A stretch of DNA of 64,000 bases from Eledone cirrhosa. Taxonomy: Eukaryota. Position 1 is the stretch's first letter. Each line of letters starts with the position of its first letter. A program made the position numbers and the translations under genes. Below the pieces are notes generated by a model, which was given only the letters and a program-made list of their open reading frames with translations, did not search any database and was not told the origin of the DNA. Positions 1-64,000 of the stretch are shown here, in pieces. The stretch covers positions 279,186,001 through 279,250,000 of the forward strand of contig OZ024743.1 of NCBI GenBank assembly GCA_964016885.1, given 5' to 3'.

Positions 1-611
1 ATCCCCCGAAGTGAAGAGAATAAATTGCTGATCTTTTAAACCTCGTCTCAACAACAGTTTCTGATACATAAGGTGCATCCGGGAGGGATAACAGGAAATA
101 ATCACTGGACAGATTTTAAGGGCAAAACTAACTGGCAAGAGACCAAGAAGTAGCAATCGAGTAAAATGGTTGAAGGAGAAGGAACATATCTGGAGGAAGT
201 TTTCGTCGACTAATTGCATGGATTTCCAACTTATATCAAATATGGGAGATTTTACCGTATTTTATGTCGAATGTATGACGCTCACCTACAGAATTTGTTC
301 TGGACTTATTGAAATTATCCATAATGAGGGTCATTGCATTCATCTTTTTTCTCTCTACATATTAATATGTAATAAATTGATCAATTCACTGGAATGTTTT
401 GCATACATACATGCACACGTGTACACAAACATAACTCCATTCAGACATACATATATATACATAAATGCTATACACTCACTAAAGAATACATTCAGAAAAA
501 TATGCATACATATATAATAAGTTATTTACATATATACATTAATACAAGTATTCAGTGGAGTAAATATACATATACATACATACGTGCATACATACATACG
601 TACATACATAC

Positions 612-921
612 ATTGAAAACGTGCTCTGTTGTTGAGATTCGCTGCCCAATTGATGTGAAGTTTGTAAGAAAAATACAAGACTAGGAGGACATCTACGGAA
701 CATTGATGAGGAGTTTGCAGATCCAGTATCCAAGATACACCTTCAGCTTCATATCGATCATTATTGGAGCTACAGGTTATCTATCAGCCTGCTTGGACCA
801 AAGTATGACTGAACTTGGATTTGTGGACAAAGAGCGCAGCTCCCTAATTCGTAGACTAGAAATGACTGCGATAGCTGGCACCTTCAAAATTTGCAAAACA
901 TTCTTGCGATTCAAGGGATGA
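612..921 (+). pseudogene. 3' fragment of an RLE-type non-LTR retrotransposon (restriction-like endonuclease C-terminus)
   Basis: Translation CSVVEIRCPID..K...Y..L..SL...YP.Y.F.FISIIIGATG...AIAGTFKICKTFL resembles an RLE C-terminus; contains an internal stop and begins directly after a (TACA)n tract. Confidence 0.7.
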
Positions 922-1186
922 CAATTTCTTTTCTTTTACAACCTTGCCACCAGGAAGGTGGCCGGTCAAATTTGTACTCGTAGTTAAGAAAATGAAAAAC
1001 ATACATATATACATATAAAAATGCATGCATGCATACATATATAAATGCATTCATATATAAATACATGCATACATGCCTACAATAGCTATATACATAGATC
1101 TATAGATACATTTATACACATACACACACACTCACACACATATATATATATAAATATATATAAATGCACACACACACACACACACT

Positions 1187-1830
<644 letters not shown>

Positions 1831-2439
1831 TCCATTCATTCATTTATTTGTTTGTTTATTTTTCAATTTATTTCATTTTATGTTTCTATGTTTATGGTTT
1901 GGTAACGATATTCGATTCGGTGGCGGAGTGTTTAGTTATTAGTAGTACATGCCTTCGGCAATTTTTTCCATTTTACTTTTATATATTTATTAGGTGATTT
2001 TTGTAAGTTGGTTTTGTTGTATTTTCCTCGTTGTTTTTGTTATTGTTCTCGTTTTGCTTTGTTATATTTACTTCTAGCTTTCATTTATCACGTGATTCTT
2101 CTTTGTCGTTAAACATCCTAGCGAATCCTTGACAGACAATGTATATAATTTCCCCCGCCAAACTTTGTTTTCGTCAACATCATCATCATTATATTCAACG
2201 ATATGGTCAACATCATCTTTGTCGGCACCACCATCTTTATAATCATCGTCGTCATCGATATCATCAATCATCATCATCATCATCATCCATATTATGAAAT
2301 GTTCGGGTTTTGTTGGTGCTTTTTTATTTAATTTTTACTTTTGTGTTTGTCATTGGTGTTTTTGTTCATCTTAAGAGATAGTCTTGCAGCTCTAGGCTTA
2401 CTTGTTAAATATATATAATATATATGTGTGTGTGTATAC

Positions 2440-2512
<73 letters not shown>

Positions 2513-3137
2513 AATAATTCATTTATATGTAATGTTTCTGTGTGAATGTGTGTATGAATAAATGAATCAGTAGTGTACACACAACTACACACGAGTGTGT
2601 AGTTATATATATTCATATATATATATATGAATATATAAGAAAAGGAACAGGGCCAGTCTCACATAACATGTCGTTATGCACATTTCAAAGGCAACAATAT
2701 GTCGATATTCAACATTTACTCACTGCGATGTCGTCAGGCAGGAGGTCAATTGCAAATAAACACGAAGTTTAAATTCAAACAGGTCGTTGTGCTATAAATA
2801 TGGCCACATGCATTTGTTTGCATTTCTTGATGTCATACTTACTTAACTTTGGGTTTACTCTTGAGGAAAATGGATTAATCTTTCGCACCATTCGCTTTGT
2901 GACAAATAATTCGAATGGTATCTGTTATACTGCGGCTACAACTTCGATTTACACATATTATATATATATATAAATAGATAGATAGATAGATAGATATTAT
3001 ATGTGTGTATGTGCGCGCGCGTGTGCTTGGGTGCATCTCTGTGTGTGTGTCTTTGTATATAGATAGAGACATATATATATAGATATATAGATTTACGTGT
3101 GAGTTTATACATGTCTATGTATGTATATATATATATG

Positions 3138-3187
<50 letters not shown>

Positions 3188-3647
3188 TATATAAATATAT
3201 ATGAAAACAGGGAGAAAGAGATGATTATGAGGAAGAAAAATATATTTTTATCCTTTTTTTGTCTCTCTCTCTCTCTTTTCTGGGTTAGAAAATGATTAAA
3301 ACGAAATGTTTTACTTTGTGTGAAGTGTTAAGGTATTAGTTGATTTATTTATTATTTAACAATTGCATTTATTTATCTATTTATATATTTAATTATTGTC
3401 TATTACCTGTTTCTGCATTTATATGCATTATCAAATTATAGTGAAATGTATTAGTGTGGTGTCGCACATGTTAAACAGAAGGTGCAGAAAGAATAATGTT
3501 TATATACAAACAAGGTTTAAGAAGTGAAAAGAAAAAAGAAAAAGGAAAAAAAACCGTGCATATTTTTCTTTCTCATTATCGTCGCTTTCTCCCTGTTTTC
3601 ATATATATATATATATCTAACTCGTGTGCCTCCTCTCCACATTTTAT

Positions 3648-4105
<458 letters not shown>

Positions 4106-4160
4106 ATATATATATATATATAGGAGGATTTATATAGATAGGATCTTATATATATATATA

Positions 4161-5424
4161 GGAGGATATTTGTTCGCAAGATTTCTGTCTAGAAAAAAGT
4201 AACACAGTAGTTTTATTTTTTAAGATATATTTATGAAACTTGGGTCAGTTCGTCTTCATGACTTGTTCTTTCGATCTCACTCGATAAACCCACCATTGGC
4301 TTTGATGATGGCCTCAAGGCGGCCTCGGAACCGGCTACAGGCCTTCGTCACTGTCCCTCGACTTAGGCCCCTAAAGGCACTTGTGATCCTGGCACTCAGA
4401 TCGTCTTTCGTATTGCAGCTAGATCTGTTGGTCTCTCATTCCACTGCGCCCCACACAAAGAAGTCGAGGGGGTTGCAGTCAGGCGAGCTGGGAAGCCAGA
4501 TGTCAGGTGAAGTGTGGTCGACGAATTTCTCTAACGGCTGGCATGGCAGGGCGCTGAGTCTTGCTGCCACACGTACGGCCTACCTGCAGCTACCAGGTCG
4601 ATACAGGGCTTTACTACCTCGCTCAGAACGGGGATGTAGCCATCGGTGTTCAACTTGAGGCCCTCAGGGAAGAAGTGAGGTAGCATGATGTCACCTTGAC
4701 TGCTGACGACACCTAAGACCAATGTTGTCGCTGGAAACTTTGTCTGCATGACTCTGGGCACGTCTTTGGATGAGACAGCGAGCCACCTGTTGTTCTGGGA
4801 GTTGATCTTCTGGTCTTGGCAGAAGTTTTCTCGTCAGAGAATAACCACAGCATGTCTGGCTCCAGTGGATGTTTCAACTTGTTGATCAGCTTCTTTGCGT
4901 GCTTCAGTCGCTTTTCTTGCATCGCATGTGACAGAAATTGTCCTTTCCTCATATTGTATGAAACGTAGCGAATGTCTTCATCTACCACCAGTCTAATGAG
5001 CTTTTCATCCACGCCTTTCTCCCTTGTAATGGCACGCATCGACTTGCTAGATTCATTGTTGATGATATCCTGAACTAAAGCGACGAACTCGGGCGTTCTG
5101 GAGGCGTCATATCGTCGTTCATGTGTTTTCCTCTCTGATGTTACTTCGTAGTCGAATCCTGAATCTTCCAATTCCTTTCTGACCTTTTCTACCATTCTCC
5201 TGCTGACGCTGAGAAAGTTTGAAATTTCCTTATTTGTCCTCCCGGCGCGGATTCCAAGAAGAACTCCGTGTCTCTTCCACAAATTTGGAGGATCATATCA
5301 ATTATTCTGAAAATAAATAATGGAAATATAGACACTGTTTTTATGAAGACAAGAGTGACAACGGAAATAAAAAAATTTGCATAAAATTAGCAGTTGAAAA
5401 TTGCAAACAAATATGGTCCACACC

Positions 5425-5427
<3 letters not shown>
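4161..5427 (-). mobile_element. Tc1/mariner DNA transposon (probably DD37D/maT-like), decayed
   Basis: Right end reads TA-CAGGGTGTGGACCATATTTGTTTGCAA on the minus strand; partial left TIR ATATTTGTTCGCAA at 4166; TA flanks; transposase motifs inside. Confidence 0.85.
4277..5282 (-). pseudogene. Tc1/mariner transposase, frameshifted
   Basis: N-terminal HTH region, WLFSDEK, YVWQQDSAPCH, SSPDCNPLD and a C-terminal ANGGFIE* split over several frames. Confidence 0.85.
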
Positions 5428-5469
<42 letters not shown>

Positions 5470-5475
<6 letters not shown>

Positions 5476-5729
5476 TTATAAGAATCAAAGAACTGTTCAA
5501 AACATTTTTATGCTTACATAAAAGCATAAAAATGTTTTGAACAGTTCTTTGATTCTTATAATTCATATAACTGCTCTGTAAATCATCTGATGTTTTTACA
5601 TTGAGCTACTTAACTTACTGGTAATAAGGTAGTAATATATTACTGCCTACCACTATTTAGGGTTTGTATAAAAATATATATAACTGCAAAAGGTTTTTGT
5701 ATTTACATATCCATAAATAGTATAACTAA

Positions 5730-5735
<6 letters not shown>
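5470..5735. repeat. Foldback insertion between (TA)n tracts
   Basis: 5470-5513 is the reverse complement of 5523-5568; the right arm continues to the next (TA)n. Confidence 0.7.
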
Positions 5736-5784
<49 letters not shown>

Positions 5785-5787
5785 GTA

Positions 5788-5912
<125 letters not shown>

Positions 5913-7199
5913 ATGTCTGTGTGTGTCTGTGTACGTGTATGCGTTTAGAAGCAGCTGTTAGATGTATTTAATAACAATGTATTTTCGTACGCATGGCTCC
6001 CGTTTTATGTTAAACACTAAATTCACATTCATTAAAAATATAAACACTTAATATTAGGCATGTAATATCATACACATATATATACACGAACGCATACATA
6101 TTCGGTATTTCTGCAATTTTACGTTTTTATATCTAATCCATGATAAAATAAAGTACCAGTAATGCACTAGGTTATTGCTGGTCTTGTGCTTAACGTAGAA
6201 ACAATTAATTACTTTTCCATCGTGAGGTTCATGAGAGTGGATTGTGTACTATATATCAACGACCGGGTATTGATTAGGTTCATTTAATTAGATGTTGATA
6301 TTTCGAATGAATTTAGTGAAGGCGCAAAGCGATTTTCTTAGGCAACGGGAAACAAAACTTGTTCATTGCCGATAGAAAACTTAAAATCCTCTAACACACA
6401 ATCATGATAATATATCATATTTTATATGAATAGTGCCAGAAATAAGCGAAAAGCAAAAGAAGTTCTTTCAATTGAAATATATTCTTGGAAAATATGTTAA
6501 AAGATTATAAAACGTACAATATACGATGGAAATTAAAAATTCGAAGCTATATTTAGGCTTCATTCCAATAACATTTTCTATTGTAACTAAATTATTGTCA
6601 CAGACTACGAACAAAATCACAATTAGTACTTTCCATTTTTCTATTTCGTCAGAAAAAAGATGGCAGTGTTCATTATCATTATCAGAGCCTCTAGCTTTTG
6701 CGGCATGCAGGTGGTTGTCCTTAAACCGGAGACGTATCTCAAATATTAACATCAAAATGGATTGTACTAATAACAACGATGCCCGGATACGGAGAGTTAA
6801 ACTGGGAGAAAATGGAGAAAGTCTATCACCTAAGAAGAGCAAGAGTCGTAACTCAGTCATCCACATCTACAATTCTATAGTGATTAAAAATGGACATTGG
6901 AGCTACAAAATACACCATCATGATTATTGTCACATATATCAACGCCATCAATACATAACCATTGAAAGCATTACAGTAGCAGGCCAACAAACAAGACATC
7001 ATTCGGTCACTTAATCTGACAGATATCAATTTTACACCTCCATACCGCCTTAAAAATGAATAAGTATATAGGATAACTGGATACTGGATATAATGTCTGA
7101 AGATTAAGAGGGATAGTCACGTCTGTAATGTTCGCCATTTCAACTCTGAAAGCGACGTTTCCAACCAAATAAATTACTAAAACCTTCAAGACGTTTTAT

Positions 7200-7293
7200 A
7201 ATTGTTTCTACTTTAGGCACAAGGCCAGCAATTATCCAGTGCATTACTGGTACTTTATTTTATCGACCCCGTAAGGATGAAAGGCAAAGTCAA
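7200..7293 (-). mobile_element. SINE 3' half (same family as 27.5-29.2 kb)
   Basis: Reverse complement of ...cctttcatccttacggggtcgataaaataaagtaccagtaatgcactgg...gccttgtgcctaaagtagaaacaat; further fragments at ~6140-6207 (+), ~10551-10690 (-) and ~23430-23480 (+). Confidence 0.8.
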
Positions 7294-7559
7294 CACATAC
7301 AGACAGAACTTTTCATCATAAACTGACATAAACGCTGCATCATCACACCAGGCCATAAAATAACTTCCGGAAACACAATCAATATTATCCTTTTAAAAGT
7401 GATCTCCGCAGAATCTAAAAGGCTTTTGAAAGTCCTAAATGTAAAATTCGTAAATATAAAAACAATCTTACTTCAATATTAACCTAAAAATCCATTCTAA
7501 GATAAAGTTGCCAAAAATACTAAAAATGTTACAATAAGAAATTCTAATTTACACCCGAT

Positions 7560-8070
7560 AAGACAGAATATTCCTCCTGAAACATGAAATTCTGCATCCA
7601 GTATATAAATATCAGAAAACATCCATGGAATACTGGTATGACATGACTCGTGTATTAGAAATGTAAGTATTTAACATAAGCTTACAATGCGAAACACATG
7701 AATATAATAAATATATATTTACTCTCTCCAACACGACCAGTTACACCCACTGCATTTCTTGTTTAAAATTCATTGATACAATTATTGACACCGCCATTTG
7801 AGGAGATTCTAATGTACACAACACAGTCTGATGCAAAACTAATATAGATAAAACAAGGGTAACGTAATAACATTACAGTAAACACCGTTTACATCTTGAA
7901 TAAGTCACACTCACAAACACACGCCCCAGCAAACCAAGTAGAGCAATTCACTACACCCACAAACATCATCACCATAAACACGGGGCAACATTTCCCTAAA
8001 TATTTTCTGATCACCTACTATCATTACAATAGACACGTACATCAATGATCCAAACCAAACCTCGCTCACG
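7560..8070 (+). pseudogene. Highly degraded APE-type LINE endonuclease fragment
   Basis: GDSNVHN (GDFNAH-like) near 7802 and SDH near 8006; many stops. Confidence 0.4.
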
Positions 8071-8152
8071 ATCTTCCGAAAAAACATGTAGCATCCACAT
8101 CTCTTGTAATGGTAATGGAAAAAAGAATTCTTTTTTCCATTACCATTAGATG

Positions 8153-8229
8153 TGGTGTGACGAGCCGCGGATTACAGAGTCGGGTCAGATCGAACCTTGA
8201 GCTGATCAGTGGCGAAACGCGCGTCACCA
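8153..8229 (+). ncRNA. Degenerate type I hammerhead (C3G) in a PLE-like terminal relic
   Basis: TGGT-GTGACGA-GCCGC...GTGGC-GAAA-CGCGCG-TC-ACCA; preceded by a perfect 42-bp palindrome (8107-8148); ends near (TA)n at ~8282. Confidence 0.6.
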
Positions 8230-10701
8230 ACCATTAAACGTAATGAAGGAGTAACCAATCGTCCTTGATATTTTATTTCACTATATATATATATGTGTGT
8301 TTGTGTGTGTGTGTGAGTAACTGTAAATATATGCTTAACTGTTTGTCTGTGGATATGTGTGTGAGCGTATATATATATATATATGTATACACATTCATGA
8401 ACATACGCAAACACACAAATGCACACACGCACACGCTCGAATCACACATACTCCTATATGAATGTATATGTCTAAATGTATGTTTTATGCATGTCTCCTA
8501 CCTAGAGACATCTATCGACCGTCAAGCATTTGCCGCCAAATCACATCACAATTACTGTTTCGCCCCAAAGGTATGTCTATGTAGTTTCTACGGTATTATT
8601 TAGGCAATATATGATTATTATGAGAACAGTCAATGTAATGAATGTTTATTCTATGTAAATATTTGAGCTGGAGGTCAAGCAACTATTAGATCTATCTTTG
8701 ATTCTTTTGTTGATTCTTTGATTGATTGACCACCTTATTTAAACGATGAATTAATTGAAATAAATAAATAAATATAAAATAAATAAATAAATATGTTTTC
8801 TGTGCCATTTTGTTCAGGTCTATTTTTGAAATTCTGTGTCATGCTTTTTATTGTCCTATCGTATTTTTCTTTTTCCTATTTGAGTTCGATGCGGCAGTCG
8901 TGGTCGTGGTCGTCGCGTCCGTTCTTCTTCTTCTTCTTCTTCTTCTTCTTCTTCTTCTTCTTCTTCTTCTTCTTCTTCTTCTTCTTGGTGGTGGTGGTGG
9001 TAGTTTTTTTGAATCCATGTTATTCACAATCACACAGATCCATGATCGAAGTCATTCGAGCCGTGACCATCCCGTTTATTTTCATCATGTGCTGGAAATC
9101 CAGACCAACATTATATTTTTTAACGTTCCCTTTTTCATAGTCAATGTTAGATGTAAAAAAGATTGCAGTTGTTCCATCTATCATGTCCAGCGATCACATA
9201 GTATCTCTTTCCTTGTTTTATAAACTAACAAACAAACAAAAAATAGTTATGGACAGTGTTCTAACTGTGGCCGTACAGACCTTTTACTTGATTTCTGAGG
9301 GTTTCTGTACACAAAGGTTGTCAAAAAAGGAAGGATACGTTAGATTTTGCAATCCTAGACACACTATGACAAAATTATGAGAATTAAACAAAAATAATAA
9401 CAACATAAACAACAACCACATTAAACACAATCTATTCTTATTTGTAAGTCTGGTATTAAGCCATACCTTTTTAAGAAAGGTATATATTGAACTGAAATGA
9501 CACGAAAGGACAGCTGGTATTGATTCTGTTGACCCTGGAGTGATGAATGCCGGCACGTCACTATACACTGAGCTACCTAATCCTTGGGTACACTAAAATA
9601 TGTCTCACCATTGAGTAGTTTTTATTCAGTAAACATTAATTATAGAATGAAGGATATATACAATGTGCTGAATAGTCTGGTACCATCCAGAGAGGAATTA
9701 AGAAGCCAACGGTGGCCACTTTTGTTTTTACACACTTTTTTCTACTAGGATATTATATGTTTCCCCTTGTACCGGTGAAATAAATACCAATATCGTAGCA
9801 TTGATTAACGTATTATAAAACAAATAACATATATTTAGTCTTGATACGTGACATTCCTTAATACCACCACCTGTACTTCGTTGCTTTGGTGGAGTCTTGT
9901 CCATTATTTAGCATACCTTCAAACCCAAGACTTAACCTGAGGATTACTCAAAATTCTAATGTATGCAGTGCTTCCAGTTGTAGCAAACTGTATGCTATGG
10001 ATTCGTCCCCTTTTCTCATATCAGTCTAGGAGAACATGTACGCGGTAATGGACGTTGCTTCTTCCACAACTGTGTGTGCAATAAAGTATCTACAAGTTCT
10101 TCATGATCATCATAAATAATGTCAACATCAATAACAATTAAGACGATGGAAATGTCATCAACGACATGTATTACCATTGCCACCGCAATCACTACCATTA
10201 TGAGTCTATATCAACCCCACCACCACTACCACCACTACTACTATAATAATATACATTATAGCCTCACCAACATGACTATCAACAGAACAGACGGAAGTAA
10301 CAGAACTCCGACGAAAAGATCAAACTAAACTTTATTATATGTAAATATTGAAATATCGACGTGTATTCCAGTCTTGAAGCATTATTTAACATCCACTTGA
10401 AGTATGGAAATTTGGACTATATTCCGCTACACTTCATTAACATTAACCTTAACTACAGTCAGCCAACCACCGTATCATATTACACTGTGTCACATAGAAC
10501 CAAACTACATATATTGCACTACATAACATTACAGCAATAACAACAACAGTAATGGTTTCTGATTTAGGCACAATGCCAGCAATTTTGTGGGAGGGAAAAG
10601 TCGATTAAATCGACCCCAGTGCATTACTAGTGCTTTATTTTACAGACCCCAGAAATTAAAGGGTTGTCCGACGCCCAACCGATACTGATAATCCACCGTC
10701 C

Positions 10702-10750
<49 letters not shown>

Positions 10751-10755
<5 letters not shown>

Positions 10756-11631
10756 CCAGAGCGAGCTAACAATCCTGATGTTGACAAAACTTTAACCCAT
10801 CAGTGGTTGGCATCCTCTGGACTGAAATCGGAGACTGAAGGACTGATTATATCCGCACAAGATCAGTGTCTGCCAACAAAAAATTACCAAGCCAACATAA
10901 TAAAAAATGGGTGCAGCCCATTATGCCGTGTATGCAAAAAACAACCAGAGACCATTGACCATATAATTTCAATGTGCAGTCCTATAGCTCCAACCGAATA
11001 CCTAAACAGGCATGACAGAGCTGCACAATACATACATTGGATAATGTGTAAGCATTTTGACCTGCCCCATCAAAAGAATTGGTGGGAGCATCAACCACCT
11101 CCCATACTTGAAAAAGATCACATCTCAATCTTGTGGAACTTTAGCATCCAAACAGACCGAAAAATAGATGCAAATAGACCTGATATAATATTGAAGGACT
11201 TTCAAAGGAGGGTATGCCTGCTAATTGATATGTCTGTTCCAATAGACAAGAATGTATCTATAAAAACATTTGAAAAATTGAGCAAGTATAAGGACCTGGA
11301 GATAGAAATTGGAAAAATGTGGAAATTGAGAACTAAAACAATACCAGTGGTTGTAGGCGCTCTGGGAATGATACCTAAGGGGTCTAACGACTACTTATCG
11401 CAAATCCCAGGAAACCCGCGTATAGGAGAAATACAAAAGATAGTACTAATGGGAACTTCCCATATACTAAGGAAGATCCTGTCAATATAAGTACATCACA
11501 AGTCTAAACACTAAGGATGCATGTGTGAATATGTGTGTTCTTTCTTGAACATGGCGGACCTTGTTGTCTCTTGAGGTCACTGGTTGTGACTTGGTGATAA
11601 CTCGTATAAACATAAAGCAAGATAAATGCAA
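10751..11631 (+). mobile_element. 5'-truncated R4/Dong-like LINE (family B) inserted in (AAT)n
   Basis: Nearly identical to 26635-27514; flanked by (AAT)n on both sides. Confidence 0.92.
10807..11490 (+). pseudogene. C-terminal CCHC zinc knuckle plus RLE domain of the family B LINE
   Basis: CRVC..ETIDHIISMC, RHD, RPDI..D, K..KY..L, IPVVVGALG. Confidence 0.9.
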
Positions 11632-12549
11632 ATAATAATAATAATAGAGAAGAAGACGCACGAGGTGACGGAGGTCATGAAATCGCTCCCGTAAGTTTTG
11701 AATTTTTAACATATTTAAATCATTTATGAAATAACAACTCTTAGTACAAATGCTACGTAAAGCAGCCGGCTTGAGCCCCAAAAAAATTCGGACCCAAAAT
11801 ATATTGTTATAAGGCTCAAATATTCAAATATTCAACTTTGTATTGTACACTGTATATCCAAAAAAGAAAATGGCTATAAATGGAAGAAGAACCCCCCCCC
11901 CTCCTCCTCTGTCTACACTATATAGAACAGCCAAACTCACCAACACCAGAAACTAGATACACCACCCACCCCATCACCTGTGTACACTAAACCACCACCG
12001 CTCACTACGGCCATCATTACAACCACTATCCCATCACCGCCGCCACCACCCCTTCACTCCTTCACTGCTACCACCGCTACAGCACCATCACTACAGTAAT
12101 ACGGTCACATCACCGCCACCACTGCCTCGGTATCGACATCACCACCACCACTGTCTCAGTATCGCTACCGCCGCCAGTCTCCCACTTCTTTCAGATGGCT
12201 GCTGCCATCACATTATAGAATCCCTACTGCTAAAAAAGAGGAAGGCATCAAAATATATAGATAGACTCAAAAGAAAAAAGAAAAAACAAACAACAAAACC
12301 AAAGCAGCACAGCAACAACAGCAAAAAACGAGAAAAACAAACAGAGAAAAACAAAAACCCAAAAAACAAAAAAAAACCCAAAAAACGTAAAGAAAATAAG
12401 AATGAAGAGAGAAGCAGGCGGACGGACAGAGAAGAGGGGGGAAAAACTAAAACTTAAAAAACAAAAACTAAGTCAGACATTCGAACACTACATTACAATG
12501 AAACTTATGCTTATTCATTTTTGGGGCCCTTTCTGCCTGTGTGTTTGTT

Positions 12550-15500
12550 TGTTTATGTGTGTTCGTATACAGCGTGGTGATAATGCCACACAAGAGCCAA
12601 GTGGAATGGCGGATCCACAGATGGATATGTAACCATACATTCGCCAATCCTCGATAAGAGTGTTTAAATATCGAACCTAAACAGTTCGAATGACGGTGAA
12701 ATGGAGACTAGAACGTCATGTGACAGACTCTCACCCAACAGGTGCCCCCTGGCTCAGCAGCAGGAACCTGACTGTCAACTAAATACTGCTGATGTTGGAG
12801 GAAGGAGAAGAAGGAAAGGGGCCAGAACCAACTGGACGAAAGAATTGAATAGAACTGTTATGCAATGTTACCTGAAAAGTAACCCCAAGGAGAGGGGCTA
12901 CAGGAGACGGATGCATAACATCTGGAACGAGATTGGTTTATTTAAATTAGATGAACAAAAATTGGCCGGGCAGGCTCGGGTAATAAGAACTAACGGATGG
13001 ATAAGCGAGCTGGAACTGGAGGAACTGAGCAGAGAGAATGGCTTGGAGATGGCGGGTGTAGTATGCCAGACAAGCGAGCCAGTGGGAAATGAAGGTGAAG
13101 AGGTCCTGAGAACGGAGGAACCACCCGAAGCAGACAATGATCTGAATACTGAGATAAATAATACCTGGAACAGAGATACGGCCACTGAGGAGATGAATGC
13201 TGACGGGCTAGGACAAGATTCGGTTGACATCCTAAATTTAGTGGTAGATGAATTGAACAATGATAGTGGGAGACCTATGAACCTAAGATTTGTAGACAGG
13301 AAAAAGTTAAAAGAAACAAGAGCTAAGGTAAACAAAGTCATCCCATACCTTGAGGCGAGGAGCCTTCACCAGTGCAACAATATCCTCAAAGCAACAGCAA
13401 ATACGGTGAGGAAACTACTTGGTATAAAAGCGAGAGGAAACAACAAACAAGAAAGAGCAGAGCCGTGGTGGAAGAAGCGACTGAGTGGGCAAATCGGGGT
13501 AATGAGAAATGACATAGGAAAGCTTGAGTCACTACTGAATGGGACACTAAAAAACATAGGCACTAAAAACAGACTGGAAATAAAATACAAAACTAGGAGG
13601 AAAAAGCTAAATATTATCATAGAGGAACTGAAGCAACGCATTGTAGCAAAGAGTGCAAAAATCAGGCGATACGAGAACAGAGTCAGTCAGTATAAACAGA
13701 ACCGCATGTTCGACAACAACCAGAAGATGCTGTTTGGACAGCTTGAGGGTAAAGAAAGAGGCAACGACTTGATCCCTGGGGCGGAGCAAACTAAAACATT
13801 CTGGAGAGGAATATGGGAGCAGGATGTTAGACACAATGCCCAGGCAGGGTGGATTGAGACAGTACAGAGGGAGATCGGTGAGCAGGCACAACAACAAACT
13901 GATTTGAGTATCACAGTTGAAACTCTTAAGGGGCAGGCCAAAAAACTAACCAACTGGAAATCACCAGGCCCAGATGGTGTGCAGGGGTATTGGATTAAAC
14001 ATTTAACATCCCTCCACCCGAAGCTGACGGCCATGTTCAATGACTGCTTGGTGTCGGGTGAGGTGCCAGAGTGGTTGACAAAAGGTACCACAGTTCTGAT
14101 AATGAAAGACCGAATCAAGGGTAATGATGTTACCAACTATAGACCCATCACATGTCTGTCCGTAATGTGGAAACTGTTGACGAGCATTGTGTCTGAGGAA
14201 ATCTGCCATCACCTCCACACAAACAACTTGTTACCGGACGAACAGAAAGGATGCCGAAAGAAGTCACGTGGTACAAAGGACCAGTTACTTATTGATAAGA
14301 TGGTAATGGGGAATTGCAGGAGGAGACACACTGATCTTGCCATGGGATGGATAGACTACAGAAAGGCATTTGACATGGTGCCTCATTCCTGGATCACCAA
14401 AAGCCTGGAGATCTTCAGGGTGGCAGATAACATCAGACAGTTGCTAGGCAGGAGTATGGGGTCCTGGGAGACAGAGTTGACATCAACTGGAGTATCCTTG
14501 GGAAGCGTGAAGATCAAGAGAGGTATCTTCCAGGGAGATAGCCTGTCCCCTCTGTTGTTTGTCCTTGCCCTGATGCCCTTGACCATTATGCTGCGAAAAG
14601 TGAGAGCAGGATACAAGTTGGGAAGGGGAGAGCTTACCATCAATCACCTCCTCTTCATGGACGATCTTAAGCTCTTCGGGAAAAGTGAGAAGGAGTTGGA
14701 TGTGCTTGTTGACACTGTCCGTATCTTCAGCAGTGATATATGTATGCAGTTTGGTATTGGTAAATGTGGAGTCATTGTGATGAAGAGGGGTAGGTTGAGC
14801 AGAAGTAACGGGATCCAGATACCAACAGGTGAGATGATAAAGGAAATTGACTCTGAGGAAGGATACAAGTATTTGGGCGTTCTGGAGGCTGATGGCATAA
14901 AGAACAAAAAAATGAAGGAATTGTTAAGAACTGAATACATTCGGAGAGTAAGGAGCGTATTGAAGTCACATCTGAACAGCAGAAATGCCATAAGCGCAGT
15001 AAATTCCCGAGCTGTGTCTATTATTAGGTACAGTGCGGGAATTCTGAGATGGAATGTTGCTGAACAAAAAGAAATGGATAGGAAGACTAGGAAGCTATTG
15101 ACTATCTACAACATGTTCCACAAGAGGAGTGATGTCGATAGACTCTACCTAAGGAGATCTGAGGGTGGAAGAGGTCTTATCAGCATAGAGGACTGTGTTC
15201 AGATGGAGAGAAACAACCTATACAAATACGTGACCTATAGTAAGGAGCCAATGCTCAGAACTGTACTGAAGGAGGGGACAGTAGGCCAGGGAATGTCCAA
15301 GGAGGAAATAACATCAAGGAGGAAGAGCAGCCTTAAGGGAAAATCCCTTCATAGTACCTTCTTTGAGAAAACTGAATTTAGAGATCCACAGACATGGAAC
15401 TGGTTGAAAAGAGGAGACCTCAAAAAGGCTACAGAAGGAATGCTAATGGCTGCGCAGAAGCAGGCCCTCAAAACGAAGTGGTTGAAGCACCATATCTACA

Positions 15501-16168
15501 AGGAGGAGGCTAGCCCACTGTGCAGGATCTGTGGAGAGAGAGAGGAGACTGTGGCTCACATTGTGTCCGAGTGTAAACACCTAGCCCAGACCCACTATAA
15601 GGGCTGGAGACACGATGTGATGGGCAGGGTGATCCACTGGCACCTGTGCAAAGTAAACAATTTACCACATTCTGAGAAATGGTATGAGCATAGGCCAGAG
15701 GCGGTGATGGAGAACAATCAGGTGAAGGTGCTGTGGGATTTTAGGATACAGACGGACAAAAAACTGGAACACAATAGACCTGACCTGGTGGTTGTGGACA
15801 AAGAAAAAAGATCGTGTCTGATTGTGGATGTGGCCTGCCCGTTCGACACGAGAGTGCAAGAGAAGGAGAGGGAGAAAATTAACCGATACCAGGACCTAAA
15901 GTGGGAGGTGAAAAGGATTTGGAACTGCCATGAAGTCAAAGTGATCCCGATTGTCATAGGCGCACTGGGGACTATCTCCAAAAGTTTCCAGGGATGGTTA
16001 AAGAAAATCGGCCCCTTCACGCTTTTTGGAACGCTTCAAAAGGCATGCTTGCTTGGAACAGCAAGAACCCTCCGATACGTCCTGAATATCTGAGGCTGCA
16101 GGTAGTGGCTTGATATTCAATCCAACGGACTTTCCAGTTAACCAACATCAATGACTGAGATTCAAGGA
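12550..16168 (+). mobile_element. Probably full-length R4/Dong-like RLE LINE (family A)
   Basis: Single long ORF, short 3'UTR and (AAC/AAT)n tail; the 5' boundary is approximate. Confidence 0.9.
12701..16093 (+). CDS. Intact 1130-aa non-LTR retrotransposon protein (N-terminal Myb-like region, RT, CCHC, RLE)
   Basis: W..E.N..VM.CY N-terminus, KSPGPDG, NYRPITCL, WIDYRKAFD, GIFQGDSLSPLLF, LFMDD, YKYLG, CRIC..H...C, RHD, RPD..VD..CP..K..RY. Confidence 0.95.
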   Translation: METRTSCDRLSPNRCPLAQQQEPDCQLNTADVGGRRRRKGARTNWTKELNRTVMQCYLKSNPKERGYRRRMHNIWNEIGLFKLDEQKLAGQARVIRTNGWISELELEELSRENGLEMAGVVCQTSEPVGNEGEEVLRTEEPPEADNDLNTEINNTWNRDTATEEMNADGLGQDSVDILNLVVDELNNDSGRPMNLRFVDRKKLKETRAKVNKVIPYLEARSLHQCNNILKATANTVRKLLGIKARGNNKQERAEPWWKKRLSGQIGVMRNDIGKLESLLNGTLKNIGTKNRLEIKYKTRRKKLNIIIEELKQRIVAKSAKIRRYENRVSQYKQNRMFDNNQKMLFGQLEGKERGNDLIPGAEQTKTFWRGIWEQDVRHNAQAGWIETVQREIGEQAQQQTDLSITVETLKGQAKKLTNWKSPGPDGVQGYWIKHLTSLHPKLTAMFNDCLVSGEVPEWLTKGTTVLIMKDRIKGNDVTNYRPITCLSVMWKLLTSIVSEEICHHLHTNNLLPDEQKGCRKKSRGTKDQLLIDKMVMGNCRRRHTDLAMGWIDYRKAFDMVPHSWITKSLEIFRVADNIRQLLGRSMGSWETELTSTGVSLGSVKIKRGIFQGDSLSPLLFVLALMPLTIMLRKVRAGYKLGRGELTINHLLFMDDLKLFGKSEKELDVLVDTVRIFSSDICMQFGIGKCGVIVMKRGRLSRSNGIQIPTGEMIKEIDSEEGYKYLGVLEADGIKNKKMKELLRTEYIRRVRSVLKSHLNSRNAISAVNSRAVSIIRYSAGILRWNVAEQKEMDRKTRKLLTIYNMFHKRSDVDRLYLRRSEGGRGLISIEDCVQMERNNLYKYVTYSKEPMLRTVLKEGTVGQGMSKEEITSRRKSSLKGKSLHSTFFEKTEFRDPQTWNWLKRGDLKKATEGMLMAAQKQALKTKWLKHHIYKEEASPLCRICGEREETVAHIVSECKHLAQTHYKGWRHDVMGRVIHWHLCKVNNLPHSEKWYEHRPEAVMENNQVKVLWDFRIQTDKKLEHNRPDLVVVDKEKRSCLIVDVACPFDTRVQEKEREKINRYQDLKWEVKRIWNCHEVKVIPIVIGALGTISKSFQGWLKKIGPFTLFGTLQKACLLGTARTLRYVLNI

Positions 16169-16176
16169 ATAACAAC

Positions 16177-16212
<36 letters not shown>
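16169..16212. repeat. (AAT)n tract shared as tail/target by two LINEs
   Basis: Directly visible between the 3' ends of family A (+) and the Tx1-like element (-). Confidence 0.95.
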
Positions 16213-16214
<2 letters not shown>

Positions 16215-16462
16215 TTTCTTTATTAACCACCAGGGTTTATATAAAGTAGACATTAAGGACAGTGCAGGACAATACAGGACGGTACAAATGAGCATTTCTG
16301 CGTGTAAAAAACAAAAACAGAGGATGTAACAAAAATTAACAATGAAAAATTCCCCAATAGGGGGGAGACTTCGGAGGGACATTTGTGAAGAAAGCCCAGT
16401 AAAAGGCCACAATGACCCTGACCACCAATGCAAGTGCCCTCTCCCAGTTTTCCACCTTTAAT

Positions 16463-19400
16463 TTACAGATATATACTCAGAGTAGGCCCATTCACTCGAG
16501 CCATTCTTGCTTCTCTCACCCATCTTTCAACAAAATGCTGGGAAGAGAGCACTTCCCTCTCTACTCTGATTTTCCTTTTCAAATGAAATTTGAAAAAGTC
16601 AATCAGAGCATCACCGAAGAGGTAAGTGCTCGTCTTCAGCCCTTTCAAACGTGTCCACCATACTATCCCTATCGCAATGGCCACCAGACAGATAAAAACT
16701 GCCTGCCCTTCCCGGCTAAAGGAGGAGGGCGGGGCAATCCTCACGATGGACTCAGATGATAGCCGGAACGTCCTAAACGCGACAGCAGGTGTTCGACATA
16801 AACCCACAAGTCAGCAATTTTCGGACACTGGACGAGTGCATGCAGGACGGTTTCGTCGCCCTGCGCGCATCTCGGACATGCCCGGCTGACGGCACCTCCA
16901 TGCCTGTAGAGTTTATCCCGAGCAAGGCTCCTCGGTAGCACTGCCAGGCCAGAGATTTCTGGAAGTTGTCCATAGGCCCTGGCCCGAAAGTTCTTCCGAA
17001 GAGATTGGCTAGTTGATTTTCGTCGACGCCTAGAGTTTCCCCAAGTACGTCGTCGCTCTTCCCCTCCACTAATCCTCTATAGAACGCCGAGGTGGAGTTT
17101 CCACCGATCACATTGCCCGATTGGTCGAGGGCTGTGAGCGCCTGAAGACATTCCAGTCTCCAGGCGCTCCCTCTCGGTCTACGGTTGACCCAGGACTGCA
17201 GCTCCGTCAAGGAAACGAGCTGGGGAAATACGTGTCTAGCAAACGGCGACCACACCTGATCACCGTCGAGGAAGAGGTAGAGATGTCGTAGCCTGAGCGC
17301 GTGCTTGCGCATCATCAGCCACGGCATGCCCAGCCCTCCATGTAGCGGGTGTTGACAACAGATAGACCGCCTGACCATCGGAGCGCGTCCCTTCCACAAA
17401 AAGCGAAAGAGCAAACGCTCCAGCGCAGTCAGGCGAGGCTTAGGACAAGGTACGACGGTCAGGCGGTAGCAGATGACAGATGCGATATACACGTTAGCCA
17501 CCTCCGCTCGACCTTTCAGGGATAGCTTCCTCTCGGCCTATTTCTGGGTGAGAGAAGCCACCCTGCTCGTCACCTCGTCCCAGTTTTTGTCCATCTGGAG
17601 GTCCGGACCCAACCAGACCCCTAGCAATTTAACCGGTCCGTCCGTCCAGCGTCCGACGACGCTGTTGGACGGCATGGACCTGCCTCTCCAGGTGCCGAGC
17701 TGCAGGCCCACTGACTTTTCCTGGTTGATCATTGCTCCTGTCACCGCTTCGTATTCTCTTAGTGTAGTGCCGATCGCCTCGATGTGTTTGGCGTTCGACA
17801 CCACTACGGTGACATCGTCCGCATATGCTGACACGGATCTTCCGCATCCTAGTTCGCGCGGGATGCCCCTCAACGTCTCCAGTTTGTGCAGTAATGGCTC
17901 GAGAGTCAATACATACAAGTGGGACGAGAGGGCACATCCTTCGCGGACCGTGCGCATGATGTTGAACGGTTCCGACTGCCGCTAGGTAACGATGGTCGAC
18001 CCTATCGAAAGCTTTCGACTGATCTAAATTGATCAAGGACCCACCCGTGCCAGGTTCCCTAGCTACCCTCTCTACGATGTATCGCATGAGTTGGAGGTTG
18101 TCATGGATGGATCTGTCGGGAATGGCGCATGTCTGCGCCTCTCCCACCAGACCACCAACGACAAGCGCCAACCTCTTTGCTAGCACCTTGGCCAAAATCT
18201 TGAACTCTGCGTTTAGCAGAGTTATGGGCCGGAAATTATCTATGTTATCCCCCTTGTTCGGATCCTTTCTCAGCAGTGCCACCGCTCCTCGGCTCACAGA
18301 ACTGGGAATTCTCCCGTTCTGTTGCCAGTTGCAGTAGACGTCCGCCGAGAAGCCTCCGAACAAGTCTGGCATCTGTACGTAAAGTTCATAGGGCAGACCA
18401 TCCAAACCAGGCGATTTACCCCTTGTGCAGCCAGTCATTGCCTCCCTTACTTTAGCGGCTGTTATCGGCTTTTCGCAACACTTCGTCTTAGTGGCCGAGA
18501 GCCGCGGCAGTCCGTCGAGGTAGACACTAAAGTCCATCCCTCGACCCGGCCCACCGCTGCTCCCGAACAGCTGAGCGAAGTGTCGCTGAAAAGCTTCGCA
18601 CATTTGCCCGGGATCGAGTAGCATGCGCCTGTCGTGGTCCACCAAAGACCGGATCGTGGCTTTGTTGCCACGACGCGCCTCCGCCACTCTGGCCCATTGA
18701 ACGGCTTTCGTCCCCTCGTGTCTGAAAGCACGCACCCTTGCTCTGACAACGCAGCCTTCGTGCTTTGCATTGAAGAATTGGTCAAGGGCCAATTTCGCCG
18801 CAAGCACATCAGTCGCAATGCCTTTGCTAAGCGCCTCGTCTAATTTTCTTACTAGTTCTCCCTCTGCTCTATTTTTCTCTATTGCTAAAGCCTTACTAAA
18901 CCTAATGGATTCTATTCTAATCGCTCTTTTCAGAGCAAACCACCACTTGTCGTTGACGATGGCCCCCGTCAACCCCCGCTCAACTAGTTCGCTAATCCGG
19001 TCTCTGTAGGCCTTGCGCGCTGGTAAGGACGCGTTTAGCTTCCAATAGCCGGGTCCTCGTCTATGAAGCCTATCTAAGTCAAGCACACAGATCACGAATT
19101 TGTGGTCCGTGTAGCTGACTATCTTGAATTGTGGACAGCCTATGCTAGACCTATCTATTTCCCTACAAAATAATCTATCTAGATATGATCTGGATGACCC
19201 TATGCGATTCGTCCAAGACCACATTGGCACATTCGGGAAATCCAATCGGTACCTGTCAGACAGTTCAAAACGCCTGAGCAGGTTGGTGAGGCTCTTGCAC
19301 CCTCCACCCCTATCCGCTAATCCCACACAGTCCCAGCGTGCATCTAAGATCCCGTTCCAGTTTCCCACTAACACTAAAGAGCGGGACGTTCCAAGAAAGG

Positions 19401-19782
19401 TCTCCAGACGCTGGAAGAAATCAGGCCGCCCTGCTCCTGTCGGGGCATAGACGGCCACTAGCCTGAAAGCTTGCCTGTCTCCGCTGGTCACGTCCAGCAC
19501 CACCAGCTTACCCTCTGGGTCCAGGAAGATGGCCCGTATGGCGAGATCCAAACCTCTCCGAAAAAGCACAGCAACTCCACCCCCCGATCCAGGACGGCTG
19601 GGAGATGCGTACACATCGTAGCCGCCGAAGATCGGTGCGAAGGCCCGTGCTTCGGAGATTCTGGTCTCGCTGATGGCCACTACATCTATGTTTAGTGACC
19701 TGAGGTCGTTGAGCAGGTGACCCTGCTTCCATGACGACCCCAAGCCACGCGCATTTATGCTGCCTATTCTGAGTGAGGTCAT
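16463..19782 (-). pseudogene. Tx1-like ORF2 (APE endonuclease, RT, C-terminal zinc finger), disrupted
   Basis: SINARGL, ISETR, VYAP, G.WN, YLD, TDH; KSPGLDG, NFRPITLLN, DQSKAFDRV, AYADD, CPRC..ETVLHALVQC; internal deletion near 17960-17980 and frameshifts. Confidence 0.92.
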
Positions 19783-19817
19783 GTTTAAAATAGAGTGGAA
19801 AAGATGGGAAAAACCAC

Positions 19818-21977
19818 TTACCGTACTTTTCGTAGAGGAGGGATGGTTTTTACATCCCTTTTCACTTGATCGTCTGGTGAAGGGACCGTTGAATCGTCCC
19901 TTCGGCTGGTCATCGGCTCTTCTATGAGTATGTCCGAATATACTCTTCGGTTGATAGTTCCTCCTAGGTCTCTGAAATCAACAACTGCGTTGGGGAATTT
20001 CGTTTTAATGTTTGTGTATTGTTTCTGTGCTATTTTTAGCAGTCTTATGTTAGTTGGCGTTTTGATTGGTGCTGGTATTATGTAGTCGTGTTGTGAAATG
20101 TCTGTGTGTTCAATTATGTAAGTCATTAGTTTCTTGTTGTGTGTATTTATTGCCGTGCATTTGTTTTTCTGGGGGTGGGGTGTGGTTCTGCTATTTTCTT
20201 GTCGTTTTTGCTGGGTGTGTGTGTTTTGTTGTTGTGTTTGCGATGTTGGTGCTTGTAGTGGTGGTGTTAAAGGTGTTGTTGTTGTTGGCGGTGGGGTTGT
20301 CGCCGGTGGTGATGGTGGTGCTAGTATGGGTGGTTATGGTGTTGGTGGTATTGCTGCTGTGAGTCTCTTCTGCAGTAGCCTTTACCCTTTTTTCATTTCT
20401 TTCCTCCCTTTTCAAAGGCGACGATGCGCTGCTTCTGCGTTTGTGCCTTCTTACGACCTTTTGCCATCCCTCTCCCACCTCACACTCCATGTCTGATTCT
20501 GTGAGGTCGGGGAGGAGTACCAGCTCCACTCTTTCACTTGTTGTTGTTGGTGATGTTTGCACTGGAGTCTCTGTTGCAGCTGCATTTGGTATTGCTGTTG
20601 TTGTTGTTGTTAATACTTCCACTGCTGCTGCTGTTTTTGATTTCCGAGGCGTGGGTATGGGTGCCACGGACCTATCGTTCCTGGTTGCCGCTTGTCCTGT
20701 TGCTGGTAGCCGTGGAGCCGGTTTCGGAAGGAGGGGGGTTTTCTCCTTTCTCGGGGTCTTCTCGTTGCAGAAGGCCCTGAGGTGAGTCTTCGATCCACAG
20801 CGAAAGAATTTCGGGCGTTTGCCCTCAACACTTATGGGCAGTTGAGTGCCGTTATCGAAGTCTATCACATCCGGGATAGCTTCGATGCACTCCTGGTTGG
20901 TTTGGATTAACATCTCAATGGGGGTGCCGACCCAATCTTCTCTTACTTTTTTCTGTACTTGCAGTACAGTTGTTTTGTCCTCGATTCCGACGAGGACAGA
21001 CGCGGCCAGCCAAGAAGGGGCCATCCGGGGGGGGGGGGGGCGTGGATCAGTTTGATCCACACAATTTTTTGCCCGCAGTAGGAGGGCACCAACACCATTT
21101 CCTCGCTCCTTAGGGTCACTACGGATTGAGCCTTTGCCTCCTGGGGTGTGGCAAAAAGCACGTCTACGGTGGCATATTTCATGCCTCGGGTGATGTGCAT
21201 TTTCCGCTGCCACACAGACCCTAAGGCTTTTTGTATTTGAGCCTCTGTGGCTCTTTCAACCCTACGGGATTTTGTGCTTACTGTACGGTACGTGACCGTA
21301 CAGTGCTGTTGGGTTTCGAAAAATGTTTCGGCTGCCTTGCAGATTGCTCGGTGTCCGGTTTTCGTCACCATCTTCTTCGCTTCCTCTAATTCCTCATTTG
21401 TTATGAGGATAGTTTCCAGGTTCTTTGCGATACCTGCAAATGAGATTGGTTTTTCTTTGCTGCTGTTGTTGTTGTTGTTGTTTTTGTTGTTGTCGTCAGA
21501 GCTGCTGTTACTTTTGTTGTTGCTGCAGGCACTACGACTACTGCCGCCGCCGCTGTTGCTGTGGTTGTTGTTGTTGCTGCTGCTGCTGTTGTTGTTGCTG
21601 TTGCTGCTAATGCTGTTGTTGATTATACTGCTGCTGATGCTGTTGCCGCTGCTACTGTTGTTTTCCTTGTCACCGTTGCTGCTGCTGCTGTTCTTACGGC
21701 TGCTACTGCTATTATTCCTGACGTCAGACGAATGAAATGGGTATTCGTATTTCCCGCACACCTTTTTCGTCGTTGTCGTCGTTGTCGTGGAGAAATCTTG
21801 CACGCTTTGCACGTGATTTTTCTTTTCTGGCGTCGCTTGCGAAAGAGAAGGGAGGGAGAGAGACACATTTAGATAAGGGAGGGAGAGAGACAATCTTTTC
21901 TCTGCTGTAGTGACGATTGGGGAAGAAGAAGACGGAATGAGTGGGAGTGACCTATGAAAATTCTTTTTCGTAGCCAT
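19818..21977 (-). pseudogene. Tx1-like ORF1 with N/S-rich N-terminus and zinc knuckle, frameshifted
   Basis: MATKKNF start; homologous to ORF 44316-45944 (EGKRP..F.CG..TH.RAFC); frameshift at the G-run near 21026-21040. Confidence 0.8.
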
Positions 21978-22195
21978 ATTTTTTTTTTTTTGTTTAAAAT
22001 AAATATTGGGCACAAAATCCCAATAAGCGGTTATTTAACCCCGAAGTGCCAAATAACGGGCAGAAAGACCCCTCTCACGAGGAGGAGGGTGTTTTTGTCT
22101 ACAAGTTGGTTAAAGTTTTAAACAATTTACAATTGTTATAGCGGTCAAAATTTACAATACCTTACAGAGCCGAGCCTCCGTCAACCATAGCATTC

Positions 22196-22248
<53 letters not shown>

Positions 22249-22250
<2 letters not shown>

Positions 22251-23338
22251 TTGAGCAGAAGTAACGGAATCCGTGTACCAACAGGTGAGATGATAAAGGA
22301 AATTGACTCTGAAGAAGGATACAAGTATTCGGGTGTTCTGGAGGTTGATGACATCAAGAACAAAAAAATGAAGGAATTGATAAGAACTGAATACATTCGG
22401 AGAGTAAGGAGCGTATTAAAGTCACATCTAAACAGTAGGAATACCATAAGTGCTGTAAATTCCCGAGCTGTATCTATTATTAGGTACAGTGTGGGAATTC
22501 TGAGATGGAATGTTGCTGAACAAAAAGAAATGGATAGGAAGACTAGGAAGCTATTGACTATCTACAACATGTTCCACAAGAGGAGTGATGTCGATAGACT
22601 CTACTTAATGACATCTGAAGGTGGAAGAGGTCTTATCAGTATAGAGGACCGTGTTCAGATGGAGAAAAACAACCTACACAAATACGTGACTGATAGTAAG
22701 GAGCCAATGCTCAGAACTGTACTGAAGGAGGAGACAATAGACCAGGGGATGTCCAAGGAAGAAATAACATCAAGGAGATAGAGCAGCCTTCAGGAAAAAT
22801 CCCTTCATAGTACCTTCTTTGAGAAAACTGAATTCAGAAATCCACAGACATGGAACTGGTTGAAAAGAGGAGACCTTAAAAAGGCTACAGAAGTAATATT
22901 AATGGCTGCGCAGGAGCAGGCCTTCAAAGTGGTTGAAACACCATATTTACAAGGAGGAGGCTAGCCCACTGTGCAGGATCTGTGGAGAGAGAGAGGAGAC
23001 TGTGGCTCACATTGTATCCGAGTGTAAACACCTAGCCCAGACTCACTATAAGGGCTGGAGACATGATGTGATGGGCAGGGTGATCCACTGGCACCTATGC
23101 AAAGTAAACAATTTACCACGTTCTTAAAGTGGGAGGTAAAAGGATTTGGAACTGCCATGAAGTCAAAGTGGTCCCGATTGACATAGGCGCACTAGGTACT
23201 ATCTCAAAAAGTTTCCAGGGATGGTTAAAGAAAATTGGCCCCGCCACGCTTTTTGGAACGCTTCAAAAGGCATGCTTGTTGGGAACAGCAAGAACCCTCC
23301 GATACGTCCTGAATATCTGAGGCTGCAGGTAGTGGCTT
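22249..23338 (+). pseudogene. 5'-truncated, internally deleted copy of LINE family A
   Basis: High identity to 14795-16111; follows (AAT)n; stops and a deletion near 23127. Confidence 0.92.
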
Positions 23339-23559
23339 CCTCACCAACAATATAAAAAGCCCCGGCACCACCACCGACATAGCCAACAACAATAACAGCC
23401 AACTACAACAAAAAGTATATTATATTATTGTAATGCACTGGGTGATTGCTGGCCTTGCGCCTGGAGTGGAGACAATTATTAATAATTTCATTCTTAAGCC
23501 ACGCAATGCTCACATTAAGGAACCACTCATGATAATAACAATTTAAAAAAAAACAACAA

Positions 23560-26500
23560 AAAGAAAACCCCGTGACCAAGAAATACCGGGATGGCGGCCG
23601 GCGGAGAATAGCCATGTCCCTAGGGGAGAACGACCCCTCTAGTCTTGGTTGACACTCGTTCTAGAAGTGGTAACACGAAATGATTACCCCTTGGCGGATA
23701 AGGATAAAACGCGACAAAATAAAGTAAATGTCTAATGATAAAATCTCATACCGGATCGGCCGTCACCCGGGTAAAAAAGGGCCGCGTCCCTCAGAGAGGA
23801 ACCAGACTGGGGTCGAAAAATCAGCTAATGGTTCAAACCTTCCCATCACTTCGGAGCTGGAGACCTCCCATAACCGGAATACTCCTACTGTTGGCCCTCC
23901 ATGCTCACCACCAAGAAATCCAAAGAAAAAGAGAAAAATGGTCAAGGGAAGATAATAAAGAAGTCCCTGAGGCTTTCTACACTGCCATGTACTACCCATC
24001 AAATACATCGAATACAGAACAAACATATATCAACTGGAAAAAGAAACATCCCGAAAACAGAGGCTATATTGACAGTAACAAACTAGCCAATATACGAAGA
24101 AATATTGTAAGAAAAAAGTTACTAACTGATATAGAAATTGATCAGATCAAGCTATTAGCACAAAGTCAGCGAAGGGAAAATAAAGCATGTGTCAGTGAAA
24201 ACGAGGTAAACTGAACACTTCGAATCCCGGGGTTGGGGCGGAATCACTGGCAACAGAACAAATTAAAGAAAGGAGCGAAAAAGTGGAGGGAGTGCATGCT
24301 CAGGATGAAACTCCAAATGAAAATAATGAGATCGTAAATGATAAAGAAATGAATGAGAATGAACTTGCCAACTTGAAGGATGAAATTATGATCGAATGGA
24401 TGAAAATGAAATAATCTGACATGGGGCAACGAGACACCCTCCCTAAGATCCAGAACTCCAAACAGAACCAAAAGATAATACACAAGACTAACATAATTCT
24501 CAAAAACATTATCATCACAAACAAACTAAACATTACTGACTTAAATCATCTCTATTATGCATCGGCTAAAGTCACCACTCACTTATGTGGAGTGAAGATG
24601 AAAAAACAAAGGAATTCCCACAATAAATCTACTTAGCAAGATAACATCAATCGCCAAATAAACCTTCTCCGATCTGACATAGAAATTTTAACAAACTATA
24701 AAGTAGGTGAACATGTTAAACAAACTAAATTTAGAAAATTGAAAAAAAAGTACAGTATAAGATCAACATGTGATATAGACATGCTGATAGAAACAATCAA
24801 GCAAAAAGTGTCGGCCAAAGCTGCTCGTATAAGGCGCTTTGAAAAACGATCTAAATTCTATAAGGACAATAATATGTTCAAAAACAACCAAAGAAACTTC
24901 TACAGAAAAATTGGTAAGTCAACAATAACTGCTAAATCAATACCACCCAAGGAGGAAGTGCAAGAATTCTGGGAAAAGATCTGGGCCGAAGAAAAAGTTC
25001 ATAACATACATGCCCCATGGATAGACAGACAAATGAAAGATACAGCTCACCTTGAAGAACAAACATGGGAAAATATAACAGTTGAACAGTTGCGCTTGGC
25101 TGTAAGAAAAACCAGCAAATTGAAATCCCCAGGAAAAGACAAAATACAAAACTTTTGGATAAATGCCTTCACAGAGTCTCATGAGCTGTTAGCCCAACTT
25201 TACAATGAAATAGTTAAGGAGCCAGAAAAGATACCATCATGGCTAGTTAACGGCATTACATTCCTGCTACCGAAGAATGATGAGACAAACAATCCCAAAA
25301 ATTACAGACCGATAACCTGCTTGACCACAATGTATAACATTTTAACATCAGTCCTAACTGAATACACATATGACCACCTGATAACAAATGACCTATTTCC
25401 CATTGAGCAGAAAGGGTGTAAACGAGGCTCATATGGCTGTAAGGATCAGCTTCTGGTTAACAAAACGATACTGGAAGATTGTCATAATAGACACAAAAAT
25501 CTATCGATTGCTTGGATAGATTATAAAAAAGCATTCGATAGTTTGCCACACAGTTGGATTGAAAAATGTTTAGAGATTTTCAAAATATCCCCCGTTGTCA
25601 GGAGGTTTTTGTCATTCAGTATGAAGACATGGAGAACGACACTCCTTTTGAATAGTGAAACAAAATCACTGGAAGCTGGAGAAGTTAATATTAATTGTGG
25701 ACTTTTTCAGGGTGACTCTTTATCACCGCTTTTATTCTGCATCGCACTTATACCATTAAGTAAAATGCTCAATGAAACAAAACATGGATATAGAGTCTAT
25801 GACAAAACCATTAATCACCTGTTCTACATGGATGACCTGAAACTATTTGCAAAAAATGATGAACAATTGCAAGGGCTATTATCCACTGTGAAGCAGTTCA
25901 GTGATGACATTATATGGAGTTTGGACTGGATAAATGCGCCAAAGCAACGTTCACCAGAGGAAAGCTGCTGAAGAGTTCAGACATTAATCTTGATCGGAGG
26001 AACGTGATAAGAGAGCTTGATCAAGAAAAAACTTACAAATATCTAGGTGTTTGTGAAGGAGACGGAATCAAGCACTCGACAATGAGGGAAAGGATAAGGA
26101 AGGAATGATACCGCAGAGTCAGAGCAATCTTAAGAACGGAATTGAATGCAAGGAATAGGATCGATGCCATAAACACGCTTGCCATACCAGTAGTAACCTA
26201 CAGTTACAATGTCATCAACTGGTCAAGCACAGAGATCCGTAGGCTCGATACAAAAATCCGAAAATTCTTAACCATGCACAGAATGCATCACCCTAAGGCA
26301 GACATAGATAGAATATATCTCCCTAGGAAAGAAGGAGGACGTGGGTTAATCCAGTTAGACATTGCGTTGAAAACTGCAACAATTGGATTATCCACATATC
26401 TAAGGGAATCACATGATTGGATGATCAAACTCGTTTTGAAACACGAAAGCACCAAAAGATCATATTCCATTACAAAAGATGCACAAAGATACAGTAATGG

Positions 26501-27514
26501 ACTACACATTTCAGAAGTCCCATTTACTGCTGAAATGGAAAACACAGAAAAAGCAAAGCAGGTAAAAGTAACTGCAAAGAAAGAACTGCTACAGAAACTG
26601 GCTAAGAAATGGCAAGAAAAGCCTCTGTATGGAAAATACCCAGAGCGAGCTAACAATCCTGATGTTGACAAAACCTTAACCCATCAGTGGTTGGCATCCT
26701 CTGGACTGAAATCGGAGACTGAAGGACTGATTATATCGGCACAAGATCAGTGTCTGCCAACAAAAAATTACCAAGCCAACATAATAAAAAATGGGTGCAG
26801 CCCATTATGCCGTGTATGCAAAAAACAACCAGAGACCATTGACCATATAATTTCAATGTGCAGTCCTATAGCTCCAACCGAATACATAAAAAGGCATGAC
26901 AGAGCTGCACAATACATACATTGGATAATGTGTAAGCATTTTGACCTGCCCCATCAAAAGAATTGGTGGGAGCACCAACCACCTCCCATACTTGAAAAAG
27001 ATCACATCTCAATCTTGTGGAACTTTAGCATCCAAACAGACCGACAAATAGATGCAAATAGACCTGATATAATATTGAAGGACTTTCAAAGGAGGGTATG
27101 CCTGCTAATTGATATGTCTGTTCCAATAGACAAGAATGTATCTATAAAAACATTTGAAAAATTGAGCAAGTATAAGGACCTGGAGATAGAAATTGGAAAA
27201 ATGTGGAAATTGAGAACTAAAACAATACCAGTGGTTGTAAGCGCTCTAGGAATGATACCTAAGGGGTCTAACGACTACTTATCGCAAATCCCAGGAAACC
27301 CGCGTATAGGAGAAATACAAAAGATAGTACTAATGGGAACTGCCCATATACTAAGGAAGATCCTGTCAATATAAATACATCACAAGTCTAAACACTAAGG
27401 ATGCATGTGTGAATATGTATGTTCTTTCTTGAACATGGCGGACCTTGTTGTCTCTTGAGGTCACTGGTTGTGACTTGGTGATAACTCGTATGAACATAAA
27501 GCAAGATAAATGCA
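23560..27514 (+). mobile_element. Near full-length R4/Dong-like RLE LINE (family B), decayed, with (AAT)n tail
   Basis: GC-rich 5'UTR, ORF pieces 23728-27374, tail at 27515-27540; the 5' boundary is approximate. Confidence 0.9.
23728..27374 (+). pseudogene. Family B ORF (RT, CCHC, RLE) with stops and frameshifts
   Basis: KWSREDN N-terminus, NYRPITCL, WIDYKKAFD, FQGDSLSPLLF, YMDD, YKYLG, CRVC..H..C, RHD, RPD. Confidence 0.92.
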
Positions 27515-27566
27515 AATAATAATAATAATAATAATAATAAGAAGAAGAAGAAGAATTATAATAAAG

Positions 27567-27751
27567 ATAATTGTTTCTACTTTTGGCACAAGGCCACAAT
27601 AACCCAGTGCATTACTGGTACTTTATTTTATCGACTCCGTAAGGATGAAAGGCAAAGTTAACCTCGGTGGGATTTGAACTCAGAATGGCAAGGGCCGTAA
27701 CTCTATGCGTCAAAGCATGTTGTCTGACCCTCTACCGATACTGCCAATCCA
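27567..27751 (-). mobile_element. ~185-bp tRNA-type SINE
   Basis: Head TGGATTGGCAGTATCGG, B-box-like GAGTTCAAATCC, tail TAGAAACAATTAT. Confidence 0.85.
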
Positions 27752-27972
27752 CCTAATTATAATAAACATAATAACAACCTATATCTTTATAACCAAAATC
27801 CTATCCCCAACTAATATCTCCATTATCAACCTTAATAGTATCACTATCACTAATCCCGCTAGTATCAATATTGTGGATATCAATATCACCACGGTTGCCA
27901 CATACACCATGGCCAGCATCACGTACAACATTCCTACAATAGCAGCAAATAATATTCGCACTTAGAAACTAC

Positions 27973-28158
27973 TGGATTGGCAGTATCGCTAGAGAGTCAG
28001 ACGCCATGCTTTGACGCATAGAGTTACGGCCCTTGCCATTTTTAGTTCAAATCCCGCCGAGGTTAACTTTGCCTTTCATCCTTACGGAGTCGATAAAATA
28101 AAGTACCAGTAATGCACTGGGTAATTGCTGGCCTTGTGCCTAAAGTAGAAACAATTAT
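27973..28158 (+). mobile_element. ~185-bp tRNA-type SINE
   Basis: Inverted homolog of 27567-27751. Confidence 0.85.
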
Positions 28159-28409
28159 CATTATCATCACTATCACCCCACTCCTCACCCCTCCTCCTTA
28201 TCATCTCCATCATCATTACCATCATCATCATCCTCAACATCTTCGTCCTCATCATCGTCATCTTCATCATCATTATCATTCTCTTCATCGTGGGCGTCGT
28301 CGTCGGCGGCGGCGGTGTGCTCATCGTAATTATCATCAACATCCTCCACCACCTCACCCTTCTCAACCTTCTTCTCCTCTTCTTCCACATCCTGATCTCC
28401 ATCATCATC

Positions 28410-28630
28410 ATCACCACCACCACCGTCATCACCGTCACCACCACCACCACCACCGTCATCACCACCACCACCACCACCGTCATCATCACCACCACCACCA
28501 CCACCACCACCACCACCGTCATCATCACCACCACCACCACCACCACCGTCACCACCACCACCAACACCACCACCACCACCACCACCACCACCACCGTCAT
28601 CACCACCACCACCACCACCACCACCGTCAT
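28410..28630. repeat. (ACC)n/(CAT)n microsatellite
   Basis: Directly visible; source of the poly-H, poly-T and poly-V ORFs. Confidence 0.95.
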
Positions 28631-29157
28631 CATGCTTTCCAGCATAGTTACGTCCCTTTACGGTCTGAGTTCAAATCCCGCCGAGGTTCACTTTGCCTTT
28701 CATCCTTACGGGGTCGATAAAATAAAGTACCAGTAATGTACTGGATATTTGCTGGCCTTGTGCCTAAAGTAGAAACAATTATTAATTGGCAGTATCGGTA
28801 GAGGGTTGGACGCCATGTTTTCTAGCATAGTTACGTCCCTTTACAGTCTGAGTTCAAATCCCGCCGAGGTTAACTTTGCTTATCATCCTTACGGGGTCGA
28901 TAAAATAAAGTACCAGTAATGTACTATGTATTTGCTGGCCTTGTGCCAAACGTAGAAACAATTATTATAACTATGGATTGGCAGTATCGGTGGAGCGTCA
29001 GACACCTTGCTTTGCAGCATAGAGTTATGCCCCTTTAGGTTCTGAGTTCAAATCCGAGGTTAACTTTGCCTTCATCCTTAAGGCGTGGATAAAATAAAGT
29101 ACCAGTAATACATTGGGGTGGTTGCTGACCTTGTGCCAAAAGTAGAAACAATTATCA
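28631..29157 (+). mobile_element. Three tandem SINE copies (28631-28783 partial, 28784-28968, 28974-29157)
   Basis: Repeated ...ctgagttcaaatcc...gaggttaactttgc...gataaaataaagtaccagtaat...gtagaaacaatt. Confidence 0.85.
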
Positions 29158-30570
29158 TAACTATCAGCAAAATCCATCATTTTCATCAACACCATCAGCT
29201 AACAATGGAAAACCATCATCACCACTACCAACACCATAGTGTCATCATCATCATCATCATCATCATCAACATCATCACCATCATCATATCATCTTATAAT
29301 CATCACCATCAACATCACCATCATCATATCATGGTATCATCATCATCATCATAAATACCATGAACATCATCGAACAAACGAAGAACAACAACAATCTAAC
29401 CCCTCTCTTCTTCCTTTCCTCCCTGGTCCACCATCCGCCATTTTCCTTCATCTCCCTCTTTCTCTAGTACCCATCTCCCCAATATTTCCTTCTCTTTACA
29501 TACCCTCACTTCTTCTCTTAATCCCCCCCCCTCGTGCTCACCGCATGTAGTCTTTCCCTCCTATTATACTAACGTTGAATCCCCTCCACAACTACGCGGG
29601 CAACACTACCACTTCCTCCCTTCAACTTCTACCTCCTACCAGTCTCTTTCCTCCTACTATCTCCTCTATCTCTTATTCATTCTCTTCATCTTCTAACACA
29701 TAAAACCTACCCTCCCCCACCAACAGTCTTACCCCACCCAGGTCTATATATTCCAACCACAATTCACCCTTCTATCCTCAACTGTTCCTCTCCTTTCCTT
29801 CATTATTGCTATACCTCCGTATCGATACAACCCCCCTTACCTTCTAAGCTTCCTTCTACACATCTACAATCTTCCATCCACACAGCTCTCTCCACTTCAT
29901 CCTCCTACTCTCCTCTCCTATTCCTCCTCCTACACCTTTCTCTTCTTCATAATACTATCCTCCTCTCCTTTTCTTCCTCCTACCCTCCTCCTACGTCCTC
30001 CTACTTCGCCCTCATACCTCTCACCGTTGACATTCCTCCTACATCTATGCCACCACTCCTTCCTCCCCTTCTGTCTACATATCCTATACCTCCCGGCCTC
30101 TCTTCTTCAACCCCCTCTTCATGTCCTTCTTTTCCTCCTACACCTTCACCCCCCTCATTCACACAGTACCACTCGTCTCCTTTCTATATCCCCATCAACA
30201 ATCCTCTCTCCTTCTCTGTATATCTTACTACCACCACCAACACCACCTTCTCTAATTCCCTCTCTCTCTCCGTTCATCATATATTTACCACACTCGTCTC
30301 TCCCTCTCTCTCCCCCTCACTCTCTATCTTTCTAGGTACACACACACACACACACACACACACCTATATATATATATATCCCATCTATACACTACATCAC
30401 CATATATCCTCCCCCTCCATCTATATTGCCACCTATATCCACACGATCACCATTCTCTAAACTATATCTCATATCACAACCACCTCTATCGCTTACCTCC
30501 TCATTCTTTGTCCACTCTCATCCCATTCCTCCTCCATCTTTCTCCTTCTCATCGTCGCCATTTCTTTCTC

Positions 30571-30634
<64 letters not shown>

Positions 30635-31149
30635 ATATCCACCACCACACCTTCTTCCCCCTTCAATCTATATCCCCCACCATCAACATCTTAACTCCTT
30701 CCACTGCCTCTCTCACCTATCCATCTATCTCTCTATCCTATACCATCCCATGCCCCCCAGTGACACGATTACACTAGAATTAATCCAACGTCACTGATTC
30801 TTGGCCAACATGAAACGAAATTCCATTGATGTCTGCCACATCCTTTGCAATGAGACTTGCTTTCTCATTATCAAAGGAAAGGCCAAAGTCGCAGCTATTA
30901 CACATCACAGACCAATCTGGCAATATATGCGTATCTGTATGCACATTTGTTTATGTATGCGTGTATATGTGAACGTGTTTGTGTTTGACTGTGTGCGTGT
31001 GTGTATAAGTATGTGTGGATATATGTGTTGATATTTGTGTTCAAATATCTCTATGAACAGAATATATTGATGAATATATATATATATATGGTGTATCTAC
31101 CCCCCCTTCTCTCTTCTCTTTCGATCGTACACATGCACGCATTTATATG

Positions 31150-31860
31150 TTAACTGCCACTTCTTTACAGAAGACGGCCATCTCCTCAACGAAGCCCCTG
31201 CTGTCATGAACCACCACCAACTGCAGGCTGCTGACCAGTTTGGTGATTGAACAGGCTTTGTTTTGCTCACCATTTCTGGACCCTACTCACGTGGAGTGGG
31301 TGAGGAGGGCGTCCCAAAAACTGACTGCTCAGACGCCCAGGACTCAGTGGAAGCATGTTGTTGTTCAGATAAACATTGCAGCAACGTTAGGATAAGACAC
31401 GAGCCTCTCACGTGTAGATTTGTGACTATGTGCTTCTAACTGTTCGAGACTACAGGTATTGCCGCTCCTCCACCACTCTGGTTCTTGTGAAAGAAATATC
31501 TGCCTATAAGGATGGCATTCCAACGTGCTTGTGCTAAACACATAATACACTCCTTTCTCCGCAGTTATGTGTTCAGAGACAAGCCAAGGCAAGATTAGAG
31601 TACAGTTACGAGAATCACGTGTTATATTCATGGAGTTTAACTTCTCCAATGTTGTAGCCGTACATATCAGGCTTGGCCAATTACAGGTTGGTGAGGCTAT
31701 TTAACTCATAGTTGAGGTGGGTGGGCGTTGACTCCCTGCAGTTCATCCGCCCTTTGGCAGATCATGGTCTAATAGAGGAGCCGATGTAGCCGCCGTTCAC
31801 TCGACCATGAAACAAGTTGTAATGGATTACATGGTAGCAGTAGCAGGCAGAGACACGAGC
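31150..31860 (+). pseudogene. Degraded LINE 5' region / APE endonuclease (CR1/Jockey-like)
   Basis: Higher-GC island with a broken GDFN-like motif (~31632) and ADH (~31758); weak support. Confidence 0.35.
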
Positions 31861-32057
31861 TGACAATATATGTCTAAACATATATATATATATATATATA
31901 TATACCTCCGTATCGATACAACCCCCCTTACCTTCTAAGCTTCCTTCTACACATCTACAATCTCCCATCCACACAGCTCTCTCCACTTCATCCTCCTACT
32001 CTCCTATATATATATACATACACACACACACACACAGACACACTCACACACACACAC

Positions 32058-32130
<73 letters not shown>

Positions 32131-32692
32131 AGTGGTTGTGCCGAGGGCATGTGTGCATTCATGGAGAAGATACATAGATAGATAGATATAATGAAAACTA
32201 TCGGTATATAAAAAATATATAACGACTTGCTGACATTACAACCCCTCGATATAAAGGCACTAATATTTCCGAATAGAAGAAACCCATAATATATTAATGG
32301 TACACCATTTAAACATCTTATAAAAGAACAAAACATATAGAACATGAACATATATCAGTTAGAACAATGAAATCTTACTTATTTTATATTAGTAATATAC
32401 AGTTTTAATATATGCACAGACAACCGCAGTTTCTGGCTCCGAAGAACGTAATAATCACCAGAATTAAATGGATCATTAACACAGTAATATGAGAATTTTC
32501 GTCAATGGGTTAATCTTAATTAATTAATTAATTTTAATTAATTTACTAAATATACAAGACATCACCTTTCCTTGATAAAGTCTGAAACAGAAGCCTAACA
32601 CATACTGCTTAATGTGAATATAGGTGAATATAGCTAAATATAGCTCTATACTTGCCAAGAAACACACAATCTATGTATTTGAACATGGAAGA

Positions 32693-32742
<50 letters not shown>

Positions 32743-33843
32743 TTATTTAAGTTTGGTTGTTTGCCACTGGGTAGAACTGGCCATTTCACATTGTTAATCA
32801 TAGTGTACAGACGGAAAGCACTCGACGTTTTTTAACTCATTCATCTTTGATGTTGAATCATCTTGGTGGTGTGGGAATGGAGTTAAATATTATAGAGTAA
32901 TATGGCAAGAGCCCGGATAGATTAAAATCCTTCAAATGTTTATTTCTGCAACGACTATGTACATTTCAGTGGCCAGGTTACGTAGCAACCTAGTGACATC
33001 ATCAGGTGTTTATTGCATAATAGTTATGTACAAAAGGAATGATGGTAAACATATTCCAGAATGCTTTACGGAGTAAAAGCAGGGAAGAAAAAAAAACTGA
33101 GAAGAAATAAAATTATATTTATAATAAAATGTAGTTGCGTGAAGCATTGTATTTGATATATAATGTGGCAAGTGATATATGTAATATATCTAATGAGGCT
33201 AAACAATGCAAAATAGACGGTCAGATGAAGGCATTGGAAAAGTTAGTTACCTGGTAATCTTTATTTCCTTTTAGGGGGGGGGGGTTATTTCCTCCTCATA
33301 TTTCGAGACATAAAATTCGGCGTGTATAGTACCCTGGAAAATTGTCTTCAATAATTTGTGTTGAGAAATGCCTTATTAGATTAAATTGTTCAGCAAACAC
33401 CGGCTTCATATAGAGGGGGAAAGGTTTATAAATTAAGTTCCACTAAGGGCATATATTTAAATTATGAATTTGACTCATAGTTTGATAAATTTATTTTATA
33501 TTGCAAAAATGCAAAAGAATTGAAATAAATTTATTTTTCTATTTTAAATATTGAATTAAAATATTTTGTGAACTGTTTTCTTTTCCTTCAAATATATTTA
33601 GAATTTCTTGACATAGTAATATACGTATAACCCTGTCTCTGTGTGCGCTGTCCCATTCACTCATAATAAATTATACACATCCTACATTTCCACACATTTT
33701 CATCTACACACACTCACACACTCACACACATAGACACGCACAAACACACACATACACACACACACTCTACCCCAACATACATTAGTAACAATGCTATAGA
33801 GAGTTGATACACACAACGTTATGTGTACGAATATATATATATG

Positions 33844-34035
33844 GGAAAATGTTTGACTCCGACGGCAGAGTTCAAGCCGTTTCGACGGCTATTTCTGGGC
33901 TCCGGATAGCCGTCGAAACGGCTTGAGCTCTGCCGTCGGGGTCAAACATTTTCCTAATACCCACTCTACTACTCTAAGTATTGAATATTCTGGTGCGTTA
34001 TGGCCCATCTGGTTACTTATCACACCTCCTTCGTT
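33844..34035. mobile_element. Foldback insertion in (TA)n made of two divergent hammerhead 3' halves
   Basis: 33844-33892 is the reverse complement of 33906-33954; each arm reads GAAACGGC-loop-GCCGTC (stem III with GUC). Confidence 0.7.
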
Positions 34036-34043
34036 ATATATAT

Positions 34044-34044
<1 letters not shown>

Positions 34045-34074
<30 letters not shown>

Positions 34075-35114
34075 TAGTAATAATAATAAAATTGAAGACT
34101 AAAATCCAAAGAGGGCTCGATAAGGAAAATATATATCAAATATATAAGAACCGAAGAGCAAATATTTATTAAAATAACAGATTAAAGTTTAAGCAAAGAA
34201 TCGCTGCTTTCACCCTTAACGGGATCTTCTGAAACTAACAAAGTCAATCTGTAAACGCAGTACTGGATATTTCAAAAAACGTTGCAACCGGAGGAAGACA
34301 GGAAGACGATACTTTGGTTCATGGTGACGTTCGCTGGCAAAGAACGGGAAAAAACGAATAATACGTCATTAATAGGAGCGGTGAAAAACAATTACGCGCA
34401 AAGACAGAACCACGTTTATGGTATAAAAGAGGTCGTAGACTAATGTTCTCTAAGTGGTGCATAGATACCTTCTCTGGCAATGAACGAAAAAACGAAGATA
34501 ATAAGTCATATGTGGAGCGTGGAGAACAATAGCACGCAAAGACAAAACCACGTAAATGGTATAGCAGAAGTTGTAGACTAAAATTCTAACTAGGAGACCG
34601 AATGAATCTCCGCTACAGAGTTAAGAACAAAGTAAATAAATACAATACTGAAGTAATAGAAACAAATAAATACATACGCGCAAACAGATACGTACATACA
34701 CAAGCATACGCAAAACCTTACCATAGGTATACAAAACCACGCACATATAAATATGTGTATGTGTGTATGCGTGTGTACAAATAAATAAATAATTATATAA
34801 ACGTATATAAGTAAATAAATACGTATATAACAAGCGCACACACATACCTACAAATAAATACACGAAGGTTCGGAGACGTAAGTCAACTAAAACAAGAAGT
34901 ACACATATACACACACCCACCATACGTACGAACCTGCATACTCACGCAGACGCAAAACTCCCATATACACATAACCAAACCCTAAATACCAGAATATGTA
35001 AAAATTATACGCCGTAACAGTCAAATATACGTACGAGAAGGTACGTTAGTTTCAGAAGATCCCGTTAAGGGTGAAAGCAGTGATTCTTTGCTTAAACTTT
35101 AATCTGTTATTTTA

Positions 35115-35120
<6 letters not shown>
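34045..35120. mobile_element. Non-coding PLE-like element with inverted hammerhead-variant ends, in (TA)n
   Basis: 34161-34239 is the reverse complement of 35045-35122; AGTTT-CAGAAGA-TCCC-gttaa-GGGT-GAAAGCA..TGCTT-AAACT; internal ~140-bp-spaced direct repeat; relatives at 36055-36225 and 61950-62082. Confidence 0.7.
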
Positions 35121-35184
<64 letters not shown>

Positions 35185-35186
<2 letters not shown>

Positions 35187-35482
35187 CGTTTCTGAATTTG
35201 TTTAGCAAGATTCTTTATCTGAAATCGTGTGTTGAAACCGATATTGTTATACTTTGGGAGGGTCATGTTGCCAATAAGAAACACATGCACCAGTTGCTTT
35301 CACTTCAGAGTGTGTGATGAAAGAACTCTGACTATATATATACAACTATCTGGTTGTGGAACCAACTAGGCAACCAGAAATTTATAAATTTATAAATTTA
35401 TAAATATATAATAAATTGAAGTGAAACAACTGGTGCGTGTGTTTCTTATTGGCAACATGACCCTCCCAAAGTATAACAATAT
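35185..35482. repeat. Foldback insertion between (TA)n tracts
   Basis: 35240-35307 is the reverse complement of 35417-35482. Confidence 0.7.
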
Positions 35483-35802
35483 ATATATATATGTATGAAT
35501 GAAGTAATTCCGTCGGAAAAGTCCAGGAAAAAAGAGTTCGCTATTTAGGTAACAGAGCTTAATAATTATGTAATAATCAACATAAGGCAATTATTTCATA
35601 TACCAGTGGTTTCTTAAAAGCAAAAGAAATTTGCTTTCAATCATCAGAATGAAAAAATACTGGCGTATTTATTGACGTTGGATTTTAAAAACAAAAATGA
35701 AATCTATATGAAATTCAGGCTGGAAAAGGAAGAAGGAAAGGAAAAATAAAATAAAAACGCACATGCAAACACACACACACACACACACACAATTATATAC
35801 AT

Positions 35803-35869
<67 letters not shown>

Positions 35870-36236
35870 CACACATACATACGCACACAGATATACACAC
35901 ACATACACATATATATGTGTATATATATACATACACATATATATACACATACATACATACATACATACATACATACATACATACATACATACATACACAT
36001 AAATATCAACATATCCATACATACACATACATAGCCATACATACATACATATACTTAACGGGATCTTCTAAAACCGAAAAAAGCAATCTGTGAACGCAGA
36101 AGTAAATATTTCGAAAAATGTTGCAACCGAAGGAAGACAGGAAGACGGTTCTTATATATTTGATATATATTTATCCTTATCGAGCCCGCTTTGGATGTTA
36201 GTCTTCAAATTTAATATTATTACTATATATATATAA

Positions 36237-36535
36237 ATATATGAATATAGACATAGAATATTCGAAAATATTCTGTATGTTTATAATAAACATTTTGAAG
36301 ACCTAATCGCTATAGAATAGAATACGTCACGTATTACAATTAGATTCTCGATAAAAGCAAGGGAAGTAATCTACGCGTTTCATTCTTGTTAGAATTCATC
36401 AGGACTACATATCCAGTGCTTTTATCGAGAATGACACAGCTAGAGACTTATAGAATACTTAGCTGTGTACAGGAACTGGTTTGAAAGAGCGGTTGCCGGT
36501 CCGGCAGAAATTAGAAATTGGAATAAATGCTCTGA
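36237..36535 (-). repeat. Inverted ~1-unit arm of the 310-bp retrozyme array
   Basis: Exact reverse complement of the array unit; complete hammerhead at 36366-36408 (-). Confidence 0.95.
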
Positions 36536-39500
36536 TGAATTCTAACAAGAATGAAACGCGTAGATTACTTCCCTTGCTTTTATCGAGAATCTAATTGTAA
36601 TACGTGACGTATTCTATTCTATAGCGATTAGGTCTTCAAAATGTTTATTATAAACATACAGAATATTTTCGAATATTCTATGTCTATATTCATATATATA
36701 TCGCTATTTCAGAGCATTTATTCCAATTTCTAATTTCTGCCGGACCGGCAACCGCTCTTTCAAACCAGTTCCTGTACACAGCTAAGTATTCTATAAGTCT
36801 CTAGCTGTGTCATTCTCGATAAAAGCACTGGATATGTAGTCCTGATGAATTCTAACAAGAATGAAACGCGTAGATTACTTCCCTTGCTTTTATCGAGAAT
36901 CTAATTGTAATACGTGACGTATTCTATTCTATAGCGATTAGGTCTTCAAAATGTTTATTATAAACATACAGAATATTTTCGAATATTCTATGTCTATATT
37001 CATATATATATCGCTATTTCAGAGCATTTATTCCAATTTCTAATTTCTGCCGGACCGGCAACCGCTCTTTCAAACCAGTTCCTGTACACAGCTAAGTATT
37101 CTATAAGTCTCTAGCTGTGTCATTCTCGATAAAAGCACTGGATATGTAGTCCTGATGAATTCTAACAAGAATGAAACGCGTAGATTACTTCCCTTGCTTT
37201 TATCGAGAATCTAATTGTAATACGTGACGTATTCTATTCTATAGCGATTAGGTCTTCAAAATGTTTATTATAAACATACAGAATATTTTCGAATATTCTA
37301 TGTCTATATTCATATATATATCGCTATTTCAGAGCATTTATTCCAATTTCTAATTTCTGCCGGACCGGCAACCGCTCTTTCAAACCAGTTCCTGTACACA
37401 GCTAAGTATTCTATAAGTCTCTAGCTGTGTCATTCTCGATAAAAGCACTGGATATGTAGTCCTGATGAATTCTAACAAGAATGAAACGCGTAGATTACTT
37501 CCCTTGCTTTTATCGAGAATCTAATTGTAATACGTGACGTATTCTATTCTATAGCGATTAGGTCTTCAAAATGTTTATTATAAACATACAGAATATTTTC
37601 GAATATTCTATGTCTATATTCATATATATATCGCTATTTCAGAGCATTTATTCCAATTTCTAATTTCTGCCGGACCGGCAACCGCTCTTTCAAACCAGTT
37701 CCTGTACACAGCTAAGTATTCTATAAGTCTCTAGCTGTGTCATTCTCGATAAAAGCACTGGATATGTAGTCCTGATGAATTCTAACAAGAATGAAACGCG
37801 TAGATTACTTCCCTTGCTTTTATCGAGAATCTAATTGTAATACGTGACGTATTCTATTCTATAGCGATTAGGTCTTCAAAATGTTTATTATAAACATACA
37901 GAATATTTTCGAATATTCTATGTCTATATTCATATATATATCGCTATTTCAGAGCATTTATTCCAATTTCTAATTTCTGCCGGACCGGCAACCGCTCTTT
38001 CAAACCAGTTCCTGTACACAGCTAAGTATTCTATAAGTCTCTAGCTGTGTCATTCTCGATAAAAGCACTGGATATGTAGTCCTGATGAATTCTAACAAGA
38101 ATGAAACGCGTAGATTACTTCCCTTGCTTTTATCGAGAATCTAATTGTAATACGTGACGTATTCTATTCTATAGCGATTAGGTCTTCAAAATGTTTATTA
38201 TAAACATACAGAATATTTTCGAATATTCTATGTCTATATTCATATATATATCGCTATTTCAGAGCATTTATTCCAATTTCTAATTTCTGCCGGACCGGCA
38301 ACCGCTCTTTCAAACCAGTTCCTGTACACAGCTAAGTATTCTATAAGTCTCTAGCTGTGTCATTCTCGATAAAAGCACTGGATATGTAGTCCTGATGAAT
38401 TCTAACAAGAATGAAACGCGTAGATTACTTCCCTTGCTTTTATCGAGAATCTAATTGTAATACGTGACGTATTCTATTCTATAGCGATTAGGTCTTCAAA
38501 ATGTTTATTATAAACATACAGAATATTTTCGAATATTCTATGTCTATATTCATATATATATCGCTATTTCAGAGCATTTATTCCAATTTCTAATTTCTGC
38601 CGGACCGGCAACCGCTCTTTCAAACCAGTTCCTGTACACAGCTAAGTATTCTATAAGTCTCTAGCTGTGTCATTCTCGATAAAAGCACTGGATATGTAGT
38701 CCTGATGAATTCTAACAAGAATGAAACGCGTAGATTACTTCCCTTGCTTTTATCGAGAATCTAATTGTAATACGTGACGTATTCTATTCTATAGCGATTA
38801 GGTCTTCAAAATGTTTATTATAAACATACAGAATATTTTCGAATATTCTATGTCTATATTCATATATATATCGCTATTTCAGAGCATTTATTCCAATTTC
38901 TAATTTCTGCCGGACCGGCAACCGCTCTTTCAAACCAGTTCCTGTACACAGCTAAGTATTCTATAAGTCTCTAGCTGTGTCATTCTCGATAAAAGCACTG
39001 GATATGTAGTCCTGATGAATTCTAACAAGAATGAAACGCGTAGATTACTTCCCTTGCTTTTATCGAGAATCTAATTGTAATACGTGACGTATTCTATTCC
39101 ATAGCGATTAGGTCTTCAAAATGTTTATTATAAACATACAGAATATTTTCGAATATTCTATGTCTATATTCATATATATATCGCTATTTCAGAGCATTTA
39201 TTCCAATTTCTAATTTCTGCCGGACCGGCAACCGCTCTTTCAAACCAGTTCCTGTACACAGCTAAGTATTCTATAAGTCTCTAGCTGTGTCATTCTCGAT
39301 AAAAGCACTGGATATGTAGTCCTGATGAATTCTAACAAGAATGAAACGCGTAGATTACTTCCCTTGCTTTTATCGAGAATCTAATTGTAATACGTGACGT
39401 ATTCTATTCTATAGCGATTAGGTCTTCAAAATGTTTATTATAAACATACAGAATATTTTCGAATATTCTATGTCTATATTCATATATATATCGCTATTTC

Positions 39501-42500
39501 AGAGCATTTATTCCAATTTCTAATTTCTGCCGGACCGGCAACCGCTCTTTCAAACCAGTTCCTGTACACAGCTAAGTATTCTATAAGTCTCTAGCTGTGT
39601 CATTCTCGATAAAAGCACTGGATATGTAGTCCTGATGAATTCTAACAAGAATGAAACGCGTAGATTACTTCCCTTGCTTTTATCGAGAATCTAATTGTAA
39701 TACGTGACGTATTCTATTCTATAGCGATTAGGTCTTCAAAATGTTTATTATAAACATACAGAATATTTTCGAATATTCTATGTCTATATTCATATATATA
39801 TCGCTATTTCAGAGCATTTATTCCAATTTCTAATTTCTGCCGGACCGGCAACCGCTCTTTCAAACCAGTTCCTGTACACAGCTAAGTATTCTATAAGTCT
39901 CTAGCTGTGTCATTCTCGATAAAAGCACTGGATATGTAGTCCTGATGAATTCTAACAAGAATGAAACGCGTAGATTACTTCCCTTGCTTTTATCGAGAAT
40001 CTAATTGTAATACGTGACGTATTCTATTCTATAGCGATTAGGTCTTCAAAATGTTTATTATAAACATACAGAATATTTTCGAATATTCTATGTCTATATT
40101 CATATATATATCGCTATTTCAGAGCATTTATTCCAATTTCTAATTTCTGCCGGACCGGCAACCGCTCTTTCAAACCAGTTCCTGTACACAGCTAAGTATT
40201 CTATAAGTCTCTAGCTGTGTCATTCTCGATAAAAGCACTGGATATGTAGTCCTGATGAATTCTAACAAGAATGAAACGCGTAGATTACTTCCCTTGCTTT
40301 TATCGAGAATCTAATTGTAATACGTGACGTATTCTATTCTATAGCGATTAGGTCTTCAAAATGTTTATTATAAACATACAGAATATTTTCGAATATTCTA
40401 TGTCTATATTCATATATATATCGCTATTTCAGAGCATTTATTCCAATTTCTAATTTCTGCCGGACCGGCAACCGCTCTTTCAAACCAGTTCCTGTACACA
40501 GCTAAGTATTCTATAAGTCTCTAGCTGTGTCATTCTCGATAAAAGCACTGGATATGTAGTCCTGATGAATTCTAACAAGAATGAAACGCGTAGATTACTT
40601 CCCTTGCTTTTATCGAGAATCTAATTGTAATACGTGACGTATTCTATTCTATAGCGATTAGGTCTTCAAAATGTTTATTATAAACATACAGAATATTTTC
40701 GAATATTCTATGTCTATATTCATATATATATCGCTATTTCAGAGCATTTATTCCAATTTCTAATTTCTGCCGGACCGGCAACCGCTCTTTCAAACCAGTT
40801 CCTGTACACAGCTAAGTATTCTATAAGTCTCTAGCTGTGTCATTCTCGATAAAAGCACTGGATATGTAGTCCTGATGAATTCTAACAAGAATGAAACGCG
40901 TAGATTACTTCCCTTGCTTTTATCGAGAATCTAATTGTAATACGTGACGTATTCTATTCTATAGCGATTAGGTCTTCAAAATGTTTATTATAAACATACA
41001 GAATATTTTCGAATATTCTATGTCTATATTCATATATATATCGCTATTTCAGAGCATTTATTCCAATTTCTAATTTCTGCCGGACCGGCAACCGCTCTTT
41101 CAAACCAGTTCCTGTACACAGCTAAGTATTCTATAAGTCTCTAGCTGTGTCATTCTCGATAAAAGCACTGGATATGTAGTCCTGATGAATTCTAACAAGA
41201 ATGAAACGCGTAGATTACTTCCCTTGCTTTTATCGAGAATCTAATTGTAATACGTGACGTATTCTATTCCATAGCGATTAGGTCTTCAAAATGTTTATTA
41301 TAAACATACAGAATATTTTCGAATATTCTATGTCTATATTCATATATATATCGCTATTTCAGAGCATTTATTCCAATTTCTAATTTCTGCCGGACCGGCA
41401 ACCGCTCTTTCAAACCAGTTCCTGTACACAGCTAAGTATTCTATAAGTCTCTAGCTGTGTCATTCTCGATAAAAGCACTGGATATGTAGTCCTGATGAAT
41501 TCTAACAAGAATGAAACGCGTAGATTACTTCCCTTGCTTTTATCGAGAATCTAATTGTAATACGTGACGTATTCTATTCTATAGCGATTAGGTCTTCAAA
41601 ATGTTTATTATAAACATACAGAATATTTTCGAATATTCTATGTCTATATTCATATATATATCGCTATTTCAGAGCATTTATTCCAATTTCTAATTTCTGC
41701 CGGACCGGCAACCGCTCTTTCAAACCAGTTCCTGTACACAGCTAAGTATTCTATAAGTCTCTAGCTGTGTCATTCTCGATAAAAGCACTGGATATGTAGT
41801 CCTGATGAATTCTAACAAGAATGAAACGCGTAGATTACTTCCCTTGCTTTTATCGAGAATCTAATTGTAATACGTGACGTATTCTATTCTATAGCGATTA
41901 GGTCTTCAAAATGTTTATTATAAACATACAGAATATTTTCGAATATTCTATGTCTATATTCATATATATATCGCTATTTCAGAGCATTTATTCCAATTTC
42001 TAATTTCTGCCGGACCGGCAACCGCTCTTTCAAACCAGTTCCTGTACACAGCTAAGTATTCTATAAGTCTCTAGCTGTGTCATTCTCGATAAAAGCACTG
42101 GATATGTAGTCCTGATGAATTCTAACAAGAATGAAACGCGTAGATTACTTCCCTTGCTTTTATCGAGAATCTAATTGTAATACGTGACGTATTCTATTCT
42201 ATAGCGATTAGGTCTTCAAAATGTTTATTATAAACATACAGAATATTTTCGAATATTCTATGTCTATATTCATATATATATCGCTATTTCAGAGCATTTA
42301 TTCCAATTTCTAATTTCTGCCGGACCGGCAACCGCTCTTTCAAACCAGTTCCTGTACACAGCTAAGTATTCTATAAGTCTCTAGCTGTGTCATTCTCGAT
42401 AAAAGCACTGGATATGTAGTCCTGATGAATTCTAACAAGAATGAAACGCGTAGATTACTTCCCTTGCTTTTATCGAGAATCTAATTGTAATACGTGACGT

Positions 42501-42925
42501 ATTCTATTCTATAGCGATTAGGTCTTCAAAATGTTTATTATAAACATACAGAATATTTTCGAATATTCTATGTCTATATTCATATATATATCGCTATTTC
42601 AGAGCATTTATTCCAATTTCTAATTTCTGCCGGACCGGCAACCGCTCTTTCAAACCAGTTCCTGTACACAGCTAAGTATTCTATAAGTCTCTAGCTGTGT
42701 CATTCTCGATAAAAGCACTGGATATGTAGTCCTGATGAATTCTAACAAGAATGAAACGCGTAGATTACTTCCCTTGCTTTTATCGAGAATCTAATTGTAA
42801 TACGTGACGTATTCTATTCTATAGCGATTAGGTCTTCAAAATGTTTATTATAAACATACAGAATATTTTCGAATATTCTATGTCTATATTCATATATATA
42901 TCGCTATTTCAGAGCATTTATTCCA

Positions 42926-42927
<2 letters not shown>
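36532..42927 (+). repeat. Tandem array of 310-bp hammerhead-containing units (~20.6 copies); putative non-LTR retrozyme
   Basis: CTGATGAATTCT recurs every 310 bp from 36532 to 42732 (21 cores); units look identical apart from T>C at 39100 and 41270; ends in (TA)n. Confidence 0.95.
36836..36878 (+). ncRNA. Type I hammerhead ribozyme (representative; repeated every 310 bp)
   Basis: Stem I GTAGTC/GATTAC, core CTGATGA, stem II ATTCT-aaca-AGAAT, GAAA, minimal palindromic stem III ACGCGT, GUA cleavage after 36872; perfect 16-bp stem I extension 36812-36827/36885-36900. Confidence 0.9.
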
Positions 42928-42998
<71 letters not shown>

Positions 42999-43001
<3 letters not shown>

Positions 43002-43756
43002 GTTATTCCGGGTTGAAACGGAGGTAACCACAGTAAGTAAGGTACTCAATACATAGCAGAGTATAACAGTTTTAATATAGAAGAGATTCTACAGGACTAG
43101 AACTGTTTCATTCATAAGAAATCATCAGGAATCTGGGTCAGCATGGTTTCTTGATGATGGTTATAAGGGGCACAGAGAGTGCTAAAATGTACGTTATTCC
43201 GGGTTGAAACGGAGGTAACCACAGTAAGTAAGGTACTCAATACATAGCAGAGTATAACAGTTTTAATATAGAAGAGATTCTACAGGACTAGAACTGTTTC
43301 ATTCATAAGAAATCATCAGGAATCTGGGTCAGCATGGTTTCTTGATGATGGTTATAAGGGGCACAGAGAGTGCTAAAATGTACGTTATTCCGGGTTGAAA
43401 CGGAGGTAACCACAGTAAGTAAGGTACTCAATACATAGCAGAGTATAACAGTTTTAATATAGAAGAGATTCTACAGGACTAGAACTGTTTCATTCATAAG
43501 AAATCATCAGGAATCTGGGTCAGCATGGTTTCTTGATGATGGTTATAAGGGGCACAGAGAGTGCTAAAGTGTACGTTATTCCGGGTTGAAACGGAGGTAA
43601 CCACAGTAAGTAAGGTACTCAATACATAGCAGAGTATAACAGTTTTAATATAGAAGAGAATCTACAGGACTAGAACTGTTTCATTCATAAGAAATCATCA
43701 GGAATCTGGCTCAGCATGGTTTCTTGATGATGGTTATAAGGGGCACAGAGAGTGCT
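42999..43756 (-). repeat. Tandem array of 191-bp hammerhead-containing units (~4 copies); second putative retrozyme family
   Basis: CGTTATTCCGG at 43001, 43192, 43383, 43574; minus-strand hammerhead in each unit (first at 43084-43134). Confidence 0.93.
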
Positions 43757-43996
43757 TTCTTATGAATGAAACAGTTCTAGTCCTGTAGAATCTCTTCTAT
43801 ATTAAAACTGTTATACTCTGCTATGTATTGAGTACCTTACTTACTGTGGTTACCTCCGTTTCAACCCGGAATAACGTACATTTTAGCACTCTCTGTGCCC
43901 CTTATAACCATCATCAAGAAACCATGCTGACCCAGATTCCTGATGATTTCTTATGAATGAAACAGTTCTAGTCCTGTAGAATCTCTTCTATATTAA

Positions 43997-44000
<4 letters not shown>
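43756..44000 (+). repeat. Inverted ~1.3-unit arm of the 191-bp array
   Basis: Reverse complement of the unit; ends in (TA)n. Confidence 0.93.
43934..43984 (+). ncRNA. Type I hammerhead ribozyme of the 191-bp family
   Basis: Stem I AGATTC/GAATCT, CTGATGA, stem II T-TTC-ttat-GAA-T, GAAA, stem III ACAG-ttctagtc-CTGT, GUA cleavage after 43978. Confidence 0.85.
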
Positions 44001-44071
<71 letters not shown>

Positions 44072-44198
44072 AATATATATATATATATTTAATTATGTAA
44101 TAAATAACATGTGATAATTATTCCATTTACCAAAGGTTTTCTGAAGACAAGCGAGCTCAACAGAGAATGTCTGAACAGAATGAACATTTATGAACGTA

Positions 44199-44236
<38 letters not shown>

Positions 44237-44325
44237 TTGTTGAGTGCTCTAAATCTGCTATAACCATTTATACCCTTTTCTAAATATATATGTATATATA
44301 TTTTTTATTTATTATTTGTCGTATT

Positions 44326-45944
44326 ACACAGGGGAGAACAACAACAGCAATAGCAGCAGCAACACCAACAAGAACAACAACAGTGACAACACCAACAAGA
44401 ACACCTTCGCTGCTGTGGCAGCGGCTAAAAGGAGACCATGCTACAGCATCGACTTAACCAACAGAGAGGAAAAGTTGGCCCAGGCCTGGAAAATCATAAA
44501 TCAAGAGCAGACCTGGGCAAACTTAACTGTCCCGGCAGAAGCCATTGAGGCAGTGGAAAAAAGAACGGTGCATTTCAGATGCATCTCAGTAGAGACAAAG
44601 AGGGCAGCGATAATCGCCCAAGCTGATATAGAAGCCGCACTGAAATACATCAGAGAGGACACAGACTTCATAGAGAGGGGCAGGCAATACGGCACCGTTT
44701 CGGTGCTGTTCAAGTCTGAAGCCCTCGCTGTGAAGCATTCAATGACCCCTTGCAAAACCAGCAAGGTTATAATGTACCCCTCCCACATGGGAAAACGAAT
44801 AGCACGTGTGCGCATTCCCAGGATTCCACCAGGACTTGATATGTGGTGGCTCCTGGGTTGCGTAATCGTGGAAGGAACGGATACAGTCCCGGTAGAGGCA
44901 ACGAGAACTGCCAGGGACGACTGGTCCGGGGTTGATCTGGAGATACTGCTCCAAATCAGACCCGAAAACGTAAAAGCAATCCCGGACCACATCCGCCTCC
45001 AAAACGGGAGGGTGTTGCATATAATGACTGAGGGCAAAAGGCCGCATTGTTTCCTTTGTGGGGAAACGACACACTTTCGAGCCTTCTGCCCTCAACTGCC
45101 GAAAAGCGCAAGGGGTCGAAAGATTCCACTGCTGGCGACGCCGGGACAAGGACCACCAGCAACACCGTCAACAATGGAACCACCAAAATTGCACACCCAG
45201 GGGGGAAACGAGGAAAGCTCTCCCATTCCCCCTCCCCCCCAAAATACACACACGAACAAGAACATAAACACTCACTCAGACACAAACACGCTCACAGCCA
45301 CAGACGCCTCATCCTCCAGCAGTGAAGATGAGGGAAAACCAAAGTCCCCCAAAATACAAAAAACAAAACACAAAAGAAAAGAAATCCACAAAGCACAAAC
45401 ACCCCCACAAAAAAAAAATACACACACCACCCACACAAACATTTTCCCCACAGCATCACCAACACAACCACCAAAATCCCCCAAACGCAAACAAGCTAAA
45501 CAGACACAAGAACAAATAGACACACAAACATCAGAAACTACAGACACCCCACCCACAACAAACGCAGACACAATAGAAACAACACTAACAAAGCTATCAC
45601 CACCACAATCACACGAACAAATAAAACCCGAGCAACAAAACATTAAAAACTTCGTGCTTGCCAGAAGGGCCAACAAGGAATTGATGGCCCATGTAGCACG
45701 AAGCACAAACATCGAAAAAGACGGGGAAACATTTGAAGCGAGCACATTTCGCGTACCAGATAATTTGCTTCTGATGCGAATGTCGCTCGCTTCATACAAA
45801 GAAATTCGAAAGAGCTTTCCTCGGGATGTGGGAACCCCGAACGTAAAACCTACGTCAAGACTATTAAAGGGGTTCCCAAAAGAAACCCCACAAACCATGG
45901 AGGTCGAACCACCCGACCTTCACAAGACCCCGGAAGGTAAGTAA
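44326..45944 (+). CDS. Tx1-like ORF1 (open but missing its N-terminus), CCHC zinc knuckle
   Basis: CFLCGETTHFRAFC; the ORF-track start at 44316 lies inside the TSD and is not a real start. Confidence 0.8.
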
Positions 45945-45973
45945 ACCTTTCCTCTCCCATTCATCCTGCCAGC

Positions 45974-48900
45974 ATGGCCATAAGAGTAGGAAGTTTAAAT
46001 GTTCGTGGCCTGGGGTCGCCCTGGAAGCAAGGTCACTTGCTCAACGACCTCAGGTCACTAGGAATGGATGTAATTGCCATCAGCGAGACCAGAATTTCCG
46101 ACACACGCGCACTGGCGCCGATTTTCGACGATTATCAGATCTTTGCATCTGTTAGTCGGCCGGGAATGGGAGGTGGAGTGGCTGTGCTGTTTAGGAAATG
46201 TCTGGATCTCGAGGTAAGGTCAATCTTCCGGGATCCTGACGGAAAGTTGGTGGTCCTGGACGTGAGCAATAGCGAAGGTGGTGCCTTTAGACTGGTGGCC
46301 GTCTACGCCCCTACTGGGGCCGGTCGGCCGGACTTCTTTAGGCGCCTGGAAAACTTTCTGCTTACGTCTCGCCCTTTGCTGTTAATAGGGGATTGGAATG
46401 GCATCTTAGAAGCACGCTGGGATTGTGTGGGAGTATCTGATAGGAGCGGGGGGTGCAAAAGCCTCAAGTACCTGATCAGCCAGTTTCAACTGTCTGACAG
46501 GTACCGACTAGATTTCCCTAATGCGCCAGTATGGACCTGGACCAATCGCATAGGGTCATCTAGATCGTACATAGATAGGATTTTCATTAGGAAAAGAGAT
46601 AGAAATAGTGTAGGATGTCCACATTTTAAAACGGTTGCCTATTCAGATCACAAGCTTGTGATCTGTATGGTCGACCTAGATAAGACACGTAGGTTAGGAC
46701 CTAGCTACTGGAAGCTAAACATGTCGTTTCCGGCACGTAAAGCTTACAGGGACCGGGTCAACAACTTAGTTAAGCAAAAGTTGACAGGGGGGGTTGTCAA
46801 CAACAGGTGGTGGGGGCACTCAAAAGAGAGATTAGAGCAACCTCGATAGGATTTAGCAAAGAAGTAGCAATAGAGAAAAATAGAAAGGAGGAGGGGCTGA
46901 TAGCTAAGTTAGACGAGGCTATTTGTAGTGGCATTGCAACAGACGTGCTAGCGGCGAGAATGGCACTAGACCATTTCTTCAATGCGAAACACGAAGGTTG
47001 CATTGTCAGAGCTAAGGCGCGTGCTCTGAGGAACGAGGGAACCAAAGCTGCCCGATGGGCTCGCTTTGCAGAGACGCAGCGTGGAAATAAAACCACAATT
47101 CGGTCTTTGACGGATCGAGATGGACACGAACTGAGCGATTCCAAGCAGATGTGTGAGGCCTTTCGCCAGCACTTTGCTCGATTGTTCGGGAGGATGGGTG
47201 AGTCGGAGACGGCGGCGGACTTCAGTCCCTACCTCGACGGCTTGCCACGCCTCTCGACGGCCGACGCTGAGCGCTGCGAAGAGCCGATAACATCAGTCGA
47301 AATTCAGGACGCCCTTGTCGGCTGCTCGAGTCGCAAGTCACCCGGTCTGGATGGTCTGCCCTACGAGCTTTACGTAAATATGCCAGACTTGTTCTCCGAT
47401 CTCCTCGAAGCGCTCTACTGCAACTGGCAGCAGAACGGGAGCATTCCCAGTTCTGTGAGCCGTGGCGTAGTGACGCTGATAAGGAAAGACGAGAACAAGA
47501 GGGACACACTAGATAATTTCAGGCCCATAACCCTGCTCAACACAGAGTTTAAGATTTTGGCCAAGGTGTTAGCGAAAAGGTTGGCGCTTGTCGTCAAAGA
47601 TTTGGTTGGGGAGGCGCAAACTTGCGCAATCCCGACCAGGTCCATACACGACAACCTCCACCTCATGCGATACATCATAGAGAGGGTTGGGTGCAAACCT
47701 GGCTTCGGTGGGGCTCTGATCAATTTAGATCAATCGAAAGCATTCGATAGGGTCGACCATCGGTACTTGGAGGCTGTCCTCGAGGCGGCTGGCTTCGGCC
47801 CCGTCTTCAGAAGCTGGATCGCTGCAATGTACAGCGGCATCCGCTCGGTGGTCAAAGTTAATGGCCACCTCTCGGAACCGTTTCAGATCTCTCGATCGGT
47901 CCGTCAAGGGTGCCCTCTCTCCTCACTTCTGTACGTATTGACTCTTGAGCCTCTACTGCGGAAGCTGGAGTTGTTGCAGGGCATCCCGCTCGAACCGGGA
48001 CGTAGAAAGGCTGCGTCCGCTTATGCGGACGACATCACCGTGATGGTGTCGGAGACCTCGGAAATCGAGGTGATCCGCACCCATTTGGAGGAATATGAAA
48101 GGTTGACGGGAGCAAAACTTAACCCGGAAAAGTCGGTGGGCTTGCAGCTCGGCACCTGGAGAGGCAAGTCCATGCCGTCCAACAGCGTCGTTGGGCGCTG
48201 GACAGACGGACCGGTAAAGTTGCTCGGGGTTTGGTTCGGACCAGACCTCCAGGTGGATAAGAATTGGGACGAGGTGACGAGCAGGATAGCCAACCTCACC
48301 CAGAAATGGGCTGAGAGAAAGCTATCACTGAAAGGGCGGGCGGAGGTGGCGAACGCGTACATCGCGTCCGTCATCTACTACCGCCTGACCGTCGTGCCTT
48401 GCCCCCGTCCACGCCTCGCCAATTTGGAACGGCTCCTTTTCAAATTTTTGTGGAGGGGACGGGTCCCGTTGGTGAGGCGGTCCATCTGCTGCCAGCACCC
48501 TCTTCGTGGAGGGCTGGGCATGCCGTGGCTAATGATGCGCAGACATGCGCTGAGGCTGCGACATCTCCAGATATTTTGCCTAAACGGTGAACAGGTGTGG
48601 TCGCCGTTTGTTAGACGGGCCTTTCCGCAGCTCATCTCTTTGACTGAGCTGCAGTCCTGGGTCAAGAAGAGACCGAGACTGGGCGACTGGCATCTGGAAT
48701 GTTGCCAGGCGCTCACTGCACTCTGCAGGGTGGGCAATGCGGTCAGTGGAACTTCCACTCAAGATTTCTATAGAGGATTAGTGGAGGGCAAGTGCGATGA
48801 CGTACTAGGAGAGGCTCTGGGCGTCAACGAAGTAGAACTGACCAGTATGTTCCGGAGGACTTTCGAGCCGGGGACGATGGATAACTTCCAGAAATCCCTC

Positions 48901-49392
48901 GCTTGGCAGTGCTACCGGGGGGCGCTGCCGGTTCGGGATAAACTCTACAGGCACGGAAGTGCTGTCAGACGAACCTGCCCGAGATGCGCGCAGAGCGACG
49001 AAACCGTTCTGCACGCACTCGTCCAGTGTCCGTGCATTGCTGACTTGTGGGGTTATGTCGAACAGCTATTGTCGCGTGTAGAACGGATCCGGCTATCGTC
49101 CGAGTCCATAGTGAAGATTGACCCGCCGCCTTCTTTTGGTCAGGAAGGGCAGGCAATTTTCCTCTGCCTGGTGGCAGTAGCGAAAGAGGTTGCATGGTGG
49201 ACCAGGTTGAAAGGACTGAAGACAGACACTTTTCTCTTCGGCCAATCCCTCATCAACTTCTTCAAGTTTCACTTGGAAAGGAAGGTGAGGGTGGAGAGAG
49301 AAGTGCTGCCCCCCAGTACATTTACTGAAAGGTGGGTGAATGTGGCGAGAATGGCCCGTGTGAGTGGGCCTACTCTGATCATGCGCCTGTAG
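45974..49392 (+). CDS. Tx1-like ORF2 (APE, RT, zinc finger) with one frameshift near 46810
   Basis: SLNVRGL, ISETR, GDWN, YID, SDH; RQGCPLS, AYADD, CPRC..H...C; the two ORFs join at a G-run. Confidence 0.9.
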
Positions 49393-49669
49393 GCTGGTGA
49401 ATTCGAGAAGGAGAGGGGTGCCCTTCCCGGGTGCCCTAGGAGCGTCGGGTGGCTCAGGACTGGTGGGGTGCTTGAGTCAACCCTGGGTGGTGATCCCTCT
49501 TATTGGGGAACTTTCATTGTTGTATTTTTATTGTTATTTTGTTTTTTTGTTATTTATACTTACTCGATCTCTATGTAAACCCCCACTGTCCCTGTCTATT
49601 GTGTTGTCCCCTATATGTCGGCCCTTGTGGCCAATAAATGAAATCATTATTTGTCGTATTCCCAACTTT

Positions 49670-49815
49670 TTATTTTCATTTTTATTTTTATTTTTATTTT
49701 TATTTTTATTTTTATTTTTATTTTTATTTTTATTTTTATTTTTATTTTTATTTTTATTTTTATTTTTATTTTTATTTTTATTTTTATTTTTATTTTTATT
49801 TTTATTTTTATTTTT
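49670..49815. repeat. (TTTTTA)n repeat, followed by (TA)n/(TG)n tracts to ~50262
   Basis: Directly visible. Confidence 0.95.
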
Positions 49816-49883
49816 ATATATACAATATTTTTTTATATATACAATATTTATTTTTTATATATATATATAATAATTATGTTCTT

Positions 49884-49970
<87 letters not shown>

Positions 49971-50076
49971 GTTATATGTGTGTGTGTGTGTGTATGTACG
50001 TATGCATACGTATGTGTATGTATATATGTGTGTGTAGGTATATATGTGTATGTGAGTATGTATGTGTATGTATGCG

Positions 50077-50146
<70 letters not shown>

Positions 50147-50206
50147 AGAGTTAAATAAGGTTCATATGAATCATCTAAGAATGAGTTTTACACACATATA
50201 TATATA

Positions 50207-50266
<60 letters not shown>

Positions 50267-50395
50267 ATACAAAATTAGTCAGGTTCGATCTATAATAGGT
50301 CTTGCCTCGAGTTGATCGAAAGTTAAACATATGTAATATGTTATTAAATATGTTATGATGTAACACTGAATCTTTGTTCCTTATCCTTATACTAT

Positions 50396-51990
50396 ATGTA
50401 TATAGCAGAATCTTCTAAAAGCCAAACTTCCACGCGAAGAAAAGAATCTGCTGACCGCTGCTTGAAACGCATCGCACAATGCCGGAAAACCCTCCTCTTC
50501 AACAACGGAGTAGCCTGGGCAAAGAGTCAACCACTTCAGATCTATTTGACGTCTCCATGGGATCGTTTGACAGTGCTGACGTATGCGACTTGGTTGGCCT
50601 ATTTATTTTAGAGATATTACGTGTTAGATTCCCGTACTCCGCACGGTAATATACTTTTATGGCCTGACTTTATCGAGCCATAAAAGTGGTATAAAAAGGA
50701 TTTAACTGCTACCTTTAATGAGTTAGGACTTAGGATAAGAGCAGCTACCAGCCTCTCTAGCGTAGATTTCTTATACATTAATTTAGACCTTCGCACACAT
50801 ACCTTCAGACCCTTCTATAAACTAAACGAAAAACTAAATTACATACACAAGGGCTCATGACACCCTCCTACTGTTTTTAGAAACTTCGTAAATAATATCA
50901 GTACTAGAATCTCTAACTTCTCCTCTAATAAGGCTATCTGTGAGTGAGCGGCACCCTACTATAACACGGCGGTAGCTAACAGCAACTTCTCGCAACCAAT
51001 TACTTACTCTTCCACTAACAACAACAGCAATAAGAAAAGAAATCGTAGCAATAGACAAACTATCTGGTTCTCTCCTCCCTTCTCACTCAACGTTAAAACT
51101 AATATAGGAAAATTCTTTTCAGCCCTCTTAGATAGACACTTTCCCATAGGTCACAAATACCGCTCCATATTTAACAGACACAGAGAAAAACTAGGGTACT
51201 CGTGCGCTAAGAATATGAAGGCCCACATCACAAACAGTCCTAAGAGCGGCACCCCACCAGGATGCTTTTGCCGAAAGCCAGAAACTTGTCCCCTTCAACA
51301 GCAATAGTTTATGTAGCTGTGGTCACTTCCAACCGACCAAAGCAACCACAGGAGGTAAAATTCTATGTGGGTATGGTGGAGGGCCGATTTAAGGAACGCT
51401 TCCAGAACCATCAGTCGACTTTTTGGTACCCGGAGAAACGATCATCCACGAAACTAACGAGCCACGTATGGTCCATCAAGAACTCAGGTATAGACAACTC
51501 CATTCAATGGAAAGCCATCACTAAATCCAAGCCATACGCAAGGGGCAATCCGTCTTCTGAACTGTGTATTGAAGAAAGGATAAATAATCTAAGGAGGTTA
51601 CGCAATAGCGATTACCTAAATTCAAGATTGAAATCATCTCACGTTATCCACATGTCTGGAAACACCTCTTACATAACTACAAACTCCGGATTGAATAACA
51701 ACAACATTTTAATTTTCTAATCAACTCGAACATCCTTTCGGGACTTTCGCAGATATCTCCGTTACACCTTTCGCCCGTGGCTTTATATTGCTTGGATGAA
51801 GTCAACATTTCTGCGCATGCGCGTCCACACGGTTGTTCTTCCTGTTCCGTTTAACCATGACCAGTCCGAACTGAAGATCCGCTAAGGTGAAACAATTGTT
51901 CTCGGTATAGTGAACTAACGGTTGTGTTACTACTTCTACCAAACTTGTCCCATGGATTGAGTGCTCTACCACTACAGATATTACCTTACA
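50396..51990 (+). mobile_element. 5'-truncated Penelope-like element, Naiad-like (RT C-terminal half, GIY-YIG, 3' terminal repeat)
   Basis: CRKTLLFNNG, FDVSMGSFDSADVCDLVGLFIL, VDFL, S*HPP, IWFSPPFSLNVKTNIGK, CFCRK..CP, IVY...FYVG..E..FKERF.NH; frameshifts. Confidence 0.85.
51866..51905 (+). ncRNA. Minimal hammerhead in the PLE 3' terminal repeat
   Basis: CCGAA-CTGAAGA-TCC-gctaa-GGT-GAAA-CAATTG-TT-CTCGG; palindromic stem III; one stem I mismatch. Confidence 0.65.
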
Positions 51991-52029
51991 GTGTTCTACC
52001 TCTCTCTCTATATATATATAACTATCATT

Positions 52030-55000
52030 AACATAAATGAATAAATGAAGAGATATTCAAGGAACTGCAGAAAATAAACACTAATATGTCAGTACTCGTT
52101 AACAAACTAGATTCGACAAATGAGGAGACCAACCGCAAATACAATCCCTCCGAAATCAGCGATAGACTGCACAACCTATGAGAAACGATCAAAATACACT
52201 TTACGAATAACATAAACTTAATTCAAACAAACGAAGAACCATGTGGCACAGATACACTAACAACACAACATAAAAGAACCAAATTATACCACAATGGAAC
52301 ACATCAGTCAGAGACAGAAAATTCTCCTGTTGGGAGATGATTCAAAACAAATACAAAGCGGAGATTTATGAAAAATGACTTAATTCATCCCCATTAATCC
52401 TTCCCGGCAAAATACAGATTAAACGCATCCCAGATGAACCCGAGACACAAAGATGTCTTAGGGAAAGAATGACACTGGAACAAATGAAGAAAGAAATTGA
52501 ACTTCTAAAATTGAGAGGTCAGACAAATGAGGATAAAATAAAATCCATCGTCGAAGAGATCAACAAAGAAATCAACAAAAATAATCGAGGCACCAACGTA
52601 GAAAATATCTCTAAACTATGGATAGAAGATTGCAACAAGGAGGAACTGAAATCCTTCCAACGCTGGGAAAAAAACGAAACTTGTTTTCTAAATTATGGAA
52701 CCTTTCAAACAGAATACGCTTCCGACAACCCCTTCATAAAAACAAGCAAACCTAAATACCACTCATTGTTCAACCCCCCCCCCCCCATACCGAAACAAGA
52801 AGGCAACACCTTACCCTTACCTCTTAACCCAACTGCACAGCAACTAAGTGGACACCCCTGCAAGACACAAAGAAATAAGAAAACATCAACTGCAGGATGG
52901 ACATTACAGCCACTCTCCCACTAGGAGTTACCAAGGAAACCTCCATTCTTACAACCCCTCCAACCCCCACACACAACAAACCCAAACCACTCGGTATAAT
53001 CAGCAACGAAGGGCCCCTAAAACCCAACTACCACACATGATATATAAGGACACACAACCAAACACTAAATATAGGGACACCCTAATCAACCCACATCCAC
53101 GAACCCGAACCTTCAAAAACAACAGCAGGGAACAATACAACCACAGGAGACAACCCAACATCAACAACCATCACAACTACCTTAATCATTTTTTAGACCC
53201 AGTACAGCGAAAGGAGATGACACAAGACATACAGGAGCGACGAAAAGTAATAAAAGTCATACATTTAACCCCTAAAGAACTAACAACAGATCAAATCAAC
53301 ATACTCTTCAAAGGGCTGACATTTACACCGACCCCCCAACTCCCAAACTACTCCGAAATGAAGGAGGACATTACGGAATTATGTAGAAAACTAAGACTTA
53401 GCGAGGAACTACACGACAAGTACAACGAGGACGACACACTAGCTAGAATCAGAAGCAACTACACTCCGTCAAAAGGTAAGAACAAGTTCCTTGACTAATT
53501 CTGCGAACACATTACCAATTACCCATATCAACACCTACATAGACATAACCACAAGCCAAAGATGAGACATAACCACAAGCCAACCATGCAACGAAAAGGC
53601 TCAATACTACAGCCAACAGAAAATAATGAGAAACCTAAAATCTCTAACAACTCTTTACAGAGAAGGACTTACCGACAAGAAATACAACTATATCACTGAC
53701 TTTAAAAGCAAACTCAACCTTTTCTACAGTATCCCTAAGATACACAAAAACGAAAATATAAGTAAGGCATGCAATGAACCTACAGACATATTCATCAATG
53801 TCGCACAAAGACCTCAAATTTAGACTTATAATAGCAGGTCCCTTTTGTGAAATCCAGCGCCTCAGCAACTTCCTAGATATCCTGTTAAAACCATTCCTGT
53901 TAAAACCATTCCTGTTAAAACCATTAAAAGCTACATAAGGGACGACCTCGATATGCTCAACCACTTCACCAAAACACTTAATAATGAACATATCCTACTA
54001 GTGTTTTTGATGTAGTCAACCATTATTCCAATATCCCACACAACCTAGGAATAGAGGCAATCCAATTCTGGTTAAAAATTAACCCAATGAACTACCACAC
54101 CGCATCATAAAAGAATTCGTAATAGAAGGACTCAAATTTATCTTGGAGAATAACTACTTCGAATTCGATGCCAAATTCTACAGACAGAAATCCAGGACTG
54201 CCATGGGCACGAAAACGGCCTCCTCTTACGCCAACCTCGTTATGGGATACTCAGAAATCACCCTCTTCCGAAAAGTACTAGATAAATACGGAAACCCTTC
54301 TACCTCCACATAGAAAAAAACTGGAATAGATATCTGGATGATTGCTTCATCCTCTGGCATGAAAGCATAGAAAGACTTTTCGAATTTAAATAACTTCTGA
54401 ATGGACTCAACACAGACATTCAATTTACATTGGAATACAGCCACGAAAAACTTCCTTTCCTCGACATCCTTATCAAGAAAACCAACAACAAATTAGAAAC
54501 AGACAGATACTATAAACCCACAAACTCCAAACAGTATCTTCCATTCAACTCATGCCACCCTAGACACACTAAAATGAGCATTCCCTACAACCTCGCCAAA
54601 AGGATCCGCACAATTGTATCTGATAAATACACATGCTACATTCGACTAGAAGAATTAAAGAACACTTATTAGCAGAAATTACCCACCATCCCTATTCAAC
54701 AATGGATTCCAACGTGCCCTAAAACTCAACGTCTAGGAACTTAGACATCCCAAACCAAGGAATGAATCAAAACTGAAAACTCTACCATACATCTCCACAC
54801 ACAACCCCCTTAAAAATGAAGCACTCGACATCATCCTCCAGAACATACCTTTACTAAAAAGAGATCTAAGAATGAACCAAATCCTCCAAACGCAGAATAT
54901 CATAAAGAGAAAAAGTCAACCTAAATCAATAAAACACATCCTTACACAGGCCAAAGTCCAGCCGACCCCCACAATGAACCCTACAGTAAAAAAAAATGCG

Positions 55001-55700
55001 GAAGACCCAACTGTGGTGTATGTACCAGTCTAATAGAGGGATCAAAGTTCCACTTCAAACAAGGACAACACTTTGCAGTTAAGTGCAATTTCACATGTGC
55101 ATTAGAATATCTGATCTATGTGTTGACCTGCTCAGGTTGTCGAGGGCATTACACAAGACAGACCAAAAACAGCCTCCGACAATGTATGACAGTCCATAGA
55201 TCCCAAATCAAAATACGGTAATACAGAAACATAGCACTAAGTGGACACATCGCGATGTGCGCATCTAATGAAGAACCCGATTTTAGAATGTTTCCCTATC
55301 TACAAATTCAAAAACAACGCTTCCTACATCCAACGCATTAGCGAGGAATCACAATTTATCGCCAAATACGAACCCCTTCTAAATGCTTCCACTTCGATGT
55401 AAACCAAAGTAGCACACGTTAAAATTAACACCCTAGACTAGATTCCAGCAACCTGTGACAACAATATAATGCAGACCAAGCAACCACATCGTAACACCCA
55501 CATCAGCAAGTCATGAGGACCTCCTTGAAGATAATCGGATAAATGGAAACATTCAAGTGCCAAACTAAATGTTTTACATTCCCCTGAATCTGGAATCTTC
55601 TGCTGAAGATAGAATGGGCATTCCAGTGGCTCTGAACCCCTCGTTGTAGCAAAATTTTCTCCATCCCGCTAAATCTAAAATTCCTGCTAAGGATGGAATT
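52030..55700 (+). mobile_element. Decayed Penelope-like element, Neptune-like (RT, Cys-rich linker, GIY-YIG)
   Basis: LFKGLTFTPTP, FYSIPKIHK, FDVV..YSNIPH, TAMGT..ASSYANL, RYLDD, LPFLD, YYKPT..SCHP, CGRPNCGVC, FTC...LIYVLTC..C..HY; ORF ends near 55402; many stops; 16-bp triplication near 53880-53925. Confidence 0.88.
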
Positions 55701-56329
55701 AATATTTCAATAACTTTAAATCTTCATTGTGGCAAAAAAAAACAAGGTCAATGTTGATGATTTCTTCCAAGAAAAAATACTAAGATAGATATTTTTAGGC
55801 CCCCCCCCCCGTCAACTGTAAGGTCACCCAGCCTTTAAACCAATCCCAGCCAAACCTTGTATCCACTATTCAAAGGGTACCACATAGCAGTCTGCAGCCA
55901 CAACAACCTTCCCCTACCCCTCCTTCTTCTTCTCTCCTCTCCTGCTTCTACCCTCTTCAGCCACAACAAAGCCATTAGCAGAGAAGGATAGATTGACAAA
56001 ATGACTTTCTTCTCTGAAGGACCACGTACGTGAAAATTAACTTTTCTTCCCCTCTTAATATTTTTTTTGTTATTATCATAATCTTCGCTATTTGTACAAA
56101 TATGCAACTTAACAATATTCTGCATATCCGCAATTGACAATGTATTTAATTCTGAAACCGGTACTGTACATAAATTAATATTTTCAAATCTCACTAAATA
56201 TATCTCTTCAGCATTTTCTACAGTAAAAATAATTTTCCTTTTTACTATTTGTTTTTATATATATCAACTCGTGTGTTACCTTTCAGCATTCGATATATAT
56301 ATATATTTATATATATATATATATATATG

Positions 56330-56655
56330 CAAAAGTTTTATTTAAAATTGTTGGGTTACAACAAGTAAATATTTTATAACTGATATAAAGCACTCAACAA
56401 GATTTGGAGTAGATATACGATATTAAACAAATGGAAACTATATTTATAAAACCATATTTATTTCATTATACATATTTCAGGGATACCATATTAAAAATAT
56501 GGCATGCCTTCTTCAGATAAAATACAATATATAAGCAGTTTTATAAATAAATTTGACGTACCATAAATATTGATCAACTTCTATGCAAGAAGTTGGTTTG
56601 GTAGTCAAATAAATATGGTTTTATAAATATAGTTTCCATTTGTTTAATATCGTAT
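56330..56655. mobile_element. Foldback relic in (TA)n with a minus-strand hammerhead (56459-56524)
   Basis: 56413-56463 is the reverse complement of 56607-56657; minus strand reads TATTTTAT-CTGAAGA-stem II-GAAA-TATGTA-TA-ATGAAATA. Confidence 0.65.
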
Positions 56656-57171
56656 ATATATATATATATATAATCAAGGTTTAGGAAATAAGAAAAAGTT
56701 TTTAAATAAATTTTAAAAAGTTCACTGTACCTGCCATAATTACCCTTACCGCGCGGTTTCAAGTCTCAAAATAAATGGATAATCCATGCGGAAATTCATT
56801 GAGAAGAAGTCTTTCGTCAGAGGGTTCTTCTCACTCGGAGAATATAAAATTCCCGAGTTCAAATCACGAACTGGCGCCATACAGAACTGTTCCCAGATGA
56901 GAGTGTATGATGAAGAAACAATTTTGTCTATTTATATATATATATACCCACAATTAAATTAAGGGTTGTCATGTCTCTCAGACAGTGGCGTGAATAAAAT
57001 TATCGACAGCTAGAAATAGCAGCTGAGTCCATTCAACTGAGTTAGCTCTACAATTAAGGGGCCATATATATATATCCAAAATTAAATTAAGGGTTGTCAT
57101 GTCTGAGAGACATGCGCCATATCCACTGTAGAATAAGCTCAAAGATTCCAATGAACAGATCCGAGCATTTC

Positions 57172-57385
57172 ATATCAACTAGAAATAAATTGACATATAT
57201 ATATATATATATAAAATAAACATATGGAACAAACACAGGGAATAATTTGTAAAGAATGTAAGCACACATAGCTAGGTAGGTAACCAATTAAAGTTTAACT
57301 AGAACTTCAAATATAGATACCTTTTAAAATGATTGTTCCATATGTTTATTTTATATATATATATATCAATCTATTTCTAGTTGAT
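57172..57385. repeat. Foldback repeat including internal (TA)n
   Basis: 57172-57230 is the reverse complement of 57334-57385. Confidence 0.7.
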
Positions 57386-57394
57386 ATATATATA

Positions 57395-57639
57395 TAGTTT
57401 AGAGGTTGTAGCGTCAATTCAATGTAGGTTCACCTTCTTATTTACTCGATGCATAGTTACGTCACATCCAGTATGTATTTTGGGGTTGCCATTAAGAAAA
57501 CATAAGTCTGATGAGCGTTTGATTCCACAGTCGTCTCCGATCGACAGAGATCGAACCATTTGCTGATCAATCACGAAACGCACGTAACACCCGAATAAAT
57601 ATAATTCTCATTTGACACCGTGTCTTTACTTATTATTAC

Positions 57640-57642
<3 letters not shown>
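57395..57642 (+). mobile_element. Short PLE/retrozyme-like relic between (TA)n tracts with a degenerate hammerhead
   Basis: CTGATGA at 57508, GAAACGCACGTA at 57575, poor stem I; 3' end TTATTATTACTATA shared with 36225 and 62082. Confidence 0.5.
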
Positions 57643-57693
<51 letters not shown>

Positions 57694-57695
<2 letters not shown>

Positions 57696-58642
57696 CAGTT
57701 CATAGTAAAACAGGAAACTAAAGCCCGAGAAATAACTGTTAAAACATCCGAAGGCCGTTAATTATAACAGCAATGTAGTCGCGTAAGATAGCCTTAAATA
57801 AGAAAATTTTGGCTAGTTGCCGATAACGAGAACCGAATTTCTTGTCTTTCCGAAGTGGTAGCCATCTCATCAGATTTCACCTGGCCATGTAGGTTCTCAT
57901 GGCCAGGTGAGAGTTGATTTAATGAAACAACCAGCCGTTAACTACTTCTGAAAGAAGACCAAATGTTCCCCCAACATACTAAACCGTTTTCTGTCTTCTT
58001 CCTTTCTCTCACCTAGTCCTCTCACGCTTGCTGCTGCTACTACCACTTCCTCTTATTACAACTACCACTGCTATTCCTGCCCTTTCCTTTTCTTCTAAGA
58101 CGCACTTTTCTCTCGCCCCTTGGCTCGTTTACTTGTTTGATTGTTCTGTTTTGTTATGTTACCATGCCATACGTGTCATATAAGCAGAAATGTTTAGCTG
58201 TAGATGTACGGGCTGGCCTTTATCGTGCGAAATTACAAGGCCAGGTGAGATCTGATGAGTTTAAAATAAGTCTGTACATTAATTCTTGTATTGTAACATC
58301 GATCTTCATGCATTTTGTAACTGCAGTTATTTTCATTTTTATTCTCCTTTCCTTTACACTCCTCCATACCTATATACTCTTCTCTTAATCATCTATACTT
58401 TTCACCCACCTGCCCTCGCAACGTGTTCTCCCTCTCTCTCTCTTTCTTTCTATCCAGCATAGTTTCTCCCTCTTCCCTCATGGCTACTGTTTCTGAAAGA
58501 TAGGTACTTCATTTCTCTGGCCACTATTTTCTGACGTTAGTGTTAATTTAATCGGCTCCTATGTTCTAATCATTAACGGTATTCGGCTGTTTTAACAGCT
58601 ATTTCTCACGTTTAAGTTTCCCATTTACCTATCAACTTCATA
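57694..58642. mobile_element. Old ~950-bp element with long diverged inverted ends
   Basis: 57694-57790 resembles the reverse complement of 58548-58642; internal inverted CTCATCAGATTTCACCTGGCC / GGCCAGGTGAGATCTGATGAG. Confidence 0.6.
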
Positions 58643-58794
58643 TTCCCTCAACGCTTCGTTTTGATAATTCGGTACACTTAATGGTTAATTATGTATATAT
58701 ATATATATGTATCTATTATATAAATATATGTGTTTATATACATGCATATATATTTATATATATATATATTACATATATTCATACATATACACAT

Positions 58795-58825
<31 letters not shown>

Positions 58826-58885
58826 AGAGAGAGGGGGGGAGAGAGAGAGATAGAGATAGAGAGAGTGAGGGAGAGAGCGAGAGAT

Positions 58886-58931
<46 letters not shown>

Positions 58932-59665
58932 CGTGCGTGTGTGTGTGTGTGTGTGTGTGTAATAGATGACAGATAAGTTTCAATAAGCCGATACAATCCG
59001 ATAGAAATACTATATAACAAAGGATGACAAATAAAACAAAACAAAGTAATGTTTTACCCAATATATTTCAACTTGATATTTCAGGGCAATTTGAAATATA
59101 CTGCATGTTGAAATATACTGCATAAAGCATTACTTAGTTTTGTTTTATTTGTCATCTTTCATCCTTTGCTGGAAAAATGAGTTGCGGCATCACTGGCCTT
59201 TTCATTGGACCACGTTGTTATATATTAAGTTGTAGTTAGCTTGAAGCATGGTGGAATATGAGATAAAAATACGACTAAAAGATAAGTTTGGTTATTTGGA
59301 AACCCGACAATGCGGGTTTCATAAAAATGCCTAGGTGGTAAGAAAGGAGAGCAATAAAAACAACACATTTAACTGAAATAAAGGAATGAGGATGATCGAA
59401 ATTTACCTGAGCAATTTTCAATGAGAAACTTGAAAAATGTGGTAGATGGCTGTCCGATTGATAAGTTAAATTCAGAAAAGTGACGCTGTCTGATATCTTC
59501 GTTATCCTGGGGCTTATGTGCGCAACTTAGACTATATTTTAAAGTAAAATACGTGAGCTGATGTTCAAAGTTGATTAATATCCAACATTTTTGTAAATCT
59601 CTCAACGTTTCTAAAACCCTAACCCGATCAGAGTTATCAAAGTTACAATGTATATTTATACACAG

Positions 59666-59740
<75 letters not shown>

Positions 59741-59746
59741 CATACA

Positions 59747-59777
<31 letters not shown>

Positions 59778-59802
59778 ATATATATACACACATGCATAGA
59801 GG

Positions 59803-59834
<32 letters not shown>

Positions 59835-60175
59835 CATGTGTGTGTGTGTATGAGTGTATGAATATAGTAAAACTTAAAATGATAGGCAAATGAATAGATA
59901 GAAACGTAGTGAGATAGATAATTCAATCCACTAAATTATTAGTTTGACCACTAACTGGTGAGAAATCGGACAAGGAGACAAATATATAGCCACAATAACT
60001 TCATCATCCATGACTATCTTTTGCAATGTTTTTAATTCTATCCCATAATTCCATTAAAATCAACAATTTCCGCCTAGTATACAATTATACAGCAGATACA
60101 ACTATTGATTTTCCACTAATGTATAATTAGTGGTTTTATCGCCTCACCTAACCGGCGTTCTGATATGTCGGCAGT

Positions 60176-60220
<45 letters not shown>

Positions 60221-60814
60221 AACTACTGGTAATATTAATTATCGTTATTATTATAATTTCACTACTGTAATTTCTTTTTCATACTCTTTTTACTCCCCTT
60301 CCTCTGCTGCTTCATTCTATTATCATTCTTCGTCTACTTCCCCCATTCCTCCACCTCCCCTCCCCTTTCTTCTTCTTCTTCTTCTTCTTCTTCTTCTTCT
60401 CGCTGCTACTGTCATCGGAATTGGTAGTTTGCGTTACTAACTTTAGTTTGTAATTAGTTCGGATGTGGTAAGTTGGGTGTGACGTTTGGAAGCGAGAATG
60501 TGAGAAAGGATGGTGGGTAGGGTATAGAGACTAGTGTGATGAAAAGATGGATGTGATAAATATGATAGACTTTTCGCTGATAACGTTTATCGTTATGTTG
60601 ATTAGGTTGATGATGCCGCTGCTGTTGTATTAGTTGAAGACGATGATCAAGATGATATAGATGATGATGATGATGATAAGGAGGCTGAGGATAAAAATGA
60701 TGATGATGATGATGATGATGGTAATGAGAGCGATAATTATGATAAGCATGACGATGACGAGAGTGACGATGAAAATGATGAATGATGGTGATGATGATGA
60801 GAATAAAGATGGAA

Positions 60815-60847
<33 letters not shown>

Positions 60848-61865
60848 ATGTTTATGATAAGGAAAAGGAAATCATATATAAATGAGTATGATGTAGACAT
60901 AGAATGATACGGCTACATCACATATATTCAGAAGATACCTCTTTGCTATCTGATAACCAGTAATGCAAAAGACGTATTGAATTTAGAATATAATATGTGT
61001 TTTGTGCTAAAGTAGTTATAAGGATTACAGATTTGTTATTTATTACCACACAATACACAAATATATTTCCTAGTTAAAATGCCTTTTTGAAGGTTGATAT
61101 CATTGCAATATAATCTGTAATGACACATAAAATATAAGCCACTTTCTGGAAATACTGCGATTATAATAGGTAGATATCATGTATAGTCTGCCTTGGGTCA
61201 ATCCAATTATATAACTGAACTGGAGAATAGGAAAATACTATTTGTACACTTTGCAGTAGGTAGCAAAGGACTTGAGAATATTACTATACTTGATAACATC
61301 GACAACACAGGATTTAATTCTTTTTAGTGTTTAACACAAGCTACCAGAGATAATCTTTTCATTCTATGAGGGATTCTATATAGGATTGTAGTGCTGCCAA
61401 ATAATGTTTTCATTTCTAGCTTCATTTATTTCGTAGCTTAATATACTCTTTGTAAAATGATGCAATGGTTCGGTGTGGTAGATGCATGGTCAATCGATGA
61501 GAAAGTATTGTACATGTGTGTCAGTTATACATGTTTCGGTTTACAACTTTCATGTTTGTATTGAAATTTGTATCCGAGATTTATACTCCTGAATACGTTC
61601 TATGGCTTGTTGCATCACATTGAGGAGAAGGTATTTATTCTGGTGTTTTAGAAATAAATTCTATCTATAGCTACTGAACATTACAAAAAAACAAATGTCC
61701 CAGCACTTATACAAAGATAGCAAACATTCAAAACACACAAAGCACAAATATAGTATGTTAAATGTATCAAATGCAGCTCTAATACAGAATAGGCGAAACA
61801 CGTCTTTAAAAACTCATAACACAAAGAGTATGCATTAAACTGAACAGAACAACACAAACACAGTC

Positions 61866-61956
<91 letters not shown>

Positions 61957-62099
61957 TAACAGATTAAACTTTAATCTGTTATTTTAATAAATATTTCCCA
62001 TAGGGTTCTTGTATATTTGATATATATTTATCCTTATCGAGCCCTCTTTGGATTTTAGTCTTCACATTCATTATTATTACTATATATATATATATATAT

Positions 62100-62500
62100 A
62101 TGAGTGTGTGTATAGTATATTTGGCAATATACCGCATGTTTAATTACAAACATTTAGAAGACCATTCGCTATCAGTTTTAAAGTAGTGACTATGTCACTT
62201 AATTATTTTCGGCAAAGGTAGGTAGAGAAGCTGACAGTCTACTTCTCGCTGTTTGGCGTTTATCAAAACCACGCACTCCCCTAGGTTTGCCAAAAATTAT
62301 AGAAGCTGGATTCTTACAGATTTTCAGTAATAATAAGGAGCTGATTACACCGAGCGATTGCCGGTCCAGCAAAAATTAGGTATTAGTATTGGTGCTCTGA
62401 AATAGCGATGTATATATGAATGTATGTATAGTATATTTGGCAATATACCGTATGTTTAAATAACAACATTTAGAAGACCATTCGCTGTCAGTTTCAAAGT
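62100..62500 (-). repeat. Diverged relative of the 310-bp retrozyme (~1.25 units, period ~316 bp)
   Basis: GAGCGATTGCCGGTCCAGCAAAAATTAG..TGCTCTGAAATAGCGAT.TATATATGAAT matches the reverse complement of the 310-bp unit; TATAGTATATTTGGCAATATACC at 62111 and 62427. Confidence 0.8.
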
Positions 62501-62504
62501 AAAT

Positions 62505-62885
62505 CCAATGCTATTGACATTATCAGTTTTCAAGAGCATAGACATTTCCATCCTAATGTAGGCCTAAAGTTTACAAAATCTGACAATTTCCAGCTCGTCA
62601 CTGCCTCTGCATACAAAACCTCCAAGAACGCCACCATTGGTGGAGTTGGTATGCTTCTCTCATGAAGGGCACGTGAGAACATCATCAACATCGAAAAGAT
62701 AGACGATAGCATAATGGTTGCCGAGTTGAATTCAAATTCCAAACTCACATTTATATCTTGCTATAGCCCAACAAACAGCAGTGAGGAAGAAACTCCCGCC
62801 AGTTTCTATCAGTCTATGAGATCGGTCACTGAAAACATCCTTGCCCGTAATTTCCTTACTATTGCAGGCGACTTCAATACCCAAA
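62505..62885 (+). pseudogene. RTE-like LINE APE endonuclease fragment
   Basis: IDIISFQEHR, IGGVGMLLS, ISCYSPTN, FY, IAGDFN; one internal stop. Confidence 0.8.
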
Positions 62886-63078
62886 CTAGAATAACTAGAA
62901 TATATGAATAAGGTAAGCCTAAATCATAGTAGATTCAAATATCACAGAGGGAAAGAGAGATAGAGAGGGGGGGGCAGAGTGCGACAGAAATGAATCATGG
63001 AATACAGGTTAAATATAATCTAGATAGATGGGAGACGAAACGAGGATGTAGTTTATGGAACATACAAATGGGTTAGAA

Positions 63079-63516
63079 GTCGACCTTAAGTTGGAGCAAT
63101 AACAATAAGGAAGACATGAACGACACCACATCATTTTGTATTGAAGATTTTGAAATAAGTTTGAATTTTCAAAAGATTTTCGCAGCTGTCTCAATGGCCT
63201 AGCGGTGGGTACAAGAGATGGCGTAGATCCTGGTCTTGGGTTCAATCATGGTCAAGAGGTACATGTAAACTTTTTCAGTTTTTATTTTACATCCCATAGA
63301 TAAAAAACTGAAAAGATTTACGGGGAACCCTACATCCAACAAGGATTGAACTTCAGACCAGGATCACATTCGTCTATGATTCCACCAACTAGGCCGCCGA
63401 GACAGCTACGAAAATATGAAAATTAATAATTATAGACCTACTTTCAAAATCAAAGTTAAAAAGATGTGGTGTCATTCATGACTTTATTAGTGCTATTAGT
63501 CATATTTAGGGTCGAC
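63079..63516. mobile_element. Diverged ~440-bp palindromic element with a tRNA-like head in each arm
   Basis: Arms pair throughout (GTCGACC, ACACCACATC, CAGCTGTCTC, GATCCTGGTCT, TTCAGTTTTTA); A-box-like TGGCCTAGCGG and B-box-like GGTTCAATC. Confidence 0.65.
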
Positions 63517-63607
63517 ATGTCAATCTTCTGGCTCTTTGGTAACAACCTTCTTATTCCTATGTGTGTTTAACTGTTGAATCAATTTAATTTAATTATTTTA
63601 GCAAACA

Positions 63608-63640
<33 letters not shown>

Positions 63641-63646
<6 letters not shown>

Positions 63647-63950
63647 TAAAAGGAATTCCAACTTTGTCTGATTTACTTGTTTTATTTATAATCCTTTAAA
63701 ATTTTCAACTATAATGAGATGGGTAAATTTTGTGCACAACATTTAGCCATCTCATTACAGTTGAAAATTGCAAACTTGACTGTCACCACAATTTGAACCT
63801 GAAGATTGGGAAAGCATGAAAGTAGTTGTTCAATTAAGACTTAACATTTAATATTCTACCATACTATTTCATTCTAATACCATTATAAATGTTAAAAGAT
63901 TGTAAATAAAACGAGTAAATCAGACAAAGTTGGAATTCCTTTTATTAATA
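63641..63950. repeat. Foldback insertion next to (TA)n
   Basis: 63641-63703 is the reverse complement of 63888-63950; nested palindrome 63701-63769; CTGAAGA..GAAA relic near 63799. Confidence 0.7.
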
Positions 63951-64000
63951 TAATCTTCTATACACAATCATACACACCCGTGTGTGTATATATATATATA

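Follow-up and report, generated by a model that had tools for sequence, protein, structure and literature searches.

Head-to-head hammerhead ribozyme arrays in (TA)n of the Eledone cirrhosa genome as likely products of paired priming on one RNA

Introduction

How do tandem hammerhead ribozyme units come to lie in a (TA)n tract as two arms that point away from each other? The question is raised by a 64,000-nt stretch of the genome of Eledone cirrhosa (the window), in which units of 310 nt and 191 nt each form an array of this kind. A preliminary description proposed that both ends of a break in (TA)n prime cDNA at arbitrary points of a circular template, and that the two cDNAs are joined by microhomology where reverse transcriptase (RT) stalls at the ribozyme. 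Metazoan non-LTR retrozymes are dispersed tandem repeats of AT-rich, non-coding units of 150-450 nt that each contain a type I hammerhead, and their circles have been proposed as RT templates for tandem cDNA, with Penelope-like elements (PLEs) as both helpers and origin (Cervera and de la Pena 2020, PMC7229834; available part of Li et al. 2026, 10.64898/2026.07.22.740005). In the same sources the insertion step is a hypothesis, and the origin of tandem and inverted PLE insertions is listed as an open problem (Craig 2021, PMC8557442).

Anatomy of the two arrays

Both arrays consist of divergent arms in (TA)n (Table 1), at the coordinates that the preliminary description had given, and all four outer ends enter the (TA)n through a short T, AT or TA match. 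Unit positions are numbered from the C of CTGATGA (position 1) in both units. The left 310 arm, read on the minus strand from 36535 to 36237, is an exact unit match of 299 nt with a single hammerhead (core from 36402, minus strand), and its end falls within a CATATAT run that belongs to the unit. The right arm of 6,396 nt runs from unit position 1 to 196, and its units are identical apart from T89C in two units that lie 7 units apart. The array is flanked by a 12-nt target-site duplication, ATATAAATATAT, which had been overlooked. The left 191 arm (43756 to 42999) is 758 nt long with hammerhead cores at 43701, 43510, 43319 and 43128, and carries three substitutions, all in the junction-side unit; the right arm is 245 nt long with a core at 43940. 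As described before, the 310 joint is a CTGA overlap at the start of the catalytic core and the 191 joint is the first base after CTGATGA, at the base of stem II. The accompanying claim that the junctions lie inside the ribozyme holds for one arm of each pair, but the partner arms start outside it, at 178 and 137.

Table 1. Coordinates of the array features within the window
Feature	Position	Strand	Remarks
Left (TA)n target, 310 array	36224..36242	.	sequence
Left copy of 12-nt target-site duplication	36231-36242		last 6 nt common to arm end
310-family left arm	36237..36535	-	unit 178..310,1..166; 3' end at putative upstream priming site (166-170)
Head-to-head joint of 310 arms	36532..36535	.	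4-nt microhomology CTGA (unit 1-4 / 178-181)
310-family right arm	36532..42927	+	20.6 tandem units; 3' end at putative downstream priming site (196)
Right copy of 12-nt duplication	42926-42937	.
(TA)n separating 310 and 191 insertions	42926..43000	.
191-unit left arm	42999..43756	-	unit 137 ... 130; 3' end at putative PLE downstream priming site (130)
Head-to-head joint of 191 arms	43756	.	1-nt overlap (unit 8 / unit 137)
191-unit right arm	43756..44000	+	unit 8..191,1..61; 3' end at putative PLE upstream priming site (61)
PLE ORF codons 1-3 (ATG CTG ACC)	43924..43932	+
Right (TA)n target, 191 array	44000..44088	.

The hammerheads of both units read as type I, with a stem I of 6 bp, CUGAUGA, stem II, GAAA and stem III; in every unit of the right 310 arm stem III is minimal and palindromic (ACGCGT, with a 2-nt loop III). 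Cleavage is predicted to follow GUA, after unit position 31 in the 310 unit and 39 in the 191 unit. An Rfam search of the 310 unit returned only HH9, at 21 places and below threshold (23 bits vs 52), and gave no hammerhead match for the 191 unit. Rfam microRNA matches were dismissed as simple-repeat noise.

Origin of the units and the resident Penelope-like element

The 310 unit is non-coding and tandem with a type I hammerhead per copy, and is dispersed by more than 1,000 retrotransposon-like insertions in the genome, with a 12-nt target-site duplication in the window and in L067. Judged by these features, it is an established hammerhead retrozyme. Closed cyclic contigs of 340 nt occur in two sequencing runs of unrecorded type and are compatible with either an RNA circle or tandem DNA. 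A related retrozyme family of about 335 nt is also present among the fetched loci, and L074 holds a degraded copy from another, older relative of the family; both ends of this copy appear to lie at the 170-type site, which counts against the mechanism proposed below. A low-stringency search of the fetched loci for a parent PLE of the 310 unit gave nothing beyond AT-rich noise when compared with the Hydra-type PLE described below. The two have the two-site, two-arm, (TA)n signature in common, but no sequence link ties the 310 unit to this PLE or to other PLE fragments among the fetched loci.

The 191 unit, by contrast in this respect, is 97-98.5% identical over 194 nt to the hammerhead, tail and ORF start of the resident Hydra-type PLE and, by this identity, derives from its pseudo-LTR (pLTR). 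The unit is closed onto the PLE sequence immediately 5' of the hammerhead through a 3-nt microhomology, the ACC at 43930-43932. This closing joint is found four times in the minus arm and once in the plus arm, and at no locus of the assembly other than that in the window, so that the 191 array is, in this assembly, so far a single event and not a family. The unit would thus be a one-off mini-circle of the PLE, with circular RNA as its probable form.

Six copies of the PLE (L138, L141, L145-L147, L155) have an open frame of 712 aa, a single ORF in which RT is followed by a C-terminal GIY-YIG domain. The motifs YRDDG and KTYIG were read from the sequence, and the atlas neighbours of the ORF at 0.96-0.99 belong to the families RVT_1, GIY-YIG and HTH_animal; a Pfam search gave no RT or GIY-YIG match and a PDB sequence search nothing useful. 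Hydra-clade PLEs are characterised by a C-terminal GIY-YIG with RW(R/K), DKT, a CxCX5C linker and CxxC and CxH around conserved E and N residues, as well as by a hammerhead in the pLTR and insertion into (TA)n (Craig 2021, PMC8557442, section 11). The L138 copy has the corresponding IRWRA, SSDKTKN, CNCLNKEAC and CDLCISE...N...CMH, and the element carries a pLTR hammerhead and inserts into (TA)n. Its unit of 4.8-5.8 kb has a long simple-repeat 3' UTR, whereas members of the Hydra clade measure <3 kb. On these motifs the element is assigned to the Hydra type, and it is young with intact ORF copies. A further mark of the clade is an endonuclease that lacks the CCHH motif; two cysteines lie within the GIY-YIG core of L138 and are missing from a related fragment in the window at 51244-51720.

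Fixed ends, targets and joints

Exact sequence patterns counted genome-wide gave 1,041 ends of the 310 family at position 196 followed by TA and 1,280 at 170 followed by TA, and 3,691 and 5,068 PLE ends at 61 and 130 followed by TA, respectively, with 0 matches to the reversed-pattern controls of both. All 57 complete two-armed 310 loci have one end at 166-170 and the other at 185-203, in a sample formed by the first loci along contig C1, in which 60 of the 73 records were chosen through one end (L186 was excluded as a duplicate of L128, and extra pieces in L061 and L181 were disregarded). The same pattern was seen in loci chosen by the hammerhead core only: 10 of the 12 are two-armed with each kind of end once, and the other two have one arm only, which ends at 170 or 196. 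Single-arm insertions make up 10 of 72 loci overall. Divergent arms are thus the rule across the sampled loci and the proposed targeting of (TA)n is supported, whereas the arbitrary priming points of the preliminary description are refuted. PLE loci chosen by their 130 end have the opposite arm ending at 54-61 in 15 of 19 cases and a 130/130 pair in none; an apparent 61/61 pair on C1 (L246) proved to be a doublet nested inside an ordinary 130/61 insertion. The two end sites are spaced 26-33 nt apart in the 310 unit and 69-76 nt in the PLE. Target duplications lie mostly within pure TA and their length can be measured only at sites with marker bases, where it was 12 nt both in the window and at a non-TA site (L067). 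An assembly artefact was dismissed because, over 57 loci, the ends are fixed, targets are duplicated and joints are specific to their locus; exact unit counts are possibly off.

Clean 310 joints show microhomology of at least 2 nt in 24 of 38 cases, against 18.5% by chance, which supports the earlier proposal of microhomology joining (7 of 59 joints were not measurable, and two of the 14 'insert' joints, L122 and L188, are artefacts of a variant that halts exact extension). The proposed role of the ribozyme in stalling RT fared differently. The 5' ends of 310 arms fall within the hammerhead in 13 of 118 cases, with 18.7 expected (p = 0.17), and do not cluster at the cleavage site or any other position (Rayleigh p = 0.057). 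The CTGA joint in the window is therefore probably a chance event. Position 32 has no excess of arm starts and the 31/32 joint is seamless. Read-through of the cleavage site, as had been suggested, is supported. The separation of the two arm starts is flat (15 nt or less in 6 of 59 loci, 5.9 expected). In 45 of 59 loci neither arm is shorter than one full unit and both go beyond it. Which arm extends further varies: it is the 170 arm in 27 loci and the 196 arm in 30, with a lead of more than one unit in 15 and 24 loci, respectively. Variants recur inside some long arms (T89C in the window, L120, L121, L164), and therefore arrays have also changed since they were inserted, so that the RT run is not the sole determinant of arm length.

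Short PLE copies behave otherwise and cluster at the 5' border of the hammerhead (26 of 50 loci within -11..+9). This pile-up is real, but more likely marks the 5' end of the RNA than an RT stall because it lies beyond a structure that RT has already crossed. In four PLE doublets the arm with the 130 end has its start at 36-40, around the cleavage site at 39/40, and its partner reads past this site, which suggests either two RNAs or cleavage while synthesis proceeds. A few doublets stop at 63, beside the site of the partner (L236).

Variants shared by the two arms

The set of fixed variants is identical in both arms at 43 of 45 loci, whereas between loci 219 of 1,980 pairs agree (11%) and the 45 loci comprise at least 20 haplotypes. 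Fourteen variants, in 13 loci, are private to one sampled locus and fixed in both of its arms. L106 has a 147-nt joint that occurs only there and is present in both arms; one arm ends exactly at this unit joint and the unit has no CUGAUGA, a structure that also fits end-to-end jumping on linear RNA. In L161 and L194 the two arms carry a single-unit variant in register, in the same round of each. A monomer circle cannot yield this, and a multimeric circle or a linear concatemer is needed. A>G and T>C changes number 7 and 3 among 22 fixed substitutions and 6 and 14 among single-unit variants; with numbers this small, A-to-I editing of the template could not be called.

Proposed mechanism

It is proposed, as the likely though by no means certain reading, that each array is one insertion in which a complex, probably a Penelope-like RT/GIY-YIG protein, lets both ends of a break in (TA)n prime on the same RNA, likely a small circle. 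A staggered cut would leave 3' overhangs, as the target-site duplications of at least 12 nt suggest. One end would prime at the upstream site (166-170 in the 310 unit, 54-61 in the PLE and 191 unit) and the other at the downstream site (196-203 and 130-131, respectively), and the spread of the observed end positions may reflect each primer end sliding a few bases towards a T/A match. Both cDNAs would proceed toward the 5' side of the RNA, and arms are seen to cross the hammerhead cleavage site. On a circle, synthesis could displace the strand ahead of it and continue for up to at least 20 rounds; if the PLE transcript is linear, the cDNAs would run off its 5' end shortly before the hammerhead. 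The cDNA ends, whose joints show microhomology of 1-5 nt or short templated inserts, would be joined through these and then filled in. By analogy with published work on the Anolis Poseidon protein (PAc), the RT/endonuclease may act as a dimer. Of the preliminary description, priming from both break ends is supported, and a circular template is probable.

Alternative explanations

Twin priming at the two fixed sites could also take place on linear RNA, either the transcript of an older array, in concatemeric form, or a short piece of RNA that RT copies again by jumping from its 5' to its 3' end. Several observations are in keeping with this: the in-register variants of L161 and L194, the L106 arm that halts at its own joint with the catalytic core missing, the ACC microhomology at the 191 joint, which suits an RT jump, and the activity of PAc in vitro on uncleaved RNA (Frangieh 2024, PMC11167929). 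It is nevertheless unlikely. In 13 of 59 loci a private variant is found in every unit of both arms, a share close to the rate at which a monomer cut out of a parent array should bring a single-unit variant with it (0.13 per unit). In-register sharing of single-unit variants was confined to two loci over 48,355 nt of arm overlap, against about 20 expected by our estimate, which takes parent arrays to be equally varied and the variants to be older than transcription. Moreover, arm starts show no excess at position 32 with its seamless joint, and this assembly contains no array that could have been the source of the 191 joint. A shared, probably circular RNA is also preferred over two distinct RNAs drawn from the same local pool, one per active site. 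The four PLE doublets with one arm starting at the cleavage site and the other beyond it would suit two RNAs, but the agreement of 43/45 arm pairs despite at least 20 haplotypes and a chance agreement of 11%, and the locus-unique joints found in both arms (the 191 joint, L106), would require each cell to express one variant only, which makes this very improbable.

Head-to-head PLE ends have been modelled for rotifer PLEs by self-priming (Arkhipova 2013, PMC3846280), and a single target-primed cDNA that folds back, or else an inverted duplication of the DNA, followed by growth of the arrays and by gene conversion that makes the arms alike, would accommodate the near-palindromic joints of short PLE doublets, the 170 end in a TA run able to anneal to the target and the fact that arrays do alter after insertion. 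We regard this as improbable given that neither arm is consistently the longer one and the difference exceeds one unit in many loci, that the 299-nt arm in the window is devoid of unit 167-177 and cannot have templated the other arm, that arm starts are uncorrelated, that single-unit variants are mirrored between arms in only three loci, and that the 196 and 61/130 ends are fixed despite a TA match of 1-3 nt. Arbitrary priming on a circle with joining at an RT stall in the ribozyme can draw on the one arm per pair in the window that begins in the hammerhead, on a post hoc count of arm starts at unit 1-9 (7/118, 3.4 expected) and on the strong PLE pile-up. The fixed 3' ends of 57/57 loci, the lack of hammerhead enrichment in the 310 family and the position of the PLE pile-up on the far (5') side of stem I leave it hardly any probability. 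Paired priming at two set sites on one RNA thus remains the preferred reading.

Implications and comparison with known systems

A wider proposal, to which we give slightly less than even chances, is that twin priming by a paired RT/endonuclease on one RNA with two set sites is the normal mode of PLE insertion, and explains inverted pLTRs, the one-sided tail and, where the RNA is circular, two-way rolling-circle arrays. The 191 array would then be the single-step birth of a retrozyme from a PLE RNA circle that had no source in DNA, and small RNA circles of any kind with the two-site signal, ribozyme or not, might enter (TA)n in this manner. The very young copies, which number in the thousands, unite the inverted pLTR with its one-sided tail, two RT start sites with extension of both strands, and circular templates into one testable mechanism, and the genome offers matched protein, RNA sites and target for in vitro work.

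Like metazoan non-LTR retrozymes, the 310 unit is tandem, non-coding and dispersed with a hammerhead in each copy. The arrays here enter as two-armed insertions, and the 191 unit could be traced base by base to a PLE. Arms in inverted orientation, 3' ends at fixed positions and a preference for (TA)n are described neither by Cervera and de la Pena (PMC7229834), whose main text has 0 occurrences of 'inverted' and 'microsatellite', nor in the available part of Li et al. (2026). The latter invokes unequal crossover for local array growth (10.64898/2026.07.22.740005); hammerhead satellite arrays can also arrive ready-made.

EN+ PLEs insert with a head-to-head inverted, 5'-truncated copy, a 'tail' at one end and target-site duplications of 8-10 bp, with a preference for (TA)n in the Naiad and Hydra clades; the inversion has been attributed to self-priming or left open, and the tail to endonuclease resolution (Arkhipova 2013, PMC3846280; Craig 2021, PMC8557442). 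The insertions described here are likewise inverted head-to-head in (TA)n with a one-sided extension and a target-site duplication. They differ from those accounts in that tail and no-tail ends occur once each, that the arms appear to come from a common template and that mini-circle arms span multiple rounds, and the PLE tail measures 69-76 nt here against 30-40 in published EN+ PLEs. In vitro, PAc cleaves AT-rich DNA on both strands and extends each of them, starts RT at two adjacent internal sites that bound the tail, reads through the hammerhead and is a predicted dimer (Frangieh 2024, PMC11167929). That work used linear RNA and a protein of a different PLE clade from the resident element, and drew no connection from the pair of start sites to inverted arms or to the opposite strands of a single insertion. 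Inverted ends of PLEs, their tails and the existence of two start sites have already been published. A one-site-per-strand result or evidence for one template was not found in the literature searched; subscription papers (e.g. PLE reviews of 2005-2006) and supplements, outside its coverage, may hold parts.

A parallel outside PLEs is twin priming of L1, in which a single RNA is primed by the two strands of the target and a microhomology-joined inversion results within one target duplication. The 5' inversions of L1 are a minority outcome with a variable second priming site, and the two pieces mostly derive from stretches of the RNA that do not overlap. Unlike in L1, the two-armed form is here the main outcome and both sites are fixed, and the arms, instead of being adjacent, non-overlapping pieces of one RNA, duplicate the same sequence.

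Two divergent arrays in one (TA)n tract

The window, part of contig C4 in the 3.0 Gb genome, holds two hammerhead-bearing tandem-unit insertions, the 310 and 191 arrays, which share one (TA)n tract. With unit position 1 set at the C of CTGATGA, every feature that the preliminary description listed as seen, the CTGA and 43756 joints included, is present, and its placement of the junctions inside the ribozyme holds for one arm of each pair, the partner arm starting outside in both arrays. Both units contain a type I hammerhead as read from the sequence, with Rfam support below threshold, and that of the 310 unit has a palindromic minimal stem III, described as a trait of dimer-active ribozymes (PMC4209133). 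The 310 array is flanked by a 12-nt target duplication, ATATAAATATAT; where marker bases exist, a 12-nt duplication is also found at locus L067 and longer ones at L126, L182 and L116.

Arrays, related units and surrounding repeats (L numbers are fetched loci, all other positions are in the window)
Feature	Position	Strand	Length	Unit span or remark
310 array, minus arm		-	299 nt	unit 178 to 166
310 array, plus arm		+	6,396 nt	unit 1 to 196
310 arm joint	36532-36535			overlap CTGA
191 array, minus arm		-	758 nt	unit 137 to 130
191 array, plus arm		+	245 nt	unit 8 to 61
191 arm joint	43756			one-base overlap
Further small units, differing joints	L097		211 nt	
	L103		261 nt	
	L091		about 185 nt	
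	L106		147 nt	
~335-nt family copies	62092-62486	-		
	L150:775-1601; L202:988-1432; L166:8818-9320; L074:528-1052			
Head-to-head end fragments, other TA-targeting families	36054-36232; 34074-34308; 61944-62089; 44085-44205			
Decayed PLE fragments	50735-51720; 52848-53498			RT and GIY-YIG pieces, with PLE-like N-terminal piece
Several non-LTR retrotransposons	10753-27374; 44253-49392			
RT and C-terminal nuclease frame	12668-16093	minus	1,141 aa	
SINE-like repeat	28631-29155; also 27567-28158		~183 nt	about three tandem copies

Fixed and complementary ends

One core variant of the 310 family has 3,959 exact matches in the genome, where exact counts find unit 196 joined to TA at 1,041 places and unit 170 at 1,280. 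The sample of 73 records comprised the window, the 12 first core-picked loci of contig C1, 40 loci picked by their 196 end and 20 picked by their 170 end without a listed 196 partner; removal of one duplicate left 72. These are 59 minus-then-plus pairs, 10 single arms and 3 records truncated, either at a gap or at the fetch limit, and alternating TA dominates both flanks in 50 of the 57 pairs that are complete, which bears out the divergent arms in (TA)n described earlier. All 57 have one arm that ends at 166-170 and one that ends between 185 and 203 (exactly 196 in 41), so that the priming points are fixed and complementary and the proposed priming at arbitrary points is refuted.

The resident Hydra-type Penelope-like element (PLE), parent of the 191 unit, shows the same rule of one end of each kind. 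It carries Hydra-clade motifs when compared with section 11 of PMC8557442, and six of 20 fetched copies have open 712-aa frames. Genome-wide, 3,691 PLE ends lie at 61+TA and 5,068 at 130+TA. Among 19 loci selected for their 130 end, the opposite arm ends at 54-61 in 15, one is single, three are unclassified and no 130/130 pair occurs. Long copies, for example at L074, have 3 kb duplicated across both arms.

A probable single template for both arms

The arms read through the cleavage site, as the preliminary description had held. Of 45 loci in which each arm spans a full unit, 43 have matching fixed variants in the two arms; between-locus agreement is found in 219 of 1,980 pairs, and 14 variants that are each private to a single locus of the sample are fixed there in the two arms alike. 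Such a pattern would result if one unit of a parent array had given rise to a monomer circle. Single-unit variants, with a frequency of 0.13 per unit, coincide in register in the two arms at L161 and L194 only, exceptions that need a multimeric template. One kind of arm reaches further in 27 loci and the other in 30; since either can extend further, neither arose by fold-back copying of its partner. Variants repeated within a few long 310 arms show some turnover after insertion.

The 191 unit is 97-98.5% identical to part of the abundant PLE, comprising the hammerhead, a 69-nt tail and the first three ORF codons, and is closed through a 3-nt match, ACC. Genome-wide this joint has five copies, all of them in the 191 array of the window, where one arm carries four and its partner a single one. 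The joint of the PLE-derived 147-nt unit, a two-armed insertion without the CUGAUGA core (L106/L107, G000:C3:311081600-311082000), is likewise restricted to its own locus and found in both arms.

Arm starts and joints

The proposal that arms are joined at the ribozyme finds no support in the 310 family, where the 49-nt hammerhead holds 13 of 118 arm 5' ends against 18.7 expected (p = 0.17), the ends are dispersed round the unit (Rayleigh p = 0.057) and paired arms do not start closer together than chance predicts. Joining by microhomology stands, as 24 of 38 clean 310 joints share at least 2 nt against 18.5% in simulation; inserted letters, often unit-derived, occur in 14 of 52 measured joints. 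At the L062 joint (G000:C1:15424224-15424240) the arms are linked by a 16-nt inverted repeat that belongs to the unit itself, which indicates direct annealing of both cDNA ends.

In the PLE, by contrast, the starts do pile up: among 50 loci picked by the 61 end and read by eye, 26 have an arm starting at -11 to +9 of the core (18 of the 50 at -6 to -1), of which 18 are paired with an arm that ends at 127-131 while eight are single. The plus arm of the window's 191 array, with its start at 8, falls within this zone. Stalling of RT at the ribozyme, the cause originally proposed, is the less probable origin of the pile-up; these arms begin beyond stem I, once RT has traversed the structure. They begin at an initiator-like CCAGATT, where the identity of a second PLE subfamily starts too. 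Run-off at RNA 5' ends explains both the pile-up near the core and four partner arms that start at 36-40, the cleavage site.

Related repeats and surroundings

A retrozyme-like family with a unit of ~335 nt and the core variant TTGATAA shares about 68% identity with the 310 unit and retains the motifs around both priming sites, CATATATATATCGCTATTTCAGAGCA and CCGGCAACCGCTCT. It is two-armed like 310 at L150, L202 and L166 and a single arm in the window, and the L074 copy apparently has both ends at the 170-type site. End fragments flanking the arrays carry CTGAAGA/CTGATGA...GAAA motifs and recur in many fetched loci. Because the flanks are themselves end fragments of other families, the (TA)n tracts are nests of successive PLE-type insertions. 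Decayed PLE fragments in the window are 36-38% identical to the Hydra-type ORF; a further, N-terminal piece, assigned by motif, is presumably PLE-like. An element with ORF1 and AP-endonuclease/RT lies to the right of the arrays, and the ~183-nt SINE-like repeat also occurs in fetched loci.

Twenty public runs, with 17 organism labels and from 16 studies, contain half or more of the words of the 310 unit (taken from 36842-37461), and two of four runs, their library types unrecorded, yield the unit as a single unbranched cyclic contig of 340 nt that has 0-1 differences. This may reflect related hosts, horizontal spread or the carry-over of material from one library to another.

Insertion mechanism and comparison with known elements

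A staggered cut would leave 3' overhangs, and both break ends would then prime on one RNA, probably a covalent circle copied with strand displacement by a dimeric protein. Sequence comparison finds no link between the 310 family and the Hydra-type PLE, and the former would be mobilised by a helper.

In a literature search confined to openly accessible main texts, neither the use of one site for each strand nor a template common to the two arms was found described. PLE ends in head-to-head orientation, only one of them bearing a tail, have been described, their mechanism being called open or attributed to self-priming (PMC3846280; PMC8557442), and both the cutting and extension of the two strands and the presence of two adjacent RT start sites have been reported (PMC11167929). 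Opposite-strand hammerhead pairs have been noted and circular templates proposed (PMC4209133), as has tandem cDNA from circles (PMC7229834), while retrozymes have been tied to pseudo-LTRs by phylogeny (2026 preprint, 10.64898/2026.07.22.740005). The feature is real and its elements belong to known kinds as new members; their mode of insertion, itself new, is well supported and corrects two inferences of the preliminary description.
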